From the IMG/VR virus record IMGVR_UViG_3300031994_000066: 64,000 nucleotides of DNA, one strand, 5' to 3'. Positions within the stretch are counted from its first letter, which is position 1, and the number at the start of each line of letters is the position of its first letter. Below are positions 1 through 64,000 of the stretch, in pieces. The notes under the pieces are model-generated. The model saw only the letters and a list, made by a program, of their open reading frames with translations, had not been told where the DNA came from and did not search any database. Origin of the DNA: an uncultured virus (IMG/VR IMGVR_UViG_3300031994_000066). Lineage: Duplodnaviria; Heunggongvirae; Uroviricota; Caudoviricetes. The position numbers were made by a program, and so were the translations under genes.

Positions 1-2
1 TT

Positions 3-3000
3 CTGTACCGTTATGCAAGAAGCACGGACAGCGACTTTAACCACGTCAAGGTGATACTTGACACAGTGACATTGGACTGGAATACGATGCACAATACATA
101 CGGTGTTCCGGCAAATGCCAGCGGAGATACTACCGTGACGTTTGTCGCCTATGACAGTGGCTCAACTGGATATAGGCGATGCTATTTCGACTCAAACCAC
201 AATGTACACTCTTCCTATATGCCGTCCAACACCGTGTATTTCGACGAGTCGGATGGCACGTTCTACATCTTTCCAACCGGCACTACAAGAAAGCGTACAA
301 ATCCATACGTTCCATTCTTAAATACAGATGGTGAGCAAATAGAATTGCACGAGTTCACATACGCTGCCAAACGTATGGATAAAGCACCAACACTTACGGC
401 AACATTCTATGATTATGAGTGTTACGATAAGAAATGGAATACAAACAACAGCGACCAAAAGAAAGTACAAAGGTATTACAACATCTTCACAATCTTAAAT
501 GGTGAACGATATTACCTCAAGAATACTCCGACTTCAGTCTTTGAAGATAAGGATGCTCGATATAAACATTCGCTCGTATTTCTATCCGAAAGAGATATTC
601 TCGAACATACAATAATGTTCGATAGCGTCCATACTACATACCCGATATTCGACACAAATACAAGTTACGCACAAAACGCCATTGTTCAATATGGAGCATT
701 GTATTACCAGTTCCTCGTTGCTCACAGTGCGGGACCGTGGGATATTACTCAAGTAACACAGTTGACTGGAGTAACATCTCCAGTATCAGAGAGTGCGGAA
801 TTTTCTTTCTACGGAACAGCTATAGACCTCGCAAATCGCATCAATGGCGTACTCGTCCAAAGCGGAATAACAACATACGACCAAACAAGCGATACATACG
901 ATGGCTACCACGTTGTATTTGATTACTATCAGCAATTCTCGACGACAACAAATTACTCCGTTGATGATATTGTCATATACAACAACAAATACTATATCTT
1001 CACACAGAAGCACAATGCTGGAGCGTGGAATAGTAATCACGTCAATGAGTACACACTACCTGGACTCGCAATATCTTTTGACAAAGAAACGATATACGAT
1101 GCACTACAGAAATTCAACACTGACTTTGAGTTGATGTATTACTTTGATGGTCAAACGATATACGTCAAAGAGTATCAAAATCTCGTTTCCACAACAATAG
1201 AGCAAGGAGTTGAGGATGCTCTTCTGTCTATTGAAAAGCAAAACAAAAATAGCGAATTGGTCTCTCGTATGACAGCAATAGGCAGTGAGGATAACATTCC
1301 GTACTACTATCCGAATCCTACTGAAGACGGGTTCTTAAAACCAATATACCAACGAGACGGAAGCACAATTACAACAGTAACAGCACAAAAGAACGAGAAC
1401 TACGAAAACTCATTCTACAAAAACAGAAGCAAGTACGTTTTTAAGAACTGTAGAGTGAAAGATGTATCTGCGTATGTTGCAAACGATGTGATTGTAAACA
1501 AACTATCTGACGTTGGTGTTGGTGTAACGATTCTTGTCTACTTCAAGTTCAGTGTCACTGAAAATATGATAGATAATGGTGTTTCTTACATACCAATTAT
1601 GTATAAGAATGAAGACCCATTTTTGTCATACATCGCATACCCTATGTGTGTAAGAACAGCACCTAACTCATCTGGCACAATCATACACACTTTTTCTACG
1701 GATTCTGATGCTGTAAACAAACTCATAAATCAAGATATAATTCTGTTTCCGTGTTCAAATACTGGAACGTATTACCTTGAGGTACAGTTGAGGTATCAGA
1801 CCGGAAATCCTCCAAGTGCTGTACAATGGAACGGGAATCTTGTAACTGTCGTAAGCGGTTATTATTACGCACCAGTTATACTAAATGACGATGATGTTGT
1901 TCTTGACTATTTCTATTCAAGGGGAGATTTACAATACATAAATTCGCAGTATGCTTATCTAAACGATGATGGAGAGTGGATTTCTGTTTCACCTCTCGCT
2001 TGTTTGTATGTAGACCCAGACAATACATCGAGGAATGTTATATACAGAGATTTATCAACAAACAAATACTACAGATACGACCCATACCAAACAATAGCCG
2101 GCGTAAGACCAACATACGCAAGGTTTGCTGAAATAACAGCGTCTCAATCTGAATTAACTGGATTCCAATATCGAGACACATATCTTGTTGGAAAAACATC
2201 TCACAGAAGTTATGAAAAAGGATGGCGTTTATTCAATGGCGGTCAAACAAAAGATGTCGGAGACATTTCAAATCTCAACCGTATTGATGATTATGGAATA
2301 ATCATAACTGGAACTGTTAGATTTTTTGATGAGATACACTTTCTCGTTGAAAAATATCTACAACCGCAGCCTCATCTTATGCCAGAATTGTACCAGAAAA
2401 CGGATGGTGCAAGAAGATTCTACGACGCAACGCAATACCCAATAAGAGATAATGTTCAACAGCATCAACTTGATACTGATGCGGGAGAATATCTGACAAG
2501 CGACGGTGCTAATCCAATAGTATCAAACCATTATTACGAAGATGGTGGAGGTAACTATATGGTCATAGAAAATCCATACGAACAAGGAAACAAAAGAGAG
2601 TATATAGGCGAGTATGATGATATAAAACCAACATTAAAAGATGCGAAACTTAAAATAGGAAACGATGGCAACTATTCGCCATCTGGAACATTGAGACCGA
2701 TTGATGTCTTTCTTGAGTTTGCCTATGACCTATACGACAGTGACGAGATGATAGAAGCAACTGGCAACGAGAGCGACCAGTTGGCGTACCGGCACCCATA
2801 TTTCTTTGCAAAATTAAGACCCATCGGATTCAATCTGTTTGATATGGCTATTGACGAAAGCGAGATGGTTGTTCATTTCAATACTGGCCATTGTGGTTCT
2901 TGTGAGTTCAAGGTTATGGTCGGTGAAAAATACAAGCAGAACACGGTTAGAATATGGAAATATGATGTATTCTACTACAACGAATCTGGAAACCTTGAGT

Positions 3001-5669
3001 ATGCGTACCAAGCTGGAGATTTGATGCGATATGATAACAGAGATTTGTATAGGGAAGCAACTGGTGGTACTTATGAACTCATAACAGACGAGGGGCTTAA
3101 GGACATAACAACTGGAACAACACAATCTCTAAATGGTCTTGTTATTGCATTAAACTCAAACGCACAACGAACATACAGAACGTGGGGTGATGTTATCTGT
3201 ACAGATGTAACTCTTTCATCGGTAGAAGAAACACAAAAAGACACCACAAACACACCCACATGGATTTGTTTGATGAAAGACATATCCACATTCAACACCA
3301 TTATGCCGTCAACAATGCGTCTTCTTGCACCAGTCAGTGTTGCATCCGCCGGAGGCGATGCTGGAGCAGATAAGTTTGTGTTTACGCATATAAAGATGCC
3401 ACAAACGTATGTAAGAAATGCAGAAGTTGAACTAACGAAACAACTAATCAAAGACCTTGTTCTTATGAACGCAGAGCAATGGGCTTTTGCTATAAAATTC
3501 TCTCGAATATACTATGCAGAAAACACCGCAGTTGCTGTACTCGTAAATGAGAACACATTATTTAATAATGTTGTGTATGATGGTGTCGTGTACGAACTCG
3601 CTGTAGAATCATTCACCTACAAAGTACAAAATAAAGATTCTCTCCCAGAGATAACGGTTCAAATAGAAGACCTAAAGAACAAAATCAGATACAGAAAGCA
3701 TCTGGGGGGGGTTGTAAATCCATTCAACCCATTTGACCCGTGGATTATTGTAAGAGAGGATGACCCAGACGACCCAAGAATAAGAATAAGAAGAACATCC
3801 AACAGACTGAATATTATTTCCTCATCTATCAATGATATAAATGATATTGTTCAAATATTATCATTAAATAAGGCTGATAAAGATATAGTACAATCTCTCG
3901 ACTACTTTGCAGACCAAACAAAACGTCAAGCCATATACCTTGAAATCAACCAAGGCTACCCAGAGTTTGATGTAAGTACCGTGTATGAGAAAGACGCTGT
4001 TGTCAGAAAAGACGGTCTTCTGTACCGATTCACATCAAAGCATAACGCTGGCACATCTTGGGATTTGAGTAGCAAGACACAGACGAACATCGGTAGCGAG
4101 GACGGCATATCGCGAGACGCTGCAAACGCGGCAGACCTCAAGGCCTCAAACATCCTTACAGACCTTGGTTTTCAGTTGTTCGACTCTACTCGTTCCTACA
4201 GCGAGAACGAGATAGTAGTATACAACAACCGGCTGTACAGATTTACCACACCCAAGAGTGTTGGTAATTGGGATGTGTCAAAGGTTGCTCTCGATAGCGT
4301 CGCAAACTGTGTGTTCCGCTCGCTCGGTCTCGAAGAGTATAATTCAAGCAGTACGCAGACGATACGGAGAGGAACGAGCTTCTTCAAGAACGGAAAGGCT
4401 CTTATCGCCACACAAGACTTTGTTCCGTCTCAAGTTGGTGAGGATGTTTCTCGCGTTACAAATTCGTATAATATTGTGTCTATGACGGCCACCGAATCCG
4501 ACACAAAGGCATTGTCACAAACCGTCGAGGTTCTTCGTCAGACGGTCAGTTCGCTTAACTCACAAATCCTTGATAAGGACAACGGTCTCGCCACAATCGT
4601 AAGGGGTGTGAATAGCAGACTCGCGACACTGACATACGATATGGCTACATTGGCAGATTCTCTCAAGGCAAACGAACATCTTTCTCAAGATGCGAGTGTA
4701 ACCAGCGCCGCAGTAGCGGTAGTAAATTCAGCAAATGCCGCCACCGCTGAATTAACAGGTGCGGATGATAGTTCTGTGTACAACAAAATGGCAGATATAT
4801 ACTCGAAAGATGTATTCGGAGAGAGAGTATCAGTTGTTCGCTCGCAATTTACCACAGAAGACGCGGAGTTCAAATTCACAAAGATGATATACGACTCGTC
4901 GCATTATATGACCACGCAAGACGCTACATTTGTTGAGTTCAGCACCGAAGAATCATACAATGAGAAAGACCGAGTTATTCACAATAAACATCTGTATGAA
5001 TTTACATCACCTCACGAAAAAGGTGAATGGAATCCATTAGAAGTTACAAATATTGACGATATACTACTCAAGGCTGTTTTCTTTGCCACAGACAGATACA
5101 ACGAGGATGCTGAAGACATATTCCTTACCAAATGTCGTTTCATTGACACCAACGCTTTCTGTGACTATGTATATGAAATCGTAATCAAGAGCGGTGAAGC
5201 CGGAATAATCTATACGGAACTCAAGGACATCGTGGAAGCAGCAAGCAAGAATTATGAGGAAATATACGATGGCAGTGATAAAAATATGATTACCGACCAC
5301 GTTTGGGCTGTCGGAGGTTATACCGTCTTGCAGTTCGCCTCTCTCCGACTGGAATACAACGACCGTATATATGTCGCTGCAATATACAAAGACGATTACA
5401 CAAGGGATGATAACAGACACATTCTTTTTGACATAAAGTATATCAACTCAATGTCTGAAAAGTTGCAGACATTCTTTATTGAATCAGACAAAGAGGTTGA
5501 GTATGATGGCAAAACGTACTACTATGTGCCTCGCGTTGACATTGCAAAGAACATCGGTGACAACTACCTCTATTGTGCCGACGCTCAAGTTGATGACGGT
5601 AAGATGCTGTTTGTGGAAGAACTTACTCCAGTCGGCGAACAAAACTGTTATCTGTTACCGAAAGAATAA
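3..5669 (+). CDS. Large phage tail/baseplate-associated protein with repeated short aromatic (CBM5/12-like) modules; 5' end lies outside the window
   Basis: The frame has no stop from position 3 to TAA at 5669, so the GTG at 51 is not necessarily the start. It carries about 5 copies of F-x4-Y-x3-(D/E)-x-V-x5-Y-x-F-x3-H-x2-G-x-W. The segment SRMTAIGSEDNIPYYYP resembles Bacteroidales prophage tail proteins (from memory). Confidence 0.7.
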   Translation: MYRYARSTDSDFNHVKVILDTVTLDWNTMHNTYGVPANASGDTTVTFVAYDSGSTGYRRCYFDSNHNVHSSYMPSNTVYFDESDGTFYIFPTGTTRKRTNPYVPFLNTDGEQIELHEFTYAAKRMDKAPTLTATFYDYECYDKKWNTNNSDQKKVQRYYNIFTILNGERYYLKNTPTSVFEDKDARYKHSLVFLSERDILEHTIMFDSVHTTYPIFDTNTSYAQNAIVQYGALYYQFLVAHSAGPWDITQVTQLTGVTSPVSESAEFSFYGTAIDLANRINGVLVQSGITTYDQTSDTYDGYHVVFDYYQQFSTTTNYSVDDIVIYNNKYYIFTQKHNAGAWNSNHVNEYTLPGLAISFDKETIYDALQKFNTDFELMYYFDGQTIYVKEYQNLVSTTIEQGVEDALLSIEKQNKNSELVSRMTAIGSEDNIPYYYPNPTEDGFLKPIYQRDGSTITTVTAQKNENYENSFYKNRSKYVFKNCRVKDVSAYVANDVIVNKLSDVGVGVTILVYFKFSVTENMIDNGVSYIPIMYKNEDPFLSYIAYPMCVRTAPNSSGTIIHTFSTDSDAVNKLINQDIILFPCSNTGTYYLEVQLRYQTGNPPSAVQWNGNLVTVVSGYYYAPVILNDDDVVLDYFYSRGDLQYINSQYAYLNDDGEWISVSPLACLYVDPDNTSRNVIYRDLSTNKYYRYDPYQTIAGVRPTYARFAEITASQSELTGFQYRDTYLVGKTSHRSYEKGWRLFNGGQTKDVGDISNLNRIDDYGIIITGTVRFFDEIHFLVEKYLQPQPHLMPELYQKTDGARRFYDATQYPIRDNVQQHQLDTDAGEYLTSDGANPIVSNHYYEDGGGNYMVIENPYEQGNKREYIGEYDDIKPTLKDAKLKIGNDGNYSPSGTLRPIDVFLEFAYDLYDSDEMIEATGNESDQLAYRHPYFFAKLRPIGFNLFDMAIDESEMVVHFNTGHCGSCEFKVMVGEKYKQNTVRIWKYDVFYYNESGNLEYAYQAGDLMRYDNRDLYREATGGTYELITDEGLKDITTGTTQSLNGLVIALNSNAQRTYRTWGDVICTDVTLSSVEETQKDTTNTPTWICLMKDISTFNTIMPSTMRLLAPVSVASAGGDAGADKFVFTHIKMPQTYVRNAEVELTKQLIKDLVLMNAEQWAFAIKFSRIYYAENTAVAVLVNENTLFNNVVYDGVVYELAVESFTYKVQNKDSLPEITVQIEDLKNKIRYRKHLGGVVNPFNPFDPWIIVREDDPDDPRIRIRRTSNRLNIISSSINDINDIVQILSLNKADKDIVQSLDYFADQTKRQAIYLEINQGYPEFDVSTVYEKDAVVRKDGLLYRFTSKHNAGTSWDLSSKTQTNIGSEDGISRDAANAADLKASNILTDLGFQLFDSTRSYSENEIVVYNNRLYRFTTPKSVGNWDVSKVALDSVANCVFRSLGLEEYNSSSTQTIRRGTSFFKNGKALIATQDFVPSQVGEDVSRVTNSYNIVSMTATESDTKALSQTVEVLRQTVSSLNSQILDKDNGLATIVRGVNSRLATLTYDMATLADSLKANEHLSQDASVTSAAVAVVNSANAATAELTGADDSSVYNKMADIYSKDVFGERVSVVRSQFTTEDAEFKFTKMIYDSSHYMTTQDATFVEFSTEESYNEKDRVIHNKHLYEFTSPHEKGEWNPLEVTNIDDILLKAVFFATDRYNEDAEDIFLTKCRFIDTNAFCDYVYEIVIKSGEAGIIYTELKDIVEAASKNYEEIYDGSDKNMITDHVWAVGGYTVLQFASLRLEYNDRIYVAAIYKDDYTRDDNRHILFDIKYINSMSEKLQTFFIESDKEVEYDGKTYYYVPRVDIAKNIGDNYLYCADAQVDDGKMLFVEELTPVGEQNCYLLPKE

Positions 5670-5696
5670 ATCCCCATTTTTCTTATTGTTGTTGAA

Positions 5697-5727
5697 GAAA
5701 GCCCCCACCGCAATGGTAGGGGCTTTC
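5697..5727. terminator. Likely bidirectional intrinsic terminator between convergent genes
   Basis: GAAAGCCCC-CACCGCAATGGTA-GGGGCTTTC hairpin between the stops at 5669 (+) and 5759 (-). Confidence 0.7.
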
Positions 5728-5758
5728 GCTTTACAGGAGGTATGTAGGAAAAAACAGC

Positions 5759-6433
5759 TTATTCTTCCTCTGACTTTTCAGAAGCGTTCTTCATCACGTC
5801 TTTCAGTTCCTCAACGGCGAGCGTTGCTTGCTGAAAATCGCGAGTGGCTTCTGGGTCATCATCGTCGTGGAGCGGTTCAGCCATTAACTCGTCGTAACGC
5901 TCTTTCATCCACTTGACAATCTCCGTAGCCATCTTAATCATAAACTCTGGGTCAGAGAAAGCAATCATTGGATAATTGAGGATGTACGTCAAAGCGGTCA
6001 TTATCTGCTCCTGGTCTTCGATTTCCTTTGGCGACAGAACGTTTTGCTGGTCACGCATCTCGAAGAAGCTCTCCATCGCACCAGAGAGGCTTTCGTTGGT
6101 GTTCTCCGTATACATACGGAAACCGCCTTTGGCTCTCCACTCGTAACCAGTTCTGGTTTTCACAACAGCGCAGGCCCCCATATCGAACTCATCGACAACC
6201 TCGCTTTGAGGTATGCAAAAGTGCATCGGCTCAATTTGTGGTTTCTTGACTTCAGGCTTCTGTTCGGTCGCTTCGGCAACCGGCTGTGCCTCCTCCAACG
6301 ACATCTTCTCGTGTTCATCGTACAGAACGCGGATGTCTCGCAAGAGGTCACGAGTTTTTCCAGTCGCACTCGTCATAGCGACTATCTTGTCTTCCTTTGC
6401 CTTGATTTTGGCAATAATTTCTTCCTTGGTCAT
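5759..6433 (-). CDS. Hypothetical protein (224 aa, acidic)
   Basis: ORF in a tightly packed minus-strand run. Confidence 0.75.
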   Translation of the reverse strand: MTKEEIIAKIKAKEDKIVAMTSATGKTRDLLRDIRVLYDEHEKMSLEEAQPVAEATEQKPEVKKPQIEPMHFCIPQSEVVDEFDMGACAVVKTRTGYEWRAKGGFRMYTENTNESLSGAMESFFEMRDQQNVLSPKEIEDQEQIMTALTYILNYPMIAFSDPEFMIKMATEIVKWMKERYDELMAEPLHDDDDPEATRDFQQATLAVEELKDVMKNASEKSEEE

Positions 6434-6437
6434 ATCG

Positions 6438-6860
6438 TTACTGTTTTACGGTGTCAATGTACTGTCTGTAGATAGCCACGTTGCACAACTGTGCTTCAAG
6501 CTGTTCATCCGTGAGAGAGTTCACATCGAAGCCAGTGTTGAGATTCACGTTGATGTAACGCAGTTTCATTTCCTTGGTGTCGGTTGCGTTCCACTTCTTG
6601 ATGTACTTCTCTTTCACAAACTCGTAAGGATGCACAGAGAGATACACCTTGATGGCAGCAGCGTGACCAAAGTCTTTAACAACTTGCACCTCGCCGTTGT
6701 ACCTACGCTCAATTACGCAATAGGACTTCGAGCCGTCATTTTTGCCGACGAGGGCAATGGCTCGCACCCACAATGATTTGCCGTCATCTTTCTTCGGCAG
6801 TTTTCGACAGTCAGTCCAGATAAGGACATCCGTCATCGTTGATTTTTCAAGTTCTGTCAT
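6438..6860 (-). CDS. Hypothetical protein (140 aa)
   Basis: ORF with 3-4 nt gaps to its neighbours. Confidence 0.75.
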   Translation of the reverse strand: MTELEKSTMTDVLIWTDCRKLPKKDDGKSLWVRAIALVGKNDGSKSYCVIERRYNGEVQVVKDFGHAAAIKVYLSVHPYEFVKEKYIKKWNATDTKEMKLRYINVNLNTGFDVNSLTDEQLEAQLCNVAIYRQYIDTVKQ

Positions 6861-6863
6861 AAT

Positions 6864-7409
6864 TCAAAATATTTTATAACCGATATTTATTCCGTATGTA
6901 GTTCCGAGTTTGGTGTCATATCCAATTTTAGCCGATATGAGCCACTTTTGAGGCGATGATACAGAAATACCCACCTCTGGTACGAAACGCTCGTAGATGG
7001 AGGAAAAACCACCAAATCCGTACACTCTCCACCGCTCATCGAGAATTGTGTTTGTTACAGTGTTTGTCACGGTCACAAATTCTGTCTTCGGATATACCTT
7101 GATAGAGTCAAGAACAAGAGGCTCTATACCGCTCACCCAAGCATCATACGCACTATCCTCAAAGTAGTGTCTCTGTACGACCTCAAGAACAGTGTCACTC
7201 GGAACAAAAACATAATCTATGACCGTATCACGCTTCACGGACGGCTTGTAGAATGTCAATGTGTCGGTCTTCGTCTCGCGTATCGTGTCCGTCTTGTACT
7301 CTACGCGAACCTCCGGCTTCCCGTGGCAATTACCAATCAAGGATGCAACAAGGAAGCCTGCGAGGACGCATAGACAAACAATGAGTATGTTTATAAAAGT
7401 TTTCTTCAT
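6864..7409 (-). CDS. Membrane-anchored protein, DUF6808-like (possible lysis accessory protein)
   Basis: N-terminal hydrophobic helix, KTDTI/KTDTL/RDTV repeats, YDAWVSG..LDSIKVYP motif and an aromatic beta-strand C-terminus (GYKIF). Confidence 0.6.
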   Translation of the reverse strand: MKKTFINILIVCLCVLAGFLVASLIGNCHGKPEVRVEYKTDTIRETKTDTLTFYKPSVKRDTVIDYVFVPSDTVLEVVQRHYFEDSAYDAWVSGIEPLVLDSIKVYPKTEFVTVTNTVTNTILDERWRVYGFGGFSSIYERFVPEVGISVSSPQKWLISAKIGYDTKLGTTYGINIGYKIF

Positions 7410-8173
7410 TACAATATCTTCAACATCTGATTTCCGACGTAGCGGTACTTGTCTGTAGTGCCATCGAGGACGTATGTCTCACCGTACACATTGAAGCACA
7501 ACTCTGGATTCAAAGCGGCATAGGTGGCGGTTGCAGCAACCACGCTCGGAGCAAGGATAGCATAGGTGTTTGAGGCTGTTTTGGCACACACCTTGATACT
7601 TCCGTCGGTTGTGAAGAAATACACTTTTTTCCAGTTGCTGCTGTTCGCCGCAGGAGTGGAAGATACGCTATAGTATGTACGGTTCAGTGTGGCATCAATC
7701 TCTTCGGTCTTGCCCTTGATATTCTGAAGTTCAAATGTTATCTCGATGTAATGGACGCTACCCTTGTACACATCCTCTCTCGGCTCTGAACTCTTAATGA
7801 ATACAAAGTCAAACTTTCGACCTCTCACACGGTCAAAGAACGTGAATACGCCTTTCTTGATAAACTGGATGAATGTGTCCTTAATAAAGGAGCGGTTCTC
7901 TCCGATGAAATCGAGCGTTAGCTTCACGGTCGTGGCTTTGTTGTGTACTACATCCGGCATATAGGTGCGCAGTTGCTCGGCATCGGCGTACTCTTCCGTA
8001 TAGGCGTTTTTAGACTCTCCGACAGAATCCATACCCTCCATTTTGTTATAGAGTATAGCACCGCCAAAATCTGTATATAGGTTCACTGTCGTGTTGTCGG
8101 ATTTACGCAGAATACTCATCAACTTCGTGGCCTCCGCTCCAGTCAGTTTTGATATTTGCTGTTGTGTCATCAT
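7409..8173 (-). CDS. Hypothetical protein, possibly distal-tail-like
   Basis: 254-aa ORF overlapping both neighbours; the function is a guess from the beta-rich N-terminal half. Confidence 0.6.
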   Translation of the reverse strand: MMTQQQISKLTGAEATKLMSILRKSDNTTVNLYTDFGGAILYNKMEGMDSVGESKNAYTEEYADAEQLRTYMPDVVHNKATTVKLTLDFIGENRSFIKDTFIQFIKKGVFTFFDRVRGRKFDFVFIKSSEPREDVYKGSVHYIEITFELQNIKGKTEEIDATLNRTYYSVSSTPAANSSNWKKVYFFTTDGSIKVCAKTASNTYAILAPSVVAATATYAALNPELCFNVYGETYVLDGTTDKYRYVGNQMLKIL

Positions 8174-8598
8174 GCGTGATATGTTTTAAGTTGGTTCTGT
8201 GTTTCTCTCATCATCTTCTTGGAGATGATTCTGTTTTGATTTGGTCTCTTCAATTTTCCAAGCGACGGAACTTTATACCCAAGACTAATAAGTTCCTTGT
8301 AGAAGCCAGATGGATATATTGGCATCAGCATGTGGGTGAATGGGTTTTTCGCCCTACAGTTCTGCTCGTTGATTTTTACAGCAAGCATATTCACCCAGCA
8401 ATGAGAGTTGTACTCCATCAAGGCGTTCATCTCAATGGGTATGTTGATGGTTCTAACCACTCTGCCGTCAATCTCCGCTGTTCCATAATGAGCTCCACGG
8501 AACTTTGACAGACAGACACAAGCGAGCAAGTTCTGTTTCGCCTCCTCTGGTGTTTGCCAGCTCAACATATCCTTTACGTTTGTCTGTAGTGGTGTCAT
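8170..8598 (-). CDS. Hypothetical protein (142 aa)
   Basis: ORF with ATGA-type overlap to the next gene. Confidence 0.7.
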   Translation of the reverse strand: MTPLQTNVKDMLSWQTPEEAKQNLLACVCLSKFRGAHYGTAEIDGRVVRTINIPIEMNALMEYNSHCWVNMLAVKINEQNCRAKNPFTHMLMPIYPSGFYKELISLGYKVPSLGKLKRPNQNRIISKKMMRETQNQLKTYHA

Positions 8599-8599
8599 A

Positions 8600-9091
8600 T
8601 TACTTGATTATCATTTTCACCGTTGATGCTCCGTTAATGGTTTTCACGGAAGCACCCTCTGTCATAAATACGTTCACGCCGAAGCCATTGTTGTCAATGA
8701 CAATCTCGCTGTTCTTGTCTGGATAGAGCGATACATAATGGTTCTTCGGAACAACGACCTTGCATTGACAACTCAACAGAGACAGTTGCGTAGTGTCAGC
8801 GAGAATATCGTCCGTATGCTTGCAGTATACGGCAGACGTATAGCATCCGTTCTCGACCTCAAATTTCGGCTTATACAAGCCGTTTATGTAGTTCTTGAAG
8901 AAACGGCAGATGTCATCGTAAGGTGTTTCCATACCAACCTTATTAAGGTTCTGGAAAAATGTCATACCGTTGCTGTCGGCTATCAACTCAAAAATCTGCT
9001 TCTTGCTTCTTGCAGAAGATAACTTTTTTTGATACTCCGAACACAGTCTGTGGTCGTTGTTAATCAGTGTTATATACTCAACAAACTCCAT
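8600..9091 (-). CDS. Hypothetical protein (163 aa)
   Basis: First ORF after the promoter at 9115-9145. Confidence 0.7.
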   Translation of the reverse strand: MEFVEYITLINNDHRLCSEYQKKLSSARSKKQIFELIADSNGMTFFQNLNKVGMETPYDDICRFFKNYINGLYKPKFEVENGCYTSAVYCKHTDDILADTTQLSLLSCQCKVVVPKNHYVSLYPDKNSEIVIDNNGFGVNVFMTEGASVKTINGASTVKMIIK

Positions 9092-9114
9092 TTGTCTATA
9101 TCTTTATTGCAATG

Positions 9115-9145
9115 CAAAAGTACAATTTTTTTTTGAACTGACAAA
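9115..9145 (-). promoter_or_regulatory. Bacteroidetes primary-sigma promoter
   Basis: Minus strand reads TTTG-N19-TACTTTTG, matching the -33/-7 consensus TTTG...TAnnTTTG. Confidence 0.7.
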
Positions 9146-9155
9146 ATATTTTTTT

Positions 9156-11282
9156 TCAAAATGGCACTCCGCTGTTATCTCCGTCAAACGGCAATTCTGG
9201 GTCTTCGTCAAACGACATATTAGGCATTATCGCTTGTGTGGGCGACGGAACGGTATACGACTGCATCTGTATCTGCGGTGCATCAGGACACCAGTTGTAG
9301 ATGATGTTCTCCGCTACGTCGTTCTTCAGTCGGTTACTCTCCATCTCGAAGAACAGCCTAATGAAATGGTCTACAGCAGAGCCTTTGTCACGGCACTTGC
9401 ATATCTCGATACAGTTCGTGCAATGAGAGTTCAGTATCTCCTCAATTACAGAGTTTGGTAGAAACTCCTTTGCGTTCATACAGAAATCTTGGTTCACTCG
9501 ATGCAGAATAAACACGTTCTGCGCAAGGTCTGGAATATGACCAGAGCCAGAGATGTTGTTCGGTCTCAAGAACGTACCGCTCTTGTTCGGGTGGGCGACA
9601 ATGTGGATGTGGATGTCAAGTTCACGAGCCAGTTCGGTCAACATCTGCATCAAGTTCTTCTGTCGGTCGTTCTTGTCACCGTCAAGGTCATCAATATCCA
9701 GCGTCATAAGGTTGTCAAAGATAGCCATATCAATATCGTTGTTCTTCTTCAACTCCCTCAACTTTTCGACAATCTGCTTGAAATTATTGCCGTACTGGTT
9801 GTTGAATATCCACATATACTTGTCTATCCACGGGTCTATCTTGTCGCACACGTTATCCGGCGTATAGTAGAAATCCTTTACGGTGGTCATCTTGTTGTAC
9901 GTCTTTCCAGCGGCTTGCAAATACAGCCATTTCTTCTCTTCGTCACCGTCCAACTCTCCAGTCCACAATGCGGTCTTGTACTCGCGTTGTGCTGCATTTA
10001 GGATGAGCATATTGAGGATGGTTGTCTTTGCCGAGCCACGGTAGCCAGACCAGACAGATACGTGCTTACGCTTGAAGCCGACCATCAACTTGTCTATCTG
10101 CTCTACACCAGACGGAATGTAGTCCGCGAGGTCGAACTTCGGACGCTTAATCTGCGACATCTTGAGCCATATAGCACCTTTCTCCGCTGTCTCTACCAAA
10201 GGTTGTGTCTCTGGCGGTCGCAGTTGGTACTTGGTCATCTGTTGCATCTGCTTGTACTTGAATTGCTCGTAACTTCTATTGTCGTAAGCGTCACTCTCGT
10301 AATGCAGACGGAAATCACGCCATGTGTAGTTGCTACAAGAGTTGTGATAGCACATAAAAGCCAGAGCTCCGTTGTCGTGCTGGAACACCATACTGTCTGG
10401 GTCTTTGTGTCCGCTGTCAAACGGACATTCCTTGAGGATGTACCTCGTACCTCCAGAAATTTGTACCGCACGATACTCTATGTTGTGCCGGTTGAAGAAA
10501 TCTATGATGTCGAACTTCCCTTGACCGAAATTGTTATCCCTCGACGGTGCTGGACGCTCGTCTGGGTACATATTGGCTATTTTCTCAATATACTCTCGCT
10601 TGTTCGTCTGTATGACATCTGGGCATTTCCACACCTTTGCCAAACGCCACGGATGCTCTGGAGTGTTCGCACCTTTCTTTGCGTATGTACCGTATAGTTT
10701 GCATATCCTACTGGCATTTCCAACCTTTACGTCACAGTCAACCTTTTCGTTAGAGAAAAGCATCGCTATGGCTTTCAGAAACCGCTCCACGAGCTTTGTA
10801 TTCTCTGGTGTGTTCGCAAGGTGTACTGGTATCAGCAAGTGAGTGCCGTTGCCAGACTTACACACGATAGGCTCATAGAAGCCTTGCTCCAAGAGGAAGT
10901 TGTACACCGATTTGGCTACAATCTTCGACTCCTTGAACTGGTCATCGGTACTACCAACACCAGCAGGCCTCTTCGGGTCAAAGTCAAGCAGAATGAAATT
11001 TCTGCCGAGGATGTCTGCATCCGTGGTTGTATTCTTCGGATTTTCTATCATCCGCTCTTGTTGCTGTCGGTCATAGCAGTCTTTGTTGATTGTGTTCAGA
11101 ACAAAGTATATCTGCATATTAGGACGGTCTGACAGTGGAGTGACATCTCTTATCAGATTTTCGATATTGTGGTAGTAACCGCTATAGGTCTTCTTTCCGT
11201 CAAGGCAGCGAACCTCGCACAGTTTACTGCCGTTGTTCTGGAATATAGCCCACCACTTGTATATTTGTTCAAGGTCTACCAT
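9156..11282 (-). CDS. Primase-helicase (N-terminal AEP/prim-pol-like domain, Zn-binding segment, C-terminal SF4 DnaB-like helicase)
   Basis: LLDFD and SGNGTHL primase-like motifs; CPF..H..CYHNSC Zn segment; Walker A-like SGYRGSAKTT; Walker B IFDNL; IVAHPNK and ISGSG SF4 motifs; acidic tail ending PF. Confidence 0.8.
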   Translation of the reverse strand: MVDLEQIYKWWAIFQNNGSKLCEVRCLDGKKTYSGYYHNIENLIRDVTPLSDRPNMQIYFVLNTINKDCYDRQQQERMIENPKNTTTDADILGRNFILLDFDPKRPAGVGSTDDQFKESKIVAKSVYNFLLEQGFYEPIVCKSGNGTHLLIPVHLANTPENTKLVERFLKAIAMLFSNEKVDCDVKVGNASRICKLYGTYAKKGANTPEHPWRLAKVWKCPDVIQTNKREYIEKIANMYPDERPAPSRDNNFGQGKFDIIDFFNRHNIEYRAVQISGGTRYILKECPFDSGHKDPDSMVFQHDNGALAFMCYHNSCSNYTWRDFRLHYESDAYDNRSYEQFKYKQMQQMTKYQLRPPETQPLVETAEKGAIWLKMSQIKRPKFDLADYIPSGVEQIDKLMVGFKRKHVSVWSGYRGSAKTTILNMLILNAAQREYKTALWTGELDGDEEKKWLYLQAAGKTYNKMTTVKDFYYTPDNVCDKIDPWIDKYMWIFNNQYGNNFKQIVEKLRELKKNNDIDMAIFDNLMTLDIDDLDGDKNDRQKNLMQMLTELARELDIHIHIVAHPNKSGTFLRPNNISGSGHIPDLAQNVFILHRVNQDFCMNAKEFLPNSVIEEILNSHCTNCIEICKCRDKGSAVDHFIRLFFEMESNRLKNDVAENIIYNWCPDAPQIQMQSYTVPSPTQAIMPNMSFDEDPELPFDGDNSGVPF

Positions 11283-11285
11283 AGG

Positions 11286-11777
11286 TTACTCCCATTCGTT
11301 AGTTGGTTTTACAAACTGGTCGCGGACGTTGACCGGCTTCTCGTCGATGGTCTCTGGGTCTGGGAACTGGTTGAGGAACGTGGTAAAGTTCTTGAGGTAG
11401 TCTTTTCCGAGTTTGACAGACAACTCGTGCTGCACAACCGCCCTTATCTGCTCTTTCGAGTATTTCTTCATCAGCGTCCGTATCTGCGAGCGGTTCTTGT
11501 CGCACTTTCCGAGCGGTTTGTTACGCTTCGGACACTTGGACGGGTACATCTGGTATATCTCCTCCACAAATGCCTCTTCCTCATCCAGAGTCTCTTTGTC
11601 TCGCTTCACGCGAGCTTCTTTCACCTCCTCCTCAAAGGCATACTGAAATACTGGTTGCTGGTATTGCTGTATCTGCAACACCGATACGAGCCTCAAACCC
11701 TCATCAGCGATGGCATTGAGGCGGTCTTCTTCCATCGGTTCATACGTCGAAACGAGACGATAATGGTACTTTGCCAT
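11286..11777 (-). CDS. Hypothetical replication-associated protein (possible initiator-like C-terminal domain)
   Basis: ATG at 11777 preceded by AAGGAGG; EEIYQMYP and YLKNFTTFLNQ segments; directly upstream of the primase-helicase. Confidence 0.6.
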   Translation of the reverse strand: MAKYHYRLVSTYEPMEEDRLNAIADEGLRLVSVLQIQQYQQPVFQYAFEEEVKEARVKRDKETLDEEEAFVEEIYQMYPSKCPKRNKPLGKCDKNRSQIRTLMKKYSKEQIRAVVQHELSVKLGKDYLKNFTTFLNQFPDPETIDEKPVNVRDQFVKPTNEWE

Positions 11778-11934
11778 ATTTACCTCCTTTTTTGTTGTTT
11801 TTCTACTCTTTATAAAAAAGGGGAGAAGAGGAAAGAGTAGGCTAAAACCTCTTGTCACACGAGGAGCGACCACGCGCTATCTCCCCAAACAACTTTTGCA
11901 AAAATATGCAGTTTAATGAAAACTGCAATAAACT

Positions 11935-12144
11935 TTAACTCTTCTTAACATCTGGTGGTTCGATGATGACGCGACAGTAATTCATTTCCTTATCATCGCA
12001 CTCATCGCATTCCTTTATGTTCTTGAGACCGAGTTCTTGTGCTTCAAGCAGGGCCAGGTGTTGCGCACAGTCGGCTGCTTTGTCGCATCCTATACCCCTA
12101 CAATGGTTGTAACCGTGATGAAATCTCTCTGTATTCTTGCTCAT
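11935..12144 (-). CDS. Small Cys/His-rich hypothetical protein
   Basis: ATG at 12144 downstream of a TATCTTTG -7 box (12188-12195, minus strand). Confidence 0.6.
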   Translation of the reverse strand: MSKNTERFHHGYNHCRGIGCDKAADCAQHLALLEAQELGLKNIKECDECDDKEMNYCRVIIEPPDVKKS

Positions 12145-12227
12145 AACAAACCTTTCCCATCCCGTTAGTGAGAGCGAAAAGGGAGTGCAAAGATACAAAC
12201 AAATCTTCACACTCCCAGATTTTTTAA

Positions 12228-13388
12228 CTATTGATTTGCTTCGGATGCTTCATCGGATGGCTGTTCGTCAGCAGGCTGGACTATTTTCATCGGAGCGATG
12301 ATGACGAGCGGATAGGGGTTGTCGGCAGACTCGACACTTAACACTTTGTCGGCAGACTCGTATCTGACAACGAGCGATGCTGTCTTCACGCAGTTGATAG
12401 CCTTTTCAAGGAAGCTGGTGTTGATTCCTATGCACTCCTCTTTCGAGGACTTGCACATCAATTCCTCCTTGCAGTTCTTCTGGAGCATTATGTCGCCACC
12501 AGTGAGCATCAACGATTCTGGCTTAATATCCATCACCACGAGACCAGACGCTCCGACGGTGACGGACATACGCTTCATAGCCTCCTTGATGTCGTACAGA
12601 GACAGAGACATATTCTGTGTGCGAGGCAGTTCCACCAGACGCTCGACAGCCGGATATATGCCGTCCGTGAGGCGAGCGCAGTACGACAAGGTGCCGCAAC
12701 TTACAACCACGTTCTGTTGACGGATGCTCAACTGAACAATCTCTCCTTGGGCGCACATATCGAGGATAGGCTTAAAGGTGTTCGACGGCAGCATAATGCA
12801 CATCTTCTCTCCGTAATTCTCTGGGAGAGTAAACTGGTTCTTGTACACAACGGCACGGTTTGTCGAGTAACACGTCACGGTGTCGCCCTCGACGATAATC
12901 GCGATGCTGTTGAGGACTGCTTCAGTCTTCTCCGCGTAGATGAAATTTCGACCGTCGGCGATAAACTCCGCGAGGACGGATGACGGCATATTGAAGACCT
13001 TGCTCTCGCCAGACAGAGGCATTGACGGAAATGTGGCAGCGTCAAATGTCGGCATATCAATGTAGCCACGACCGTACACGACGCTCACGGTATTCCTCTC
13101 CGCATCATACAGCATCGTGATTTCCTCATCGCTGATAACGCGGAGTGTCCGCATCAGCAGTTCTTTCTCAACGCAGATGTCGGTCTTCTCTGGAACGTCA
13201 TATCCGAGGTCAATGACCATACGGAGTGTACTTGCCGTGTCCGTCGAGCGGATGACCAGCGTATTCTTGTTGAACGTGAGACGGACGCACTTTGCTATTG
13301 CGACCACATTACTTGTGCCAGCCAACTGACCAGCGATGTTGATGGCATTGACCATCACGGCTCTGTTGAGTTTAAATCTTTTTTCCAT
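12228..13388 (-). CDS. dnaN: DNA polymerase III beta sliding clamp homologue
   Basis: 386 aa with clamp-like pattern: LVIRSTD, AATFP, AVLNSI, CYSTNR, RLTDGIYP, IGINTSFL, C-terminal IIAPMK. Confidence 0.8.
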   Translation of the reverse strand: MEKRFKLNRAVMVNAINIAGQLAGTSNVVAIAKCVRLTFNKNTLVIRSTDTASTLRMVIDLGYDVPEKTDICVEKELLMRTLRVISDEEITMLYDAERNTVSVVYGRGYIDMPTFDAATFPSMPLSGESKVFNMPSSVLAEFIADGRNFIYAEKTEAVLNSIAIIVEGDTVTCYSTNRAVVYKNQFTLPENYGEKMCIMLPSNTFKPILDMCAQGEIVQLSIRQQNVVVSCGTLSYCARLTDGIYPAVERLVELPRTQNMSLSLYDIKEAMKRMSVTVGASGLVVMDIKPESLMLTGGDIMLQKNCKEELMCKSSKEECIGINTSFLEKAINCVKTASLVVRYESADKVLSVESADNPYPLVIIAPMKIVQPADEQPSDEASEANQ

Positions 13389-13407
13389 TTTGTTGTGTAT
13401 TAAATTG

Positions 13408-13563
13408 TTATTTTTTGATATTCGGTTTTCCGCAGTCTACTACTACCTTGACTTTCTCTGCATCTGGAACGGCTCTGACACCGCAGCAGTATTGACAAGT
13501 GAGACAGTTGACGATATTGCAGTCCTTGACAACAATACTGTCTATAACCTTTGCCTTAATCAT
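13408..13563 (-). CDS. Small Cys-rich protein (51 aa, below the ORF-track cutoff)
   Basis: MIKAKVIDSIVVKDCNIVNCLTCQYCC...KPNIKK*; fills the gap between flanking genes. Confidence 0.55.
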   Translation of the reverse strand: MIKAKVIDSIVVKDCNIVNCLTCQYCCGVRAVPDAEKVKVVVDCGKPNIKK

Positions 13564-14014
13564 CGTCACCTCCAGTCTGGCAGACATTTGCGTCTGTCTG
13601 GTCGTGCATCAAAGCGGAACTCTCTGGTTCAAGTGGAGCAAAGGATATTTTCTTCACCTTTCCAAAATTCTCATATTCCTTTCTCACGAGTGCAGCGTAT
13701 CTGTCTTCGAGGATGCGATACTTTTCCTCCAGTTGATTGCGTTCTTTCAGCAAACTCTTATAGTCGAGTTCGATACGCTGTGTGTAAGCATCTTTCTCGA
13801 ACAAGAGACTTTTCACTTGAGACAGACGGACGAAAGTAATGTCACCGTCTTTTTCCTCTGGAGGATATACGATAATCGGTTGTCCGAGCATTTCTCCGTC
13901 ATTTTGACGGATGGAGAAGCCTCTGTCAAGGTCTATCTTCATCAAGCGACGAAACGCCTCAATAGCGTTAGGCTCGACTTTAACCTCTCCAGTAAATTCA
14001 ATCTGTTTTGACAT
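13556..14014 (-). CDS. Hypothetical protein with coiled-coil segment
   Basis: 152-aa ORF in the operon. Confidence 0.65.
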   Translation of the reverse strand: MSKQIEFTGEVKVEPNAIEAFRRLMKIDLDRGFSIRQNDGEMLGQPIIVYPPEEKDGDITFVRLSQVKSLLFEKDAYTQRIELDYKSLLKERNQLEEKYRILEDRYAALVRKEYENFGKVKKISFAPLEPESSALMHDQTDANVCQTGGDDD

Positions 14015-14032
14015 AATGTTGAGTTTATTGGT

Positions 14033-14431
14033 TTAACAATATTTTTCTCTGTATTCAGCAAGCATATCTCGCAGAAGAGTAGGATAGTAGTCGCCATTCT
14101 CTGCCTTGTATGTCTCGAAAGCGTCTATCTCCTCCGGCTTGATGCCAGCACCACGGAGAACGTCGATGCACACTCGATACGCACTGTCATTCTCGCCCAT
14201 CAATTCGCCGACGAAACTCTGAAAGCAGTTCCACCAGCCTTTATCGAAGTCGCTAATCTTCTGCTTGCGACGCGAGCCGTTGCTCTCGTTCCAGTACGCA
14301 TCCTTGCAGGTGCCACAGCAGAACGCTTGACTGTACTGCTTCTTGACAAACTCCTTACCGCACATTGGGCATACGATGGTCTCTCCGACCTTTGCGTTCT
14401 TATTGCTTTGATACTGTTGTTCCTTGTTCAT
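14033..14431 (-). CDS. Hypothetical protein with N-terminal zinc finger
   Basis: CPMCGKEF...FCCGTC motif. Confidence 0.7.
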   Translation of the reverse strand: MNKEQQYQSNKNAKVGETIVCPMCGKEFVKKQYSQAFCCGTCKDAYWNESNGSRRKQKISDFDKGWWNCFQSFVGELMGENDSAYRVCIDVLRGAGIKPEEIDAFETYKAENGDYYPTLLRDMLAEYREKYC

Positions 14432-14798
14432 TTTTCTTGTTTTTTACTATTTCACAGCAGTTTACTATCCACTCCACCAGATAGGCGTGTGTCTCGTCGT
14501 TCATCACATACACCTTTGCACCGATGTATGCGAATATACCGTTGGCACAATGGTCTGCCTCGTGGCTTATGATGCCGGATTTCATATTTTTCTTACCCTT
14601 GAAGCGGATGAGAAGACCACCGAGTTTGTCCTTGCTGCGGACGTGGTACACAGAAGCGTCAGTATAACTCGGTAGTTCGCGGAAGTATTCGTCCGTTCCG
14701 TCACCCTCTGGGAAGAACTCATTGAGCTCGTCGCAAGTAGCGTCATAAGTAATCCACACCTTGCGAGGGTATATAACTGGGTCGAACTGGTGTATCAT
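14400..14798 (-). CDS. Hypothetical protein with HExxH motif
   Basis: ATG at 14798 after AAGGAGG; ISHEADH...DETHAYL. Confidence 0.65.
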   Translation of the reverse strand: MIHQFDPVIYPRKVWITYDATCDELNEFFPEGDGTDEYFRELPSYTDASVYHVRSKDKLGGLLIRFKGKKNMKSGIISHEADHCANGIFAYIGAKVYVMNDETHAYLVEWIVNCCEIVKNKKNEQGTTVSKQ

Positions 14799-15208
14799 TT
14801 GCGACCTCCTTTCTTGTCCTTGTAGATGATATGAATATTCCACAGTTTGGCAAACCAATGCTCCAACCTCGCGCCACGGCTTTCAGTCCAGTCTTCGAGC
14901 ATATAGATGTACTGGCATTTCCTCAAGTGGTTCAAGCAACCGATGATGCAGTACAGCCAACCGTGACCTTTGTAGCCGAAATCAACGGGGTTCACAACCT
15001 CCAGTTTTCTACGGTTGGTCAGCGTGTCGTGAATATGGCAGATGCTCACATACTTGAGGTCATACAGAGGACAAGCGCGGTTGCATTTCGCGTTGTCAAC
15101 GCACGAGCGGTAGTACGTCACCACATCAGCTTTTGCACACTTGAATTTCATTTCATAATCAGGGTCCCCAGTCATCTTACCACTGATATAAATCTTGTCT
15201 GTTTTCAT
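14795..15208 (-). CDS. DUF4406-family (nucleoside deoxyribosyltransferase-like) protein with Cys-rich insert
   Basis: IYISGKMTG, VVNP and IYMLEDWTESRGARLE motifs. Confidence 0.75.
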   Translation of the reverse strand: MKTDKIYISGKMTGDPDYEMKFKCAKADVVTYYRSCVDNAKCNRACPLYDLKYVSICHIHDTLTNRRKLEVVNPVDFGYKGHGWLYCIIGCLNHLRKCQYIYMLEDWTESRGARLEHWFAKLWNIHIIYKDKKGGRK

Positions 15209-15219
15209 ATCTTTGCGTA

Positions 15220-16935
15220 TTAGAATAACAATGTCTGTTGGCTCTCGTTCTCAACGTCGATGAACATCTTGCGAAATATATGGTACAAGCAACTCACGAC
15301 GATGCTGTTTCCAGCGAGTTTCGCCAGTTGCGTCTTCGGTATTCCGGCAGACAGAAGTATGTCAATATCCGGCTCGTCAACGTCCATAATCCTAAACAAC
15401 TCACGCTCCGTAAGGCGACGGATGCAGACGATACGACCATCATACTCCAGTACGCCCATCTGCTTGTGACCGCCTTTCGGCTCTGTGATATTGCGAGCTC
15501 TGTCGTGACCAGTTGTCAGCGTAGAGAAGCATCCATCCTTGTCGCCGTTCAATAGGTACTGTTCTTTCACTTTCAGGCCCTCTCGCTCGCTCCGTAACGT
15601 AGGTGCTACCTCCGCATACTCACGCGGTTCTCTGCAAGCGTAGAAATCCTCGATGATGCTCTTCTCCACCGGCTCGTACTCTTCCTTGACGTAGTTCTGG
15701 GTATTGTCACGCTTACCAGCCGTCACACAGTTAGCAACCTCCACCTCTGGGCGATGCACTATCTCGCCCTTTGAGTCGCGTACCCAGCCGAGAACTGAAC
15801 GCTCTACGAGCATATTGTCTTTTGCCACACTGGTGATAGCACCGCAGATGTCACCGCCCTCTTCGAGGCGTTGCTGGTGTTCGCTTCCGTGCCAGTCGCC
15901 ATCAGAACGCCCTCTTATGGCAGCGATGTTTACCTTTGTCTCAATGACGTGGTTGTTGTCTTGGTACGCACTCGCCTTGACAGTGGGAAACACATCGACG
16001 ATGTTTCCTCTGTTGTAGCCGTGAGGACTGGTGATAATCTTCGGCTCTCTGTTACCGCCGTTGCATGTGTCGAGTGTCGGTGCGATGCCCTCTGGGTCGT
16101 ACACACGACCTGCTTGAGGGTTTCCGTCGTACAGATTTCCTACCACCTCCACAGCGTCCTCCGCTATGAAATTGTCGGTCTTTCTGCCACCCTCGTGAGT
16201 TGTGATGCAGTTGGCGGTCTCTGATTCTTCGGTCTTCGGAGAGAAGACAAAGCCGTTGCCTCTACCGCGTTCTTTGAGTGTGCTTTTTAGCAATCCATCC
16301 ACTCTGTCGGCAGAGAGATAGTAACGCTCATCGACATCCTGCTCCAGAACATCCTTGAGTCTCTTCTCCAGAGGAAACGGCTCTGGAAAGTGGTAGCCGT
16401 CCACCTCCTCACTCGTGGCGACGAGGAACAGACGCTCGCGGTTCTGCGGTACGCCGTACTGTTTTGCGTTCATTATCTTGGTGTGGCACTTGTAGCCGAA
16501 GCCACGCAAGAGGTCTTGGAATCTATTAAACTCACCGATGAACCTTGCACCGACAATGTTCGCGACATTTTCCAGAAGAATATATCTTGGATGTTTTACG
16601 GCGAGGCAGCGGTCTATACTCCAGATAACGGCAGACGCAGCGTCAGTTCCCTCCGTCATACCCTTGAGTTTGCCAGCGGAACTTACACTCTGACATGGCG
16701 ATGACCACGTTAGGATGTCAAAATCAGGAACCGTACTCCAGTCGACAGCCGTAATGTCGCCGTAGGGCTTGATGGCCGGATGGAGAGCGTCGTGTGCTAT
16801 GCAGGCATACTTGTCTATCTCCGAATATCCGACACACTCGAATGAAAAATCTGGATAGTTCTTGACGAGACGCTTGAGAGCGAGAAGCATCGCATCGTAA
16901 CCAGCAAAGGCTGAAAATATCTTAATCACTTCCAT
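15220..16935 (-). CDS. DNA (cytosine-5)-methyltransferase with long variable region
   Basis: Motif I FAGYDA, motif IV SSPCQ, motif VI LLENV, motif VIII QNRERLF, motif X LAGNSIVV; start taken at ATG 16935. Confidence 0.9.
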   Translation of the reverse strand: MEVIKIFSAFAGYDAMLLALKRLVKNYPDFSFECVGYSEIDKYACIAHDALHPAIKPYGDITAVDWSTVPDFDILTWSSPCQSVSSAGKLKGMTEGTDAASAVIWSIDRCLAVKHPRYILLENVANIVGARFIGEFNRFQDLLRGFGYKCHTKIMNAKQYGVPQNRERLFLVATSEEVDGYHFPEPFPLEKRLKDVLEQDVDERYYLSADRVDGLLKSTLKERGRGNGFVFSPKTEESETANCITTHEGGRKTDNFIAEDAVEVVGNLYDGNPQAGRVYDPEGIAPTLDTCNGGNREPKIITSPHGYNRGNIVDVFPTVKASAYQDNNHVIETKVNIAAIRGRSDGDWHGSEHQQRLEEGGDICGAITSVAKDNMLVERSVLGWVRDSKGEIVHRPEVEVANCVTAGKRDNTQNYVKEEYEPVEKSIIEDFYACREPREYAEVAPTLRSEREGLKVKEQYLLNGDKDGCFSTLTTGHDRARNITEPKGGHKQMGVLEYDGRIVCIRRLTERELFRIMDVDEPDIDILLSAGIPKTQLAKLAGNSIVVSCLYHIFRKMFIDVENESQQTLLF

Positions 16936-17654
16936 CAGAACAGTTGTGTTTGAGCCGAGAAGAGGTTTATCTTCTCCAAGGCGTTGTTGTAATACTCTGT
17001 GTTTATCTCCGCACCGATATAGTCGCGACCGCACATCTTTGCTGCGAGAGCCGTAGAACCGCTCCCCATAAACGGGTCGAGAACCAGCTCCCCTCTCTCC
17101 GTAGAGTTGCGGATAAGCACCTCCAGAAGAGACGTTGGCTTCTCCGTATAGTGAATGGTCTTATCTCCGAACTTGGTCTTTGTCACAGGCACCTTGAGGA
17201 TGTCCGGCGTATTGAACTCCTTGATAGGGAACTCGCCTCCCTTACGCAGGAAGATGATGTACTCAAAGCATCCCATATAGTACCTTGATGGCAGTTGACG
17301 GCACTTATCCCAGATGAGACACTTTACGAAGTTGAACTCCGAATCGTCAATCACCTGCAAGAAATGAGTGAGGTTGAGGTTGTTGACCATAATATAGCAA
17401 TGGGCGCGGTCACGCAGTACGCGGTACAACTCTGGAAGATAGTCGGCGATGTCGATGTCATTGTCCTCGAAAATCTTACCTTTCCGAGAGGCGTTGCTCT
17501 GCCATTCTCCGTTTATCATACTCTTTTTGGAGTTGCCGTGAGGTGTAACTGGATAAGGAGGGTCTGTGACGATGCAATCGACACAACCGTCGGACATCTC
17601 GCGCAGGACGTCCATACAGTCCATATTGTAGATGGTGTTCCTATTCGGTTTCAT
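16935..17654 (-). CDS. DNA amino-methyltransferase (N6A/N4C, beta class)
   Basis: Catalytic DPPY precedes the SAM-binding LDPFMGSGST; HYTEKP motif. Confidence 0.9.
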   Translation of the reverse strand: MKPNRNTIYNMDCMDVLREMSDGCVDCIVTDPPYPVTPHGNSKKSMINGEWQSNASRKGKIFEDNDIDIADYLPELYRVLRDRAHCYIMVNNLNLTHFLQVIDDSEFNFVKCLIWDKCRQLPSRYYMGCFEYIIFLRKGGEFPIKEFNTPDILKVPVTKTKFGDKTIHYTEKPTSLLEVLIRNSTERGELVLDPFMGSGSTALAAKMCGRDYIGAEINTEYYNNALEKINLFSAQTQLF

Positions 17655-18075
17655 CTTCATCCTCCATTTCCTCAATGGCATTGGCGAACAACGCCAGCAG
17701 TTTGTCTGACATCCTGCGGAAGACATCGAGCGTACATCCGTATGTCTTCTCGCAGTGCATCAGCGTCGCGTCGTAAGGCATTGTAATCGGAAGACCGTGC
17801 GCGACGATATACAGACGTTGTGCTTGTCTTCTGGTGAGTGGTTTTCCGAGTTCAAAAGGCTCGTCTTTCTTCACCTCGCGGAACACGACTGAAGTCTTGT
17901 CCGTCCTTTGGCTCATATCACACCGTCCAGCACAGCCAGAGGCGGCGCAGTAGTCCTCTCCGAGAAGATGTGCGTGGTATATGCACGGGTCGCATATCCC
18001 AGGTTCGCAGGCTATGCACTTGATTTGTTTCTTGAGGCGTTCATCGTAGAACACCTCGCCTATTCTTCTTTCCAT
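17641..18075 (-). CDS. Hypothetical Cys-rich protein
   Basis: 144-aa ORF overlapping the methyltransferase start. Confidence 0.65.
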   Translation of the reverse strand: MERRIGEVFYDERLKKQIKCIACEPGICDPCIYHAHLLGEDYCAASGCAGRCDMSQRTDKTSVVFREVKKDEPFELGKPLTRRQAQRLYIVAHGLPITMPYDATLMHCEKTYGCTLDVFRRMSDKLLALFANAIEEMEDEDETE

Positions 18076-18090
18076 ATTAAACTCCTTTCG

Positions 18091-18558
18091 TTATTTCTTT
18101 GAACTCATTTTGCACAAGTGGTAGCAGATAGCCTCCCATAGGTCTTTGAGTGCTTTCGCGAGCTTGTTGTACGCACCGTGTACGCTACAATATTCAACGA
18201 TGTCCTCCATAAGAAGCAGACCGCCGTTCAGAACGTGTTGTTGGAGGTCTGGAGAGAGGAGGCATGTCTGTTCGAGCGTAGGACGAACCCACTGGTGTAT
18301 CTCAACGCCGAGCCTTGTGGCCTCGTACTTTGATATGGTGTCTCTGTGTGTAGCCGTCATCGGCTGTTGCTCGTCGCTACAATGTCTGCATACCATACAG
18401 AAAGGCGTAACGCCCTTGTCGATATACTCCGTGTAGAAGCGATGTCCGTTCTTGCAGATATAGACATCAACCTTGCCGCGACCGTCGTACCCGCCTTTCT
18501 CCACCATATCAAGCATTGAGCTGTACGACTCTCTGATTTGTTTCTTGTTTTTTCTCAT
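18091..18558 (-). CDS. Hypothetical protein with CxxxH/CxxC motifs
   Basis: ATG at 18558; CKNGH and CRHC motifs. Confidence 0.6.
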   Translation of the reverse strand: MRKNKKQIRESYSSMLDMVEKGGYDGRGKVDVYICKNGHRFYTEYIDKGVTPFCMVCRHCSDEQQPMTATHRDTISKYEATRLGVEIHQWVRPTLEQTCLLSPDLQQHVLNGGLLLMEDIVEYCSVHGAYNKLAKALKDLWEAICYHLCKMSSKK

Positions 18559-18665
18559 TATTCCTACTTTTTTGAGTTTCGTTGTTATTGTCTTCCCTAT
18601 AGAAAGGGCAGTCTCTACATTCAACTATCACGCACCATCTCTGGTGTATCTTTGCGGTACACATA

Positions 18666-19046
18666 TCACGCTCCCTCCGCTATCACGTCTTCAACCTCAA
18701 GCCCCATACGCTCGCAGATGGTTATCAGATGGTTCTTCCGATTCCTCACGGCGTTCATAGCGTCGAAGTATTGCTTTTTCGCCTTGTCGAGAAGATACTG
18801 CCACGCATCGGCTTTCTCCGTGAACAGGACGGCGTTTGTCGGCATACTCTGTCTGGATGCGTTGTTGTTCGGACACATAGTGAACCAGTCCTCATAGTCC
18901 TTGCTCTTCCTTGTCGTGACGCGGATGTGCGTCCGCTTCTTGAAGTGTTCGACGTGCTTGACCGTCTCGCCCAGCACGATGTCACCGACAGCGACATACA
19001 CGATGTCGCCATCAACAACGTCCGCAAATGTCTTTTTCTCGCTCAT
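18666..19046 (-). CDS. Hypothetical protein (126 aa)
   Basis: ORF with ATGA overlap. Confidence 0.65.
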   Translation of the reverse strand: MSEKKTFADVVDGDIVYVAVGDIVLGETVKHVEHFKKRTHIRVTTRKSKDYEDWFTMCPNNNASRQSMPTNAVLFTEKADAWQYLLDKAKKQYFDAMNAVRNRKNHLITICERMGLEVEDVIAEGA

Positions 19047-19462
19047 TCGTACAACCCTCCTTTCGGCAGAAGCCAGAAGTCTTTTGATAATTCATTGAGA
19101 TGGTCGTCCGTCCAAACCGGCGGCTGCGTCTCGTCGATACTTTGCTGATACCAGTCTTGCAGATAGCCAACACCGACAAACGGTGTTTCCTTTCCATCTT
19201 TCTCCCTCATCTCTGTCGTTGCTTTCAGCGCGTTGATGACAAGGTTGTATATATCGTCGCGGTCATACATACACGACGCTATTGCGAGACAGGCATCTTT
19301 CGCTTCACCCTCTCCGATGCAAGCACTTTTATGCCCGTCCTCGCATCCAGCAAAAGCGATGAAGTTATCCATACCGTCCTTACGGCATCTGGAGGTGAAG
19401 TCCTCCATACTTTCAAAAGGTCTGTTGTCCATATCTACTCTTTTTTTAAGAATTGTTGTCAT
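19043..19462 (-). CDS. Hypothetical protein; C-terminal module shared with the upstream gene
   Basis: YLQDWYQQSIDETQPPVWTDDHLNELSKDF. Confidence 0.7.
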   Translation of the reverse strand: MTTILKKRVDMDNRPFESMEDFTSRCRKDGMDNFIAFAGCEDGHKSACIGEGEAKDACLAIASCMYDRDDIYNLVINALKATTEMREKDGKETPFVGVGYLQDWYQQSIDETQPPVWTDDHLNELSKDFWLLPKGGLYE

Positions 19463-20135
19463 CCAGTTTCTTGATGATGTGGAAGTCCTTGCACAGTTCT
19501 TCGATGTGCTTGTCCGTCCAACGAGGCTCGTCAGAACTGTCTACGCTATCGATGTACCATTGTTTCAGAAAGGCTGCATCCACAGCCATACGTTCCACCT
19601 TACGCTCGCGGTCTTGGTCGATGAACCTGCGCAGGGCATAGGCGATACGCGACGCTACCCAGCCGGTGAGATAGGCGTGAGCCTCCCCTATCTCGAAGAG
19701 ACCGTACCTTACGCCGTGCGTGTCGCATATCAAGTCCGCAGCGTGGTTCGCCTCGTGTGCGATGCTCCCTACACCTATGTCCCTGTTGTTCACCACCACC
19801 AGTACGCAACGCCTCCGCACCTCCGGCTCTTCCTCCGTCGCATCACGCCAGCAGGAAACGGTGCAAGCCCTCGTATCCCTCACCACCCCATACGCACGGC
19901 TCGACGACATCCTACGCCCATTGCCTTTCTTCCCTCCGCTCCTTATATCATACCTCCCCCACACCATCGAACCACACTCATCAACCATACCCCCATCAAC
20001 CACAGCCAGCAACACCCCGTAAGTGTCGTTCCACCACTCCCTATACCACCCTCCATCAGCAAAGCATCGGCTTATGTCCTCTCCGTGTTCACTCACATCA
20101 CACACACAAATGTCTGAATTACTTTTTTTTACCAT
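19446..20135 (-). CDS. Hypothetical protein with HExxH domain plus the shared C-terminal module
   Basis: ATG at 20135 after the promoter at 20172-20202; IAHEANH...GEAHAYL; FLKQWYIDSVDSSDEPRWTDKHIEELCKDF. Confidence 0.65.
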   Translation of the reverse strand: MVKKSNSDICVCDVSEHGEDISRCFADGGWYREWWNDTYGVLLAVVDGGMVDECGSMVWGRYDIRSGGKKGNGRRMSSSRAYGVVRDTRACTVSCWRDATEEEPEVRRRCVLVVVNNRDIGVGSIAHEANHAADLICDTHGVRYGLFEIGEAHAYLTGWVASRIAYALRRFIDQDRERKVERMAVDAAFLKQWYIDSVDSSDEPRWTDKHIEELCKDFHIIKKLDDNNS

Positions 20136-20171
20136 AACTTTCTCTTTTTTAATTGCTACTCTTTTCAACCA

Positions 20172-20202
20172 CAAAAGTACACACATTTACTCACATACCA
20201 AA
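20172..20202 (-). promoter_or_regulatory. Bacteroidetes primary-sigma promoter for the leftward operon
   Basis: Minus strand TTTG-N19-TACTTTTG. Confidence 0.7.
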
Positions 20203-20731
20203 ATGTTTAACATTTTTTAAGGTTTCCACCCGTTTTTATATTGATACCATCTACCTACCGAACCACAGATACCGAACAAGAAAAAAAAATATGAAAAATA
20301 TTGAGAAAAGGCAACTGCACTTTAGCGATACCACTCATTGGGGGGGGGTGGGGGTGCAAAAAAAATATAATTTTTTATTTTTCTTTATAATTTATTGAAA
20401 ATGAGACATTTATAAATGTGTTAATAAATGTTAAAATTGAAAAAAGATTTGGTCAGTCGATTTTATGTAGTCAATGATTAGGGGTGTAAGGGAAAGGAAA
20501 GGGCCCGAAAGTAGGGCCACCGAGGCCACCCTTATGGAGACTGCTCATTGACAGATTGGGATATTATACAACTATGTGGTTGCCGACCACACTCCAAGTC
20601 GGCGAGTAGGGTTGACTGTGCCCCGACCAACACAGTCGAACAATTTGACGCTTGAAATTTATTGACCCCGTGTGCGAACTCGCACACATTGAGGCGAAGA
20701 GCGCAATGCCGAATAACTGCGCACCAATACT

Positions 20732-21280
20732 ATGACAAAGCTCAATAAAAAGCAAGTCAACGCCAAGCTCAACGAAGTTGCCAACGCCAAAAACGCCAAG
20801 CGCGACGAGTCAACGAAGTTGCCTCTCAACCGTGAGGGCAAAGTGTACACCGTGAACGCAGTCGACCTCGACAGCGACACCGTGGCGAACTGCAACGGCA
20901 AAATTGCCGAAGTTGCCACAGGCACCAAGGTCACGAAGTGCTGCGTCTCTACAGGCGAGACCGGCGGCAAGGGCAAAGTGTTCTACCAACTCAACGAAGT
21001 TGAGGTATGGCTCGAAACGAGAGACCTCCGAGAGGTTTTCGGAGTAGCGGCCGAAAAAGAGCCGAAGAGCGAGAGCCACAGAGCGCCGAGTGATGAGAAG
21101 CAAATCATCCAAATGCTCAAGGAGAATCCCAAAATGAGCTGGGAAACGGCAGCCGAGACGATTGCAAGGCGCAAGGAGAGCCACAGAGCCGAGGTGGAGA
21201 GCGAGAAGAGGTTGAAGAGAGCGAGCCAGTTGGGTCTCACGAAAGCGGAACTCCAAAAGATGCTCGAAAGCATGGAGTAA
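20732..21280 (+). CDS. Hypothetical protein (182 aa, charged helical C-terminus)
   Basis: Long ORF with biased codon use; internal ESHRA duplication; followed by a GAAA-loop hairpin at 21293-21314. Confidence 0.75.
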   Translation: MTKLNKKQVNAKLNEVANAKNAKRDESTKLPLNREGKVYTVNAVDLDSDTVANCNGKIAEVATGTKVTKCCVSTGETGGKGKVFYQLNEVEVWLETRDLREVFGVAAEKEPKSESHRAPSDEKQIIQMLKENPKMSWETAAETIARRKESHRAEVESEKRLKRASQLGLTKAELQKMLESME

Positions 21281-21355
21281 GGAGTCAAGGGATGGAGAGG
21301 GGAAACCCTCTCCACCTCTCTAAAAACAGAATGTTTAACTTAATACCTTAAAACG

Positions 21356-21580
21356 ATGAAAGCACACCTTAAAAAATCCACTGCTGTGGTCGAAATGAAA
21401 GCTCACGAAGTTCTCGAACTCGCCCTTATTATGGATGAAGTCTATGACGCTATAAAAAGCGGCAAGTTTAATCCTCGCACCGCTGGAGTCGCAAACTTGG
21501 TTCTCCGAAAGTACGATGGACTCTTCCGTCAGATGACAGACTGCTGGGAAGATGGAGGTGAGTATGAAACAGAAGAGTAG
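21356..21580 (+). CDS. Hypothetical protein (74 aa)
   Basis: A-rich leader; followed by a GAAA-loop hairpin at 21585-21602. Confidence 0.65.
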   Translation: MKAHLKKSTAVVEMKAHEVLELALIMDEVYDAIKSGKFNPRTAGVANLVLRKYDGLFRQMTDCWEDGGEYETEE

Positions 21581-21740
21581 CGAGAGAGGGCGAAAGCCCT
21601 CTTTTCGTGTATGGTTCTATCGCCCATGCTATGAATATCCATATTGCCGGACGCTGGAGAGCGTCGAAGAGGTCGAGCGGTATCTGGACGGCATCGAGGC
21701 AATAGGAGCTGAAGTGGTTGAAATAGAAGAGCTGACGTGA
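21564..21740 (+). CDS. Small hypothetical protein
   Basis: ATG at 21564 after GGAGGTG; the stop lies in the terminator loop. Confidence 0.5.
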   Translation: MKQKSSERGRKPSFRVWFYRPCYEYPYCRTLESVEEVERYLDGIEAIGAEVVEIEELT

Positions 21741-21756
21741 GTCGGCTCTTTTTTTT
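21727..21756 (+). terminator. Rho-independent terminator
   Basis: AAGAGCTGAC-GTGA-GTCGGCTCTT followed by T6. Confidence 0.85.
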
Positions 21757-21776
21757 ATATACACAAATCAATATCC

Positions 21777-22446
21777 GCGATTAACAATCTGAATGAGCGA
21801 CTGAAGTCAATCCGAGCGGCATATATATGGACGGCGATTTACAATCAATATTAAGCCGACGAGTAATCTGGAGGTGTCGAATAATTAGGTGCGATTTGTA
21901 ATCTGGCAGATGGATGATGTTAATCTTGAGGCGACGAATCCGAGGCGATTTGTTGTATATATAATACAAGCCGAGCGATTATGAATCATCGAACAACTTG
22001 ACGATGAATCGGCAGATGAGGCGATTTACAATCCTCGCCATATATATACTCAATCGGTGATGGTAAATCTGGATGACGAATCCAGCGTATATTGTGTGGT
22101 GGCGATTATTAATCATTGAGAATAACTTGCTGGAGAGATTTTCTTTCAAATAACGAGGCGATTATCAATCATATATCTGTGATTATATTGTGATTAGCAT
22201 TGTGTTGACGTTGATTTGACGGCTTCAAATCTCGGCTTTTGACGGCTTCAAAATTTGGAATGGATAAGTAGCCCATCGCGGAAATAGAACGCTAAAACAG
22301 GGCTATTCTGTGTCGTTCTGGATGGCGTTTTTCGTGGCGATGGAGTCGCTCGCGTGATGCCGTGAAACCATAACGCGCGATTGTTAATCTTTGTGATATA
22401 AATATATATTATAATATAAATCTCTCATATATAGCGATTATCAATC
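21777..22446. repeat. Array of 9 GCGATT-N3-AATC sites (palindromic core GATT-N3-AATC)
   Basis: Exact copies start at 21777, 21834, 21891, 21975, 22021, 22102, 22158, 22377 and 22434; a further copy at 23264. Confidence 0.9.
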
Positions 22447-22779
22447 ATAATATTCAGTTTTGAGATTTACTTTTAATCTTGAAACAGATTTAATATCACT
22501 ACAATCATAATATCCATAAACGCTTCATTTTCAATAATTTACAGATATAGTGGTTAAATCGGAGTAATCTGACGCTTTTTTCAATACAAATCAGATTGCC
22601 ATCGTTTAATCCCAGGTCAAGATGTGGCTGTTTTCGATTGTGGCTGATTATCAAGTGTTAAAAGTGGCTTAATCTTAAAGGATTGGTTTAATTAAGTGCC
22701 TCTAAATACATATTTTTCAACTATTTAACTAATTTAACACTTTTTAATAAAAAAAAGTTATAGAAAGTTTTGGATTCAT

Positions 22780-22809
22780 TTTGCTGCATTGGAAAAAAGT
22801 GTATCTTTG
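22780..22809 (+). promoter_or_regulatory. Bacteroidetes primary-sigma promoter
   Basis: TTTG (22780-83)-N18-TATCTTTG (22802-09), preceded by an AT-rich tract. Confidence 0.65.
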
Positions 22810-22814
22810 TATCA

Positions 22815-23410
22815 CCTTATTGAAGGAAAGGTATTTGACACGAGCCGAAATCACGAAATCCTCCTCAAGGAGGAAATCTGACACAAAATCGGTCTGTAAG
22901 ATTAGGCAGCCAATCCCGATGCACTTCGGGTGCGGAATCAAAGCTCGGTTCACGATGAGAATCAGTTGCAATCTGGAGAGTTAGGCAAGGAGATTTGAGA
23001 GCCACTAACGAGGCGCGAAATCAAAAGCCAAAGGTATGGTAAATCGCAAGACATCGCTCCATACCACAATCGCAGAAATCACGTTGGGTCGGCATCCAAC
23101 GTCTGAAAATCCACCTACCGCCGCAAACCAATCCGAGCGACCTAATCCCAAACGTTCTTTGAAATCTTAGTCCTCCTCCAACCAATCCGGCACCCACGTG
23201 GCTTGCTATGTGTCGCGTAGATTGGTCCCTGAAACAAGGGCGATTTGTGGAATAGAATGGTCGGCGATTGTCAATCAGGAGGAAATGGCGAGGGATTTGA
23301 TACGTTAAGTATCTGACACACTGCGAAATCTTGCTTGTCAGTTCAAGCAATGATTTAACTCATTTCAACGGTGCTTGAGCAAAAATCATCGGTAGCAGTG
23401 ACATAGATTT
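22815..23410 (+). ncRNA. Putative large structured non-coding RNA or leader
   Basis: No credible ORF. Many hairpins: CCTCC-TCAA-GGAGG, GCAC-TTCG-GGTGC, GGTATGG/CCATACC, ACGTTGG/CCAACGT, GATAC/GTATC, TTGCTTG/CAAGCAA. Starts just after a promoter. Confidence 0.45.
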
Positions 23411-23426
23411 TCGAGGTTTTCTCACC

Positions 23427-23481
23427 TATACATATAACGATTATATATATACTTCGTATATATATAATCATTATATATATA
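23427..23481. repeat. AT-rich inverted repeat (26-bp arms, 2 mismatches, 3-nt loop)
   Basis: TATACATATAACGATTATATATATAC-TTC-GTATATATATAATCATTATATATATA. Confidence 0.85.
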
Positions 23482-23668
23482 AAACGGAGATTGTAAGGCT
23501 CGTTTTCACCTAAATCCCTCATTGTAAGTAAGTTAGGTCAGATTCTGGAGCGTGATTAACTCCCGAAAGTCGTGAATCTGACCACCTATGGGTGTGTAAT
23601 TCGCTGAAAATCAACGAGATTGAGCGGATTTGGCTGCATTTTCGTCAAAAATTACTTTATACCGATTA

Positions 23669-23730
23669 AGACTTACAGTAAGGTTGATTGAAGACTTCAA
23701 GTAAGATTTCGTATCAGACTTACAAGTAAG
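23669..23730. repeat. Three iteron-like direct repeats at about 23-bp period
   Basis: AGACTTACAGTAAG (23669), AGACTTCAAGTAAG (23692), AGACTTACAAGTAAG (23716); followed by an almost pure A/T tract at about 23750-23800. Confidence 0.75.
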
Positions 23731-23963
23731 AAAAAAAAAGAAAGGTAAGATTTAATTATATAATATAAAATATAATAATAATAAATAAAATATAGATTAT
23801 GTTGTATGATGAAGATTATCTTTCAAGGTATGTAAGTGAGTAAGAGATTGAGCAGTTAAGTAAGAGATTACTACACACTCTCTATGTCGAAATGACAATA
23901 TAATCTTGGGTTATTCTCAAGAAAAAAAAGTTCAATCAATAATTCAATAAACTTACAGAGATT

Positions 23964-24107
23964 ATGGTAAAGATAAAAACAAAGATTGGGCGCAGACAGA
24001 AATTTACACAATGGCTGCGGAAGAACGATTTGAGCCGTTGGGAGTTCTACTTCCTCGTGATTTGTGCCGGCTACATCGCTGCACAGTTAATCAGGGCGTT
24101 GTTCTGA
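23964..24107 (+). CDS. Small membrane protein (47 aa, below the ORF-track cutoff)
   Basis: Preceded by the AAACTTAC leader; MVKIKTKIGRRQKF...FYFLVICAGYIAAQLIRALF*. Confidence 0.6.
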   Translation: MVKIKTKIGRRQKFTQWLRKNDLSRWEFYFLVICAGYIAAQLIRALF

Positions 24108-24174
24108 CCACGACAATCTTGGTGTCGAGAGATTGACACCAAGGTTCAACGTCTAATCAATAAAACTTACAAAA

Positions 24175-24579
24175 ATGGAAAACAAAGAAAAAATCAAAAT
24201 GCTCGGTGCTTTAATCGAGAATGAGTTGAATGGCGGCTGCTTGGGTTCGCAATCTGGTCAGCTTGACCTTGTGGCTAAATCCACACAGTTTCACCGATAC
24301 ATCCAATCGGAGTTCGGTAGCCTTTTGATTAACTTCATCAAGTTCCACGCTTTCGTCCACTCGGATGAATCTGGTTTGAGTAATCGTTTCTACGATGGCC
24401 GCAACGAATGGATTGGCGAGTTCTGCGAGCGTCTGTGGCGTGTTGGAATCCTCGACATCTGGTCTGGTGATGAGAACGCGATTAAGGACGCTATCGAGAG
24501 ACAATCCAAGGAGTTCTTCAGCGACAATCGCTTTGCACACATCAAGTGCGAGCGGATTGCGGAAATGATGGAGGGATAA
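24175..24579 (+). CDS. Hypothetical protein
   Basis: ATG directly after the repeat leader. Confidence 0.75.
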   Translation: MENKEKIKMLGALIENELNGGCLGSQSGQLDLVAKSTQFHRYIQSEFGSLLINFIKFHAFVHSDESGLSNRFYDGRNEWIGEFCERLWRVGILDIWSGDENAIKDAIERQSKEFFSDNRFAHIKCERIAEMMEG

Positions 24580-24582
24580 TCA

Positions 24583-24777
24583 ATGACGCTCACTCGAAAG
24601 CACAAGGAACAGGTAATCAACGGCACGACATACTGGATTGAGGAATACCACGAAAAAGAGTGGCAATCAGATGTGTGGATGTGGCGTTATGGCTACTACT
24701 CAACGGCTGGATTTGCGTATCTGATTTCTGATATGCTCCGCAGAAAGCCAAATCTGAAGAGGCTCAAGAACCTCTAA
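24583..24777 (+). CDS. Hypothetical protein (64 aa)
   Basis: 3 nt after the previous stop; has no leader of its own. Confidence 0.6.
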   Translation: MTLTRKHKEQVINGTTYWIEEYHEKEWQSDVWMWRYGYYSTAGFAYLISDMLRRKPNLKRLKNL

Positions 24778-24841
24778 TCTGGATGGGGATGAGAGAAATC
24801 TCGCCCCACCCGCAAATAATAATCACCAAACTTACAAAATT

Positions 24842-25483
24842 ATGGAAAATCCAGTCGAATCAAAAGATGTCAAGTACATCGAAAGAAATTATCGTATCGA
24901 AATCCATCGCGATGAAGATTGCTATATGGGTTGGGATGATTTGGGCGACCATCTCGGAACAATCTATAGCAACCATCGTAACTGGAATCCCGACAAGCAC
25001 AATGTGGAGGAAATCCTCGATGAGGAGAACCGCCCAGATTCAGAGAACTATGTGTACGTTCCAATCTGGATGTACGAACACTCCGGCACCACGATTAAGG
25101 CTTGCAGTAGCAATCCGTACTCGTGTCCGTGGGATAGCGGTTGCGCCGGATTGATAGCGTGTTCCAAGGAGAAAATCCTCAAGGAGTACGGAAATCTGTC
25201 CGAAGAGACAATCCAAAAGGTCAAGGACGTTATGGTCTCTGAAATCCACGAACTCGATTTGCTGTACCAAGGTGAAGTTTACGGATATATCGTAATCTAC
25301 ATTGGCGAGGATGGCGAGGAAGAGGAAATCGCGAGTTGTTGGGGATTCATCACCGAATGGAACAAGTTGGATTTCGTCTTCGAGGAAGCGGAAGCCGAGG
25401 CGATTGCCGACGCGAAATCGTGGTATCGCAAAAACGGCATCCAACTGCGAATCCCTTTCCCCAAGGATGAGGGAGAGGAGTAA
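24842..25483 (+). CDS. Acidic hypothetical phage protein
   Basis: Repeat leader; motifs PIWMYEHSG, CPWDSG, GEVYGY, SCWGF; QLRIPF near the C-terminus. Confidence 0.8.
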   Translation: MENPVESKDVKYIERNYRIEIHRDEDCYMGWDDLGDHLGTIYSNHRNWNPDKHNVEEILDEENRPDSENYVYVPIWMYEHSGTTIKACSSNPYSCPWDSGCAGLIACSKEKILKEYGNLSEETIQKVKDVMVSEIHELDLLYQGEVYGYIVIYIGEDGEEEEIASCWGFITEWNKLDFVFEEAEAEAIADAKSWYRKNGIQLRIPFPKDEGEE

Positions 25484-25558
25484 TCGCCTGGGTTGTGACC
25501 GAGAGATTGGTCACAACTCGCAATGACAATATTGTCAGAATCTTAAAACTTACAAACA

Positions 25559-25993
25559 ATGAAAAAAGAAGAGAAAAAAGTAGTCAGAGAATCGTATGTT
25601 ACCACTTTCGTGGCAATCGACGGAACGGAGTTCAACTCGCAGCAGGATTGCGAGAAGTACGAAAAATCGGTGGAATGTTCCATCAGCGTCCGTCTGAACG
25701 ACATTACGGTCAATCGTATGAATCAAGAGAGCGTCTTCCTGCAAGGCAATGAGGATTGTGACTGCCAAATCGTCCGTCCTCGCAACGCTTCTGACATCAA
25801 CTCTATCAATCAGTTGATATGTCTGATACGCAATCAAGAACCCGACAAAATCAAGGACGAAAATCTCGCCCACGATGAGAACATTGGCGAGTGTGTGGTA
25901 ATCTGCTACTCCTACGACCACGATTGGGCGTGGCTCTACACCGAGAGCCAAATCCGCAACCATTGGGCTGAAATGTTCGCCACCAAGGATTAA
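25559..25993 (+). CDS. Hypothetical protein
   Basis: Repeat leader; FVAIDGTEFNSQQDCEKYE. Confidence 0.75.
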   Translation: MKKEEKKVVRESYVTTFVAIDGTEFNSQQDCEKYEKSVECSISVRLNDITVNRMNQESVFLQGNEDCDCQIVRPRNASDINSINQLICLIRNQEPDKIKDENLAHDENIGECVVICYSYDHDWAWLYTESQIRNHWAEMFATKD

Positions 25994-26073
25994 TGTTGCA
26001 TCGGGCGGTGTGGGAGAAATCCCTATCCGTCCACAAGGCAATAGTGCCGATAATCAAACAAACTTACAAAATT

Positions 26074-26922
26074 ATGTTACAAGATTTTCATTATCAGGTA
26101 GGTGATTACCACATCTTTTGCGGTTTTTATGAATCGGTGCTTTGGCACGGCGATTCGGAGTACGATTGGAACTACAATGAGCGTTCCAATGTCAAAAATC
26201 CAGACCGATACGTCAATCACGAGGTCAAGGATTTCAACAAGTTCTGTGAAGAGGTCTGCAAGGGTGTCGCCGGTCAAATCAGCGAATTGCTCGTTGACGG
26301 AGAAATCTGCACCGCGTGCGAGTACGAATCAATGTCCTCTCCTCGTGAGTACAACTTCACGACGGACAAGCTCAATCTGCTTCTCAAAATCGACATCGAC
26401 TGGCTCAAGGGTGAGTTGATTGGGAACGCTGAACTCCGTGCTGCGTTTGATGATTACCTCCACGCAAAATACACATCATACGATGGATTTATCTCATTCG
26501 TCGAGAACAATGTTGATGGATATTTCAAGGAATCTGTCGATGAGTACCCCGATGTTATGGTTGATTATTGGTTGCTGACCAAAATCTACGACACATCGGA
26601 TGTCGTAAAGGCAATCAACTCGTGCGAGTATCAGCACTACCATTGGAAGTGCATCGAAATCGCTGACAACGCCGTGTATGAGTATATGGTTCCCGTCTCT
26701 GAATCAGACTGGCTGGACGATGTAATCCGTGGTCTTATGGAAAAAGACACGGAACTTAAATCGTGGCTCACTGAACGCTACAACATCCCAATCGAGCGCA
26801 ATGTTTCATATTGCGCTGCGTTGGCAATCGTTGGTAACGACGACGAAATCAAAGCGTTCAAAGAGCGTGTCGGAATGGATTGGTGGTATGAAGAGGCTAT
26901 TGAGGCCAGCCAACCCTGCTAA
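26074..26922 (+). CDS. Acidic hypothetical protein
   Basis: Start moved to ATG 26074, right after the repeat leader; SPREYNFTTD and YTSYDGFISF motifs. Confidence 0.8.
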   Translation: MLQDFHYQVGDYHIFCGFYESVLWHGDSEYDWNYNERSNVKNPDRYVNHEVKDFNKFCEEVCKGVAGQISELLVDGEICTACEYESMSSPREYNFTTDKLNLLLKIDIDWLKGELIGNAELRAAFDDYLHAKYTSYDGFISFVENNVDGYFKESVDEYPDVMVDYWLLTKIYDTSDVVKAINSCEYQHYHWKCIEIADNAVYEYMVPVSESDWLDDVIRGLMEKDTELKSWLTERYNIPIERNVSYCAALAIVGNDDEIKAFKERVGMDWWYEEAIEASQPC

Positions 26923-26990
26923 TCAGACAAGGACTGGAGTCGAGAGATTGACTTCAGTCCTCCAAACAAATCATTCAAACTTACAAAATT

Positions 26991-27236
26991 ATGGCAAAGA
27001 ACAACACACAAATCATCGAGGTAGACTACCCTAATCTGGGTAACTGCACCATTGAGGTGGTCAAGGTCGATTCCTACACCATCGAAACGAAATGCACGTT
27101 CAATCATCGCCAAACAAAGGGCGAGGGAACAAATGTGCTTGAAGCAATCGACCACGCTTGCAGACGGATGCTCTCAATCTTGAGTATGCCGGAGAATTTA
27201 CGCCAGCGATTCCACCACTTGTATGAGGTCGTATGA
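26991..27236 (+). CDS. Hypothetical protein
   Basis: Repeat leader. Confidence 0.7.
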   Translation: MAKNNTQIIEVDYPNLGNCTIEVVKVDSYTIETKCTFNHRQTKGEGTNVLEAIDHACRRMLSILSMPENLRQRFHHLYEVV

Positions 27237-27300
27237 CCGAACAATCCACCGCTTGAGAGATTTGGCGGTGGGTTCAAAATAATCAATAAAACTTACGGAT

Positions 27301-27642
27301 ATGAATGATTCAGACACTTTTATTAGAAATCGTCACCAAAATGAGGTTGTGATGGTTTTGTATGAATGTAGCACTTTTTTCTACGAATCCATCCAAGACG
27401 CGGCCGAGCGATTGTTGAAGTTCCATATCGAGCGTGAGATTGGCTCGGATGGTGATTACAACTGGAGAATTTATGTGAACGGCAAACAAATCACATGGAG
27501 TTATAGCGACGATTTCACGGAAGAAGAGGTGCTGCGCGATTGCCTCACGCACTACCGCGACAACTTCTCTTGGGCTAATCTGCATTGGTACGTTCAAGCC
27601 GGACAGAAAATCCCAATTCTACGCTCCGATATTGAGAGGTAG
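27301..27642 (+). CDS. Hypothetical protein
   Basis: Repeat leader. Confidence 0.7.
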   Translation: MNDSDTFIRNRHQNEVVMVLYECSTFFYESIQDAAERLLKFHIEREIGSDGDYNWRIYVNGKQITWSYSDDFTEEEVLRDCLTHYRDNFSWANLHWYVQAGQKIPILRSDIER

Positions 27643-27715
27643 AAAACCGGCACGTTGAGAGATTGACGTGTCGATTCAATGGCAATAATGCCAGCAATCA
27701 ATAAAACTTACAACT

Positions 27716-28168
27716 ATGAACGAATACGACAAACAAGCCAAGGATTTCCTGAAGAGATTCGGCATCAAAATCCGCAAGACCTACGTTGGTGACAGAAAGG
27801 GATTTCCCAACGAACCAAATGACAAATCGATTCATCAAGAATGGATAGTCAGAATATTCCACGAGGATAATCCTACGGAATATATGCAGTTCCCTTTCTA
27901 CGGCAGTTACAACGATTACCTCGAATATTGCAGTAAGCCTGGGAGCAGAAGAATCCTCCGTGATTACGACATCCTCGCGTGTCTGTCCTCGGAAATGTAT
28001 TGTCCCGAAACAATTGAGGACTTCATTGACGAGTACGGCTACGAGATTAAGCGAGGTGGCGACATCAAGCGTGTGATGAACATCTACGAGGGATTGAAGA
28101 AGCAGAGCGACGATTTGCACCGCATCTTCAACGAAGAGGAGCTTGAAGCCCTGTCCGAAATCCAGTAG
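27716..28168 (+). CDS. Hypothetical phage protein
   Basis: Repeat leader; YDILACL...EDFIDEYGY. Confidence 0.75.
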   Translation: MNEYDKQAKDFLKRFGIKIRKTYVGDRKGFPNEPNDKSIHQEWIVRIFHEDNPTEYMQFPFYGSYNDYLEYCSKPGSRRILRDYDILACLSSEMYCPETIEDFIDEYGYEIKRGGDIKRVMNIYEGLKKQSDDLHRIFNEEELEALSEIQ

Positions 28169-28439
28169 GCAGCACCGACCGACCGCCGAGAGATTGGTTG
28201 TCGGTCACGAATTAAAATCAAAAAACTTACAGATTTGCCCAGATTTTGCGTTTTCTCGCCTTGGGTGGTATAACCACACATAAACGGCACAAAAACGCCA
28301 CAGAGGGCAAAAAATAGGGCAAAAATAGCATAATTTTGTCATAGTTTGGAACGCCCGAAAGGGCAAGGACGGATTGAGAAGAGATTTTCATCCGTCCACA
28401 ATGGGGATATTCCCAGAATAATCAAAAAAACTTACAATT

Positions 28440-29054
28440 ATGTTAATGCACGAAGATTTAGACATTCAGTCCGGCAACTACATCACGTTGTATCACAGAG
28501 TTGACGGAAAAATCAAGGCTCGCAGATGGGTCAATCCGTTATGGAATGTCGGCAGTTGGCTGATTGAAACAAAGGGTTACTATGAGGCTGGAAATCCAGA
28601 ACGCAACATAGACGTAACCACCATCGCAATCAACACCATCACATCAGGCCCCAAGTACCTCAATCCAGAAGAGGTGAGGAAAAACAATCCCGCTGATATT
28701 GATGAAGTGCTCATCGAGTATCTTGGCGAGACAAAGACAGACCTCATCAATCTCTTCCAAGAAATCGCCGGAAACAACGGCATCCATTCTGTTGGATTAG
28801 ACTTGGTTTTGTGGCGATGGAATGACGAATACCTCAAATCGGAAAATGGGAGCGTGAGAGTTTCCCGCATCAATCTTGCCACAGGAATCGGCTATCAGAA
28901 GCTCGGCAAGGAACACGACTACGCCCTCATTCCAATCGTGAACTTCAAGACGGAAAATTTAATCTACGACCCGTTCTTCAAAAAAGAACTCTACGCAACG
29001 AAAGAAGAGTGTGACGCTAACAACCAGATTGAGATAGTGGATTTCGTCGGCTGA
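28440..29054 (+). CDS. Hypothetical protein
   Basis: Repeat leader. Confidence 0.75.
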   Translation: MLMHEDLDIQSGNYITLYHRVDGKIKARRWVNPLWNVGSWLIETKGYYEAGNPERNIDVTTIAINTITSGPKYLNPEEVRKNNPADIDEVLIEYLGETKTDLINLFQEIAGNNGIHSVGLDLVLWRWNDEYLKSENGSVRVSRINLATGIGYQKLGKEHDYALIPIVNFKTENLIYDPFFKKELYATKEECDANNQIEIVDFVG

Positions 29055-29132
29055 ACGCTTGGGTGTGGGTTGAGAGATTGACCCATATCCACAATGCAAT
29101 AATGCAGAATCAATCAAAAAAACTTACAGACA

Positions 29133-29657
29133 ATGAAAATCAGAAAGACAAAAAAGGAAATCAAGGATTTCTTGAAGAACGCCGCAAACGGCTTAATCGG
29201 CAACGAAGATGGCAGCGTGTGGTATCTCAAGATACCAATCGACACCGAGACCGACAAGTATTGCCCCGACCTCAAGATTGTCGTGTGCTATGAACCTGGA
29301 TTCGACACCGCAGAAGCAGAGACCAATCAGTACAAAGATGGTGAGTATCGAGTCTGTGCATCCTTGCGAATCGACGACAACAATTATTTCAACGATGATT
29401 GTTATAGAATTGCGGAAGAGTACCCTTTCGACAACTCCGATGAAGAAAATGATTTCGAGGAAATAGCGAAAGCACTCTACAAGGACATCCAAGATTATGT
29501 CGAGATGCAGCTCTGGGATAACAATCAGCGTATAGCAAAAGACAACAGCCATCCGCTGTGCGTCTGCTATTGGACTGACCATGAGGAGGGATTTATGTAC
29601 GATGCAAAAGACTGCAAGTTCATAGAACGCGAGGATTCGTGCCTAAATTTAGACTGA
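29133..29657 (+). CDS. Acidic hypothetical protein
   Basis: Repeat leader; D/E-rich. Confidence 0.75.
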   Translation: MKIRKTKKEIKDFLKNAANGLIGNEDGSVWYLKIPIDTETDKYCPDLKIVVCYEPGFDTAEAETNQYKDGEYRVCASLRIDDNNYFNDDCYRIAEEYPFDNSDEENDFEEIAKALYKDIQDYVEMQLWDNNQRIAKDNSHPLCVCYWTDHEEGFMYDAKDCKFIEREDSCLNLD

Positions 29658-29751
29658 GACATCTTCGGCTAATCCAAGGGTCGTGTGTGAGAGATTACCC
29701 ACGGCTCACAAAGCACAATAGTGTGCCTACAATCAAAAAAAACTTACAACA

Positions 29752-30546
29752 ATGGAATTTATCGTAGAAAAATCGCTCAAAGACTTCGATTTTTGGGGTG
29801 GAGCAACTTGGTTTGCAAATCAGTTGACAGACGACCAGTTTGACCTCATTGAATCGTACCTCGAATCAGCAAAGTGCGATGGAGAGTATTACACTGACGG
29901 AGAGATTAACGACATCTTCTGGCACGACCCAGAATCGCTCTATCCGGCTCTTCCAATCGAGGACTTGTGTCGCATCATTCTGTACAAAGACGATAATGCC
30001 GAGTACAACGATTTGGTTGACGATTTCATCGACAACTACTATCGTCTCGACCGTCTCGACTGTACAGAATCCGACATCAAAGAGGCTTGGGAAGAGTGGC
30101 TTGAAGAAGAAACTCTCACCAAGGCAAAGGAAATCGTCAATGGTGACATCGAAGAACTGATTACGAATAACACAATCACTCAAGACCAGATTGATGACGA
30201 CGCTATCGAAGAATGGCTTGATGATTGGCTGTTTGAGTCGAAACTCGACATTTCGGATGGCGAGGATTTATTCAAGAAAGCATTGCTTGATGCTTGGGTC
30301 AAGAACCGAGACGCACTACTGAATCAAGAGGCAGACAACAAGCCTATTGAAAAAGGCTATTGGCACGGCAACGATGCTTGGATTCTCGATACCGATGGAA
30401 ATACAATGACAATTCTCGTCGGCGGCCATTCCGAATCTGAAGCAAAAGAAGTCCAAAGCCTGATTAGGGCAGAGCAAGAACTTGACGGATATGAAGATTT
30501 TGTGCTGTTCGTGGATGTTGACGAATGGAAAGAGCAGAATGAGTAA
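29752..30546 (+). CDS. Highly acidic hypothetical protein (DNA-mimic candidate)
   Basis: Repeat leader; very D/E- and W-rich with few K/R. Confidence 0.75.
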   Translation: MEFIVEKSLKDFDFWGGATWFANQLTDDQFDLIESYLESAKCDGEYYTDGEINDIFWHDPESLYPALPIEDLCRIILYKDDNAEYNDLVDDFIDNYYRLDRLDCTESDIKEAWEEWLEEETLTKAKEIVNGDIEELITNNTITQDQIDDDAIEEWLDDWLFESKLDISDGEDLFKKALLDAWVKNRDALLNQEADNKPIEKGYWHGNDAWILDTDGNTMTILVGGHSESEAKEVQSLIRAEQELDGYEDFVLFVDVDEWKEQNE

Positions 30547-30630
30547 TCTGTCGCAAGCGTGGTGTGGATTAGCGTCCTATCCACGCTCAATGCGCAATAG
30601 TGCGCAGAAATCAATAAAATACTTATAACT

Positions 30631-30711
30631 ATGTGGTTTGTTTTTCTTTGTGCGTTCTTGGTTGAGTCATTCAAGGATTTGACTGGAGATGGCTACTTTA
30701 AGATGAAGTAA
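30631..30711 (+). CDS. Small hydrophobic peptide (26 aa)
   Basis: Variant repeat leader; MWFVFLCAFLVESFKDLTGDGYFKMK*. Confidence 0.5.
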   Translation: MWFVFLCAFLVESFKDLTGDGYFKMK

Positions 30712-30916
30712 CGCACGATTGGGTGTGGGTCGGTGAGAATCACCCACACTCACTATTACACGACTATCTGTATATCAAATATATAGATTGTTTTGTAAGT
30801 TTTTATTGATTGCTCGGCTGGGCGAGGTAAAATAGACATTAAGCCCAGCGCGTCCTCCGACGTGAGATTGAATGTGAGGGTGACGGAGGGGTTGTATAAT
30901 CAAAAAACTTACAACA

Positions 30917-31312
30917 ATGACAACACACGAATTAAACAAAGACCAGATGGAGCAGTTGAAGAGCAATCTGTTCTTCAATGAGGAAGAGTGGTCGGATGCA
31001 CTCACAAAAGAGGACACTGACATAATCGAGAACTCTGCAAACTGGAACCAAATCCCAGACGAGATAGTTCATAAAAACTACGCTGGAGTGATGTTCGTGC
31101 CGGACGATTTCTCCCAAGAAGAAAAGGTCGAATATCCGGCAATCACGACGGTAGAAGACCTCTGCCACGCTTTCAGCCAGCCTCTCAATCAACACGAGGT
31201 TGTGCAAGCGAGATTGGAGCGCATCCTCGATTATCTCTATGAGAATGGCATTATCGGCAACTACAAAGCAGATATGCTTGATTGTCTGTTCAGTGACGAG
31301 CAATGTTATTAA
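30917..31312 (+). CDS. Acidic hypothetical protein
   Basis: Repeat leader. Confidence 0.75.
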   Translation: MTTHELNKDQMEQLKSNLFFNEEEWSDALTKEDTDIIENSANWNQIPDEIVHKNYAGVMFVPDDFSQEEKVEYPAITTVEDLCHAFSQPLNQHEVVQARLERILDYLYENGIIGNYKADMLDCLFSDEQCY

Positions 31313-31327
31313 GAAAGGAGGCAGATT

Positions 31328-31420
31328 ATGAAAACGGCTCTCGGTATTATCTTCATCGTGCTGCCTATCGCCCTCAACTACACCAAGGAGATTAGGCAGT
31401 TGCTCACTCGTAAGAAGTGA
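31328..31420 (+). CDS. Small membrane peptide (30 aa)
   Basis: AAGGAGG upstream; MKTALGIIFIVLPIALNYTKEIRQLLTRKK*. Confidence 0.55.
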   Translation: MKTALGIIFIVLPIALNYTKEIRQLLTRKK

Positions 31421-31494
31421 GCAGGATGGGCGACAAGAGATTGTCGCTCACCCACAATGGCAATAGTGCCAGAATAATCAAAACTTACAACACA

Positions 31495-31791
31495 ATGGAA
31501 ATAAAAGAAACTATCAAGAAATCAGAACTCTACAAAATGTTGGGTTCATTTGAGAAAGTCAGACAAGGTGAGGTTAAAAACGAGCTGTGGCTTGATTTTG
31601 AACACGGATGGCTTCTCCAGTCCTATGATTCGCCGGTTGTCGCTCGCTGCGGTGGAAAGTGGTATTTCTTCCCCGACCACGATTACTCTGCCACAACCAA
31701 CAGAATGGTGATTCGTGCTTGCGGTATGAATATGCCGCAGAGACGTGTCGCTCTGGAGAAAGGTGATGCAATCTGGGTCAATATGGACTGA
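31495..31791 (+). CDS. Hypothetical phage protein
   Basis: Start moved to ATG 31495 after the repeat leader; LQSYDSPV..DYSATT. Confidence 0.75.
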   Translation: MEIKETIKKSELYKMLGSFEKVRQGEVKNELWLDFEHGWLLQSYDSPVVARCGGKWYFFPDHDYSATTNRMVIRACGMNMPQRRVALEKGDAIWVNMD

Positions 31792-31868
31792 AGCCCTTGG
31801 GTCACGGACGAGAGATTGTCCGTGGCTCACAATGCCGATAGTGGCAGAAATCATTAAAACTTACAATT

Positions 31869-32330
31869 ATGAGTAAAAAAGTGGTATTCAAAGCACTTGA
31901 GGAGATTGCTCTTGAGAACATCAAGGCGTTCTTCGACAAACTGCCGTACAAGAGTGCGGATGACCAAGAGGCGATTATAAAAGTCCTCGTTAATGCCTAC
32001 AATCTCGGATGCTCGGCACGATGCAACGAACACGACCAAATCTTTTACATCAGCGACAGAGAGGCGTTTGAGAAAGAACTGCACAATGCCAGCGATGAGA
32101 TATTCAATCAGTTATGCGTTCTCCGCTCGGAGAGTGTGGATTACGCTTGGTACGACAAAGACGGCAATCTTACTGACATCGACATCGTGTGTGTGGTCGA
32201 GGCCGTTGAGACAGATTTCGACACCATCTTCCGCGATATGATGACAGAACCGAAGATGTACGGACGATTCTGGAACTGGTGCTTCCCCGACAATCTCTTC
32301 CAAGACAGTTTCGACAGCCTTGAGGATTGA
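31869..32330 (+). CDS. Acidic hypothetical protein
   Basis: Repeat leader. Confidence 0.75.
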   Translation: MSKKVVFKALEEIALENIKAFFDKLPYKSADDQEAIIKVLVNAYNLGCSARCNEHDQIFYISDREAFEKELHNASDEIFNQLCVLRSESVDYAWYDKDGNLTDIDIVCVVEAVETDFDTIFRDMMTEPKMYGRFWNWCFPDNLFQDSFDSLED

Positions 32331-32408
32331 GGTTTGGGTGGTGGCTGGGTGACTGGCTACCATCCACAATGTGCGATATTGCACAGAATCAATTAAAACT
32401 TACAGACA

Positions 32409-32687
32409 ATGGCACAAATTGAAGTAAAATTCAAAATTGGCGATATGTGCGTCACATTCAACGCACATAAGCTCGCAATGGTCAAAATCGTTGGCATCGG
32501 AATCAATAACAAGTTCGATGTTGTGTACGAGGTTCTTTTCGATGGAAATGACATCACACAAGCCGCGAAAATCAAGGAGGAATATCTCTTCCGCGATGTT
32601 GCAGAACTGGTTGGCATAATCAACCGCAAGAAGCAATGTCTCGGCTACGGCAGACAAGTGCCTATCGACACCAAGTATGACGAGTAG
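32409..32687 (+). CDS. Hypothetical protein (possibly SH3/KOW-like)
   Basis: Repeat leader; KFKIGD start. Confidence 0.7.
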   Translation: MAQIEVKFKIGDMCVTFNAHKLAMVKIVGIGINNKFDVVYEVLFDGNDITQAAKIKEEYLFRDVAELVGIINRKKQCLGYGRQVPIDTKYDE

Positions 32688-32770
32688 CCACAAATCATCA
32701 GCGTGACGCAGCGAATATTCACGCTGGTGACAATGCAATAATGCAGACAATCAATTAAAACTTACGAACA

Positions 32771-33367
32771 ATGTTAAAGACAAAAGACATCAAAATCTTC
32801 GATGTGGTCAAGAGAACATCAAGACGCACAACTGTCGGTGGCTACACCGAAAAAATCACAAGACATCATTTCTCCGATTTTAAGGCAGCCTGCGAGGAAC
32901 TTGAATTGGTGATAGGCGAGACAAAGCGTAACGTCGAAATCAGTAAGTTAATAGCAAAGGCAGAAGCCCAGCCTGATAGTGGAATCCGCGTATGTGAAGA
33001 CCAGTACACGTTCCATCTGTTCAGCGAAATGCTGGAGGTCACTATCGACCTTTCCTATGATGAAATCACCGTCCTCGACCTCGAAAAAGAGCCGGAGGAA
33101 CGCGAGATTATCTTTGTAGACAAGGGTGTGTTCGGTGACGAAGAGGAACACTACTTCAACTGCAAGTGCCACAATGGTTACGCAATCGGTAAGGCAGCGG
33201 ATGATGAGGACTGCGGTGTTGACAAAATCCTTGTCATCTACCCGACACTTGAGGCTGTCAGCAAACTCAAACTGAAAGAAGAAATCCTCGACTGGTTCGG
33301 TCTTCACGACAAAGAGGACGTCACGTTTGGTGACGTTGCAATCAAGTATGGTCACATCATCATCTGA
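32771..33367 (+). CDS. Hypothetical protein
   Basis: Repeat leader. Confidence 0.75.
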   Translation: MLKTKDIKIFDVVKRTSRRTTVGGYTEKITRHHFSDFKAACEELELVIGETKRNVEISKLIAKAEAQPDSGIRVCEDQYTFHLFSEMLEVTIDLSYDEITVLDLEKEPEEREIIFVDKGVFGDEEEHYFNCKCHNGYAIGKAADDEDCGVDKILVIYPTLEAVSKLKLKEEILDWFGLHDKEDVTFGDVAIKYGHIII

Positions 33368-33446
33368 CCACCAGTGCGGTCGTTGCGAGAGCAACCTCCG
33401 CGCTCAATACGGAATAGTCCGTAGTAATCAAAAAAACTTGCAAACA

Positions 33447-34973
33447 ATGGAAAAAAGAAAATGGTCATCGTACCAAGAAGCAATCTTCAAATTCATCCGC
33501 GAGACGAATGACTCGCTTGTTGTCAACGCTGTGGCTGGCTCTGGTAAGACCACGACAATCGTCGAGGCAGCAAAGATAGCCCGTGAAGCCGACAAGTCCG
33601 TACTGTTCCTCGCGTTCAACAAGTCAATCGCCACTGAATTGGGCGTGAAGATGGATGGAACTGGCGTAGAGTGCAAGACGCTACACTCGCACGGCTTCCG
33701 CGCAATCCAACGCAAACTCGGTCGTGGCTGCAAGCTGAACGATGACAAGTGGAAAGACTACATCAAGGACAATGAGGAGGCATTGCTGGATGACATCATC
33801 TTCGATTCAGACAGCGAAAAATTCTCGTACATCCGCGACATCGTGAAACTCCTCAATCTCTGTCGTATCAACCTCTTCCAGAAGAGCGATGACACCAGAG
33901 AAATCGAAGACCTGGCCGAACACCACAACCTCGACGTTGACGATACGCAAGTCTGCATCGTGAACGACATCCTTGGTATCTGCTACCAGATTGAGGACGA
34001 AATTGACTTTACCGATATGATTACTCTGCCGGTGGTCAATGACAAACTCAAGCGTTGTCTGCCGAAGTATGACGTTATCTTTGTCGACGAGGCTCAAGAT
34101 TTGAGCCGTGCGCAACGTGAACTTGTGCTTGCACCCCTGACACGAGACGGTCGATTCGTCGCCGTCGGTGACAAGAAACAAGCCATCAACGGCTTTGCAG
34201 GTGCCGATGTCGTGTCTTTCAACACTCTGGCTGAAATCGCTGGTCACGAACTGCCTCTCTCCGTGTGCTACCGCTGCGGAAAGAACATCATCAAGGAGGC
34301 ACAGAATATCGTTGATTACATCCAGTGGTTTGAGAAAGCCGATGACGGTCAAGTAATCCACACGAACAAGCTCAACGAACTCTCCACCGGCGATATGGTT
34401 CTCTGTCGCAAGACCGCTCCACTAATCGGTCTCTGCCTCCGTCTCATCGCAAACGGCATCCCAGCCAGCGTGAAAGGTCGCGACATCGCAGAGGGCTTGA
34501 AGTCGATGATTATGCGTACCAAGGCAAAGACAATTTCCGCTATGGAGAAAAAACTCCAGAAAGAAATCGACAAGGTGGAACGCAAGGTTATCAAGGACGG
34601 CTTCGACGGCGAACTGTCAGAGCAGCCTCAAGTGGTCACAATCCACGACAAGGTTGACTGCATTATGATGATAGCCGACAACTGCACGTCCATTGACGAG
34701 GTGATAGAGCGTGTCGAGCGCCTGTTCTCCGACACACAAGACGGTCGCGTAATCACCCTCTCCACCGTCCACAAGGCGAAAGGTCTCGAAGCCGACAACG
34801 CTTTCATCATTTGCCCCGACCTGCTACCGATGAAACGCAAGCATCAACAAGATTGGGAACTGGAGCAGGAGATGAATTTGAAGTACGTCGCAATCACCAG
34901 AGCGAAAAAGAAGCTGGTGTACGTCGATGTCAGCGAAGAGAAGTTGGCAAAGGTAGAATTGCCAAATTCTTGA
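33447..34973 (+). CDS. Superfamily 1 (UvrD/Rep-like) helicase
   Basis: AVAGSGKTTT, LAFNK, VDEAQD, VGDKKQAI, STVHKAKGLE and YVAITRAK motifs; start at ATG 33447 after the leader. Confidence 0.9.
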   Translation: MEKRKWSSYQEAIFKFIRETNDSLVVNAVAGSGKTTTIVEAAKIAREADKSVLFLAFNKSIATELGVKMDGTGVECKTLHSHGFRAIQRKLGRGCKLNDDKWKDYIKDNEEALLDDIIFDSDSEKFSYIRDIVKLLNLCRINLFQKSDDTREIEDLAEHHNLDVDDTQVCIVNDILGICYQIEDEIDFTDMITLPVVNDKLKRCLPKYDVIFVDEAQDLSRAQRELVLAPLTRDGRFVAVGDKKQAINGFAGADVVSFNTLAEIAGHELPLSVCYRCGKNIIKEAQNIVDYIQWFEKADDGQVIHTNKLNELSTGDMVLCRKTAPLIGLCLRLIANGIPASVKGRDIAEGLKSMIMRTKAKTISAMEKKLQKEIDKVERKVIKDGFDGELSEQPQVVTIHDKVDCIMMIADNCTSIDEVIERVERLFSDTQDGRVITLSTVHKAKGLEADNAFIICPDLLPMKRKHQQDWELEQEMNLKYVAITRAKKKLVYVDVSEEKLAKVELPNS

Positions 34974-35078
34974 AAATTCTTGAAAAACTTTCAAGAATTG
35001 CTATGTACGCAGAGGAGAAATCTTCTGCGTACATCAAATGGCAATAGTGCCACATAATCAATAATTAAACTTACAACT

Positions 35079-35405
35079 ATGAGTACAAAATTTGTAGTAA
35101 ACAAAAAGAGCGGTCAACCCTATGAGGTTGTCGAAAGAACTCCCAAAGGCTCACTCTTCATCCGTCCGATGGGAGTGATTGAATTGACCGAAGAACTCGT
35201 CAAGACAATCAAGGCGAATTTCACCCACGCCTATGGTCACACCTACACCGCAAAAGATGGGCGAATTTACAGCATCACCAGCGACGTGACGCAGCAGCCT
35301 ATTCCAGTACGCGAATTTGTCAAGGGATTTCTCTACAGAGACGCTGACGGTCAAGACTTTGAGCAGATAGATGCCCCTCTGGTGCGAGCAGCACAGCAAT
35401 ATTAG
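35079..35405 (+). CDS. Hypothetical protein, last gene of the leader array
   Basis: Repeat leader. Confidence 0.7.
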   Translation: MSTKFVVNKKSGQPYEVVERTPKGSLFIRPMGVIELTEELVKTIKANFTHAYGHTYTAKDGRIYSITSDVTQQPIPVREFVKGFLYRDADGQDFEQIDAPLVRAAQQY

Positions 35406-35510
35406 GGCGAATTTTGCCACTATCAAGGCGAATTTATAGGCGAATAACCGCTACTTGAAAAATTTTTATCACACACAATCAGTAAGATACGAATAATTTT
35501 GAAAAAAATA

Positions 35511-35541
35511 TTTGGTAGTTTCAAAATTGTTCGTATCTTTG
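35511..35541 (+). promoter_or_regulatory. Bacteroidetes primary-sigma promoter
   Basis: TTTG-N19-TATCTTTG. Confidence 0.8.
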
Positions 35542-35700
35542 CACCGTGTTTGAGTGAGAAAGCACAGCCACAAAGGGTCCCGTGGTCGGAACACCTCTCA
35601 CAAGAACACGAATCGCGAGGTGGAGAAGATAGTATCTCGCTTGTGGCTTTGAAACCCACAAGAGACCGTCGATGCGAGCGCGACCCTTGCGACAAAATAC

Positions 35701-35777
35701 TGCGGAATAGAGAAGTCTGGTATCTCGCCACCCTCATAAGGTGGAGTTCATGGGTTCAAATCCCATTTCCGCTACCA
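35701..35777 (+). tRNA. tRNA with CAT anticodon (Met; initiator-like 1:72 mismatch)
   Basis: Acceptor (T)GCGGAA/TTCCGC(T), anticodon arm CCACC-CTCATAA-GGTGG, T-arm ATGGG-TTCAAAT-CCCAT, encoded CCA. Confidence 0.9.
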
Positions 35778-35869
35778 AGCCGAAAGAGGCAACAAACAAT
35801 AGCAGAGATGACGGGAATCTGCAAGGTTTGAATAGAAATTAGGTTAGTCCTCCAATAAAAGGACAAACA

Positions 35870-35909
35870 CAACCCCTGCAATCCCGTCAACGCATGGGGT
35901 TGCTTTTTT
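35870..35909 (+). terminator. Intrinsic terminator with possible alternative pairing
   Basis: CAACCCC-TGC...GCA-T-GGGGTTG followed by C and T6. Confidence 0.65.
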
Positions 35910-36281
35910 ATATACGCTTGAGTCAAACTTGAATGACCGTAAAGCACCTGTTCAAGTGACTATAAACACCGCATAGGGGAAAGGGGAATTTCACAGTGCG
36001 GATGGCAAATGAGTTCAATGGTGGACTGCCAGTGATAGCGATAGCGCGAAAAAACCACCAGCAAGGAGGCTGCTAATCGACCTACCTGCTTGTCGTGTCT
36101 GAAACGGAGGTGTTCGGCAGAAAGATACACAAAGCCCATCGCTTTCCTCCCACTCTTTGAGAGAGGGGGGAAAGGGGGTAAGAGCGTTGCCGGTCTTTCG
36201 CAAAGAGTGTTGGCAGTAAAGATTAAGTTTGAGTAGAATAGAATAGTTTAATTAAGAGAATAAACTTAAAATTAAGTTTTT

Positions 36282-36575
36282 ATGATTAAAATAAAATTAG
36301 AAGATGCAAAAGAAGAAATAAAAAAACTCTTCATAGAAAAAGGCGTGAAGTTCAAAAACGACAACCAAAATGACGAAAAATCAACGTCTTTTATATCGAA
36401 CAACACGTTCTTCATCGACAAACGCCAGATGGAGAGAGAAGATGTAACAACAATGCTGATTAACTACTTTATGGATAAACAGGTCGAGGGTGGTGGCTGC
36501 ATCTTGAGTCCGATAACGCTATTATGGACTACCATCGAACTGTACGACAAAGACAACCCACGAAAAATTAAGTAA
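36282..36575 (+). CDS. Hypothetical protein
   Basis: ORF with A-rich leader. Confidence 0.6.
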   Translation: MIKIKLEDAKEEIKKLFIEKGVKFKNDNQNDEKSTSFISNNTFFIDKRQMEREDVTTMLINYFMDKQVEGGGCILSPITLLWTTIELYDKDNPRKIK

Positions 36576-36576
36576 T

Positions 36577-36849
36577 ATGAGCAAAGAGATTAAAATAACT
36601 CTGTACAACCCGAAAGAGTTGTGGAAGATGTTTTGCAATCGAGTATTTTGGCCTCGAAACAAGAAATGCACGGAGTGGTGCGAATACTACGATGGAGTGC
36701 TTGACAGCGCAATCGTTGACATACTCCAGCAAGCTGTGAATGATGGTCTCATAAAAGACGAGGTTGCAGAGAATCTTGAAATTAAACTCAAGGAGGCTAA
36801 TGCTGCCACTGCGGAACTAACAGCAGAACTAATGTCAAAGCCTTACTGA
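36577..36849 (+). CDS. Hypothetical protein
   Basis: Operon spacing. Confidence 0.65.
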   Translation: MSKEIKITLYNPKELWKMFCNRVFWPRNKKCTEWCEYYDGVLDSAIVDILQQAVNDGLIKDEVAENLEIKLKEANAATAELTAELMSKPY

Positions 36850-36851
36850 TT

Positions 36852-37187
36852 ATGGCAATAATACATGAATATATTGAGGTTGAGAGAATAAAGGAGGAAC
36901 TTTGCATAAAGTTCTTTCAGACTTGCGAAAACCTACAAAAGAAAAAAAAGATAGATAGGGCTGGATATAAAGACATAATGCCAGTAATGCACATCACAAA
37001 GGCTCGATTACAAAAGATACTTAACGCCATTGAAAGGAATTGGGTTTACTTTAAGATTGAACGAGGCTATATGCTGGAGGTGTCAAATATAGTAATGAGC
37101 ATTGATTGGAGTAAGAGGGTATTCTATATGGGTAAACCAGCATTTCATTTCAGAGTGACAAGATATAAAAACATTAAATTTCAATAA
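36852..37187 (+). CDS. Hypothetical protein
   Basis: Operon spacing. Confidence 0.6.
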   Translation: MAIIHEYIEVERIKEELCIKFFQTCENLQKKKKIDRAGYKDIMPVMHITKARLQKILNAIERNWVYFKIERGYMLEVSNIVMSIDWSKRVFYMGKPAFHFRVTRYKNIKFQ

Positions 37188-37189
37188 TT

Positions 37190-38368
37190 ATGGCAACACC
37201 ACAAATTTTTGCAAAGACCATTGAGGCGAGCGCACAGACGCAAATTCACGACCTCGCTCACAGTGAGGCATACTCTCATTGTGATATGGCTATTATGCCG
37301 GACGTTCACGCTGGCTCTGGATGCACCATCGGAACGGTAATCAAGATGCAGCATCCGTACAGAATAGTTCCCAATACTGTGGGTGTAGACATCAGCTGTG
37401 GTATGCTCGTCATCCCTCTCGGAAAGACGAAAATCGACCTACCGAAACTGGATGATGTCATCCACAAGTACGTTCCGTGTGGCTTCAACATCCACGAGAA
37501 ACCAGTTCTGTATTTCCAACTGTTCGACCAGTTGAGATGTAAGGACATTCTCGATGAGGAGAAAGTGAATTGTGCCATCGGCTCTCTCGGTGGAGGCAAT
37601 CACTTTATCGAGGTCGATGAGGATGCAGACGGCAACCACTACCTTGTCGTTCACTCCGGCTCTCGCAACCTCGGTAAGAAAGTGTGCGACCACTACCAGC
37701 AGATTGCTCTCAAGCGTTGCTCTGGTGGCGACCAGAAGAAAGCCCTCGTCGAAAGACTGAAGTCGGAGTGTCGCGAGAAAGAGATACAGACGGAACTCAA
37801 GAAATTGACTCCAGCAATCACCAACAAAGACCTTGCGTATCTCGACGAGGAACGGGACAAGGAGGCATACGAGAACTACATCAACGATATGTGCATCTGT
37901 CAGGACTACGCCAACCTCAATAGACGCACGATAGTAAACCTAATCTGTCAGAATATGGGGTGGGTGTATACAGATTGGTTTATGACACCTCACAACTATA
38001 TCGACCTTATGACGATGACCATCCGCAAGGGTGCTGTCGAGGCTCGTGACGGTCAACGCATCATCATCCCTATGAATATGCGTGACGGCTCGCTCATCTG
38101 CATCGGTAAGGGCAACAGCGAGTGGCTTTCGTCTGCACCTCACGGAGCAGGCCGTCTTATGTCTCGCGGTGAGGCTCGCAAGACCCTCTCTGTCGAGGAT
38201 TTCCAGAACACAATGTCTGGCATCTACTCATCAACTGTGTGTGCCGAAACCATAGACGAAGCACCGATGGCATACAAGCCAGCGTCGGAGATTATTGAGT
38301 GCATCAAGGACACAGTTGAGATAGTCAACGTCATCAAGCCTATCTACAATTTCAAAGCAAAGCAGTAG
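37190..38368 (+). CDS. rtcB: RNA 2',3'-cyclic-phosphate ligase RtcB
   Basis: MPDVHAG, VGVDISCG, GSLGGGNHFIE, VHSGSR, HNY, RKGA, SAPHGAGR and DEAPMAYK motifs. Confidence 0.95.
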   Translation: MATPQIFAKTIEASAQTQIHDLAHSEAYSHCDMAIMPDVHAGSGCTIGTVIKMQHPYRIVPNTVGVDISCGMLVIPLGKTKIDLPKLDDVIHKYVPCGFNIHEKPVLYFQLFDQLRCKDILDEEKVNCAIGSLGGGNHFIEVDEDADGNHYLVVHSGSRNLGKKVCDHYQQIALKRCSGGDQKKALVERLKSECREKEIQTELKKLTPAITNKDLAYLDEERDKEAYENYINDMCICQDYANLNRRTIVNLICQNMGWVYTDWFMTPHNYIDLMTMTIRKGAVEARDGQRIIIPMNMRDGSLICIGKGNSEWLSSAPHGAGRLMSRGEARKTLSVEDFQNTMSGIYSSTVCAETIDEAPMAYKPASEIIECIKDTVEIVNVIKPIYNFKAKQ

Positions 38369-38407
38369 TATGAAAGAATTTTAACGAGTTCAAAAGCAGT
38401 CTGTATT

Positions 38408-38743
38408 ATGAAAGAATCAAACATAATTAAGTCAATTCGTTTTGACTATTACTACAATATGAAATATACGCGCACAATATATGAAAAGACAGTGCGCATA
38501 GCAATGCTTATTGGAGTAAAGCCAACAAAACGCTTTCAAAAACGCCTACGTGATGTCAACCACAAGGGCGACTCGAAATTCATTAAATGGAAGGCAAACA
38601 AATCATTCAAACGCCTACTTAAATATGCTCAAAAAAAGATGTACGACACAGCGTTTGTCTCAAAAATGGATATACGCCAGTTCTATGTGAGTAACGAGGT
38701 TGTTGATGGCAAGATAGGTGTACCTTATGCAGAAAGGAGTTGA
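38408..38743 (+). CDS. Basic hypothetical protein
   Basis: ORF; IGVKPTKRFQKRL resembles IGIKPTEKFARRL in 39588-39788. Confidence 0.6.
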   Translation: MKESNIIKSIRFDYYYNMKYTRTIYEKTVRIAMLIGVKPTKRFQKRLRDVNHKGDSKFIKWKANKSFKRLLKYAQKKMYDTAFVSKMDIRQFYVSNEVVDGKIGVPYAERS

Positions 38744-39045
38744 ATGTGGAAAATTCAAAATTAGAAGAAGATATAAAATCAATGACGGAAGAAATGACAG
38801 AAGCATTAGCCAAAGCGTTTTCTGACTTTAACGAAACCGAAGAATCGTTCAACGAAGCATTTGAGGGCTATATGAAAGTGTACGCCAGAGAGGTTCAATT
38901 CGCAACCGCAAGGAAATTTGTTGACCTTGTACACAGAGCTTGCTGTTCAACAATACTAACCAGATGGTACTGGATGCGTAAGGCTCGCAAGTGCAACGAC
39001 GTACTTATGGAAATTATAAATTTTAACAATGTTAATTTCAAATGA
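38740..39045 (+). CDS. Hypothetical protein
   Basis: TTGA overlap; start uncertain. Confidence 0.55.
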   Translation: MNVENSKLEEDIKSMTEEMTEALAKAFSDFNETEESFNEAFEGYMKVYAREVQFATARKFVDLVHRACCSTILTRWYWMRKARKCNDVLMEIINFNNVNFK

Positions 39046-39338
39046 CAAACCAAGAAGCAATAAAGTATCTCAAGCAACTCTACCCTCTCGGAGGTTGCTG
39101 TTGGCTCGATGAGCAACGTATAGATGCTATATCAATAGCCATAAACGCCATTGAAGAACAAGAACGCTCGTTATCTTGTGACGCGAAAATAGTTATGGAC
39201 TACTCCAACCAGATGGATATTGTCAACCGTAGGCTTGTCGTTAAGTCCACAGACCTCGACGACATTCTACTCAAAATTCCAATCACAGAAAACGAGACTG
39301 AAGTTAAACTCACTCTGATGAAAAAGGAGAAAAAATGA
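39042..39338 (+). CDS. Hypothetical protein
   Basis: ATGA overlap; MTNQEAIKYL start. Confidence 0.65.
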   Translation: MTNQEAIKYLKQLYPLGGCCWLDEQRIDAISIAINAIEEQERSLSCDAKIVMDYSNQMDIVNRRLVVKSTDLDDILLKIPITENETEVKLTLMKKEKK

Positions 39339-39586
39339 TACAAAAAACAGTTAATCAATCAATCGAAAATTTTACTGACAAACAACCAAAAGGCAGACCT
39401 TTTACCCCTGAAGATATAATGCACCTTGATACAATCGAATTATCAGAGTCAACAAAACAGCATCCCGCATCTCATTGGAACAAGTCTTTACTACCACAGA
39501 CACTATGGGAAATGATGTACGCAAGATACTTCGGTAGACCAATTATCCTTAACGACCCACAAACATCAAAAAATCAAAAAGCGTGA
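39335..39586 (+). CDS. Hypothetical protein
   Basis: ATGA overlap. Confidence 0.55.
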   Translation: MIQKTVNQSIENFTDKQPKGRPFTPEDIMHLDTIELSESTKQHPASHWNKSLLPQTLWEMMYARYFGRPIILNDPQTSKNQKA

Positions 39587-39587
39587 T

Positions 39588-39788
39588 ATGGAATACAAAA
39601 AAGGCGATATGGTATTTATGAACGGTGTCTACTATATATGCAAGGGCATAACGCACGACACAGAGTATCTTATTGAACGCTTTGAAAGGTTTTTGTCGTT
39701 AGCACAGAGAATTGGTATAAAGCCGACAGAAAAATTCGCAAGACGGCTTGAATATAATACGATTAAGCGTGACAACAAAACAGGTTAA
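39588..39788 (+). CDS. Hypothetical protein
   Basis: Operon spacing. Confidence 0.55.
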   Translation: MEYKKGDMVFMNGVYYICKGITHDTEYLIERFERFLSLAQRIGIKPTEKFARRLEYNTIKRDNKTG

Positions 39789-39808
39789 ACATTAAAACAA
39801 TATATCTT

Positions 39809-40093
39809 ATGAAACGAATTTTTAAGTACAACTTATCAATCTGCGATAAGCAGTTTGTAGAAATGCCGAAAGGCGCACAAATCCTATCCGTCGCCATTCA
39901 AGGTGACAGTGTTAAAATGTGGGCACTCGTTGACCCAGACGCGGAGAAAGAGAAAAGACTTATCATCTGCCACGGAACTGGTCACTATGCCAGCGATGTA
40001 ACAGCGGATATGTTCATCGGAACCATCTTGACTTATTGCGATAGTCTTGTGTTTCACTTCTTCGACCCACAGAAAGGAAGAAACAATGGGTGA
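39809..40093 (+). CDS. Hypothetical phage protein
   Basis: MKRIFKY..MPKGAQILSV..WALVDP..GTGH..VFHFF pattern. Confidence 0.7.
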   Translation: MKRIFKYNLSICDKQFVEMPKGAQILSVAIQGDSVKMWALVDPDAEKEKRLIICHGTGHYASDVTADMFIGTILTYCDSLVFHFFDPQKGRNNG

Positions 40094-40490
40094 CTTCTAC
40101 TTCAAACCAAAAGACAGCGATGAGGACTGGAGAAAACTTGATGGTGTCAAGTCTCTAATACTTCAACCAGCCATAGGTCTGCCGATTCACAACTTTGTTA
40201 TGAGACCAAGCTCAATAACACTCACAGCAAAGGTTGATGTGAACCCAATTACGAGGCTCGTAATCAGAAGAATTGAGCAATATCACAAAGAAGCGGAAGA
40301 GATAACTAAACCTTTACAAGAAAGGTGTAAGAAATGTACAAGAGTCTTGCTGCTTGTTGACAAGGAGAAAAAAGAAATCATCCGTCCACTATGTGAAGAG
40401 CGTTGTCCGTGGTATATATTAACACAAAGACAACTGAATGAACTATACGAAAAATACAACAAATTTATCAACCATAAAAATAATAAGTAA
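40086..40490 (+). CDS. Hypothetical protein with Cys pairs
   Basis: Probable start MGDFYF at 40086. Confidence 0.55.
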   Translation: MGDFYFKPKDSDEDWRKLDGVKSLILQPAIGLPIHNFVMRPSSITLTAKVDVNPITRLVIRRIEQYHKEAEEITKPLQERCKKCTRVLLLVDKEKKEIIRPLCEERCPWYILTQRQLNELYEKYNKFINHKNNK

Positions 40491-40491
40491 A

Positions 40492-40854
40492 ATGGATGTT
40501 TATCAAGAAATGAAAAAAGGTGTTCCAGACTTGGAACAAGCAAAATTAAATTTCTCTTACATTATGAGTCGTGGTGAGGCTCAAGAACGTGTTGAGAAAC
40601 TTGAAAAAGACCTTGGTGGTCTGGCTGTGTATTACGAATTGAACGGAAAGAAACTCACCATCTTCTACTCTCCAGAACTCGGTAAAAAATGGAGTGGCAG
40701 TATCAAAGGAAAGAAAGTCCGTCTCACTGGCACGAAGATGGAGGGTGAGGTGTCAAGTGAAGAACCTTACTTTATTAGTGGCTCTCGATGTGTCAGAGTC
40801 CAATTCGGTAAAGACAATGACGCTTATGACATTAGCGCACTAACCGTAATATAG
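40492..40854 (+). CDS. Hypothetical protein
   Basis: Probable start MDVYQ at 40492. Confidence 0.6.
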   Translation: MDVYQEMKKGVPDLEQAKLNFSYIMSRGEAQERVEKLEKDLGGLAVYYELNGKKLTIFYSPELGKKWSGSIKGKKVRLTGTKMEGEVSSEEPYFISGSRCVRVQFGKDNDAYDISALTVI

Positions 40855-40866
40855 GAGGAATATGTT

Positions 40867-41349
40867 ATGGTTGAACAAGCTCTATTCTACAATGTATTCT
40901 GCGACTGTTGCAAAGACGTAAAGAACCCAGCGAGCGAGATGTGGTGGAACAGCAAGTCGGACGCTATCAACGACGCTCTCGATAACGCAAATTACAAGGA
41001 ACTTGGAGGTAAATTCTATTGCCCCAAGTGCTACAGTTACGCAGTAATAAATGAGCAAGATGTTATCGTCACAAAGGACGGTAGACGCTTCTGGGATGAG
41101 ACAGAAGAGGAAATTACCATAGAACTCACAGCAATGGAAAAAATCCTCGTATCCAGCACCGCTGCAGACCTTGCAACAGGTCGTTACTTGCTCAATGAAC
41201 GGACACAAGAACAACGCAATATGATAGCAGAAGTCAGCACGGCTCTCGGAAAGGAAATCTATAACCTCACAGACCGCGAGAATCTTATCCTCGAAGAGTA
41301 TAAGTGCTGCACTGACTATGACTATGCAAAACAACAAGGGATGGCGTAA
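40867..41349 (+). CDS. Hypothetical zinc-finger protein
   Basis: CDCC and CPKC motifs; AGGAGG upstream. Confidence 0.7.
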   Translation: MVEQALFYNVFCDCCKDVKNPASEMWWNSKSDAINDALDNANYKELGGKFYCPKCYSYAVINEQDVIVTKDGRRFWDETEEEITIELTAMEKILVSSTAADLATGRYLLNERTQEQRNMIAEVSTALGKEIYNLTDRENLILEEYKCCTDYDYAKQQGMA

Positions 41350-41930
41350 TGAGCAAGATGTTATTCTTCGACCTTGAGACCACTGGAACTAATCCAGCGA
41401 AACACAGCATCCATCAGATAAGCGGTAAAATCATCATCAACGGAAAAGTTGAGGATGAGTTCGACATCCACATGCAACCCAACCCGCTCGCACAGATAGA
41501 AGACGAGGCTCTGTCTGTTGCTGGAGTCACAAGAGAGCAAATCGCTACCTATGTTCCGTTCAGTGCCGGCTACAATATGTTTGTCGGTCATCTACAGCCG
41601 TGGATAGACAAGTACAACAAAAAAGACAAAATGTTCCTCGCTGGCTATAACGTAGCGTCATTTGACACACAATTCTTGAGAGGAATGTTCTTGCAGAACA
41701 ACGATGTCTACTTTGGTTCGTGGTTCTGGTCTGTTCCTATTGATGTCATCATACTTGCACAAAATCTCTTGATAGAAGAACGGCCAAAGATGGAGAATTT
41801 CAAGCAAGGAACTGTGGCAAAGTATCTCGGCATTGATGTTGATGACACAAAACTGCACGATGCCTTGTACGATATTGAAATATGTTACAAGATATATCTT
41901 GAAGTTATCAAACGAATGAAAGGAGAATAA
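41349..41930 (+). CDS. DEDDh 3'-5' exonuclease (DnaQ/epsilon-like)
   Basis: FDLETTG, GYNVASFD and HDALYDI motifs. Confidence 0.9.
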   Translation: MSKMLFFDLETTGTNPAKHSIHQISGKIIINGKVEDEFDIHMQPNPLAQIEDEALSVAGVTREQIATYVPFSAGYNMFVGHLQPWIDKYNKKDKMFLAGYNVASFDTQFLRGMFLQNNDVYFGSWFWSVPIDVIILAQNLLIEERPKMENFKQGTVAKYLGIDVDDTKLHDALYDIEICYKIYLEVIKRMKGE

Positions 41931-41931
41931 T

Positions 41932-42315
41932 ATGTTTGAACAATTCAACCAAGACCTCAAAGCACTCCTCAATAAAGAGGAAGAGGCAAAGAACCAACTC
42001 GAAAAAACAAGACGCGAAATCAACGAGCTCAAGGGCAAGTTCTGTACGCACCTCACAGCATCGTTCAGCGAGTACATCGGAAAAAAAGTAGTTGTCAGTG
42101 GTCACTATTATTTTCAGTACCCCAACGAGCCGGAGAAGAAAGTCCAGGTTGTCGGCTACTTTGGCGGATTTACAAGAGAATATGGATGCCACAGCGACAT
42201 CTACCCACTCATCTACCGCATCAAGAAAGATGGCGAGCCGTCGAAAAGAGCGTATGGTCAGTTTGAAACACCGAAACTTGACGAAGCACTACGCATAGAG
42301 TTTTATGTCGAGTAA
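41932..42315 (+). CDS. Hypothetical protein
   Basis: Coiled-coil N-terminus; IKKDGEPSKR. Confidence 0.7.
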   Translation: MFEQFNQDLKALLNKEEEAKNQLEKTRREINELKGKFCTHLTASFSEYIGKKVVVSGHYYFQYPNEPEKKVQVVGYFGGFTREYGCHSDIYPLIYRIKKDGEPSKRAYGQFETPKLDEALRIEFYVE

Positions 42316-42374
42316 AATGTCTGTCTATTAACATTATAGAGTTTGCTCACGAAAATAATGTCACGAGCAAACTC

Positions 42375-42423
42375 TTAATAAATGTTAAATATTCTCGTAT
42401 GTGAAAATTTATGCGTACCTTTG
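42375..42423 (+). promoter_or_regulatory. Promoter with upstream TTAATAAATGTTAA element
   Basis: -7 box TACCTTTG at 42416-23; the 14-mer ends 27 nt upstream; 11-bp inverted repeat at 42338-48/42365-75. Confidence 0.6.
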
Positions 42424-42444
42424 CACAAAATTAAATAAGTAGTT

Positions 42445-42690
42445 ATGGCTAAACATCAATTCGGAAACACACTGAAATCGAAACGAATAGAACTCGGTTT
42501 GACGCAGCAAGAGGCTGCAAATAAAATGCAAGTGGACGTTGCAACCATTCGCCGTATCGAGCAGGGGTATACCTCCAATATGGAAACATTCGAGAAGTAT
42601 TGCGAGTTTCTTGGTATGACCCTCTGCATCTACGACAGAGACAAGTCTCACACCTACATCCCACAGACACAGACATACGTCTCAAAGTAA
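42445..42690 (+). CDS. XRE/Cro-C1 family helix-turn-helix regulator
   Basis: LKSKRIELGLTQQEAANKMQVDVATIRRIEQG. Confidence 0.9.
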   Translation: MAKHQFGNTLKSKRIELGLTQQEAANKMQVDVATIRRIEQGYTSNMETFEKYCEFLGMTLCIYDRDKSHTYIPQTQTYVSK

Positions 42691-42722
42691 ATATATAGTA
42701 CCAACAATTAACAAAAAGTTCT

Positions 42723-44687
42723 ATGCAAGCATTATTCGTTAAAGACCTCTCCTTATCTGACTGGAGAGCGCAGAGCAATGCCGTCGCTTTTGGTTCTCGC
42801 CAGAACACCATCAAGGGCGACAACGGCGTTGGAAAATCATCCCTCTTAAAGGCGTGGTGCTGGCTGTTCACGAGCCAGACAGACCCATTGTCGAACAAGA
42901 ACGCAAACCTATTCGATGACAGCGTTCCCACCACACCAGACACTCCTCCGGCTTGTGTAAAGGCAACCATCGTGTTCCTCAACGGAGAAACGCACACTCT
43001 GGAGCGTACAGCCAAGTCCAAGTTCACTCGCAAGAGAGCAACCAGCGAGTACGAGAAAGACAAGAGCGATGAGTACAAGACGCTCATCGACGGCGTTGAG
43101 TATTCGGCTCGCGATTTCGACAACTGGATAGAAGCCAACATCTGCGACCTCTCCGTACTCCCATATCTCATCAGTGGTGATTTCTTCCTCGTCAAGTGCG
43201 TTGACGATAAGAAGAAAATGCGTGACTTCCTCTCTACTGTCGTTGGTGATGTCGAGGATGGTGAACTGACTGGAGATTACTCACAGTTGCTTCCTCTCAT
43301 CGCCAATGCTGACATCGACATCGTGGTCAAGCAGTACAAGTCGTTGAAGAAAAACTCCGAAGACCGCAAGAAAGAGATTCCTGCACTCATCAAAGCCGAC
43401 CAAGCGTCCATCGTTTCTTACGACCAGTCCTATGACTTTGTGGCTCTCGATACAGAGGCAAAGACGCTCAACTCCCAAATCACCGGCATTGACCAGCAAC
43501 TCGCTGGAGTGTCGGAAGCACTCAAGCCGTACATCGACGCTCGTAACAGAGCCGTCGCCGACCGCAATTCAAAGCAGCAAGCCCTCGATATGGCTCGCAA
43601 GAACTACGACGATATGAACGCCAAAATGCGTATGGAGTTCGAGCAGGCCATTGAGAAAGCAAAGCGAGACAACGCTGGAGTTGAGAGTCGCAACGCCAAA
43701 CTTGACTCCGACCGCAAGTTCAAGGAGAGCCAGCTTGAGGCAGCAAAGCGAGACCTCGAAATGTGTCGCAACCGTCGCCTCAAACTCAAGGAGGAACAAG
43801 CCCAAGTAAAGGCTCGCATCTTCACCGCTGACAAGTGTGCCTATTGCGGCCAGTCTCTCCCAGAGGAAGAGGTCGAAAAGGCTCGCCAGCGTTTCAACGA
43901 CCAGAAAGCAGCAGACAACGCCGCAATCGTACAAAAAGGTCGTGCCAACAACAACGACATCCAGATGTATGAGGAGCGTGTCGCTGAACTTACCGCCCAA
44001 CTTGAGCAGCCCATCCAGTACGAGCAGATGCAAGACCTCCAGCCTCTCTACGACAATCTGGCAGCGTTCAACAACTCCGTCCTCCCCTATGAGCAGATGG
44101 AAGAGTACAAGACCCTCCTCGATGCCGTCAACGCTGTTGTCATCCCCGAACTGCCGAAGCAGGACACCACGGCTCTCACGGAGAAGAAGAAAGAGTTGAT
44201 GGAGCGTCTGAATCAGGTCAACCAGTCTCTCGGAGTGAAAGCCATCCGTGCAAAGTGCGTCAAGAACATTGAAGACCTCCGCGTCGAACAGAAGACCCTT
44301 GAGACCAATATCGCCGGATATGAGCAAGTCCTCGTCCAAGCCAAACAGTACACTCAAGAGAAGATGGAGATTATCTCCTCTCGCGTGAACGAGCATCTTG
44401 AGTATGCCAACGTACAGATGTTCTCCGTACAGAAAGACGGCAGTGTCGTTGATGACCTCATCATCAAAGACAAGAACGGTATCTCCTACTCCACAACAAA
44501 CGGTGCATCACGCATCCTTATGGCTGTCGATATGCAGCGTTTCTTCTGTGAGCGTAACGGCATCCAAATGCCTATCTGGATAGACGAGGCGAGTATCATT
44601 AACCCTGCACGTCTCTCACACCTCGCGAACAACCAAGTCATCAAACTTATGTACGCTGATTGTCCGCTCACCATCGAATACAAATAA
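42723..44687 (+). CDS. Rad50/SbcC-like ABC ATPase with coiled coil
   Basis: Walker A GDNGVGKS, central CAYC zinc hook, long coiled coils, Walker B PIWIDE. Confidence 0.85.
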   Translation: MQALFVKDLSLSDWRAQSNAVAFGSRQNTIKGDNGVGKSSLLKAWCWLFTSQTDPLSNKNANLFDDSVPTTPDTPPACVKATIVFLNGETHTLERTAKSKFTRKRATSEYEKDKSDEYKTLIDGVEYSARDFDNWIEANICDLSVLPYLISGDFFLVKCVDDKKKMRDFLSTVVGDVEDGELTGDYSQLLPLIANADIDIVVKQYKSLKKNSEDRKKEIPALIKADQASIVSYDQSYDFVALDTEAKTLNSQITGIDQQLAGVSEALKPYIDARNRAVADRNSKQQALDMARKNYDDMNAKMRMEFEQAIEKAKRDNAGVESRNAKLDSDRKFKESQLEAAKRDLEMCRNRRLKLKEEQAQVKARIFTADKCAYCGQSLPEEEVEKARQRFNDQKAADNAAIVQKGRANNNDIQMYEERVAELTAQLEQPIQYEQMQDLQPLYDNLAAFNNSVLPYEQMEEYKTLLDAVNAVVIPELPKQDTTALTEKKKELMERLNQVNQSLGVKAIRAKCVKNIEDLRVEQKTLETNIAGYEQVLVQAKQYTQEKMEIISSRVNEHLEYANVQMFSVQKDGSVVDDLIIKDKNGISYSTTNGASRILMAVDMQRFFCERNGIQMPIWIDEASIINPARLSHLANNQVIKLMYADCPLTIEYK

Positions 44688-44717
44688 TGTTTTACAAACC
44701 AATTAAATTCATTTGTT

Positions 44718-45905
44718 ATGGCAGAAAAGCAAGAAAACACCTTGACAGTCCTCAAGCAGAAGTTGGACTCCGCGTCTCTCAATGAGAGTTTCCAGAAGAT
44801 GCTCGGCAAGAAAGCCGCTGGCTTTATGACCTCGATTATGACGGTCGTACAGAACAGTGACCTCTTGCAGAAAGCACCCGCAAACTCCATCATCCTCGCC
44901 GCTGGTCAAGCAGCCGCACTTGACCTCCCCATTTCGCCGTCTCTCGGTCTCGCCGCCATTGTGCCGTTCAAGGACAACAAGAACAACACTGTCACGGCAA
45001 CCCTCCAGATTATGCGTAACGGCTGGGTCGAACTGGCTCTCCGTACTGGTCTCTTCGAGTATATCGTCTGTGAGCCGGTGTACGAGGGTGAACTGGTCTC
45101 TCGCAACCGCTTCACCGAAGAGTACATCTTCGACGAAAACAAGCGTGTCAGCAACAAGATGGTCGGCTATATGGCTTCTTTCAAGCTCACCACTGGCTAC
45201 CACAAGACCGTCTACTGGACTATCGACGACCTCAAGAAACACGGTCTGCACTACAGCCAGACATTCAAGAAAGGCTACGGTCTCTGGGTGACTGATTTCG
45301 AGGCGATGTGTGCAAAGACCGTTATCAAGAACCTCATCACCAAGTACGCCCCCAAGAGCATCGAAAGCCTCAATATGGCAATCGAGAGCGACCAAGGCTC
45401 GTTCCTCGGCGACGATTTGACTTCAGTCGGTCACGCTACCCCCAAGTACCTTGACCGTGCCGAAGACGCTCGCGGAGATTCCCAAGCCTTTGTAGAGGCT
45501 CAAGTGGTTGAAAGCACTCCCGTCGGAGCGGCACCACAACAGCCTCAAGCACCAGCCACCGCTCCCCAGCCAGAGCCGAAGCCGAAACGCTCCTACACTC
45601 GCAAGGCAGCAGCACAGCCAGCCAATGACGGACAGCCTACGCCTCCAGCCCCAGCTATGCCGTCCTATGGCGCTCCTGCACCCACAGCACCGCAACAGCC
45701 TGTCGCTCCACAGCAACCGCAGTACCAAGCACCCGCTCCTCAACCGCAGATGCCTCCCCAACAGCCCGCTCCTGCACCACAGCAGCCAGTAGCACCGATG
45801 GCCCCTGCACAACCGCAGTATCAGCAGCAGACACCACAGCCTCAACCCCAGTATCAGGCTCCGGCTCCCGCTCCCAGCGACAAACTGGAAGACGATGATT
45901 TCTAA
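44718..45905 (+). CDS. recT: RecT-family ssDNA annealing recombinase with Pro/Gln/Ala-rich tail
   Basis: AAALDLPISPSLGLAAIVPF, GWVELALRTG and WVTDFEAMCAKTV motifs; acidic end LEDDDF. Confidence 0.85.
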   Translation: MAEKQENTLTVLKQKLDSASLNESFQKMLGKKAAGFMTSIMTVVQNSDLLQKAPANSIILAAGQAAALDLPISPSLGLAAIVPFKDNKNNTVTATLQIMRNGWVELALRTGLFEYIVCEPVYEGELVSRNRFTEEYIFDENKRVSNKMVGYMASFKLTTGYHKTVYWTIDDLKKHGLHYSQTFKKGYGLWVTDFEAMCAKTVIKNLITKYAPKSIESLNMAIESDQGSFLGDDLTSVGHATPKYLDRAEDARGDSQAFVEAQVVESTPVGAAPQQPQAPATAPQPEPKPKRSYTRKAAAQPANDGQPTPPAPAMPSYGAPAPTAPQQPVAPQQPQYQAPAPQPQMPPQQPAPAPQQPVAPMAPAQPQYQQQTPQPQPQYQAPAPAPSDKLEDDDF

Positions 45906-45926
45906 CCCATAAATACCTCGCCAAAA

Positions 45927-46175
45927 ATGGAAAAAAGTAACAGCACACAACGCAGAAAGAACCGCACTCTTCTCGGCACTCTGCAAGCCGTCCTCAACGC
46001 CGTCAAGGGCGGTAAGGAAAAACAGAAGACACAAGCACAGAAGAACCGCGAAATGTACTCGATGACAAAGTACCAGTGGTATCTCCAGAGCGGTCTCGGC
46101 AGAAAGAACGCCGGATGGAAGCGTAAGACAAAGAAGGCGAAAGCCAACTTTATCAGCAACAGAAAGGTTGCATAA
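45927..46175 (+). CDS. Small basic hypothetical protein
   Basis: K/R-rich ORF followed by a hairpin at 46196-46224. Confidence 0.6.
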   Translation: MEKSNSTQRRKNRTLLGTLQAVLNAVKGGKEKQKTQAQKNREMYSMTKYQWYLQSGLGRKNAGWKRKTKKAKANFISNRKVA

Positions 46176-46242
46176 ATTTATTTACTTTCATTAAAGGGAG
46201 AGGGCGAGTAAAATCCCCTCTCCCATTCTTAAAAGAAACAGT

Positions 46243-46968
46243 ATGGTTACAATTTCAGTAGTAGGCTCAAGTTCCTCTGGCAACGGTTACTTGATAGAAA
46301 GCGATGACCAAATCCTTGTTCTCGAACTCGGATGCAAGTACCAAGAGTATCTGCCAATGCTCAAGTATAACTACGGCTTCCGTAGGCTAATCGGCTGTGT
46401 ATCAACACATTCGCATAGAGACCATTTCGACCCAAAGACAGCCGAAAGGTTCTATCTCGGAGGCATCAACGTATTCAGCAACCCAGACCTTGCAAAGGAG
46501 GCAGAGAACGTGTTTCCCATTCATCCGCACACCGCACAGATGATAGGCGGTTTCCGCGTCCAGCCTTTCGACCTCGAACACTCCGTCCGCAACTACGGAT
46601 ATATCATAGACTGTCCGTCCGGCGAGCGTATTCTTTTCGCCACTGATTGTACCCACATCCCTTACTCATTTAAGGATGTCAGCATCTTTATGTGTGAGGC
46701 GAACTACGACATTGATACCGTCATCGACTCTGTGACATCTGGAGAGGATGTCAAGAGCGGATTTCAGAACCATCAGAACATAGAAGACACTGTGAGTTTT
46801 CTCCGTGAAAATTACACGGCAACGTGCCTCGGTGTCCTCCTTATCCACCTCTCTTCAACCAACTCCGATGAAAAGAAATTTATCCAGCGTATCAAGGATG
46901 AACTCGGCATCGAGAACGTCCAAGCAGCCCACGCTGGCCAGGTATATGAATACAATGATGATTTTTAA
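46243..46968 (+). CDS. Metallo-beta-lactamase-fold nuclease (partner of the RecT module)
   Basis: GSSSSGN, THSHRDH, FATD, EANY and IHLS motifs. Confidence 0.9.
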   Translation: MVTISVVGSSSSGNGYLIESDDQILVLELGCKYQEYLPMLKYNYGFRRLIGCVSTHSHRDHFDPKTAERFYLGGINVFSNPDLAKEAENVFPIHPHTAQMIGGFRVQPFDLEHSVRNYGYIIDCPSGERILFATDCTHIPYSFKDVSIFMCEANYDIDTVIDSVTSGEDVKSGFQNHQNIEDTVSFLRENYTATCLGVLLIHLSSTNSDEKKFIQRIKDELGIENVQAAHAGQVYEYNDDF

Positions 46969-47354
46969 TGGCAAAAAACGCAACGCAAGCCATCAAGATG
47001 CTTGCACGAATAGGTTTTAATCTCGAATCAATAAGCACACCCCCTAATATGGTTTACAAAGTATTACACAAAGCAAGACCGCTCATCTATCTGCCTTTGG
47101 CAGCAGTTGACAACAACGTACAGTTTATGCTCGACACCTCGCAGAAATTCATCCAGACAACCGACGGAATGGTTCTTGAGGTACAGAGAGCCGACGTGGT
47201 GAACATCATCACAGCAAAGGACGAGATAGAGCAGCAGTACCGTATGCCGTGGTATCAGTTTGCGGAGAAATGGAACAAGACTATGAACCCTCTACGACAG
47301 TTGGATTTCTTCCGTATTGAGATAAAACAACAGCAGCCACAGAACAATGCGTAA
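46968..47354 (+). CDS. Hypothetical protein
   Basis: TAATG overlap. Confidence 0.65.
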   Translation: MAKNATQAIKMLARIGFNLESISTPPNMVYKVLHKARPLIYLPLAAVDNNVQFMLDTSQKFIQTTDGMVLEVQRADVVNIITAKDEIEQQYRMPWYQFAEKWNKTMNPLRQLDFFRIEIKQQQPQNNA

Positions 47355-47793
47355 GAGGAAAAGAAGAGCCGTAGCAAAGCCAGATAACGCCGATGGACAA
47401 ACCAAGAAATACGGCAACAAGAAAGTCGTGTACGACGGCATCAAGTTCGACAGCGAGAGGGAGGGCAACCGATACCTCTTCCTGTGCGAACAACAACGTC
47501 AAGGTCTCATTACAGACCTCTGGGTGCATCCGAAATACGAACTCATCCCCAAGGTAGGACACATAGAAACCGAGCAATTAAAGACCAAAACTAAACAAAA
47601 AATCGTCGTTGACCAGCTCGCAATAACCTACACAGCGGACTTTTTGTATAGGAAAAACGGCAAACTTGTGGTCGAAGATGTGAAGATGTCACCGTATATG
47701 ATACCAGAGAAGTTTGAACTGAAAGCCAAACTGTTATACTGGCGTTACCGCATCAAAATACGCCTCGTCTTCTCCGAAACAGAACCAGTGTAA
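47347..47793 (+). CDS. DUF1064-family putative PD-(D/E)XK endonuclease
   Basis: KYGNKKVVYDGIKFDSEREG; YTADFLY...VVEDVK. Confidence 0.8.
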   Translation: MRKRKRRAVAKPDNADGQTKKYGNKKVVYDGIKFDSEREGNRYLFLCEQQRQGLITDLWVHPKYELIPKVGHIETEQLKTKTKQKIVVDQLAITYTADFLYRKNGKLVVEDVKMSPYMIPEKFELKAKLLYWRYRIKIRLVFSETEPV

Positions 47794-47796
47794 AAG

Positions 47797-47845
47797 TTAA
47801 TAAATGTTAAGTTATTCGCTACCTCAAAAATTCTTCGTATCTTTG
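47797..47845 (+). promoter_or_regulatory. Promoter with upstream TTAATAAATGTTAA element
   Basis: -7 box TATCTTTG at 47838-45; the 14-mer ends 27 nt upstream. Confidence 0.6.
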
Positions 47846-47875
47846 CAGCCGTAAACGAGCTTGTCATAAATGGTT

Positions 47876-47966
47876 GGTGTTGTGTGCTGAACGGTTAGGC
47901 GGTCGTGTCGAGGTTCTTGGAACTTTCCTTGCCGATTATATGGTGGTTCGAGTCCACCCAACACCA
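47876..47966 (+). ncRNA. tRNA-like element with an expanded anticodon arm
   Basis: Acceptor GGTGTTG/CAACACC, T-arm GGTGG-TTCGAGT-CCACC, D-like GCTGAACGGTTAGGC; about 27 nt where a 7-nt anticodon loop is expected. Confidence 0.6.
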
Positions 47967-47995
47967 CAAGGTTTAACCACAAAAATGTAACAAAA

Positions 47996-48340
47996 ATGGA
48001 AATTAACGTAATCGAACTTCTCAAACAGTTGGGTATCGCTATCGGTTCTATCTTGGTAGCAACCCAGTTCATCACCGCTTCCATCCACGGTGCGTTCAAC
48101 ATCCAGAACAGCAATGTCAACCACGCCATCTCGTGGATTGTCGCCACCCTCGCTGGTCTCGGCTTCGTCGCTTTCAACGGTCTCGACTTCGGTCTGCCTA
48201 CCGTCTGGAACTACGTTGTCGGAGGCATAGCAGGTCTGTTTGCCGGTGGTGCTTCAAACGGCTGGTACGACTGGCCTGCGTTCAAGAAAATCTTTGACGC
48301 TATCACGGAGAAATTTACTCCGGCAAAGTACAAAAAGTAA
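47996..48340 (+). CDS. Small 3-TM membrane protein (holin-like)
   Basis: Three hydrophobic segments; GGASNGWYD; basic C-terminus. Confidence 0.65.
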   Translation: MEINVIELLKQLGIAIGSILVATQFITASIHGAFNIQNSNVNHAISWIVATLAGLGFVAFNGLDFGLPTVWNYVVGGIAGLFAGGASNGWYDWPAFKKIFDAITEKFTPAKYKK

Positions 48341-48376
48341 TCATTGAAAACATAAGTTGTAAGTTTATTGATTGCA

Positions 48377-48468
48377 GAGAGGCAAAGTAGTTTAATCCCC
48401 CTATTGGGGAGTCGCGCAAAATAACGTCTCACGTTGAATGTTGGTTCAAATCCAGCCTTTAGCCTCTC
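48377..48468 (+). ncRNA. Aberrant tRNA-like element
   Basis: Terminal stem GAGAGGC-AAAG/CTTT-A-GCCTCTC, T-arm GTTGG-TTCAAAT-CCAGC, inserted CCCC-CTATT-GGGG hairpin, no canonical anticodon arm. Confidence 0.45.
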
Positions 48469-48473
48469 AATGC

Positions 48474-48546
48474 ACCGTCGTAACTCAGTCGGCAGAGTAC
48501 CACCCTTTTAAGGTGGGAGTCGTGAGTTCGAGCCTCACCGACGGTA
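48474..48546 (+). tRNA. tRNA-Lys(TTT)
   Basis: ACCGTCG/CGACGGT acceptor, ACTC/GAGT D-stem, CCACC-CTTTTAA-GGTGG anticodon arm, GTGAG-TTCGAGC-CTCAC T-arm; CCA not encoded. Confidence 0.92.
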
Positions 48547-48567
48547 CTAACATTAAAAGTTCCAGTT

Positions 48568-49248
48568 ATGAGCAATACATACAACAACATCGCAATTACA
48601 GAAGCTGGTAAAGAGAACGCTTTTACCTATGCCACCTACACCATCATCTACATCAACGACTGTGCCGCCAATGCAGCACTCGATGTGTGCCGTGCGCTTG
48701 ACAAGGCAAACTACAAAGGCAACGGAGCAAAGAAGATATGCCGTGGTCTCAAGAACAGAGCGACGGAATACTTCGACCTCTTCAACAAAATCTTTGAGCC
48801 TACACTCGACACCATAGCAGAGTTCTCTTGCGTGTACGATGACTTCTGCGACCAGCCTATCAACCGTTTCCGTCGCCTCATCAAAGAGAGCCTTGACGAG
48901 CAGAACGTCAACAATGCAGAGTTTATTTCCTACGTCGAAACGTGCCGTGCCGTCTGCGAGATGGCCTGTGCGATGAACGACAATATGGTCAAGAAGATGC
49001 TCCCTATCGACAAGGCAGCACTCTCCCTCAAGAACTGGAGGCTTACAAAGTTGAGTGCCGTTGCAAACGACCTCGCGGAGTTCGCCTATGAGACCTCCAA
49101 TGCACAAGGCATAGACCTTAACAAGAACAAGCCCCTCCTCGCGGAGTTCGATAAGTGGATTGAGAACATCTTTCTATACGACAATTTCAAGGCAGCGTAC
49201 AAGGCTGCGTCAGAGAATATCAACAGTAAAATCAATAACAACAATTAA
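48568..49248 (+). CDS. Hypothetical helical protein
   Basis: 226-aa ORF. Confidence 0.75.
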   Translation: MSNTYNNIAITEAGKENAFTYATYTIIYINDCAANAALDVCRALDKANYKGNGAKKICRGLKNRATEYFDLFNKIFEPTLDTIAEFSCVYDDFCDQPINRFRRLIKESLDEQNVNNAEFISYVETCRAVCEMACAMNDNMVKKMLPIDKAALSLKNWRLTKLSAVANDLAEFAYETSNAQGIDLNKNKPLLAEFDKWIENIFLYDNFKAAYKAASENINSKINNNN

Positions 49249-49259
49249 ATTTTATCAGT

Positions 49260-49796
49260 ATGATTACGGAAAAAAATTTCAACGTCAAATTGAGCCTCGG
49301 TGCTTTTATCGGTGCTGGCATTGCCACACTCAATGACGAACAAGGACATCCCGTTGAGGGCGTGTTCATCCCCATTCAAGCCAACAACCTCATCAAGGGC
49401 AACAAGGGCGTTTACTGCGAGCTCCGTGCGTTCCAAATGCGCGAGCCTCGTGTCAGCGAGAACGGAAAGTTCACCGACACCCACATCCTCAAGGTCGCTG
49501 TTCCCAAGGAAATCTACGACAAGATGTCGGACGAGGAGCGTCAGTCAGGCCCCATCGTCGGCTCTGTCAACTCCTACAACTCGGATAACGCACAGTCGAT
49601 GGTTCAGTACGGTTCTGCACCCACGGCAGCACAGCCTATCGCCCAGCAGCCGGTTCAGCATCCCGCACAGCAACCCTATCAGCCTCAAGGTGGCTACCCG
49701 CAGCAGCCTTACGGCGGTTATCCCCAGACTCCTCCAGTCGCACAGCCTCCAGTGGCACAGATGCCGTCTGTTGATGACCCCGATTTGCCTTTCTGA
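49260..49796 (+). CDS. Putative single-stranded DNA-binding protein
   Basis: Beta-rich N-terminal domain, P/Q-rich linker and SSB-type acidic tip DDPDLPF. Confidence 0.65.
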   Translation: MITEKNFNVKLSLGAFIGAGIATLNDEQGHPVEGVFIPIQANNLIKGNKGVYCELRAFQMREPRVSENGKFTDTHILKVAVPKEIYDKMSDEERQSGPIVGSVNSYNSDNAQSMVQYGSAPTAAQPIAQQPVQHPAQQPYQPQGGYPQQPYGGYPQTPPVAQPPVAQMPSVDDPDLPF

Positions 49797-49820
49797 TAAC
49801 TAACACAATTACAGATAGTT

Positions 49821-50297
49821 ATGGAAGTAAAATTCAAAAAACTCACACCGCAGACGTTCATTCCGCAAGCGTCTACAGAGGAAGCAGCAGGCTATGACCT
49901 CCGCATCCCAGAGACAGTAACCATCCGTCTTGGTCGCCAAGTCATCCCTCTCGGTTTCGCCATCCAGCTACCGCGAGGCTACAAAGCCGACATCGACCCT
50001 CGGAGCGGTTTCTCGTCGAAAGGTATGGAGGGTTTTTGTAGCGTCATTGATATGACAGAAAACCGCCCGTCTCGCTTCGATGCAGACGTTGTTCACGGTA
50101 TGGTTGACAGCGACTATACTGGCGGTGTCGGTGTCATCATCAACAACCGCTCTGGTTATGAGTTCATCCTCAAACGCGGTTCTCGCATCGCCCAGATGGT
50201 GATAGTCAAGCACGAGACTGTCACCTTTACAGAGGTTAAGGAACTGAATCAGACGGAACGCGGAACTGGAGGTTTTGGTCACACTGGAACAATGTAA
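49821..50297 (+). CDS. dut: Trimeric dUTPase
   Basis: AAGYDL, PRSG, GMVDSDYTG, RIAQ and RGTGGFGHTG motifs. Confidence 0.95.
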   Translation: MEVKFKKLTPQTFIPQASTEEAAGYDLRIPETVTIRLGRQVIPLGFAIQLPRGYKADIDPRSGFSSKGMEGFCSVIDMTENRPSRFDADVVHGMVDSDYTGGVGVIINNRSGYEFILKRGSRIAQMVIVKHETVTFTEVKELNQTERGTGGFGHTGTM

Positions 50298-50378
50298 ATA
50301 ACACTCATAGGAGAGAGCCGGAGAGGAGATACTAATCACATCAAAACCGTCCGGCTCGTTTTTCAAAAATACAATATT

Positions 50379-50702
50379 ATGGCAACTAAAGCATTGAAAG
50401 ATAAAATCAGAAAGCATATTGAAGACCACCTCTGCATCACAGACGAATACGCAAAGGTGGCGTATAATGTGGACGATTTGCGTCCTATCATCAACGACCT
50501 CATCCAGCTTGACGGTATGAACATCACCTCAAAGCCGTATGAGGAGAATGGAAAGCAGTATATTCTCTGGAGTTACGACCCTTGCAAGCACGTTCCCACT
50601 TGTAAGGACTGTGCCAACCGCGACGCTTGCGTTGACTTCGAGAGAGGCGACTCCAGACCGTGCATCTTTATGGTCACAGAAGACACAGGGGAGGCAAAGT
50701 GA
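50379..50702 (+). CDS. Hypothetical protein with Cys-rich C-terminus
   Basis: CKDC..C..C motif. Confidence 0.65.
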   Translation: MATKALKDKIRKHIEDHLCITDEYAKVAYNVDDLRPIINDLIQLDGMNITSKPYEENGKQYILWSYDPCKHVPTCKDCANRDACVDFERGDSRPCIFMVTEDTGEAK

Positions 50703-51121
50703 TGACAAAGGATGCGAAGAAACTCAAGAACGATTTTGAGTGTGCCGTCCACGCTTATATGATGGCGTTCTGCACCAAGCACGATTACCATTACGACCCG
50801 TCCGACTGGGTTGGTGGGGAGAAAGGTATCGGTACTATCGTGCTTGTTGGCGATATGTACTTCAACTTCGACGATATTCGGTACGACATCGACACAGACC
50901 AGCCGAAAGACCAAATCGTCAAGTGGTACGACTACTCCTATGAGTTATCGTTGCTTGGTGAGAACACCCATAACGTAAACTACGAGCACTGGTGTATGGG
51001 CTTCCGTCCATATTCTCCAGAACAGATAGAGAAGATGAAGCACCAGAAAGCCAAAATCCAGAGAATGAAAGATGACTTGGAGAAGCTGGCAAAGGAAACA
51101 CAGAACGCTGGCTCATTCTAA
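50702..51121 (+). CDS. Hypothetical phage protein
   Basis: TGATG overlap; start MTKDAK. Confidence 0.7.
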   Translation: MTKDAKKLKNDFECAVHAYMMAFCTKHDYHYDPSDWVGGEKGIGTIVLVGDMYFNFDDIRYDIDTDQPKDQIVKWYDYSYELSLLGENTHNVNYEHWCMGFRPYSPEQIEKMKHQKAKIQRMKDDLEKLAKETQNAGSF

Positions 51122-51139
51122 CAAAAAAAACTTAACAAT

Positions 51140-51439
51140 ATGGCAAATAAACGCAACGAAAGATGGTCTCTCACAGAGTACCAGTTCATCATCAAGACAA
51201 AAGGCGCTCGTACATCCCTCCACTTCCGTAACGCCGGCAGAGTCGTCGACCCGTTCCACATGTCTTTCGAGGAGGTGGAACTGGCTTATCAAGAACTCAC
51301 TCGCTGGCAAAACGAGATGGAGCGTTTCTACAAACGACAGAGAACGAAACTCAAGGTCGCAGCAGCAAAGACGAAGTTCCGTCTCTTCTGGATAATGTTG
51401 TTCAACGGCAAATATATGCCAAAGAAAAAGAAGAAATAA
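51140..51439 (+). CDS. Hypothetical protein
   Basis: ORF with A-rich leader. Confidence 0.65.
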   Translation: MANKRNERWSLTEYQFIIKTKGARTSLHFRNAGRVVDPFHMSFEEVELAYQELTRWQNEMERFYKRQRTKLKVAAAKTKFRLFWIMLFNGKYMPKKKKK

Positions 51440-51440
51440 T

Positions 51441-51671
51441 ATGGCAGAAATCAAAGAATCAGCAGACCGCGAATATTATCGTTACAAATGCAAGCATTAT
51501 TGTGACGGTAGTGGAATCTGTGGTTATTTCAGTGGATGGTCGCCCAACAGAAGAATGCACATCACTATCGGATGCACGGCAACTGCCAACTGTCCTCGAA
51601 TGAAACGATACGACAAGTTACACCCTCAAACACAACAACAAAATGGGAATGATGAAGAAAATAAGAGTTGA
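51441..51671 (+). CDS. Small Cys-rich hypothetical protein
   Basis: Operon spacing. Confidence 0.6.
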   Translation: MAEIKESADREYYRYKCKHYCDGSGICGYFSGWSPNRRMHITIGCTATANCPRMKRYDKLHPQTQQQNGNDEENKS

Positions 51672-51933
51672 TTTTATCGCATACCGCTCGGTTGTGGTAG
51701 CAGTCAACGATGAAGAAAGTGCTGTCGAGGAGGCAGAAGCCATCCTCCAGCGTAAAGAGCCAAATGTCGGCTGGGAGTACGACCAGAATTGCGACCTTAA
51801 AGAGGTCGACGATGAGCCGGAGAACCAGATTGATATTGTCCGCTGTACCTCTTGCGGAGAAGAGTATGTAGACCACTTTAACGACGGCTTGTGTCCGTTC
51901 TGCGGTCACGACGCATACGAAAATGAAGTTTAA
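51643..51933 (+). CDS. Hypothetical protein with C-terminal zinc ribbon
   Basis: CTSC..CPFC motif. Confidence 0.65.
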   Translation: MGMMKKIRVDFIAYRSVVVAVNDEESAVEEAEAILQRKEPNVGWEYDQNCDLKEVDDEPENQIDIVRCTSCGEEYVDHFNDGLCPFCGHDAYENEV

Positions 51934-51953
51934 CCCTTAACAACAATAATAAA

Positions 51954-52484
51954 ATGGATTTGAAAGTTACAGTAAACCCCGAAATGGTCGTTGTCACGAC
52001 CAGCAACAATGACCGTGTGGAAATCCACACCAACGCCCCTATGAGCCAGCCTCTCGTTGTCGAGAAGCCAGAGCCAACGTGCCAGTGCCACCAGTGCAAC
52101 GACAAGCCGGTGTCGGTTGTGTACGATGAGGACAAAAATCCCATCGGCATCCGCATCAAGACCCTCGACGAAGACTTCAGTCTTTCGCTCAAGAACCTCG
52201 GCGGTCACGACAAACAGTATGAGTGGAAAGAGATGATGGAACTCCTCAAGGAGAAAGGTCTCACCACGTTCAACTACAAGCAGGCCCACATAATCGCCGC
52301 CTATAAGGATGATGTTGACAAACTCCTCGAAGAGGTGGACGGAGAGCCTATGAACGACCACTGTTTTTGGTCTGTGTCAGAGTATTACAGCACCTATGCG
52401 TGGTTTTACAGTGGCCGCACTGGCGTTGTCGACTACGGCATTAAGAACAATTCGTATTCTGTTCGCCCGCTCCTCGCCCATTAG
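51954..52484 (+). CDS. Remote DGR target protein (176 aa) with C-terminal CLec-type variable region
   Basis: C-terminus FWSVSEYYSTYAWFYSGRTGVVDYGIKNNSYSVRPLLAH matches the TR at the nucleotide level. Confidence 0.9.
   Translation: MDLKVTVNPEMVVVTTSNNDRVEIHTNAPMSQPLVVEKPEPTCQCHQCNDKPVSVVYDEDKNPIGIRIKTLDEDFSLSLKNLGGHDKQYEWKEMMELLKEKGLTTFNYKQAHIIAAYKDDVDKLLEEVDGEPMNDHCFWSVSEYYSTYAWFYSGRTGVVDYGIKNNSYSVRPLLAH
52367..52476 (+). repeat. DGR variable region VR2
   Basis: 110 bp colinear with the TR; 15 mismatches, all at TR adenines. Confidence 0.95.
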
Positions 52485-52508
52485 TCGGTCTTAAATCTTC
52501 TAAACTTC

Positions 52509-52535
52509 GGGGAGCGACCTTGGAAGTCGCTCCCC
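52509..52535 (+). promoter_or_regulatory. DGR target-recognition hairpin downstream of VR2
   Basis: GGGGAGCGAC-CTTGGAA-GTCGCTCCCC. Confidence 0.8.
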
Positions 52536-52556
52536 ATAACAAATGAGAATACAAAA

Positions 52557-52928
52557 ATGAATAACTCACTTCAAAAACAGGTCGGCGGTCGCCACTACAA
52601 GGATTTCACTATTCAGCCAGTGGAACTATTCGCCGCTACTCGTTGGGATTACTTCCAGTCCTCAATAGCACGTTACATTCTCCGATACAAGAATAAGAAT
52701 GGCATTGAAGACCTTGAGAAAGCCATCCATATCGCACACCTCGCATCAGACCTATCCGTCGAAGAAAAAAGGTCGATTGAGAATATTCGCTATATTGAGA
52801 TGTTCTCGAAAGCGAACAACATCTCTGGAAGACAGCAAATCATTCTCGAAGACATTGAAAGCGGAAAGTGGAGTAATGTGTGCTATAGCATAACGGAACT
52901 CAAAACAGAAATGGAGGAAAAGGAATGA
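52557..52928 (+). CDS. DUF3310-family protein
   Basis: QVGGRHYK..IQPVE..RYKNKNGIEDLEKA. Confidence 0.8.
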   Translation: MNNSLQKQVGGRHYKDFTIQPVELFAATRWDYFQSSIARYILRYKNKNGIEDLEKAIHIAHLASDLSVEEKRSIENIRYIEMFSKANNISGRQQIILEDIESGKWSNVCYSITELKTEMEEKE

Positions 52929-53602
52929 ATGGTATTATGTTCAGCAAACCTCTTGGTCTGCACAACGCCGTCGAGATAGGCACGAAAAACATCACAAGGC
53001 GTATTATCAAGATTCCGAACACAAGCGAGCCTCTTGTCCTCAAGGTGGAACAGCCGGTTGGCAACCAGCCTATCTGTGCCGTTCTGTCAACGATGGACGG
53101 AATGGAGAAATTCCGTCTTTATCCAGCCTATTCCATAGGCGAGGAAATAGCCGTGTCAGAGTGTTACCGCGATGTCGTGTTCAAGCATCCAGAGCTCGAA
53201 CAACGCATCCAAAACTACACACTCTACCACAAGTATCACCAGTGCGATTACCGCGATGTCGCCGGCTACAGCAACAAGATGTTCGTCTCATCTCACCTTA
53301 TGCCTACCCGCATCAAAATAACCAACATCCGTATCGAGAAGATGCAAGACATCTCGGACGATGATTGCTACCGCGAGGGTACTCTTGACTTCCTTGAGAC
53401 ACAGAGCGTCGGCTATCCACACGGCTGTGGCTTTGTACCGACATTCGAGTACGCCACCATCAGAGACGCTTTCGCAGACCTCATCGACAGAGTGTCCGGC
53501 AAAGGCACTTGGATGTGCAATCCTTGGGTTTGGGTGTACGAGTTCAAATTGTCAATGGTCAACGGAAATCCAGTATTTTACAATCAACAAACAATAGGAT
53601 AA
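52925..53602 (+). CDS. ASCH/PUA-like phage protein
   Basis: GTKNITRR, IKITNIRIEKMQDISDDD..EG and NPWVWVYEF motifs. Confidence 0.7.
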   Translation: MNGIMFSKPLGLHNAVEIGTKNITRRIIKIPNTSEPLVLKVEQPVGNQPICAVLSTMDGMEKFRLYPAYSIGEEIAVSECYRDVVFKHPELEQRIQNYTLYHKYHQCDYRDVAGYSNKMFVSSHLMPTRIKITNIRIEKMQDISDDDCYREGTLDFLETQSVGYPHGCGFVPTFEYATIRDAFADLIDRVSGKGTWMCNPWVWVYEFKLSMVNGNPVFYNQQTIG

Positions 53603-53603
53603 A

Positions 53604-54191
53604 ATGGAAAAATTCAAAGGAAACAGAATTGAAATCGAGACATTGGAAGTCGCTGGCTTCCGCTCGGCTTTCGAGGCTCTGCGCCTCCCCAAAGGTCGTG
53701 AATGTCGCACAGAAAGCAATTTCCAGATGTCGGTCAACGGAAACTGCCTCGGAACTATCACCGACGTAACGCTCAACGAGAAAGACCTGCATCTCGCATC
53801 GTGCCTCCAGAAGAACAGCGACTGCGAGGCAAAGGTTCTCCGTGGCATCATCGCCTATGCGAAAATCACCGCACCGATGTACTTCTTCGGCGAGCTTGAG
53901 ACATACCGTCACGGTCACGAGCGTCTTTGCTCATCGTCACAGCAGCACATCGACTTTGCCCGTCTCTCCGGCGAGGAACTTGAGGCTACACGAGACCAAG
54001 TGCCGGCTGGCTACAAGTACACGAAGATTGACTTCTTCTCCTACCAGTGCCTCCGTCACATCTTCCAGTGGCGACGCAACCACCGCCTACCTATGTGGCA
54101 TACGTTCTGCGACTGGATATGCCATCTGCCTTATGCAAATGAGTTAATCCTCGTTGGTCTCGACACTGACGGCTATCCTCTCGAAAAATGA
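53604..54191 (+). CDS. Hypothetical phage protein (possibly ThyX-like fold)
   Basis: ITAPMYFFGELETY and SYQCLRHIFQWRRNHRLPMWHTFCDWI segments. Confidence 0.6.
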   Translation: MEKFKGNRIEIETLEVAGFRSAFEALRLPKGRECRTESNFQMSVNGNCLGTITDVTLNEKDLHLASCLQKNSDCEAKVLRGIIAYAKITAPMYFFGELETYRHGHERLCSSSQQHIDFARLSGEELEATRDQVPAGYKYTKIDFFSYQCLRHIFQWRRNHRLPMWHTFCDWICHLPYANELILVGLDTDGYPLEK

Positions 54192-54703
54192 AACGGAAAA
54201 TGAAAACAATACTTGTCATCATTTTAATCGGAATTACGGTGTTCTTTCTACTGCCTCACATACTATTACCGCTCATCCCAGAGATTAAAACCCAACCAGA
54301 GACCATTTCCGCACCCTCTGGAGCGTCTTTCGATGAGGTTGAGGTTATTCTTACCCAAGGCATAAAAGATAGCGTAGAATGGCAAATTTTTACCCTCGCT
54401 GTGGCAATGCAGGAGTCAAGGTGGTCGGCAACGGCTCGCAACGGTGACGCGATAGGCTTCCTACAGATACGTCCTATATGCGTCAATGAGGCAAACCGCA
54501 TCCTCGGCAGAGAGAAATACCACCACGAAGACTGTTGGTCAAAGGAGGTGTCGGTCGAGATATGGAACGTCATACAGAACCACCACAACCCAGACCACGA
54601 CCACGACAAAGCCCTTGACATCTGGAATCCCAACCATTCAGACTCGTACAAGTATGGAGTACAGTTGTACTACAACCAACTGACATCACAGAAAGAATCG
54701 TAA
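54188..54703 (+). CDS. Membrane-anchored lysozyme-like/SLT transglycosylase domain protein
   Basis: N-terminal TM helix; AVAMQES and AIGFLQI motifs. Confidence 0.7.
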   Translation: MKRKMKTILVIILIGITVFFLLPHILLPLIPEIKTQPETISAPSGASFDEVEVILTQGIKDSVEWQIFTLAVAMQESRWSATARNGDAIGFLQIRPICVNEANRILGREKYHHEDCWSKEVSVEIWNVIQNHHNPDHDHDKALDIWNPNHSDSYKYGVQLYYNQLTSQKES

Positions 54704-54714
54704 ACCACAATATT

Positions 54715-54999
54715 ATGACCAAGGAAGAGCAAATCGAAAAAGTCAAACGCCAAGTCTGCACCTACTACAAGGTGACATTCGAGCAAGTGCTTGACAAGAA
54801 CAATTCAAAGCAAGTGTCTGGAGCAAGAAATATGATGATGTATATGCTCCATTGCGACCTTGAGGTGTCTTTCGGTATCCTCGCAAAGATGTTCAACCGC
54901 ACGTCACGCAACGTCCAGATGCGTGTCGCCGATACCAAGTACATCGTAGAGAACCAGAAAAAGTATAAGCGTATCTACACAGAAATCAAAGCCATATAA
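54715..54999 (+). CDS. DnaA C-terminal-like HTH protein
   Basis: VCTYYKV..VSGARNMMMYML..ILAKMFNRTSRNV. Confidence 0.7.
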   Translation: MTKEEQIEKVKRQVCTYYKVTFEQVLDKNNSKQVSGARNMMMYMLHCDLEVSFGILAKMFNRTSRNVQMRVADTKYIVENQKKYKRIYTEIKAI

Positions 55000-55002
55000 A
55001 AA

Positions 55003-55036
55003 CCGAAAGGGGCTACTTTACGTAACCCCTCCTCGG
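55003..55036. terminator. Probable terminator between convergent operons
   Basis: Imperfect CCGA..AGGGG/CCCCT..TCGG hairpin. Confidence 0.5.
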
Positions 55037-55062
55037 CGAAATATATAGGCAAGTAAACGCTC

Positions 55063-55482
55063 TTACAAACCCACCTCTCTCCTCCAAGCCTGCACGTCAA
55101 ACGACGGACAGGCTTTTGCCGCATACTCGCGGTGTCCGCTCACTTTGTTGATACCGAAAACGGTCTTCAACGAGCGAACCAGCTCCGCGAGAGCGGCTTT
55201 CTGTTGGGGAGTTCTGGTGTCTTTCGGAGTTTTGCCATCGGCAGCACAGCCTCCAACGTAGCAGACTCCTATCGTGCCAGTGTTGTGGTTTGTCGTATGC
55301 GCACCAATCTGGTCGATAGGTCTTCCTGCGTGGATGCTACCGTCACGGTAGATGACATAGTGATACCCTATGTCTTTCCAACCATTCCCTTGTACGTGCC
55401 ACTTGCGGATTTGGTCTACTGTGTAGTCCTTACCCTCGGCAGTAGCAGTACAATGGATGATGATTTCATTTATTGGTCTCAT
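55063..55482 (-). CDS. Endolysin, N-acetylmuramoyl-L-alanine amidase (Amidase_2, T7 lysozyme-like)
   Basis: IIIHCTAT, WKDIGYHYVI, GAH, IGVCYVGG and GHRE..KACPSF motifs. Confidence 0.93.
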   Translation of the reverse strand: MRPINEIIIHCTATAEGKDYTVDQIRKWHVQGNGWKDIGYHYVIYRDGSIHAGRPIDQIGAHTTNHNTGTIGVCYVGGCAADGKTPKDTRTPQQKAALAELVRSLKTVFGINKVSGHREYAAKACPSFDVQAWRREVGL

Positions 55483-55864
55483 TTTGCTGGGCCTCCTTTG
55501 CTTTTCTGGTTTCCTCCGCAAGGAATTGCTGGAAATTGCCGTTGAGGTACTTGACAACGGCAGAGAGAAGAACCTCCATATTGTCAACCCGTTTGTCGAT
55601 GAGGGTAAGCATTTTCTTCATCTCCTCTTGGTTTCCAGAGTTCTCTGTTTGCGATTTCTTTAACAAGTCAATGACTTTCAGCATTTCTTCCTTGTAGAGA
55701 TTACCAAGTTCTATCTCGGCTTTTTGAGCTTCGACATTCGATTGAGTTGCTTGACTACTCTTGATGGTGGTGTTCTGCTTGCGGAACTTAATGGTCTCGT
55801 ATAGCGTGAACAAGAAACCACCAGAGATGAGTGTCGTGATGATTGTGTTCCAGTCAAGTTGCAT
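55466..55864 (-). CDS. Putative holin / membrane coiled-coil protein
   Basis: One N-terminal TM helix followed by a coiled coil; overlaps the amidase start. Confidence 0.6.
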   Translation of the reverse strand: MQLDWNTIITTLISGGFLFTLYETIKFRKQNTTIKSSQATQSNVEAQKAEIELGNLYKEEMLKVIDLLKKSQTENSGNQEEMKKMLTLIDKRVDNMEVLLSAVVKYLNGNFQQFLAEETRKAKEAQQNETNK

Positions 55865-55890
55865 AACACCTACCTCCTTTCCATTGACAG

Positions 55891-56247
55891 TTACGCCACG
55901 GAAGCGTAGAAGTTGACAGAACCGCGCTTGACTATCCAAGCATCACGGATTTCGCCGGTCTCAAGGTTCTTGACCATTCCGACGTTGGAGCGGATGACAA
56001 CCATACCATCCTCAACGGCAGCAACGACCAGTTCGCCTTGCTCGGTGTATTCGTGTTCCTCTTCCTTGGTCTCTTCCTCGGCGGCAGGGGGCTCGGCGAC
56101 CTCTGGAGAAGCAACATCGACTGGAGTCTCTTCCTCTACTTTGGGAGCGGTCTCGGTCTCTGTTTCCACAACCGGCTTCTCGTCAACAATAGGGGTCTTA
56201 ACCTCGGTAGTCTCGGTCTTCTTATCGGTGTTTTTCTTTCGTGCCAT
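55891..56247 (-). CDS. Hypothetical acidic low-complexity protein
   Basis: Start MARKKN; E/T/P-rich. Confidence 0.65.
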   Translation of the reverse strand: MARKKNTDKKTETTEVKTPIVDEKPVVETETETAPKVEEETPVDVASPEVAEPPAAEEETKEEEHEYTEQGELVVAAVEDGMVVIRSNVGMVKNLETGEIRDAWIVKRGSVNFYASVA

Positions 56248-56277
56248 TTTGATACGTTTTAGTTGGTTAAACATTGT

Positions 56278-56550
56278 TTATTCCTCCTCGTGCATCGGCT
56301 CGTGGTCGTCGCCTTTCTCGGCTTCCTCCTCCTCAATCTCCCGACGAAGTTCCTCAATGGCTACCTCGTTGGTGTTGTAGGTCTCGCGAGCAGCGATGTA
56401 CTCGGCTTCATCGTCGGGATAGGTTTCAGCGAAATTCAATCCCAACTTGGTGCATTTCAATGCGTGAGCATCGCTCTTCTGCATTGTGGCCAGGAGAGCC
56501 ACTTGTTCGCTCTCCAACTGACGTAATTGCTCGATTTTACTCATATTCAT
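56278..56550 (-). CDS. Hypothetical coiled-coil protein (possible tail-fibre chaperone)
   Basis: LLATMQKSDAHALKC..YIAARETYN; start uncertain. Confidence 0.6.
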   Translation of the reverse strand: MNMSKIEQLRQLESEQVALLATMQKSDAHALKCTKLGLNFAETYPDDEAEYIAARETYNTNEVAIEELRREIEEEEAEKGDDHEPMHEEE

Positions 56551-56578
56551 ATATTTTTTTGGTTTGACAATCATTTAT

Positions 56579-57826
56579 TTATGCAGCCATTGCCATTTGT
56601 AGTTCAAATTCACGCTTCCTCTCCCGTGTCTGTCTCATCACCACAGCATTTTCAGTGTATTTATTGGAAATGTGTGCCACGAGATTGTCTTTGTCGAACT
56701 CTATATACTTCGACCACTCGCTGTTCTTGAGCATATCCACACCTTGTGTCCGAAGACGGTAGGAATTGCACCACTTGAGTAATCCAAGATATGAGTTGCA
56801 TACACTGACAACCTTGTCTTTGAACTGCCACACCATCTCCGGCGACCTCGACACAAGGTCGGCGAAACGGCGCATCTTGTACAGCCAGTTGTGAGCGATA
56901 CGGTCATTAGGCAGAATACGGTCGAAGCGTACCTTGAACGCACCGACACGGATTCCTTTCGAGTAGTGTTGAATGTCGAACTTCTTTGGATGAAGACGAA
57001 GACGCATCCGCTGCCAGCAGAACTCGCGGAAGAAAGGCATCAAACTCAAGAACTCTCGCTTGTGTATAATCACACCTTTGATGTCATCGGTGTAACATAC
57101 AAAGCGAATACCAAGCTCTTCCAACAACTTGAGGAACTCGGTCGTTATGAAATTTGCAAGCGTCTGCGACGTGACGTTGCCTATCGCCAGACCTATAGGA
57201 GAGGTGCTACCGACGAGCGATTTGCTCTTCTCGATATGTTTCCACATCCACTCTGGTGATTTCTTCACGCAGTCGGACTGCGGGCGATGGCGGTAGATTA
57301 TCTCTGCAAGATACTCCACGACCTCCCAATCAGCCTCCTCATAGTGCTTGTCGATGAAATCCACAACACGAGGAGTCCAAAAGGCTGTGTCGATGCTTGG
57401 GAAGAACCCTTGAAAGTCAAACGAGAAAACATAACAGTCTTTCGTATAGTTCTCGCTGACTTGTCGCAGATACTCTCTGAACCGATACGCGGCACGAAGA
57501 CCACCTTTCCCTACACGACACGAGTAGGAATCTTTGCTCTCGTATGCCTCAAATATCGGTAGTATCTTCTGCACGAGAATTGTCTGTGCCACACGGTCGC
57601 GGAAATCGGCTGCAAGAACCTCTCTCCATTTCGGCTGTGAGATGATAAAGGCAATGCTTCTTTTCATCTTCAAACACATCAGATTTATTTGATGGCACAG
57701 TTCAATCAAACCCTCACAGCGATACATCTCAAATATCAACTGTGATGGTTTGCGTCTTTTCTTACGTCTACAAAGATAGTAGCAATAGAGTACATAATCA
57801 TAGGGAATAGGATAATCCATCAGCAT
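56579..57826 (-). CDS. DGR reverse transcriptase
   Basis: REVLAADFRDRVAQ, SYSCRVGKG, FDFQGFFPSID, GLAIGNVTSQ (DGR-type SQ motif), catalytic YTDD, NSYLG. Start placed at the first ATG after the TR; the frame is open up to 58018. Confidence 0.95.
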   Translation of the reverse strand: MLMDYPIPYDYVLYCYYLCRRKKRRKPSQLIFEMYRCEGLIELCHQINLMCLKMKRSIAFIISQPKWREVLAADFRDRVAQTILVQKILPIFEAYESKDSYSCRVGKGGLRAAYRFREYLRQVSENYTKDCYVFSFDFQGFFPSIDTAFWTPRVVDFIDKHYEEADWEVVEYLAEIIYRHRPQSDCVKKSPEWMWKHIEKSKSLVGSTSPIGLAIGNVTSQTLANFITTEFLKLLEELGIRFVCYTDDIKGVIIHKREFLSLMPFFREFCWQRMRLRLHPKKFDIQHYSKGIRVGAFKVRFDRILPNDRIAHNWLYKMRRFADLVSRSPEMVWQFKDKVVSVCNSYLGLLKWCNSYRLRTQGVDMLKNSEWSKYIEFDKDNLVAHISNKYTENAVVMRQTRERKREFELQMAMAA

Positions 57827-57849
57827 GTGGTCGTTTTCTCGGTAAAGTT

Positions 57850-57959
57850 CGAGGAGCGGGCGAACAGAATACGAATTGTTCTTATTGTTGTTGTTGACAT
57901 TGCCATTGTTGCCATTGTAATACCACGCATTGTTGCTGTTATACTCTGACACAGACCAA
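57850..57959 (-). ncRNA. DGR template repeat (TR)
   Basis: AAC/AAT-rich 110-bp sequence between avd and RT; translates as WSVSEYNSNNAWYYNGNNGNVNNNNKNNSYSVRPLL. Confidence 0.95.
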
Positions 57960-58054
57960 TGTATGTTGCACATATTGTTCTGACAAGTTCTACTCGTATG
58001 TCGCATAAATGTTTGCATTGCAACGAATAAGTTTTTGCTTGTTGTGCATCCCCA

Positions 58055-58486
58055 TTAACGAGAGGTCTCTTCCACGGGCGTTACCGCAGAAATCTGCCTC
58101 ACTGATTCCGATAATTTTTTGCGGAGTGAGTTTGACCACCCCTCCAGATTTATCCTAATTTTGTGCATCTGAATGTCGTATTTCGCACGAACCTCATTGC
58201 TAATCGTCTGAACGTCGGGAGAATTGGCAATATCCAACTTCCGCTCAAGGCGTACCAGATGGCTCATAGCAAAGCAGGCTGCGTCGTACTTACCCTCAAA
58301 GTTATCCTTTGGCATATAGTAAGCGTCACTTATACCATCACAGATTGCCGAAGCCTCGTCGATAATGTCTTTCCAAAGTTTCTTGTACTTGTTCATTATC
58401 TTGTGTTCTGTGCGGTATGTCATACGCTCAAGTACCATAGCGTCTTGATAAACTTCAAGGTTTTTTATGTCAGCACCTTTAGCCAT
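58055..58486 (-). CDS. avd: DGR accessory variability determinant (Avd-like four-helix bundle)
   Basis: 143-aa helical protein with LEVYQDA near the N-terminus and LEGW near the C-terminus; canonical position between target gene and TR. Confidence 0.8.
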   Translation of the reverse strand: MAKGADIKNLEVYQDAMVLERMTYRTEHKIMNKYKKLWKDIIDEASAICDGISDAYYMPKDNFEGKYDAACFAMSHLVRLERKLDIANSPDVQTISNEVRAKYDIQMHKIRINLEGWSNSLRKKLSESVRQISAVTPVEETSR

Positions 58487-58545
58487 ATTCGTTTGATTTA
58501 CTTGTTCAGATTTATTTCTTTACTCGTTCTCAACCCTCCGAGTAT

Positions 58546-58572
58546 GGGGTCTGTCTTTCAAGGACAGACCCC
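58546..58572 (-). promoter_or_regulatory. DGR target-recognition hairpin downstream of VR1
   Basis: Minus strand GGGGTCTGTC-CTTGAAA-GACAGACCCC. Confidence 0.8.
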
Positions 58573-58591
58573 AAGAGGGAAAGGTTTAAGG

Positions 58592-59932
58592 TTAGACTTC
58601 GAGGGCGAGGAGCGGGCGAACAGAACACGAAATGCGCTTATAGTAGTAGCCGACATAGCCAAAGGTGCCATTGTAACACCACGCAACGTTGCCGTTAGAC
58701 TCTGACACAGACCAAATGTAATCGCTATTCGCCAGAGCCGTACCACCTATCTTACTCAAGGCAGAACGCACGAGAGCATAGGTTGTGTCCTCCATAAACA
58801 TACCGAGGTCGGTATTGTTCGGCATCTGCCACTTACCAGCAGCCATAGCGTCATCACCGCTAACATAGGCGGTATTGGCATAGTATGCTGCGGGGAAAGC
58901 GGGTACTCTGTTTCCGTCGAGGTCGAGAGTCATCACAGAGGCGAGGAGTTTGGTCTGTTCGAGACCGCGACCATAGCCAATGTACTCGACACCACCGGCG
59001 TGTACGTCTTCAACCTTAATCATGTGCGCACGGAGATAGGCATCATAATCGCCATTATATTTAGCGTATACAGCCTGTGCATCAGCAGTGCCAGTAGCAC
59101 AAGCCTCGAAAGCCGTCTGTTTCATAATGTCAACGGCACTCTCCGCTACATAACTGGCATTACCATTCGCAGAAGCCCACGATTTCCATTTGGAAAAGTT
59201 AGCACCGCAACGGTAGGAGTTGTTGTACCCAGCCTTGCTGTACTGAACGGTGTTCGCGGCGATGAAACTCGTGAGACCGAGAGAGAGGCTTCCGACGGCA
59301 GTATTCTGCCATCCGCGATGGACTTCAGTCTGTTTGACACCATCGACCCAGCACTGTTTCGAGAGGTCTTCATACTCGACACCGCTGTCACTGGAGATTG
59401 TGAATGTACTTGCGGAATAGGTGTTGACGGCGATACCGACATAAGTACCTTTGTTCACAGCGAGACCGCTCTGTACGGCGTTAATCTGGCTGACGATTGT
59501 AGCAACAGCATCGCTCGCCCAAGTGACATCGCCACTCTTTGCAGTACCGTTGATGGTCACAGCCCAATGGAACGAGCCGGAGGCCGACGGAGTGAGTTTG
59601 TAAAAACCACTCTGACCCCACATTCTGCTTGCAGCGTTCTTGTGCATAATGATGCACTTACCGAGGATTTTTCCGAACATCACGCCAACGATAGTGAATC
59701 GAGGGTCGAGACTTGCGGCATTGTACTCGGCTACGGGAACGCCATACTTCTGCTTGGTTGTCGGGTCAAGCAGGACGATGTTCACGCCGTCGCACTGCTT
59801 TATTGGGGTGATTGGATTTTTGCCGTCATAGTGCATCTCACCGCCGTCGAAAGAGACAGACGATTCGTTGACTGGACGGTCTGTAGCAGCACTGTAGGCT
59901 GCCTTACTTGCATACTTGAAAATGTTTGCCAT
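58592..59932 (-). CDS. DGR target protein 1, probable tail fibre/receptor-binding protein with C-terminal CLec-type variable region
   Basis: 446 aa; FPAAYYA..GKWQMPN..YIWSVSE...VRPLLAL; lies among tail genes. Confidence 0.88.
   Translation of the reverse strand: MANIFKYASKAAYSAATDRPVNESSVSFDGGEMHYDGKNPITPIKQCDGVNIVLLDPTTKQKYGVPVAEYNAASLDPRFTIVGVMFGKILGKCIIMHKNAASRMWGQSGFYKLTPSASGSFHWAVTINGTAKSGDVTWASDAVATIVSQINAVQSGLAVNKGTYVGIAVNTYSASTFTISSDSGVEYEDLSKQCWVDGVKQTEVHRGWQNTAVGSLSLGLTSFIAANTVQYSKAGYNNSYRCGANFSKWKSWASANGNASYVAESAVDIMKQTAFEACATGTADAQAVYAKYNGDYDAYLRAHMIKVEDVHAGGVEYIGYGRGLEQTKLLASVMTLDLDGNRVPAFPAAYYANTAYVSGDDAMAAGKWQMPNNTDLGMFMEDTTYALVRSALSKIGGTALANSDYIWSVSESNGNVAWCYNGTFGYVGYYYKRISCSVRPLLALEV
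58606..58715 (-). repeat. DGR variable region VR1
   Basis: 110 bp colinear with the TR; 18 mismatches, all at TR adenines. Confidence 0.95.
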
Positions 59933-59955
59933 TGTTTATTTCTCCTTTCTTTTCG

Positions 59956-61491
59956 TTAGGCGTTGGTTCTGGCTTTCCAGTCAGTCACGGCAGAAACACC
60001 AGTGGCATCGTAGAAGACCTTATTGGTCGTGTCGAAATAGGTTTGACCGATGAACAGAGGTACACCAGTCCAGGCACCATAGCGTTCAGCATCCCATTCT
60101 GCCGGAACAACAGAGGAAGAGGGAGCGCCAGCAGCCTTGAGGATAGCATCTCCACCACGGAGGCGCAGATTCATCTCGCCATTGACACGGAGGCTCTGGA
60201 CGGAGAGAGATGCAAAGCCGTTCTCAATGCTCTTCTCGATACCAGAGACGCGGGCATCCAGATTGGCAAAGGCTTCTGCAATGGTTCTCTGGGCGAGAGC
60301 TCCAATGAAGTTACTGGCGATGTTCCTGAAGATACCCCAACCCACTTTCTTGCACACACCACCGTTGACGGTAGCGGTGAAGCCGGAGATGACCACAGTG
60401 AGGGCCTGCGGAGCGAGGTACACATAGTAACCAGCACTCGGCATAGCAGCGACACTCTGGCGCACCAGAGGCACATAGAAATTCTCGGTGACGGTGTGGG
60501 TGGTAGGCAGAGAAGCAACGGTCGTACCGCCGATGGTGATTGTGGCGTGACCCTCCTCGTCATAGGTGTAGGTGTACACCAGAGTCTGGTCATAGTCGGC
60601 AGTGGCCGTTGCGACGCGGCCCTGCTCGTCGTAAGTGAGTGTATAGACGATAGGCTTCTCATAGGTACGAGTCTCTTTCTGGCTCACCACCGAACACTCG
60701 GCAGCAACAGCAGAAGCACTCGGCACGAGAAGAATATCACCCATATTGAGGTTGATAGCGTCCGAAATGCCGTAGTTGGCATTGGAGGTTTCAGTACCGC
60801 TGGTATTGACGTATTTGCCGCTCGTACCCTGCGTGAGGGTGACAGACGAAACAGCATCGTACTTACCGAAAGATTCGTGGATGAACTGTGCATCCGAAGC
60901 GCTAAACGCGACCAGTTTGCTGGTAGCAGTGCCAAGGAAGCGAGCGTACAGAGCATCCTTGTACACCCAAAGCAGAGCGTCGAGGCTACTGTCATAGGTG
61001 ACAAGCGCCATGTGGATTTTGTTGTCGGCAGAGCCATCAGCCACCTGACAAGGGGCATAGTTGGCATAGTTGCCGGCGGTCTGTCTGGTCGAGAGATAGG
61101 ACTTGAAAGCAGCCCAACTCGAAGACGTGGCTGTTGTCATCAGATTGAGAGCGCCGTAGGTAGAAACGAACTCCTTGTACTTGAGTTGTTCGCTCTTCTC
61201 ATACAGCATTGCCATTGTAACCTCCTCGACATCCTCGCTATCCCAGACACCAGTATGACTGGCAATGAAGCGATAAGCCTTGTTCTCGTAACGCACAATA
61301 TCATTGGCATAATACTGTGTCTGCGAGTTAAAGGCGGCAATGTCAAGGATGTTGCGGAACTCTGCGTTGAGATAAGTGTCGAGCTGTTCGACACTCGCTT
61401 TCTTCGGAGTGTTACTTCCGTCAGACAACGGAAACACGACGGTCGGAGAAAGGGCATCAATCAACGAAGCGTCTTTGATTTTTACATCCAT
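59956..61491 (-). CDS. Putative tail fibre/virion protein
   Basis: 511 aa, S/T/A/V-rich; one aromatic module (FNSQTQYYANDIVRYENKAYRFIASHTGVWD) like those in the 1872-aa protein. Confidence 0.7.
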   Translation of the reverse strand: MDVKIKDASLIDALSPTVVFPLSDGSNTPKKASVEQLDTYLNAEFRNILDIAAFNSQTQYYANDIVRYENKAYRFIASHTGVWDSEDVEEVTMAMLYEKSEQLKYKEFVSTYGALNLMTTATSSSWAAFKSYLSTRQTAGNYANYAPCQVADGSADNKIHMALVTYDSSLDALLWVYKDALYARFLGTATSKLVAFSASDAQFIHESFGKYDAVSSVTLTQGTSGKYVNTSGTETSNANYGISDAINLNMGDILLVPSASAVAAECSVVSQKETRTYEKPIVYTLTYDEQGRVATATADYDQTLVYTYTYDEEGHATITIGGTTVASLPTTHTVTENFYVPLVRQSVAAMPSAGYYVYLAPQALTVVISGFTATVNGGVCKKVGWGIFRNIASNFIGALAQRTIAEAFANLDARVSGIEKSIENGFASLSVQSLRVNGEMNLRLRGGDAILKAAGAPSSSVVPAEWDAERYGAWTGVPLFIGQTYFDTTNKVFYDATGVSAVTDWKARTNA

Positions 61492-61566
61492 AATTACTTA
61501 ATTTAATGTTGGTTAAACTTACTTTTGTTACTTTTCTTGTTGTTGAGACACAGCCTCCCAGCGTGG

Positions 61567-61842
61567 TTATCGGACTTTTCTGTACCCTCCAATGACGCGA
61601 CTGCCATCGTCGAAGCACACAGTATCGCCGTTGTCGAACAGAAGCACTGTCGGCTCGGTCGGTACGACACGTTTCTGACCAGCCACGACGTTGCTACCGT
61701 CATCCCACAGCATAGGCGAACCGTCATCCCACAGGAGCATGATTTGCTCCACAACGGTCTTGACATCTTCGCCGAATCCGACACCGATACGGCGGGTCTT
61801 GACCGCTGCCAACGACACTTTTCGCAAACCTACTTTTCTCAT
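61567..61842 (-). CDS. Small virion-associated hypothetical protein with (W/F)DDG repeats
   Basis: LLWDDGSPMLWDDGSNV..LLFDNGDTVCFDDGS. Confidence 0.65.
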   Translation of the reverse strand: MRKVGLRKVSLAAVKTRRIGVGFGEDVKTVVEQIMLLWDDGSPMLWDDGSNVVAGQKRVVPTEPTVLLFDNGDTVCFDDGSRVIGGYRKVR

Positions 61843-61888
61843 TTTGTGATTTCTCCTGCTTTACGTTGGTTAGACTAAATGGTTTTCT

Positions 61889-62191
61889 CTACTCGACTGT
61901 GATGTACTCCGCATCCTCGATTGGCAAAAAAGCCTGCAACAGAACCGAAAGACCAGCGGGAATGTCGAGACGGAACATCTTGCTGTTTCCACCCCACATA
62001 TCCACGTTTTCTACGCGGACATAAGGCATAACGCTGGACGTGCGAGCAAGCACATCAACGTAGCACTCCGACGGATTTTTTGCACCATCGCCGAAGTCTA
62101 CTTGCATAACAATCTCGTCGCCGTTACTCGTGTACGAGTATTCATAGCGACCGTTTGTTGGGTTTTTGGTGAATGTTACTTTTGTAGCCAT
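61889..62191 (-). CDS. Hypothetical beta-rich protein
   Basis: 100-aa ORF in the structural operon. Confidence 0.7.
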   Translation of the reverse strand: MATKVTFTKNPTNGRYEYSYTSNGDEIVMQVDFGDGAKNPSECYVDVLARTSSVMPYVRVENVDMWGGNSKMFRLDIPAGLSVLLQAFLPIEDAEYITVE

Positions 62192-62211
62192 ATTCTTGAA
62201 AATTTATGTTT

Positions 62212-62868
62212 TTAGTTCAACACATTCGAGCCGTCATCCCACAGCATAGCGACGTTGTTATCCCACAGCATATAGCCGTAATTTGAACGCACATCGTAAT
62301 TCTGTGCATTGACCGGCAAGAAGAACACTGTGGACGTTCCAAGCACGGTGTCAGTACCGCCTTGACCATCGTCCACATACACGGTGAATGATTGCTGTTC
62401 TGCTTTTCCTTGGATTGTACCCTCGGCAGAACCAGTCTTCATATTGGCAAATGCAGCCTTGGTGTTCAACTTCAGTTTCGGTATCACAACATTTGGCAGA
62501 TTGCGGTCTTGGAACTCCAGTTCCACAACAGCCCAGCGGTCGTGATGCTCCGACGGAGCGAGAAGAACACCGTCATCCTCCACAAAGCCGAATATTTCCT
62601 TGAGAACGTCGTTCTGAAAGTCAATGCAGACGCTCGTGAAATTCACAGCGCCCAACTGAATATTCTCAAACAGAGGCGAGGAATAAAACTCGGCTTCTTT
62701 GGCATTGATAGTATTGTCATCCGGCTCAAGGACAACACTATCAGCAACGATTGCACGAAAATCGTACTTGGTCAACCCAACCGTGTCCTCGTTGATGTAG
62801 GGCGTAATATACAGATGGGTCAACTTTCTGAATATACGCATATTCGAGCCTAAATCTTTTACACCCAT
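62212..62868 (-). CDS. Putative tail-tube-like structural protein
   Basis: 218 aa, beta-rich, next to the tape measure gene; ends YMLWDNNVAMLWDDGSNVLN. Confidence 0.5.
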   Translation of the reverse strand: MGVKDLGSNMRIFRKLTHLYITPYINEDTVGLTKYDFRAIVADSVVLEPDDNTINAKEAEFYSSPLFENIQLGAVNFTSVCIDFQNDVLKEIFGFVEDDGVLLAPSEHHDRWAVVELEFQDRNLPNVVIPKLKLNTKAAFANMKTGSAEGTIQGKAEQQSFTVYVDDGQGGTDTVLGTSTVFFLPVNAQNYDVRSNYGYMLWDNNVAMLWDDGSNVLN

Positions 62869-62920
62869 ATCGTTATATTTTTAACATTTACAGCGTTAAA
62901 AACGCAACTATTTCAAGTTG

Positions 62921-62950
62921 CAAAAATACTAATTTTATTTCACTTACAAA
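62921..62950 (-). promoter_or_regulatory. Bacteroidetes primary-sigma promoter
   Basis: Minus strand TTTG-N18-TATTTTTG. Confidence 0.6.
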
Positions 62951-62991
62951 TGGCATAATCGCACTTTTTGGTCTACTACCGAATAAACTTT

Positions 62992-64000
62992 TTACGCAAC
63001 AATTCGTACAGCCATCGTGTTAGCCGTCTGGTTCGGCATTGTGATGTCGCTCAATTTATCCCAAATTCGACGCACATTCTCGTCTATACGGCTCAAGATT
63101 GCATACGACGCACTCTGCGTTCCAGACAACACAGCATCGCGGATTTGACGCAGCATCATATTATCTTCTGCAATGAAGAAACGTATGCTATTGAGATAAC
63201 CCTCAATAACCTCTGCTGTAGCCTCTGTAATGCCTTGTATACCCTGCTGTAAACCAGACAGAGTGTCGGTTGCATCCATACCGACACCAAGTTCCTCCCA
63301 CAGACCTTTCAGAGCCTCGTTCAATTCTGGGAATATCTGTGCCGCTCTCTGACGCACGGCATCCAACTCACTGCGAGTAAATGTGCCGTCCTCGGTCGCT
63401 TGGTCTATCATATCGAACAACGGCTGGAGCATCATATTGGCAATACGCATCGTGGCTTGTTTCTTGAACAGATTCTTGACAAACTCGTCAAAGTTATCCT
63501 GCAATCCGCTCAAGCCATCTCCAGTCTCTTGGAACGCCTGCATCCAAGCGTCAACAAACTCCTCGGATGCAGAACGCCAACTGCTCTCACCGATACCGCC
63601 CCACTCCTGCGTCATCTTCTCACGCAATGCACGTTGCTCCTCATACACCTCATCCATCGAAGCACGATAACCCTCAAGAGCCTCGCTGTCTGGATTTTTC
63701 TTTTTTGCCTCGGCATTGTACTGTTCCTGTAACGCACTCAATTTCGCACTCAACTCATTCATCTGCTTGTTGTAGTTGTCGAAATAGTCATCACGGCTCA
63801 TCGCCCTATCCATCTGCTTTTCAAACAACTCAATACGGCGAGAGATATTGGAGAGTTTCTTGTCGAGTTCCTTGATTTCTTTGTCAAGAGTGGCCTCGTG
63901 AATGTCAATATCATCAGATATGATACTGCCGATGGAAGCGACCAGACCTATCCAAGCCGTCACATCAGAACCCTCCGAGGCGATAATCTTTGCGATATTA
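62992..64000 (-). CDS. Tail tape measure protein, C-terminal part (5' end outside the window)
   Basis: Helical/coiled-coil sequence; FVDAWMQAFQETGDG and LQQGIQGITEATAEVIEGYLNSIR resemble Bacteroidales phage tape measure C-termini (from memory). Confidence 0.75.
   Translation of the reverse strand, partial: NIAKIIASEGSDVTAWIGLVASIGSIISDDIDIHEATLDKEIKELDKKLSNISRRIELFEKQMDRAMSRDDYFDNYNKQMNELSAKLSALQEQYNAEAKKKNPDSEALEGYRASMDEVYEEQRALREKMTQEWGGIGESSWRSASEEFVDAWMQAFQETGDGLSGLQDNFDEFVKNLFKKQATMRIANMMLQPLFDMIDQATEDGTFTRSELDAVRQRAAQIFPELNEALKGLWEELGVGMDATDTLSGLQQGIQGITEATAEVIEGYLNSIRFFIAEDNMMLRQIRDAVLSGTQSASYAILSRIDENVRRIWDKLSDITMPNQTANTMAVRIVA

Follow-up and report, generated by a model that had tools for sequence, protein, structure and literature searches.

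PeSLs are documented as recombining cassettes that combine a promoter with a stem-loop (PMC2839356). According to one report, polycistronic RNAs of prophages contain tandem hammerhead ribozymes that lie on either side of genes and cut these RNAs (PMC3088659), and another names the processing of polycistronic transcripts as a proposed role of such ribozymes (PMC6765202). New ribozyme classes, as two articles describe, were discovered by searching beside known ones (PMC6765202, PMC4604425). In attC sites, stems vary around conserved flanks, as do the stems of the hairpins described here. We analyzed a 64 kb stretch of DNA from an uncultured virus of the Caudoviricetes (hereafter the window), in which a first-pass annotation had noticed the same structured leader before about 20 genes. 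This repeated element is real: 19 ATG starts between 23.9 and 35.1 kb each have AAACTTAC, or a variant differing at 1-2 bases, 4-7 nt upstream, and a covariance model of the element found 18 matches, on the + strand only.

The motif takes the form AAACTTAC before 17 of the 19 starts, ATACTTAT before 30631 and AAACTTGC before 33447. In the window AAACTTAC was observed 21 times against 2.1 expected, a number reached in 0 of 100 shuffles, and 18 of the 21 copies lie on the + strand at 23949-35074. All 19 gene-linked copies share one orientation as well as the 4-7 nt distance from the ATG; a 20th copy, at 28223, has no ORF downstream. The leader had been placed between nearly every stop and the next start, which holds for these 19 starts but not for the array genes 24583 and 31329, which lack it. 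Likewise, every start that had been listed is an ATG with the motif, but 23964 lacks hairpin 1 and 30917 has a pistol ribozyme in its place. Upstream of ATG codons in three Bacteroidales genomes the motif shows no enrichment (44, 57 and 64 occurrences versus 65, 47 and 86 for a control pattern), so it is not a general host signal. All known members of the family belong to a single phage species group, consisting of the window and four metagenome contigs.

The covariance model was built from 7 copies and run on the 64 kb. At E ≤ 1e-3, all 18 matches fall within 24114-35083; there were only four others, all weaker (E 0.0098-0.67), at 23848-23963 (+), 30895-30920 (+), 48351-48403 (-) and 30788-30848 (-). 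Hairpin 1 lies a few nucleotides 3' of the upstream stop codon and has a 12-14 bp stem, different in each copy, with a GNRA tetraloop cap. Hairpin 2, an optional 3-6 bp stem with the loop RAUAKU, occurs in 13 of the 18 modules and is missing from 5. The hairpins are followed by CACAAUG, with no U run, and the leader proper is invariant, unstructured and A-rich (AAUCA...AAACUUAC). The hairpin loop had been read as GAGAGATT, which occurs 15 times against 3.5 expected, with 9 copies in array hairpin loops and 1 (29900) inside a gene; in the predicted folds the loop is more accurately a GAGA tetraloop with A-U and G.U as closing pairs, and its variants are GAAA and GUGA.

Covariation in the stems is strong. 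In the model-fitted alignment, 93.3% of 673 pairing cells can pair, against 64.2% in shuffles (0 of 500 match the observed value) and only 34-42% with slid partners, and 17 of 19 pairs have changed on both sides. Independent confirmation came from a MAFFT alignment of the 18 window copies made without regard to structure, in which RNAalifold recovered hairpin 1 with 13 pairs, 12 of which show compensatory double changes. G.U or U.G occupies 97 cells of the alignment versus 12 for A.C or C.A, so the sense strand is the folding strand, as the G-T pairs in the stems had suggested. GNRA caps are an RNA feature. About 30 conserved unpaired nucleotides surround the two helices in the alignment. Among orthologous leaders of the window and two relatives (L045 and L046), differences affect 5.7% of paired columns (44/778) and only 1.9% of unpaired columns (15/794), in surroundings with 89-96% DNA identity; 22 of the 32 changed pairs are still paired, double changes included. 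For example, the differences between the gene-27301 module and its L046 orthologue preserve the pairs, and in the 30631 module five pairs changed relative to L045 and L046, four of them on both sides, with pairing kept in all. An Rfam search returned no family matching the hairpin-leader element, and it placed a pistol ribozyme in one slot.

Table 1 Modules of the array and associated elements in the window (CM, covariance model).
Feature	Position	Strand	CM match	Description
Control region upstream of array	23670..23730	.		three palindromes, GACTTAC-N1-2-GTAAG
First leader	23831..23963	+	weak, 23848-23963, E 0.0098	AATCAATAATTCAATAAACTTAC, 7 nt, ATG 23964; no hairpin 1
Module of gene 24175	24114..24178	+	54.1 bits	hairpin 1 and leader; no hairpin 2
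Module of gene 24842	24779..24844	+	37.9 bits	GAAA-capped hairpin 1; no hairpin 2
Module of gene 25559	25488..25561	+	79.6 bits	hairpins 1 and 2
Module of gene 26074	26001..26076	+	69.8 bits	hairpins 1 and 2; GAAA loop; 3x3 internal loop
Module of gene 26991	26929..26993	+	51.3 bits	no hairpin 2
Module of gene 27301	27242..27304	+	37.8 bits	no hairpin 2
Module of gene 27716	27644..27719	+	73.9 bits	hairpins 1 and 2
Orphan module	28175..28237	+	38.3 bits	hairpin 1 and leader; no ORF behind
Non-coding stretch after orphan leader	28238..28364	+		~130 nt
Module of gene 28440	28365..28442	+	72.6 bits	recombinant (three-way comparison)
Module of gene 29133	29059..29135	+	72.8 bits	
Module of gene 29752	29676..29755	+	58.5 bits	
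Module of 26-codon ORF 30631	30555..30635	+	43.0 bits	non-GNRA loop; variant ATACTTAT
Hairpin-1-like stem after ORF 30631	30720..30752	+		no leader behind; from predicted folds
Anti-leader (reversed complete leader copy)	30791..30813	+		+ RNA is the complement of GCAATCAATAAAAACTTACAA; directly 5' of pistol
Pistol self-cleaving ribozyme	30812..30896	+		Rfam RF02679; in hairpin slot of gene-30917 leader
Leader of gene 30917	30897..30919	+		no hairpin 2; begins 5 nt past predicted pistol cleavage site
Module of gene 31495	31422..31497	+	79.5 bits	
Module of gene 31869	31797..31873	+	86.4 bits	
Module of gene 32409	32334..32411	+	60.8 bits	GUGA tetraloop
Module of gene 32771	32694..32773	+	local, 32718-32773, 26.7 bits	12-bp hairpin 1, large non-GNRA loop; hairpin 2
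Module of helicase gene 33447	33372..33449	+	59.9 bits	variant AAACTTGC
Module of gene 35079, last of array	35002..35083	+	56.8 bits	
Degenerate full module outside array	48351..48435	-	E 0.13	reverse orientation

In the slot of gene 30917, a pistol ribozyme replaces hairpins 1 and 2 (56.3 bits versus a gathering score of 34.5, E 1.4e-7), with cleavage predicted from the model alignment between G30891 and U30892. Its P3 carries a 24-nt insert, the inner loop of which, GAGAUUGA, repeats the loop motif of hairpin 1 (GAGAUUG). The identical ribozyme is matched by RF02679 in three relatives (L045, L046 and L054), and the 214-nt block around it is 98-100% conserved. The adjacent anti-leader, which contains AAACTTAC on the - strand at 30795-30802, pairs in the minimum free energy (MFE) fold with the leader at 30897-30914 and encloses the pistol (-70.4 kcal/mol, z -4.6); it is also the best or second-best duplex partner for all four leaders tested. 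The presence of the same folded module before about 19 genes and of a pistol in one slot points to control of these genes at the RNA level.

Other reversed leader copies exist. A duplex scan of the whole + strand gave 48346, 30784 and 28321 as the top leader partners (-15.7 to -22.5 kcal/mol versus a mean of about -3, sd 2). The stretch 28328-28349 resembles the reverse complement of a leader plus ATG of the CAAACTTACAAAATTATG type (genes 24842, 26074 and 26991), and site 28321 ranks third in the 64 kb as a partner for the 26074 leader (-15.7 kcal/mol versus a mean of -3.0, sd 1.9). The degenerate module at 48351-48435 lies in an intergenic spacer, with a + strand holin-like ORF (47996-48340) on one side and tRNA-Lys on the other. 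It comprises in order a mini hairpin with GAGA, a second hairpin (CCCC-AAUA-GGGG), GCAATCAATAAACTTAC, a 5-nt spacer, and an ATG with only 12 codons; in + strand RNA it reads as an anti-leader, and it is the window's best duplex partner for 3 of the 4 leaders tested (-17.5 to -21.1 kcal/mol). Upstream of the first leader, GUAAG/GAGAUUG repeats at 23831-23870 are complementary to it, and 23831-23853 pairs with it in a weak MFE fold (z -2.0). The reversed copies can also be read as minus-strand promoters.

Comparison with close relatives showed that gene order varies. At one slot the window has no gene, two relatives have a gene of 68 aa and a third has an unrelated one of 116 aa; each exchanged gene moves with its own downstream hairpin. 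Because the content of this slot varies, we conclude that the repeats are places where cassettes are exchanged, homologous recombination being the simplest mechanism. The gene-28440 module has the hairpin 1 that precedes the relatives' extra cassette together with 28440's own hairpin 2 and leader. Breakpoints do lie inside leaders, as the cassette idea of the first-pass annotation had implied, but the three junctions differ in position: one falls in the 3' strand of hairpin 1, another follows hairpin 2 and the third precedes ACAATG. No integrase was found in the window ORFs scanned. L054 also carries deletions whose junctions lie within genes, at overlaps of 5-8 nt. No ORF downstream of the orphan module is conserved across the window, L045 and L046.

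The repeated RNA signal that had been proposed stands as far as its RNA nature is concerned, given the covariation, G.U excess, GNRA caps, fixed 4-7 nt spacing to the ATG and pistol. For its specific function, we give an even chance to an RNA-level module between cistrons, made of a protective or processing hairpin and a shared translation-start leader. We infer that transcription reads through the array, that the RNA is cleaved at the hairpins and its pieces stabilized, and that translation is controlled via the leader. The array would form one or a few long sense-strand transcription units of accessory genes in a Bacteroidota-type rumen phage, every cistron carrying the same three-part expression module. 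Hairpin 1 would provide a protective 3' end for the upstream cistron and mark a processing site at its own 3' base, in the conserved CAC-AAU stretch, and hairpin 2 may cap the 5' end of the downstream piece, a role that cannot be general because 5 of 18 modules lack it. The leader would serve as translation-start region and as a common handle for joint control of the array genes, either by the complementary anti-leader stretches in phage RNA (three copies) or by a leader-binding protein; scans of the window's proteins yielded neither an RNase nor an RNA-binding family. In the pistol slot the ribozyme itself would cut, 5 nt before a leader that lacks hairpin 2 and that the anti-leader would mask until cleavage. 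Being near-identical repeats, the modules would also be sites of homologous recombination at which cassettes are gained, lost and swapped, as a side effect.

The main rival, which we consider possible but doubtful, is a PeSL-like cassette of hairpin and phage-specific promoter, in which hairpin 1 attenuates or terminates upstream transcription and each gene is its own transcription unit. The non-host promoter would extend from the loop GAGAGATT over ~19 nt to RATAKT or AATCAAT and on through AAACTTAC, read either by host RNA polymerase together with a factor made by the phage or by a phage polymerase whose gene lies outside the window, and reversed copies would drive antisense or non-coding RNAs. 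In related phages with the same kind of array (L022 and L023; helicase 45% identical to that of gene 33447, which matches phrog_1967 at E 3.5e-98), hairpins overlap true host-type promoters: the 10 kb upstream of the helicase contain 13 TAnnTTTG sites, and among these each phage has about 6 strong hairpins, whose loop carries the -33 TTG 19-20 nt ahead of the box. This geometry recurs in the window, where two conserved loop motifs are 19 ± 1 nt apart (18-22 nt from loop motif to second motif, read from the sequences). Upstream of the array there is no good host-type promoter, just -7 boxes with one mismatch and no -33 element, so that a phage-specific promoter could lie within the repeats. In favour of the RNA-level module, a + strand TAnnTTTG scan found no per-gene host promoter signals in the array, the only boxes being at 28331 (non-coding stretch), 33109 and 34076 (both intragenic). 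The control region, where GTAAG occurs 9 times on the + strand (23500-23900) versus a window average of 0.31 per 400 nt, has palindromes at 23670-23683, 23693-23705 and 23717-23730 that look like operators and share the leader core ACTTAC as half-site, suggesting that it is the DNA form of the motif that is read. No gene lies behind the orphan leader (28223) or behind either reversed copy (30795, 48359), and known PeSLs, as documented in the source cited (PMC2839356), do recombine. However, the hairpins lack a U run, transcripts would be almost leaderless because the motif ends 4-7 nt before the ATG, and the distance from the start site to the invariant motif would differ between short and long leaders. 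The 64 kb yielded no polymerase or sigma family, and the 1888-aa ORF, with its CBM_5_12 domain, fits a putative tail fibre. A double-stranded promoter needs no stem covariation, GNRA caps or G.U bias, and the pistol and the pairing partners make sense only with transcription through the leader.

The RNA-level module also has to be weighed against three much less probable readings. It is quite unlikely that the hairpin-leader element is a new small self-cleaving ribozyme, or a trans substrate of the neighbouring pistol, with the pistol as one of two interchangeable cutters: the known ribozyme in an equivalent slot, the two helices amid conserved unpaired nucleotides and the published precedent of classes found beside known ones (PMC6765202, PMC4604425) favour it, but hairpin 2 is absent from 5 of 18 modules, the loops vary (GAGA, GAAA, GUGA, non-GNRA) with no compensating change elsewhere, and a candidate loop-leader pairing, GAUU:AAUC, shows no covariation in the alignment. 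Nor are the ordinary hairpins pistol substrates, because no GU and P2 strand follow them, and other ribozyme-adjacent RNAs reported in one of these sources did not cleave (PMC6765202). We regard as equally improbable boxB/nut-type antitermination or protein-loading sites, where a phage protein would bind the capped hairpin and modify the polymerase during transcription; the GNRA-type loop with conserved closing pairs would suit this, yet 18 sites in 11 kb far exceed the need of a processive antiterminator, there are no visible terminators to overcome and the tight coupling to the ATG would be left unexplained. Least probable is the integron-like array that had been offered as an alternative, in which the hairpins are single-strand DNA sites where a site-specific recombinase captures or excises cassettes. 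The variable slot whose genes travel with their own downstream hairpins, the single cassette orientation and the variable stems with conserved flanks all recall such arrays, but attC-type core boxes are absent at the stem bases in the alignment, none of the window ORFs scanned belongs to an integrase or other recombinase family, folding favours the sense strand, which bears RNA-type caps, and the junctions are scattered within the leader or, in the L054 deletions, lie within genes. For short-homology exchange of this kind, the RecT-like and SbcC-like recombination genes present in the window suffice.

The proteins encoded in the window include a DnaB-like primase-helicase, a sliding clamp, two DNA methyltransferases, RtcB, SbcC-like, RecT-like and tape-measure-like proteins, a reverse transcriptase and an HTH_3 protein (42445-42690). 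Among cultured phages, one of Bacteroides uniformis has the primase-helicase closest to that of the window (38.5% identity), Shine-Dalgarno sequences are absent before most genes, TAnnTTTG boxes are enriched (62 vs 38 expected), and public sequencing runs containing the sequence derive from the gut of sheep and cattle. These features of sequence and origin place the window in a tailed phage of the Bacteroidota type. One sheep gut RNA run contains 44% of the sampled window words. The TAnnTTTG box, which we take to be the Bacteroidetes -7 promoter consensus, was seen before non-array genes of the window and in two distant relatives with a homologous helicase (L022 and L023); it was found on the + strand in no leader of the array described below.

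The array comprises 21 consecutive + strand genes, 19 of which are preceded by a gap of 64-271 nt. Pfam returned no family for their products beyond weak sub-threshold matches, five of the proteins match PHROG families of unknown function, and gene 33447 (array genes are named by their start position) encodes a 508-aa helicase. The first-pass annotation had proposed that nearly all of these genes are fronted by the same structured leader, and the array proved to be real: the conserved motif, including its variants ATACTTAT and AAACTTGC, lies 4-7 nt before ATG at all 19 starts that had been listed, and a covariance model agrees. The form AAACTTAC occurs 21 times in the window (vs 2.1 expected), with 18 copies on the + strand within the array, and an extra motif copy at 28223 has no conserved ORF behind it.

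Each module opens with hairpin 1, which begins at most ~30 nt, and usually no more than 10 nt, after the upstream stop. Folding bore out the proposed hairpin, with a stem of 12-14 bp that is different in each copy; its cap, however, is not the plain loop of the earlier description, being in most copies a GAGA tetraloop closed by A-U and G.U pairs that together make up GAGAGAUU. GAAA or GUGA caps occur in other copies, and in two the loop is larger. At its base the stem shows a semi-conserved sequence (UGGGU ... YYCAC), after which comes AAUG. Thirteen of the 18 modules also contain hairpin 2, which has 3-6 bp and the loop RAUAKU and whose stem covaries (GGC/GCC, UGC/GCA, GAC/GUC, GGGG/CCCC, GUGC/GCAC, CGG/CCG). 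It is followed in order by AG, AAUCA, an A-rich run, AAACUUAC, 4-7 nt and AUG, and the two conserved loop motifs of the modules are spaced 19 +/- 1 nt apart. No U run follows the hairpins, where CACAAUG or UCAA is found instead, so they do not have the form of intrinsic terminators, and GGAG, the Shine-Dalgarno core, is absent from the motif. Two tertiary contacts were considered and rejected: a pseudoknot between GAUU of the hairpin loop and AAUC of the leader, since in the alignment the variant loops GAAAUC and GUGA are not matched by leader changes, and pairing of the hairpin-2 loop with CUUAC, which by eye amounts to 3 bp or fewer and shows no covariation. Nor does the motif act as a general host start signal, as there is no excess of it before ATG in three Bacteroidales genomes.

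At E<=1e-3, a covariance model built from seven copies retrieved 18 full modules from the window; every one lies in the array, on the + strand. Covariation, which the first-pass annotation had proposed to check with a covariance model, is strong: in a model-fitted alignment of 45 matches (38 distinct rows) drawn from the window plus three close relatives, 93.3% of cells form a standard pair vs 64.2% in shuffles, and none of 500 shuffles reaches the observed value. The proportion of paired cells drops to 34-42% when the partners are slid, and 17 of 19 pairs have changed on both sides in this model-fitted alignment. RNAalifold, run on a structure-blind MAFFT alignment of the 18 window copies, gave the same hairpin 1 with compensatory changes at 12 of 13 pairs. 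The covariation is unusually strong because 18 paralogous copies are available. Among the non-Watson-Crick cells, 97 are G.U/U.G and 12 are A.C/C.A, indicating that the sense strand folds, as had been argued from the G-T pairs of the stems. Between orthologous leaders, stem positions differ threefold more often (5.7%, 44/778) than unpaired positions (1.9%, 15/794), and 22 of 32 changed pairs keep pairing, among them CG->UA, UA->CG, AU->UA, CG->GC and GC->AU. The DNA around the leaders is 89-96% identical between relatives, so the unpaired leader is more conserved than its surroundings. It is the sense-strand fold that is under selection. A search of Rfam over 23-36 kb returned nothing for the ordinary modules even at E<=10, in line with the initial failure to match them to a named family. 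The element is thus a real, strongly supported and unnamed structured RNA module, and a per-gene regulatory cassette of the phage accessory region.

The nearest record, a fragment of 28.9 kb (G001) with an estimated completeness of about 35%, is the same phage and is 100% identical over window 20000-23849; it stops at position 23849, just before the array, whose repeats may have broken its assembly. Four metagenome contigs (L045, L046, L047 and L054) are 89-97% identical to the window and carry the same modules. Comparison of their gene order supported only part of the earlier cassette idea: the order is not fixed and the junctions lie inside modules, but there is no single breakpoint. The window has no gene in the slot ahead of gene 28440; L045 and L054 carry a 68-aa gene there, and L046 carries one of 116 aa that is unrelated to it. 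Each of these genes brings its own leader variant and its own downstream hairpin 1; common around the slot are hairpins 1 and 2 on the upstream side and, on the downstream side, ACAAUG with hairpin 2, and the junction of the window falls in the 3' strand of hairpin 1. Such differing junction points within the module are as expected for homologous exchange between repeats, and the phage has RecT-like and SbcC-like genes. The contig L054 (2188 nt) also shows three deletions relative to the window (28508 to 30482, 30923 to 31935 and 32130 to 32640), with junctions within or just inside genes and overlaps of 5-8 nt; the contig may represent a defective variant or a chimeric assembly.

Outside this group the module was not recovered. 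The motif is absent from IMG/VR phages with a helicase 40-45% identical, and matches in IMG/VR to the leader pattern (19 loci) or to loop plus leader (18 loci) are single, lie inside coding-like sequence without a hairpin and are ascribed to chance. Loop-plus-leader matches among prokaryotes, with one genome per species, comprised 104 stretches from unrelated phyla, close to the estimated chance number, and the covariance model gave only 2 weak matches on 80 of these loci. A weak match at locus L059 is the 5' region of a host gene behind a normal promoter. The gene-24842 protein has relatives at 64-85% identity in metagenomes; the model gave no match on 80 IMG/VR loci (1.2 Mb) encoding a relative of it, and a k-mer screen of the same loci returned mostly host-type promoter boxes, along with a tandem repeat (L238) that appears to lie inside a gene and is irrelevant. 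The nearest cultured phage, Bacteroides phage C3_41T2LP, has no such array in the annotation table of its first 50 kb, where genes are tightly packed. No description of this leader was found in the literature, in a search made neither by motif nor for rumen/Prevotella phages, which is weak evidence. The module is so far known from one phage species group only.

One slot of the array is filled differently. At the expected place of hairpins 1 and 2 of the gene-30917 leader, Rfam identifies a full-length (1-68) pistol ribozyme (RF02679) with 56.3 bits vs a gathering score of 34.5, and by this match the 85-nt stretch is the sole part of the element assigned to a named family. In the model alignment, P1 is CUCG/CGAG, the loop CUGGGC is complementary to a downstream GCCCAG, giving the pseudoknot typical of pistols, and cleavage is predicted at G30891|U30892, with the leader's AAUCA starting 5 nt further on. 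A 24-nt insert interrupts P3 (UCCUCCG/CGGAGGG), and its inner loop, GAGAUUGA, is the same as the hairpin-1 loop motif. The cleavage dinucleotide GU, expected between P3 and the 3' strand of P2, stands ahead of UGUA. The gene-30917 leader is without hairpin 2. Directly 5' of the pistol lies a perfect reversed leader, which reads as an anti-leader in the sense RNA; in the MFE fold (-70.4 kcal/mol, z -4.6) it pairs with the real leader and encloses the ribozyme. The 214-nt pistol block is 98-100% identical in L045, L046 and L054, all three of which give the pistol match. RtcB, for which the phage has a gene, ligates RNA ends of the type that pistol cleavage leaves, 2',3'-cyclic phosphate and 5'-OH.

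When four leaders were scanned for duplexes against every 30-nt window of the + strand RNA, three sites stood out from a background of about -3 kcal/mol (sd 2). The weakest of them lies within an ORF-less cassette behind the orphan leader. This cassette has no match in Rfam and may be a small non-coding RNA; one minus- and one plus-strand ORF stay open across it in three relatives, with mostly non-synonymous changes. The site at 48346 is a degenerate whole module on the minus strand, consisting of a mini GAGA hairpin, a CCCC-AAUA-GGGG hairpin, a leader and an ATG with 12 codons only, and sits between a holin-like ORF and tRNA-Lys. The spacer between these two genes folds with -40.0 kcal/mol (z -4.4) on the + strand and -32.8 kcal/mol (z -2.6) on the - strand, and the anti-leader is partly paired within the + strand fold. 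The spacer could yield a small RNA when the tRNA is processed, or hold a promoter directed antisense toward the holin-like gene. The reversed leaders in general may be anti-leaders in the sense RNA, or modules acting on the other strand. Upstream of the first leader, GTAAG occurs 9 times in 400 nt vs a window average of 0.31, two GUAAGAGAUU stretches pair weakly with that leader (z -2.0), and three GACTTAC-N-GTAAG palindromes look like operators.

Positions and properties of features in and around the module array.
Feature	Position	Strand	Details
Open-ended ORF	3-5669	+	1888 aa; CBM_5_12 carbohydrate-binding module as sole family; probably a tail fibre, not a polymerase
AT-rich stretches	23430-23480, 23740-23800		Very AT-rich, one alternating-TA palindrome; flank GTAAG repeats and CTTAC/GTAAG palindromes
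AT-rich/palindrome region	as above		Between divergent gene blocks; looks like a combined origin and operator region
Module array	23.9-35.4 kb	+	
ORF-less cassette	28238-28364		Conserved in L045 and L046; two GGGCAAAAA(A)UAG repeats, GCCCGAAAGGGC hairpin, anti-leader-like stretch (28328-28349)
Anti-leader site	28321		Duplex scan: -15.7 kcal/mol, for leader type CAAACUUACAAAAUUAUG
Anti-leader site	30784		Duplex scan: -16.7 to -22.5 kcal/mol
Perfect reversed leader	30791-30813		
Pistol ribozyme	30812-30896		RF02679
Leaderless array gene	31313-31420		One of two without leader; 30 codons, hydrophobic; GGAGG RBS 6 nt before ATG; ~230 nt of different sequence at this spot in L046
Inverted repeat	35467-35555		Long, near-perfect, AT-rich; directly after last array gene, before tRNA-Met
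tRNA-Met	35701-35777		
RtcB-type RNA ligase	37190-38368	+	phrog_1075, E 6e-125; 1.8 kb downstream of array
Holin-like ORF	47996-48340	+	
Spacer	48341-48473	+	Opens with sequence complementary to array leader (48341-48375)
Anti-leader site	48346		Duplex scan: -16.5 to -21.1 kcal/mol
tRNA-Lys	48474-48547		
Reverse transcriptase	56579-58018	-	phrog_1423, E 2e-50; adjoins genes with CBM_5_12 and Lcl_C-like domains

PeSL (promoter-early stem-loop) cassettes of T4-type phages were reportedly treated by Comeau et al. in 2014 (PMC4122927). In the available part of PMC2839356 (Arbiol et al. 2010), PeSLs are described as a stem-loop and a conserved sequence before the start, placed between small unknown genes of a plastic region, where their recombination deletes, inserts or replaces genes with crossover points that vary within the element; the promoter that they contain is of the host sigma70 type, and the stem-loops act as transcription terminators. 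The window element is likewise a per-gene repeat in a plastic accessory region whose copies recombine with junctions inside modules. It differs from PeSLs as so described in having no host-type promoter box and no U run, in stems that covary under a conserved GNRA cap, in a motif that abuts the ATG and in having a ribozyme in one slot. Membership was therefore rejected, as the window modules contain neither a host promoter nor a terminator-type hairpin. The relatives L022 and L023 (positions 1-10000 of each) come closer to that design: the equivalent helicase-upstream array has an intergenic hairpin flanked by A and U runs, with a -33 TTG in the hairpin loop, 19-20 nt before a TAnnTTTG box. 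On sequence grounds, these hairpins are a PeSL-like design with host promoters, the Bacteroidota counterpart of the T4 PeSLs. They share with the window the array type, the hairpin between genes, an A-rich leader of ~30 nt before ATG and a loop-to-next-box distance of 19-20 nt, whereas the window modules have neither the A/U-run flanks nor the -33 TTG and TAnnTTTG box.

The accessible text of PMC3203893 (Pope et al. 2011) describes the start-associated sequences (SAS) of Cluster K mycobacteriophages, an asymmetric conserved motif that 11-19 non-structural genes carry 3-7 bp ahead of their start codon, which is mostly ATG. Apart from a stray reversed copy, the motifs share one orientation, and about half of them have an inverted repeat just upstream. 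SAS contains the Shine-Dalgarno core; its function is not established there, a role in translation being suspected. The extended SAS (ESAS) repeats of the same text have a conserved sequence, do not covary, lend no support to RNA pairing and are thought to be bound by a DNA-binding protein. The window motif resembles SAS in being conserved, asymmetric and placed in one orientation a few nucleotides before the ATG of many non-structural genes, but it has no Shine-Dalgarno sequence, the stems before it covary and are unlike one another from copy to copy, and the phage infects a different phylum. Since the Shine-Dalgarno core is missing and the stems covary, membership in SAS/ESAS as described in that text was also rejected.

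We consider that an RNA-level module between cistrons has about an even chance of being the correct reading. The array would be read through from the control region, as suggested by the lack of host-type boxes before its genes, the lack of U runs and the need of the pistol and its partners for transcription across the leader. Hairpin 1 would shield the 3' end of the upstream message and mark a cut at its own base, by analogy with the pistol, predicted to cut at the 3' base of its own P3; the new 5' end would be protected by hairpin 2, or by the 5'-OH left by the pistol. The invariant leader would then serve as a start region and as a common handle for joint control via anti-leader RNA or protein, a role suggested by its fixed spacing to the ATG and the low divergence of its unpaired positions. 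In the early genes of T7, RNase III-cut hairpins between the cistrons of a long transcript leave a protective 3' stem on each message; the window likewise has hairpins between cistrons, but with shorter stems (12-14 bp), a conserved tetraloop and a putative cleavage.

The main rival is a PeSL-like cassette with a phage-specific promoter, which we regard as possible but doubtful. The design of L022 and L023, the 19 +/- 1 nt between the two loop motifs, the absence of a recognisable host promoter upstream of the array and the occurrence of gene-less module copies would all fit such a cassette, but the place of the motif next to the ATG and the RNA-like character of the stems speak against it, and family searches of the window ORFs (64 kb) found no polymerase or sigma factor to read the promoter. 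A known hairpin promoter, the N4 type, is described in the accessible part of PMC4496689 as a template-strand hairpin of 5-7 bp whose 3-nt loop is centred at -11 and which a giant RNA polymerase carried in the virion recognises. N4-type promoters of this description were rejected, as hairpin 2 has a loop of 4-6 nt and is missing in 5 of 18 modules, and no polymerase is found in the 64-kb window.

The remaining alternatives appear far less probable. Within phage RNAs, tandem self-cleaving hammerheads flank genes in polycistronic transcripts of prophages (Perreault et al. 2011, PMC3088659, available part; review PMC6765202), and pistol ribozymes occur near phage genes (Harris et al. 2015, PMC4604425, available part). 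The window is similar to these cases, as far as those texts describe them, in that a ribozyme, here a full-score member of the pistol family, lies between cistrons of a phage transcription unit; it differs in that the ribozyme occupies 1 of ~20 slots, the remaining ones being filled by a simple capped hairpin in which no known catalytic core is present. A new ribozyme in the module itself is very unlikely. The same holds for nut-like sites. A boxB/nut site is a short stem with a GNRA-like loop beside boxA, bound by an N-type protein and present once or twice per operon; the window modules have the GNRA cap, yet they number 18, and no N-like protein is recognisable in the window. The integron-like system raised by the first-pass annotation is the least probable of all. 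Imperfect hairpins whose stems vary, each ending a promoterless cassette on its 3' side and all in one orientation, do recall attC sites, but no integrase or recombinase family was found in the ORFs scanned across the 64 kb window, the stem base (UGGGU...YYCAC) has no attC core boxes, the sense strand folds, not the bottom strand as in attC sites, and the junctions are variable.

The RNA-level module could be taken one step further, to a reading that we hold to be rather unlikely: the shared leader would let the phage switch the block at the RNA level, with anti-leaders masking starts and cleavage freeing or exposing messages. Anti-leaders would be supplied from the 5' region, the ORF-less cassette, the stretch before the pistol and the spacer between the late holin-like gene and the tRNA, beside which RNase P could release one; cleavage would be made by the pistol in one slot and by a hairpin-directed nuclease in the others. 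If true, this would give a pistol ribozyme a concrete biological job and define a new phage-specific class of RNA processing and translation module.

Per-gene repeats in phage accessory regions are known from the T4-type PeSLs and the Cluster K SAS, the mechanism of both being only partly understood, and the present array adds a clean RNA-structured version of such a signal in a Bacteroidota-type phage, although its narrow distribution, one phage species group so far, limits its generality. Shine-Dalgarno-led initiation is largely absent from Bacteroidota, and the shared leader may serve as a portable expression signal for Bacteroidales genetics. In one slot a self-cleaving ribozyme takes the place that plain hairpins have elsewhere. 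With one ribozyme slot vs 17 hairpin slots in the same transcript, what pistol and other phage-borne ribozymes do biologically becomes testable here, and this substitution, together with the reversed leader copies, makes both the mechanism and the role of the pistol directly testable.

Two further features of the window deserve mention. The inverted repeat behind the last array gene, for which Rfam gave sub-threshold microRNA-family matches only, may be the terminator of the array. The reverse transcriptase may belong to a diversity-generating retroelement aimed at a tail protein.

Follow-up and report, generated by a model that had tools for sequence, protein, structure and literature searches.

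Two-target DGR systems have already been published for several gut phages. In Quimbyvirus, as described by Benler et al. (2021; PMC8008677), the second DGR target is distal, on the opposite strand and presumably non-structural. For the Roseburia phage Shimadzu, diversification of both variable repeats (VRs) has been reported from experiment (Cornuault et al., bioRxiv 10.1101/575076), and small lectin-fold second targets have been described for nd4 and nd12, with a DUF3310-like N-terminal motif in nd12_tgt2 (Baykov et al., 2023; PMC10743442). The window analysed here, a stretch of 64,000 nucleotides from the genome of what is probably a ~81-kb gut phage of Bacteroidales, adds a further case. 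Its first target follows the tail genes beside the cassette, as in the Quimbyvirus-type layout, and its second is distal, amid non-structural genes on the other strand. An earlier note, made from the letters of the sequence, had seen the novelty of this locus in its second target protein, which is not borne out given that the same layout is known in Quimbyvirus, Shimadzu and nd4/nd12. The interpretation favoured here, with a probability of roughly 0.6, is that of an active two-target DGR whose second target, a protein of 176 aa, is most likely an early non-virion binder.

Repeats, cassette and target recognition

The repeats and the genes associated with them are located as follows:

57850..57959, minus strand: template repeat (TR), 110 bp with 35 adenines, from repeat alignment
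58606..58715, minus strand: VR1, 18 mismatches to TR, all at TR adenines
52367..52476, plus strand: VR2, 15 mismatches to TR, all at TR adenines
56579..57826, minus strand: DGR reverse transcriptase (RT; RVT_1, E 2e-10; phrog_1423, E 2e-50)
58055..58486, minus strand: candidate accessory (Avd-like) protein of 143 aa, named by position and size only, between the VR1 target and TR
58592..59932, minus strand: VR1 target, 446 aa, with a beta-rich N-terminal part and a C-terminal C-type-lectin domain
51954..52484, plus strand: VR2 target, 176 aa, ending in VR2

TR aligns to each VR without gaps over 110 bp, and the mismatches (18/18 for VR1, 15/15 for VR2, 33/33 in total) all lie at TR adenines, as is characteristic of a DGR. 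Under random placement of the mismatches, the hypergeometric probability of this is 2e-11 for VR1, 3e-9 for VR2 and 6e-20 for both jointly. The two VRs carry different substitutions, with 25 distinct positions hit, of which eight are common to both, and TR contains 13 AAY codons read in the frame of both targets. Repeat homology ends abruptly on both sides of the 110 bp, while, with up to three mismatches allowed, the 20 nt at the 3′ end of the repeat were found at exactly three sites in the 64-kb window of the ~81-kb genome (0 expected). Each VR forms the 3′ end of its target ORF, and the 3′ end of VR2 is 5,374 bp away from TR, on the opposite strand. Realignment returned the coordinates and mismatch counts given in the earlier note, together with the adenine restriction and the differing substitutions of the VRs that it had described. 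Its placing of VR2 at the end of a remote 176-aa gene, about 5.4 kb away in a dUTPase/DUF3310 neighbourhood, was likewise found to be correct.

Further features expected of a DGR are a TR adjoining the RT, VRs at the 3′ ends of ORFs and targets with predicted lectin folds, all of which are present. The open frame of the RT extends to 58018, through TR, placing TR inside a 5′ extension of the frame. However, the likely start of the RT is the Met at 57826, which lies 24 nt from the end of TR and puts TR directly upstream of the RT; tblastn alignments to the RTs of Bacteroides phages start at residue 92 of the RT ORF. The RT carries the motifs IGNVTSQ (ORF residue 279) and YTDD (residue 309), the former conforming to the (I/V/L)GxxxSQ motif of domain 4 that is given as the hallmark of DGR RTs (PMC3521204), which places it in the DGR clade. 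The 143-aa ORF occupies the canonical place of the DGR accessory protein Avd, a four-helix bundle. It gave no match to Pfam, PHROG or NCBIfam and no sequence match in the PDB. Atlas searches provided leads only (0.88–0.90), comprising clusters named ‘four helix bundle protein’ (0.89) and another cluster (0.88) with bAvd in 13% of its members.

A hairpin was predicted downstream of each VR:

58546..58572, minus strand: VR1 hairpin, 10-bp GC-rich stem and 7-nt loop, beginning 33 nt past VR1
52509..52535, plus strand: VR2 hairpin, 10-bp GC-rich stem and 7-nt loop, beginning 32 nt past VR2

DNA folding of 86-nt stretches gave z values of −3.2 and −3.35 for the VR1 and VR2 hairpins, respectively, with no hairpin found after TR (z +0.45), a distribution expected of a DGR recognition signal, in which a GC-rich 3′ end of the VR is combined with a hairpin or cruciform further downstream. 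The two hairpins have different stem sequences and loops that are one base apart, and that of VR1 is identical in L001, a relative with 96% identity to the window genome. As there is no T-run after the VR2 hairpin, it is unlikely to be an intrinsic terminator. According to Guo et al. (2011; PMC3240598), it is the structure of the stem rather than its sequence that matters, the loop is sequence-dependent and DGR targeting is independent of orientation. The predicted hairpins of the window match this rule of target recognition as it is given there.

It is proposed that the adjacent RT copies TR RNA, probably with the help of the 143-aa accessory protein, that adenines are misread during copying and that the resulting cDNA replaces a 110-bp VR. 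The recognition signal would be the 3′ end that the repeats have in common, together with a hairpin ~33 nt downstream, and two such sites are present. One ends the presumed receptor binder at the end of the tail module. The other ends the 176-aa protein, which would be soluble, made early in infection and non-virion, and whose hypervariable face of 13 codons may follow a fast-changing ligand.

Diversification of both targets

The TR of L001 differs from that of the window at positions 34 and 100, neither of which is an adenine. Both VRs of L001 share these two changes, so that 4/4 VR positions agree with their own TR, the mark of recent homing at both sites. The mismatches of L001 to its own TR also lie at adenines, with 19/19 for VR1 and 15/16 for VR2, the exception being one C site. 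Between the window and L001, VR1 shows 24 differences, made up of 22 at TR adenines and the two which track TR. In the VR2 gene, 21/110 bp differ inside VR2 (19%) versus 6/421 outside it (1.4%).

Hypervariability of VR2 is population-wide. Among 26 natural orthologues of the VR2 target, each has its own VR2 allele, mean column entropy rises from 0.16 bits in residues 1–143 to 1.59 bits in residues 144–170, and the positions with at least four residue types are in 16/16 cases codons holding a TR adenine. VR1 was found to be hypervariable across nine orthologues. In a relative at 54–69% identity, both targets (P0044 and P0218, recorded on one 82,487-bp contig) carry ‘WSVAE’ in place of the ‘WSVSE’ of the window. 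Among the assembled contigs of run X7 were extra low-depth VR alleles, two of which were not assignable to VR1 versus VR2. The earlier note had posited one DGR with a tail-adjacent and a remote, opposite-strand target and had suggested looking in related genomes for orthologues with different VR2 alleles. These comparisons of natural sequences confirm that both targets are live, with both VRs apparently under ongoing diversification.

The target proteins and their genomic setting

The neighbouring genes that bear on the two targets are:

62992-63963: C-terminus of the tape-measure protein
49821-50297: dUTPase, upstream neighbour in the VR2 gene block
52557..52928, plus strand: DUF3310 protein of 123 aa (PF11753, E 1e-5, above the gathering score), directly downstream of the VR2 target

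Preceding the VR1 target are the tape-measure gene and another three genes of the tail module. The AF2 model of this target (pLDDT 91.5) resembles the fimbrial tip lectin domain of 4eps (Z 12.8) and Lcl (Z 8.9), with residues 109–192 similar to insertion domains of tail-sheath proteins and FliD (Z 6–6.8). A weak Lcl_C match of 21.4 bits was also obtained, which does not reach the gathering cut-off of PF07603 (34.9 bits). From gene order and the weak fold matches it is presumed to be a tail protein, with the lectin-tipped 446-aa product acting presumably as a receptor binder.

The predicted structure of the 176-aa VR2 target (pLDDT 91.6) consists of a three-stranded beta mini-domain (residues 1–28), a Pro-rich linker with a CxCHxxC motif (residues 29–52) and a C-type-lectin domain (residues 53–176). 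Its best structural match was the solved Lcl C-terminal domain 8q4e (Z 11.9 over 115 residues, rmsd 4.8), which also ranked first with Foldseek (E 5e-3); the known DGR targets TvpA and Mtd gave Z 8.5 and 7.7, respectively. As modelled, its fold is that of a C-type lectin like this domain, in keeping with the compact ligand-binding domain that the earlier note had guessed at. At the sequence level, the protein has no Pfam match at E ≤ 0.01 and does not reach the PF07603 cut-off, while 18/106 of its relatives match PF07603 (Lcl_C, formerly DUF1566) at E ≤ 1e-3. DUF6273 was found neither in the protein itself (E ≤ 0.01) nor in its relatives (0/106 at E ≤ 1e-3). The protein has 39 orthologues at 81–92% identity and is one of a family of small lectin-fold proteins of phages, which comprises 198 clusters. 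A tblastn search against 50,697 phage records returned only two ‘Dulem virus 29’ records, at 38–41% identity over 38% of the query.

The VR2 gene is part of a plus-strand block with RtcB, helicase, RecT, SbcC, dUTPase and DUF3310 genes. An RNA-library contig spans the gene, which is not proof of transcription. The 123-aa DUF3310 protein, possibly a functional partner of the VR2 target, matches phrog_5839 and ‘nucleotide kinase’ PHROGs. The first gene that diverges from a CI-type repressor in a second lineage (L004, L008), with an integrase adjoining, encodes a 126-aa homologue, and across its seven copies 19/19 columns with at least three bases fall at codon positions 1–2. A further homologue lies two genes before DnaG primase in a Bacteroidales MAG. 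This one was ruled out as a target of the resident DGR, as its identity to that TR is 51% and the mismatches are not confined to adenines; diversification does not, therefore, extend to every member of the family. One relative of the VR2 target (P0045) consists of a full DUF3310 domain (E 2e-15) fused to the lectin domain, the only such fusion among 194 proteins compared.

Function of the second target and comparison with known systems

The family genes of three lineages lie in early, immunity or replication modules. DUF3310 is described as marking early, non-virion proteins, namely SaV, T7 gp1.7 and cytotoxic early genes of mycobacteriophages (PMC8306868, PMC10700055). Both this context and the DUF3310 fusion favour the non-structural nature that the earlier note had ascribed to the VR2 protein, although here they can only suggest it: the protein would be expressed early and be absent from the virion.

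A possible, if doubtful, alternative is that the 176-aa protein is a virion component such as an accessory adhesin, decoration protein or exchangeable fibre tip, docking through its N-terminal beta mini-domain, so that the phage would carry two surface binders, each varying independently. Adhesin tips are among the structures similar to its lectin domain (InvE, Z 10.1; Bacteroides 4eps, Z 9.2; Mtd, Z 7.7), and its BFVD matches include proteins named tail fiber. Phages do carry genes for fibre or decoration proteins away from their structural genes, and where a gene lies is only weakly informative about a non-virion role. It should also be noted that the TR-encoded face is common to both targets, which might point to both of them contacting the cell surface. 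For the second targets of nd4 and nd12, receptor binding like that of Mtd is favoured by Baykov et al. (PMC10743442). However, beyond the lectin domain the protein resembles neither the VR1 target nor any structural PHROG, and many family members are a bare 125-aa lectin domain without a docking part. The setting in three lineages also argues against a virion component, as does the tie to an early intracellular domain family through the DUF3310 fusion. Furthermore, VR2 alleles of Shimadzu are described as less strongly selected than those of VR1 during infection (bioRxiv 10.1101/575076).

It is quite unlikely that the protein is instead a soluble lectin of intracellular origin, acting outside the cell after lysis or on the envelope of the lysogen or infected cell and binding variable surface glycans there, perhaps in order to prevent superinfection or stop progeny sticking to debris. 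Such a role would suit C-type-lectin folds, which typically bind surface ligands, and a phage whose predicted hosts are Bacteroidales and whose nearest isolate is a phage of B. uniformis, the capsules of Bacteroidales being phase-variable. The gene of the second lineage also sits beside a repressor, where prophage-expressed genes are often found. Yet neither a signal peptide nor a membrane segment is evident from the sequence of the 176-aa protein, and there is no sign of a temperate phage, with no integrase among the 35 larger ORFs scanned in the 64-kb window of the ~81-kb genome. The notion of VR2 as a relic, copied long ago from the VR1 end and no longer rewritten by the retroelement, for which the earlier note would have expected VR2 to be invariant while VR1 varies, is refuted by the tracking of TR in L001 and the different alleles of the 26 orthologues, with the excess of divergence inside VR2 and the intact, conserved hairpin after it also speaking against it.

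Within the preferred reading of an early non-virion binder, a more specific role may be speculated upon. The family could comprise intracellular antibody-like binders, made at the start of infection alongside or fused to a DUF3310/SaV-type protein and serving adaptive counter-defence, although this is considered unlikely. If true, the face rewritten by the DGR would keep the phage population abreast of diversifying host defence or abortive-infection proteins, an adaptive counter-defence arm separate from receptor switching. A counter-defence role of the VR2 target is speculation both here and in the Quimbyvirus, Shimadzu and nd4/nd12 papers.

In comparison with BPP-1 (Mtd, Avd, TR, Brt), as described in PMC3240598, the window shares the adenine-specific transfer from TR to VR, a lectin-fold gene with the VR as its 3′ end and, past the VR, a hairpin in which the loop is kept and the stem is free to vary. 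It differs in having two targets, in an accessory protein with no detectable sequence match and in hairpins with a 7-nt loop that start 32–33 nt after the VR, whereas that of BPP-1 lies within 24 bp directly downstream. Legionella Lcl, the nearest solved fold, is only 13% identical to the 176-aa protein and is a secreted bacterial adhesin, not a DGR target.

With Shimadzu the likeness, by description only, lies in a VR1 belonging to a tail gene that precedes the RT and a VR2 in a function-unassigned gene elsewhere (orf43). Its host belongs to a different phylum (Firmicutes), and its DGR activity was seen in reads from virions and mouse viromes, whereas that of the window was deduced from comparison of natural genomes (bioRxiv 10.1101/575076). 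The targets nd4_tgt2 and nd12_tgt2 are likewise small single-lectin-domain second targets with the C-terminal VR as a beta-hairpin, and the DUF3310-like N-terminus of nd12_tgt2 parallels P0045 in the family of the window protein. However, they are reported as DUF6273 proteins of 234–294 aa inside the cassette, unlike the 176-aa protein, which lacks DUF6273, is nearest to Lcl_C/DUF1566 and lies 5.4 kb away on the opposite strand, next to a DUF3310 gene that is separate from it (PMC10743442). Small DGR targets are also described for the Faecalibacterium phages Lelie and CP11 (PMC11792537).

The closest layout is that of Quimbyvirus, in the published description of which one DGR has two lectin-fold targets, the first downstream of tail fibre genes beside the cassette (PMC8008677). 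Bacteroidales are the host group there and the predicted hosts here, and the median genome size of Quimbyviridae is 75 kb, as against ~81 kb here. A tRNA ligase and methyltransferases lie nearby in Quimbyvirus, where the window has RtcB and a DNA methyltransferase 14–35 kb away. The Quimbyvirus RT consists of three overlapping frames and that of the window of one open frame, while the second targets, likened by description and not by sequence, neighbour a nuclease and methyltransferases in Quimbyvirus and dUTPase and DUF3310 in the window (PMC8008677).

The template repeat, its variable repeats and the DGR cassette

The repeats of the diversity-generating retroelement (DGR), namely one template repeat (TR) and two variable repeats (VR1 and VR2), and the genes associated with them lie in the window as follows.

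57850-57959, minus strand: TR, 110 bp with 35 adenines
58606-58715, minus strand: VR1, aligned to the TR without gaps, 18 mismatches
52367-52476, plus strand: VR2, aligned to the TR without gaps, 15 mismatches
62992-63963, minus strand: C-terminus of the tape-measure protein, followed by three tail-module ORFs
58592-59932, minus strand: VR1 target, 446 aa, following the tail-module ORFs
58055-58486, minus strand: 143-aa ORF, candidate accessory protein, between the VR1 target and the TR in the Avd position
56579-58018, minus strand: reverse transcriptase (RT) open frame, reading through the TR, with RVT_1 and phrog_1423 matches
55063-55587, minus strand: amidase endolysin, at the end of the minus-strand block with three small ORFs
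51954-52484, plus strand: VR2 target, 176 aa

Alignment bore out the three gapless 110-bp repeats described in the earlier note. Every mismatch to the TR falls on a TR adenine (18 in VR1 and 15 in VR2, 33/33 together), with a joint chance of approximately 6e-20 under random placement of the mismatches, and the VRs bear different substitutions, 25 distinct positions being altered and only 8 being common to both; that note had claimed both points. Homology stops abruptly at either flank of the 110 bp, and the 20-nt 3' end of the repeat was found in three copies, with no others in the window when up to 3 mismatches were allowed.

The base triplet following each VR is CCC and that following the TR is AAC. 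A hairpin was predicted to begin 32-33 nt after each VR (GC-rich stem of 10 bp, loop of 7 nt), with no comparable hairpin in the downstream flank of the TR. The two stems are unlike in sequence and both perfectly paired, while the loops are one base apart in the window and identical in L001, an IMG/VR relative. As neither hairpin is followed by a T-run, they are unlike terminators. For phage BPP-1, the cited passages describe stem structure as important and stem sequence as not, the loop as sequence-specific and target function as independent of orientation (PMC3240598). The VR1 and VR2 hairpins fit this rule of a variable stem and a kept loop, and orientation-independent targeting would explain how VR2, on the opposite strand, is served.

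The minus-strand block runs from the end of the tape-measure gene through the three tail ORFs, one of which has a CBM_5_12 match, to the VR1 target, the 143-aa ORF, the TR and the RT. The RT contains the motifs IGNVTSQ and YTDD, the former being of a type described as a hallmark of DGR RTs in the passages cited (PMC3521204). It should also be noted that its open frame extends upstream in frame across the entire TR, giving a 479-aa ORF which starts with a TR-encoded lectin-like peptide. Translation of the RT likely starts from the Met at 57826; the RTs of Bacteroides phages align from ORF residue 92 onwards. Gene callers will over-extend this RT through the TR, and a spurious Lcl_C match at ORF residues 13-54 arises because the frame reads through the TR. 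For the 143-aa ORF, no profile match and no PDB sequence match were detected; it had language-model leads only, to clusters named four-helix-bundle or bAvd, and is therefore called an accessory-protein candidate.

Activity at both variable repeats

The sole relative found in IMG/VR, L001, runs collinear to positions 50758-62478 of the window, with an identity of 95.9%. Its TR differs from that of the window by two non-adenine changes, at positions 34 (G>T) and 100 (C>T), and both its VR1 and its VR2 bear exactly these two changes, so each was re-copied from the TR after the divergence. On this sequence evidence the remote VR2 site is live, both VRs following point changes of the TR. A search of IMG/VR with the exact 20-nt repeat end gave no match, L001 being missed because it has a C>T within that stretch.

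The earlier note had set an invariant VR2 against its claim; instead, VR2 differs between the window and L001 at 21 of 110 positions (18 at TR adenines, 2 tracking the TR and 1 C>G) and its orthologues are hypervariable in the VR. The remainder of the VR2 gene differs at 6 of 421 bp, and VR1 at 24 positions (22 at TR adenines and 2 tracking the TR). In a collection of 5.8 billion proteins, 39 orthologues of the 176-aa protein were found, with 81-92% identity and on contigs of up to about 82 kb. Alignment of the 26 full-length members gave a mean column entropy of 0.16 bits at residues 1-143 versus 1.59 bits at residues 144-170, and all 16 VR positions with at least four residue types correspond to codons with a TR adenine. 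The same variability pattern was seen for the VR1 target in nine orthologues. In a distant lineage (54% and 69% identity), the scaffold 'WSVSE' is replaced by 'WSVAE' in both target proteins, which are recorded on one contig of 82,487 bp; the two-target design is therefore older than that split.

Read-mapping data consisted of assembled contigs in all four sequencing runs (X1, X7, X9 and X15), and these give no allele frequencies. Contigs of X1 and X9 end at VR2, the TR and VR1, as expected because the repeat is shared. Extra low-depth VR alleles were present among the X7 contigs, two of which, 115 bp long and placed on VR2, have just 1-3 nt of flank and could thus equally be VR1 alleles. In the RNA library X15, one contig matches 51957-52403, which is most of the VR2 gene, without a difference, and further contigs lie along the cassette; 4 of 30 coverage bins were empty and DNA carry-over is possible, so these contigs do not establish transcription. 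One X9 contig at depth 77 joins 57969, just upstream of the TR, to 58659, inside VR1, omitting 689 bp. This junction is probably an assembly path via the shared repeat, or another strain, and conceivably a TR/VR1 recombinant.

The two target proteins

The lectin part of the modelled VR1 target (pLDDT 91.5) is closest to the Bacteroides fimbrial tip 4eps (Z 12.8), and an inserted domain at residues 109-192 resembles tail-sheath and FliD decorations (Z 6-6.8). A fold search matched no named tail protein to the N-terminal half, and tblastn of the protein against phage records gave no match. Its putative tail role rests mainly on gene order.

The AF2 model of the 176-aa protein, built on 106 sequences, has a pLDDT of 91.6, with a C-type-lectin fold predicted for residues 53-176. 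The best structural match was the C-terminal domain of Legionella Lcl (Z 11.9), in agreement with Foldseek, followed by Bd2740, InvE and a Bacteroides fimbrial tip; the known DGR targets TvpA and Mtd were matched at Z 8.5 and Z 7.7, respectively. Residues 1-28 were modelled as a three-stranded mini-domain and residues 29-52 as a Pro-rich linker of lower confidence with a CxCHxxC motif. Similarity to the VR1 target is confined to residues 121-175. The sequence has no apparent signal peptide or membrane segment and no Pfam or PHROG match of its own, and an Atlas search with residues 1-52 gave no usable match. The predicted complex with the neighbouring DUF3310 protein scored 0.00, which is uninformative either way on binding.

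The CxCHxxC motif (window 52080-52097, residues 43-48) is nearly invariant in the 26 orthologues, occurs in an expanded form in the related protein P0044 and is missing from most of the wider small-lectin family. It may be a metal site. A 96-aa ORF immediately upstream of the VR2 target (51643-51933, plus strand) showed weak zinc-ribbon matches, the YgiT-type finger at E 2e-3 being below the cut-off.

The small lectin family and known two-target systems

Exhaustive HMMER searching placed 198 clusters (50% identity) in the family of the 176-aa protein at E <= 1e-3. Nearly all members are of 110-250 aa and match residues ~50-175, with a conserved core and variable N-termini; profile matches among 106 scanned were 18 to Lcl_C and 26 to phrog_4245, of unknown function. 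For the genome scan the family alignment A3 was too diverse, and the narrower A4 gave one locus. Against viral contigs, P0044 gave just two weak partial matches and a second relative, P0045, none. The loci discussed below are these.

L008:5172-5552 and L004:3218-3598: examples of the 126-aa homologue of a second lineage
G002:C36, a Bacteroidales MAG contig, 8620-9828: RT of a DGR of the same design with one VR
G002:C36, 9859-9978: its TR
G002:C36, 10536-10655: its VR
G002:C36, 37273-37683: lectin homologue

In the window, the VR2 target is located towards the end of a long block of plus-strand genes encoding a helicase, RtcB, a polymerase exonuclease subunit, SbcC-like and RecT-like proteins and a dUTPase, then the target and DUF3310. 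The second lineage, from metagenomes (L004-L013), has a bare-domain homologue of 126 aa, the first 93 residues of which are almost invariant and the end hypervariable. This homologue is encoded by the first gene diverging from a CI-type repressor, which itself adjoins an integrase. Across seven copies, all 19 columns with at least three bases are at codon positions 1 or 2; this is read as the AAY-codon signature of a DGR, and the putative diversification of these homologues rests on it. Their loci, taken with flanks of up to 10 kb, contained no TR copy; this target would thus also be remote. Recoding in distant loci was rejected, the apparent breaks being antisense frames picked as ORFs.

In the Bacteroidales MAG (G002:C36; L023/L024/L015), the lectin homologue is two genes before a DnaG primase. 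The RT of this contig is 45% identical to that of the window; its TR does not match the homologue 27 kb away, which is thus not its target. In P0045 a complete DUF3310 domain is joined to the lectin domain (E 2e-15), the only such fusion among 194 proteins, and the variable part of P0045 agrees with the TR peptide of the MAG-type element. According to the passages cited, DUF3310 is found in SaV of lactococcal phages (early, toxic and AbiV-sensed), in T7 gp1.7 and in cytotoxic early genes of mycobacteriophages (PMC8306868, PMC10700055). In each of three lineages the small lectin family is encoded within an early, immunity or replication module, and gene context together with the DUF3310 link makes an early, non-virion role of the 176-aa protein plausible.

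The largest gene in the window, a 1872-aa ORF at 51-5669 (plus strand), had no PHROG match at E <= 1e-5. Megablast of window 49000-62000 against phage records gave no match. Compared by primase-helicase (38.5% identity), the cultured phage closest to that of the window is a Bacteroides uniformis phage of 74 kb. To our knowledge, DGRs are the only natural targeted protein hypermutation outside vertebrate immunity. The accepted purpose of phage DGRs is receptor switching.

Gut phages repeatedly show a second target that is apparently not part of the virion, as far as the cited passages describe them. The two-target layout of the window is shared with Quimbyvirus, which has two lectin-fold targets, one after tail fibre genes (PMC8008677), and with Roseburia phage Shimadzu, where a tail gene carries VR1 and orf43 carries VR2; reads from virions and from mouse viromes showed both to diversify, VR2 being under weaker selection (bioRxiv 10.1101/575076). 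One large and one small target are likewise described for nd4/nd12 (PMC10743442) and the Faecalibacterium phages Lelie and CP11 (PMC11792537), nd12_tgt2 having a DUF3310-like N-terminus (PMC10743442). The earlier interpretation stands for mechanism and activity, with both VRs following TR changes, but it overstated the novelty of the second target, this layout having been published for Quimbyvirus, Shimadzu and nd4/nd12.

A 604-aa DNA methyltransferase, a nucleoside 2-deoxyribosyltransferase-like protein and an RtcB tRNA ligase are encoded at window 12228-17034 and 37190-38368. Counter-defence and repair genes of this kind are described near the Quimbyvirus second target by Benler et al. (PMC8008677), whereas those of the window are 14-35 kb from VR2. 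The small-target family of the window is Lcl_C-like and distinct from DUF6273 targets. To the published systems the window adds a clean natural proof of a live remote site via TR-tracking in both VRs, a delineated Lcl_C-like family of small proteins, its consistently early setting, including immunity and replication modules, and a second, independent connection between such targets and DUF3310. These four additions render the second-target hypothesis testable and leave the known DGR mechanism unchanged.
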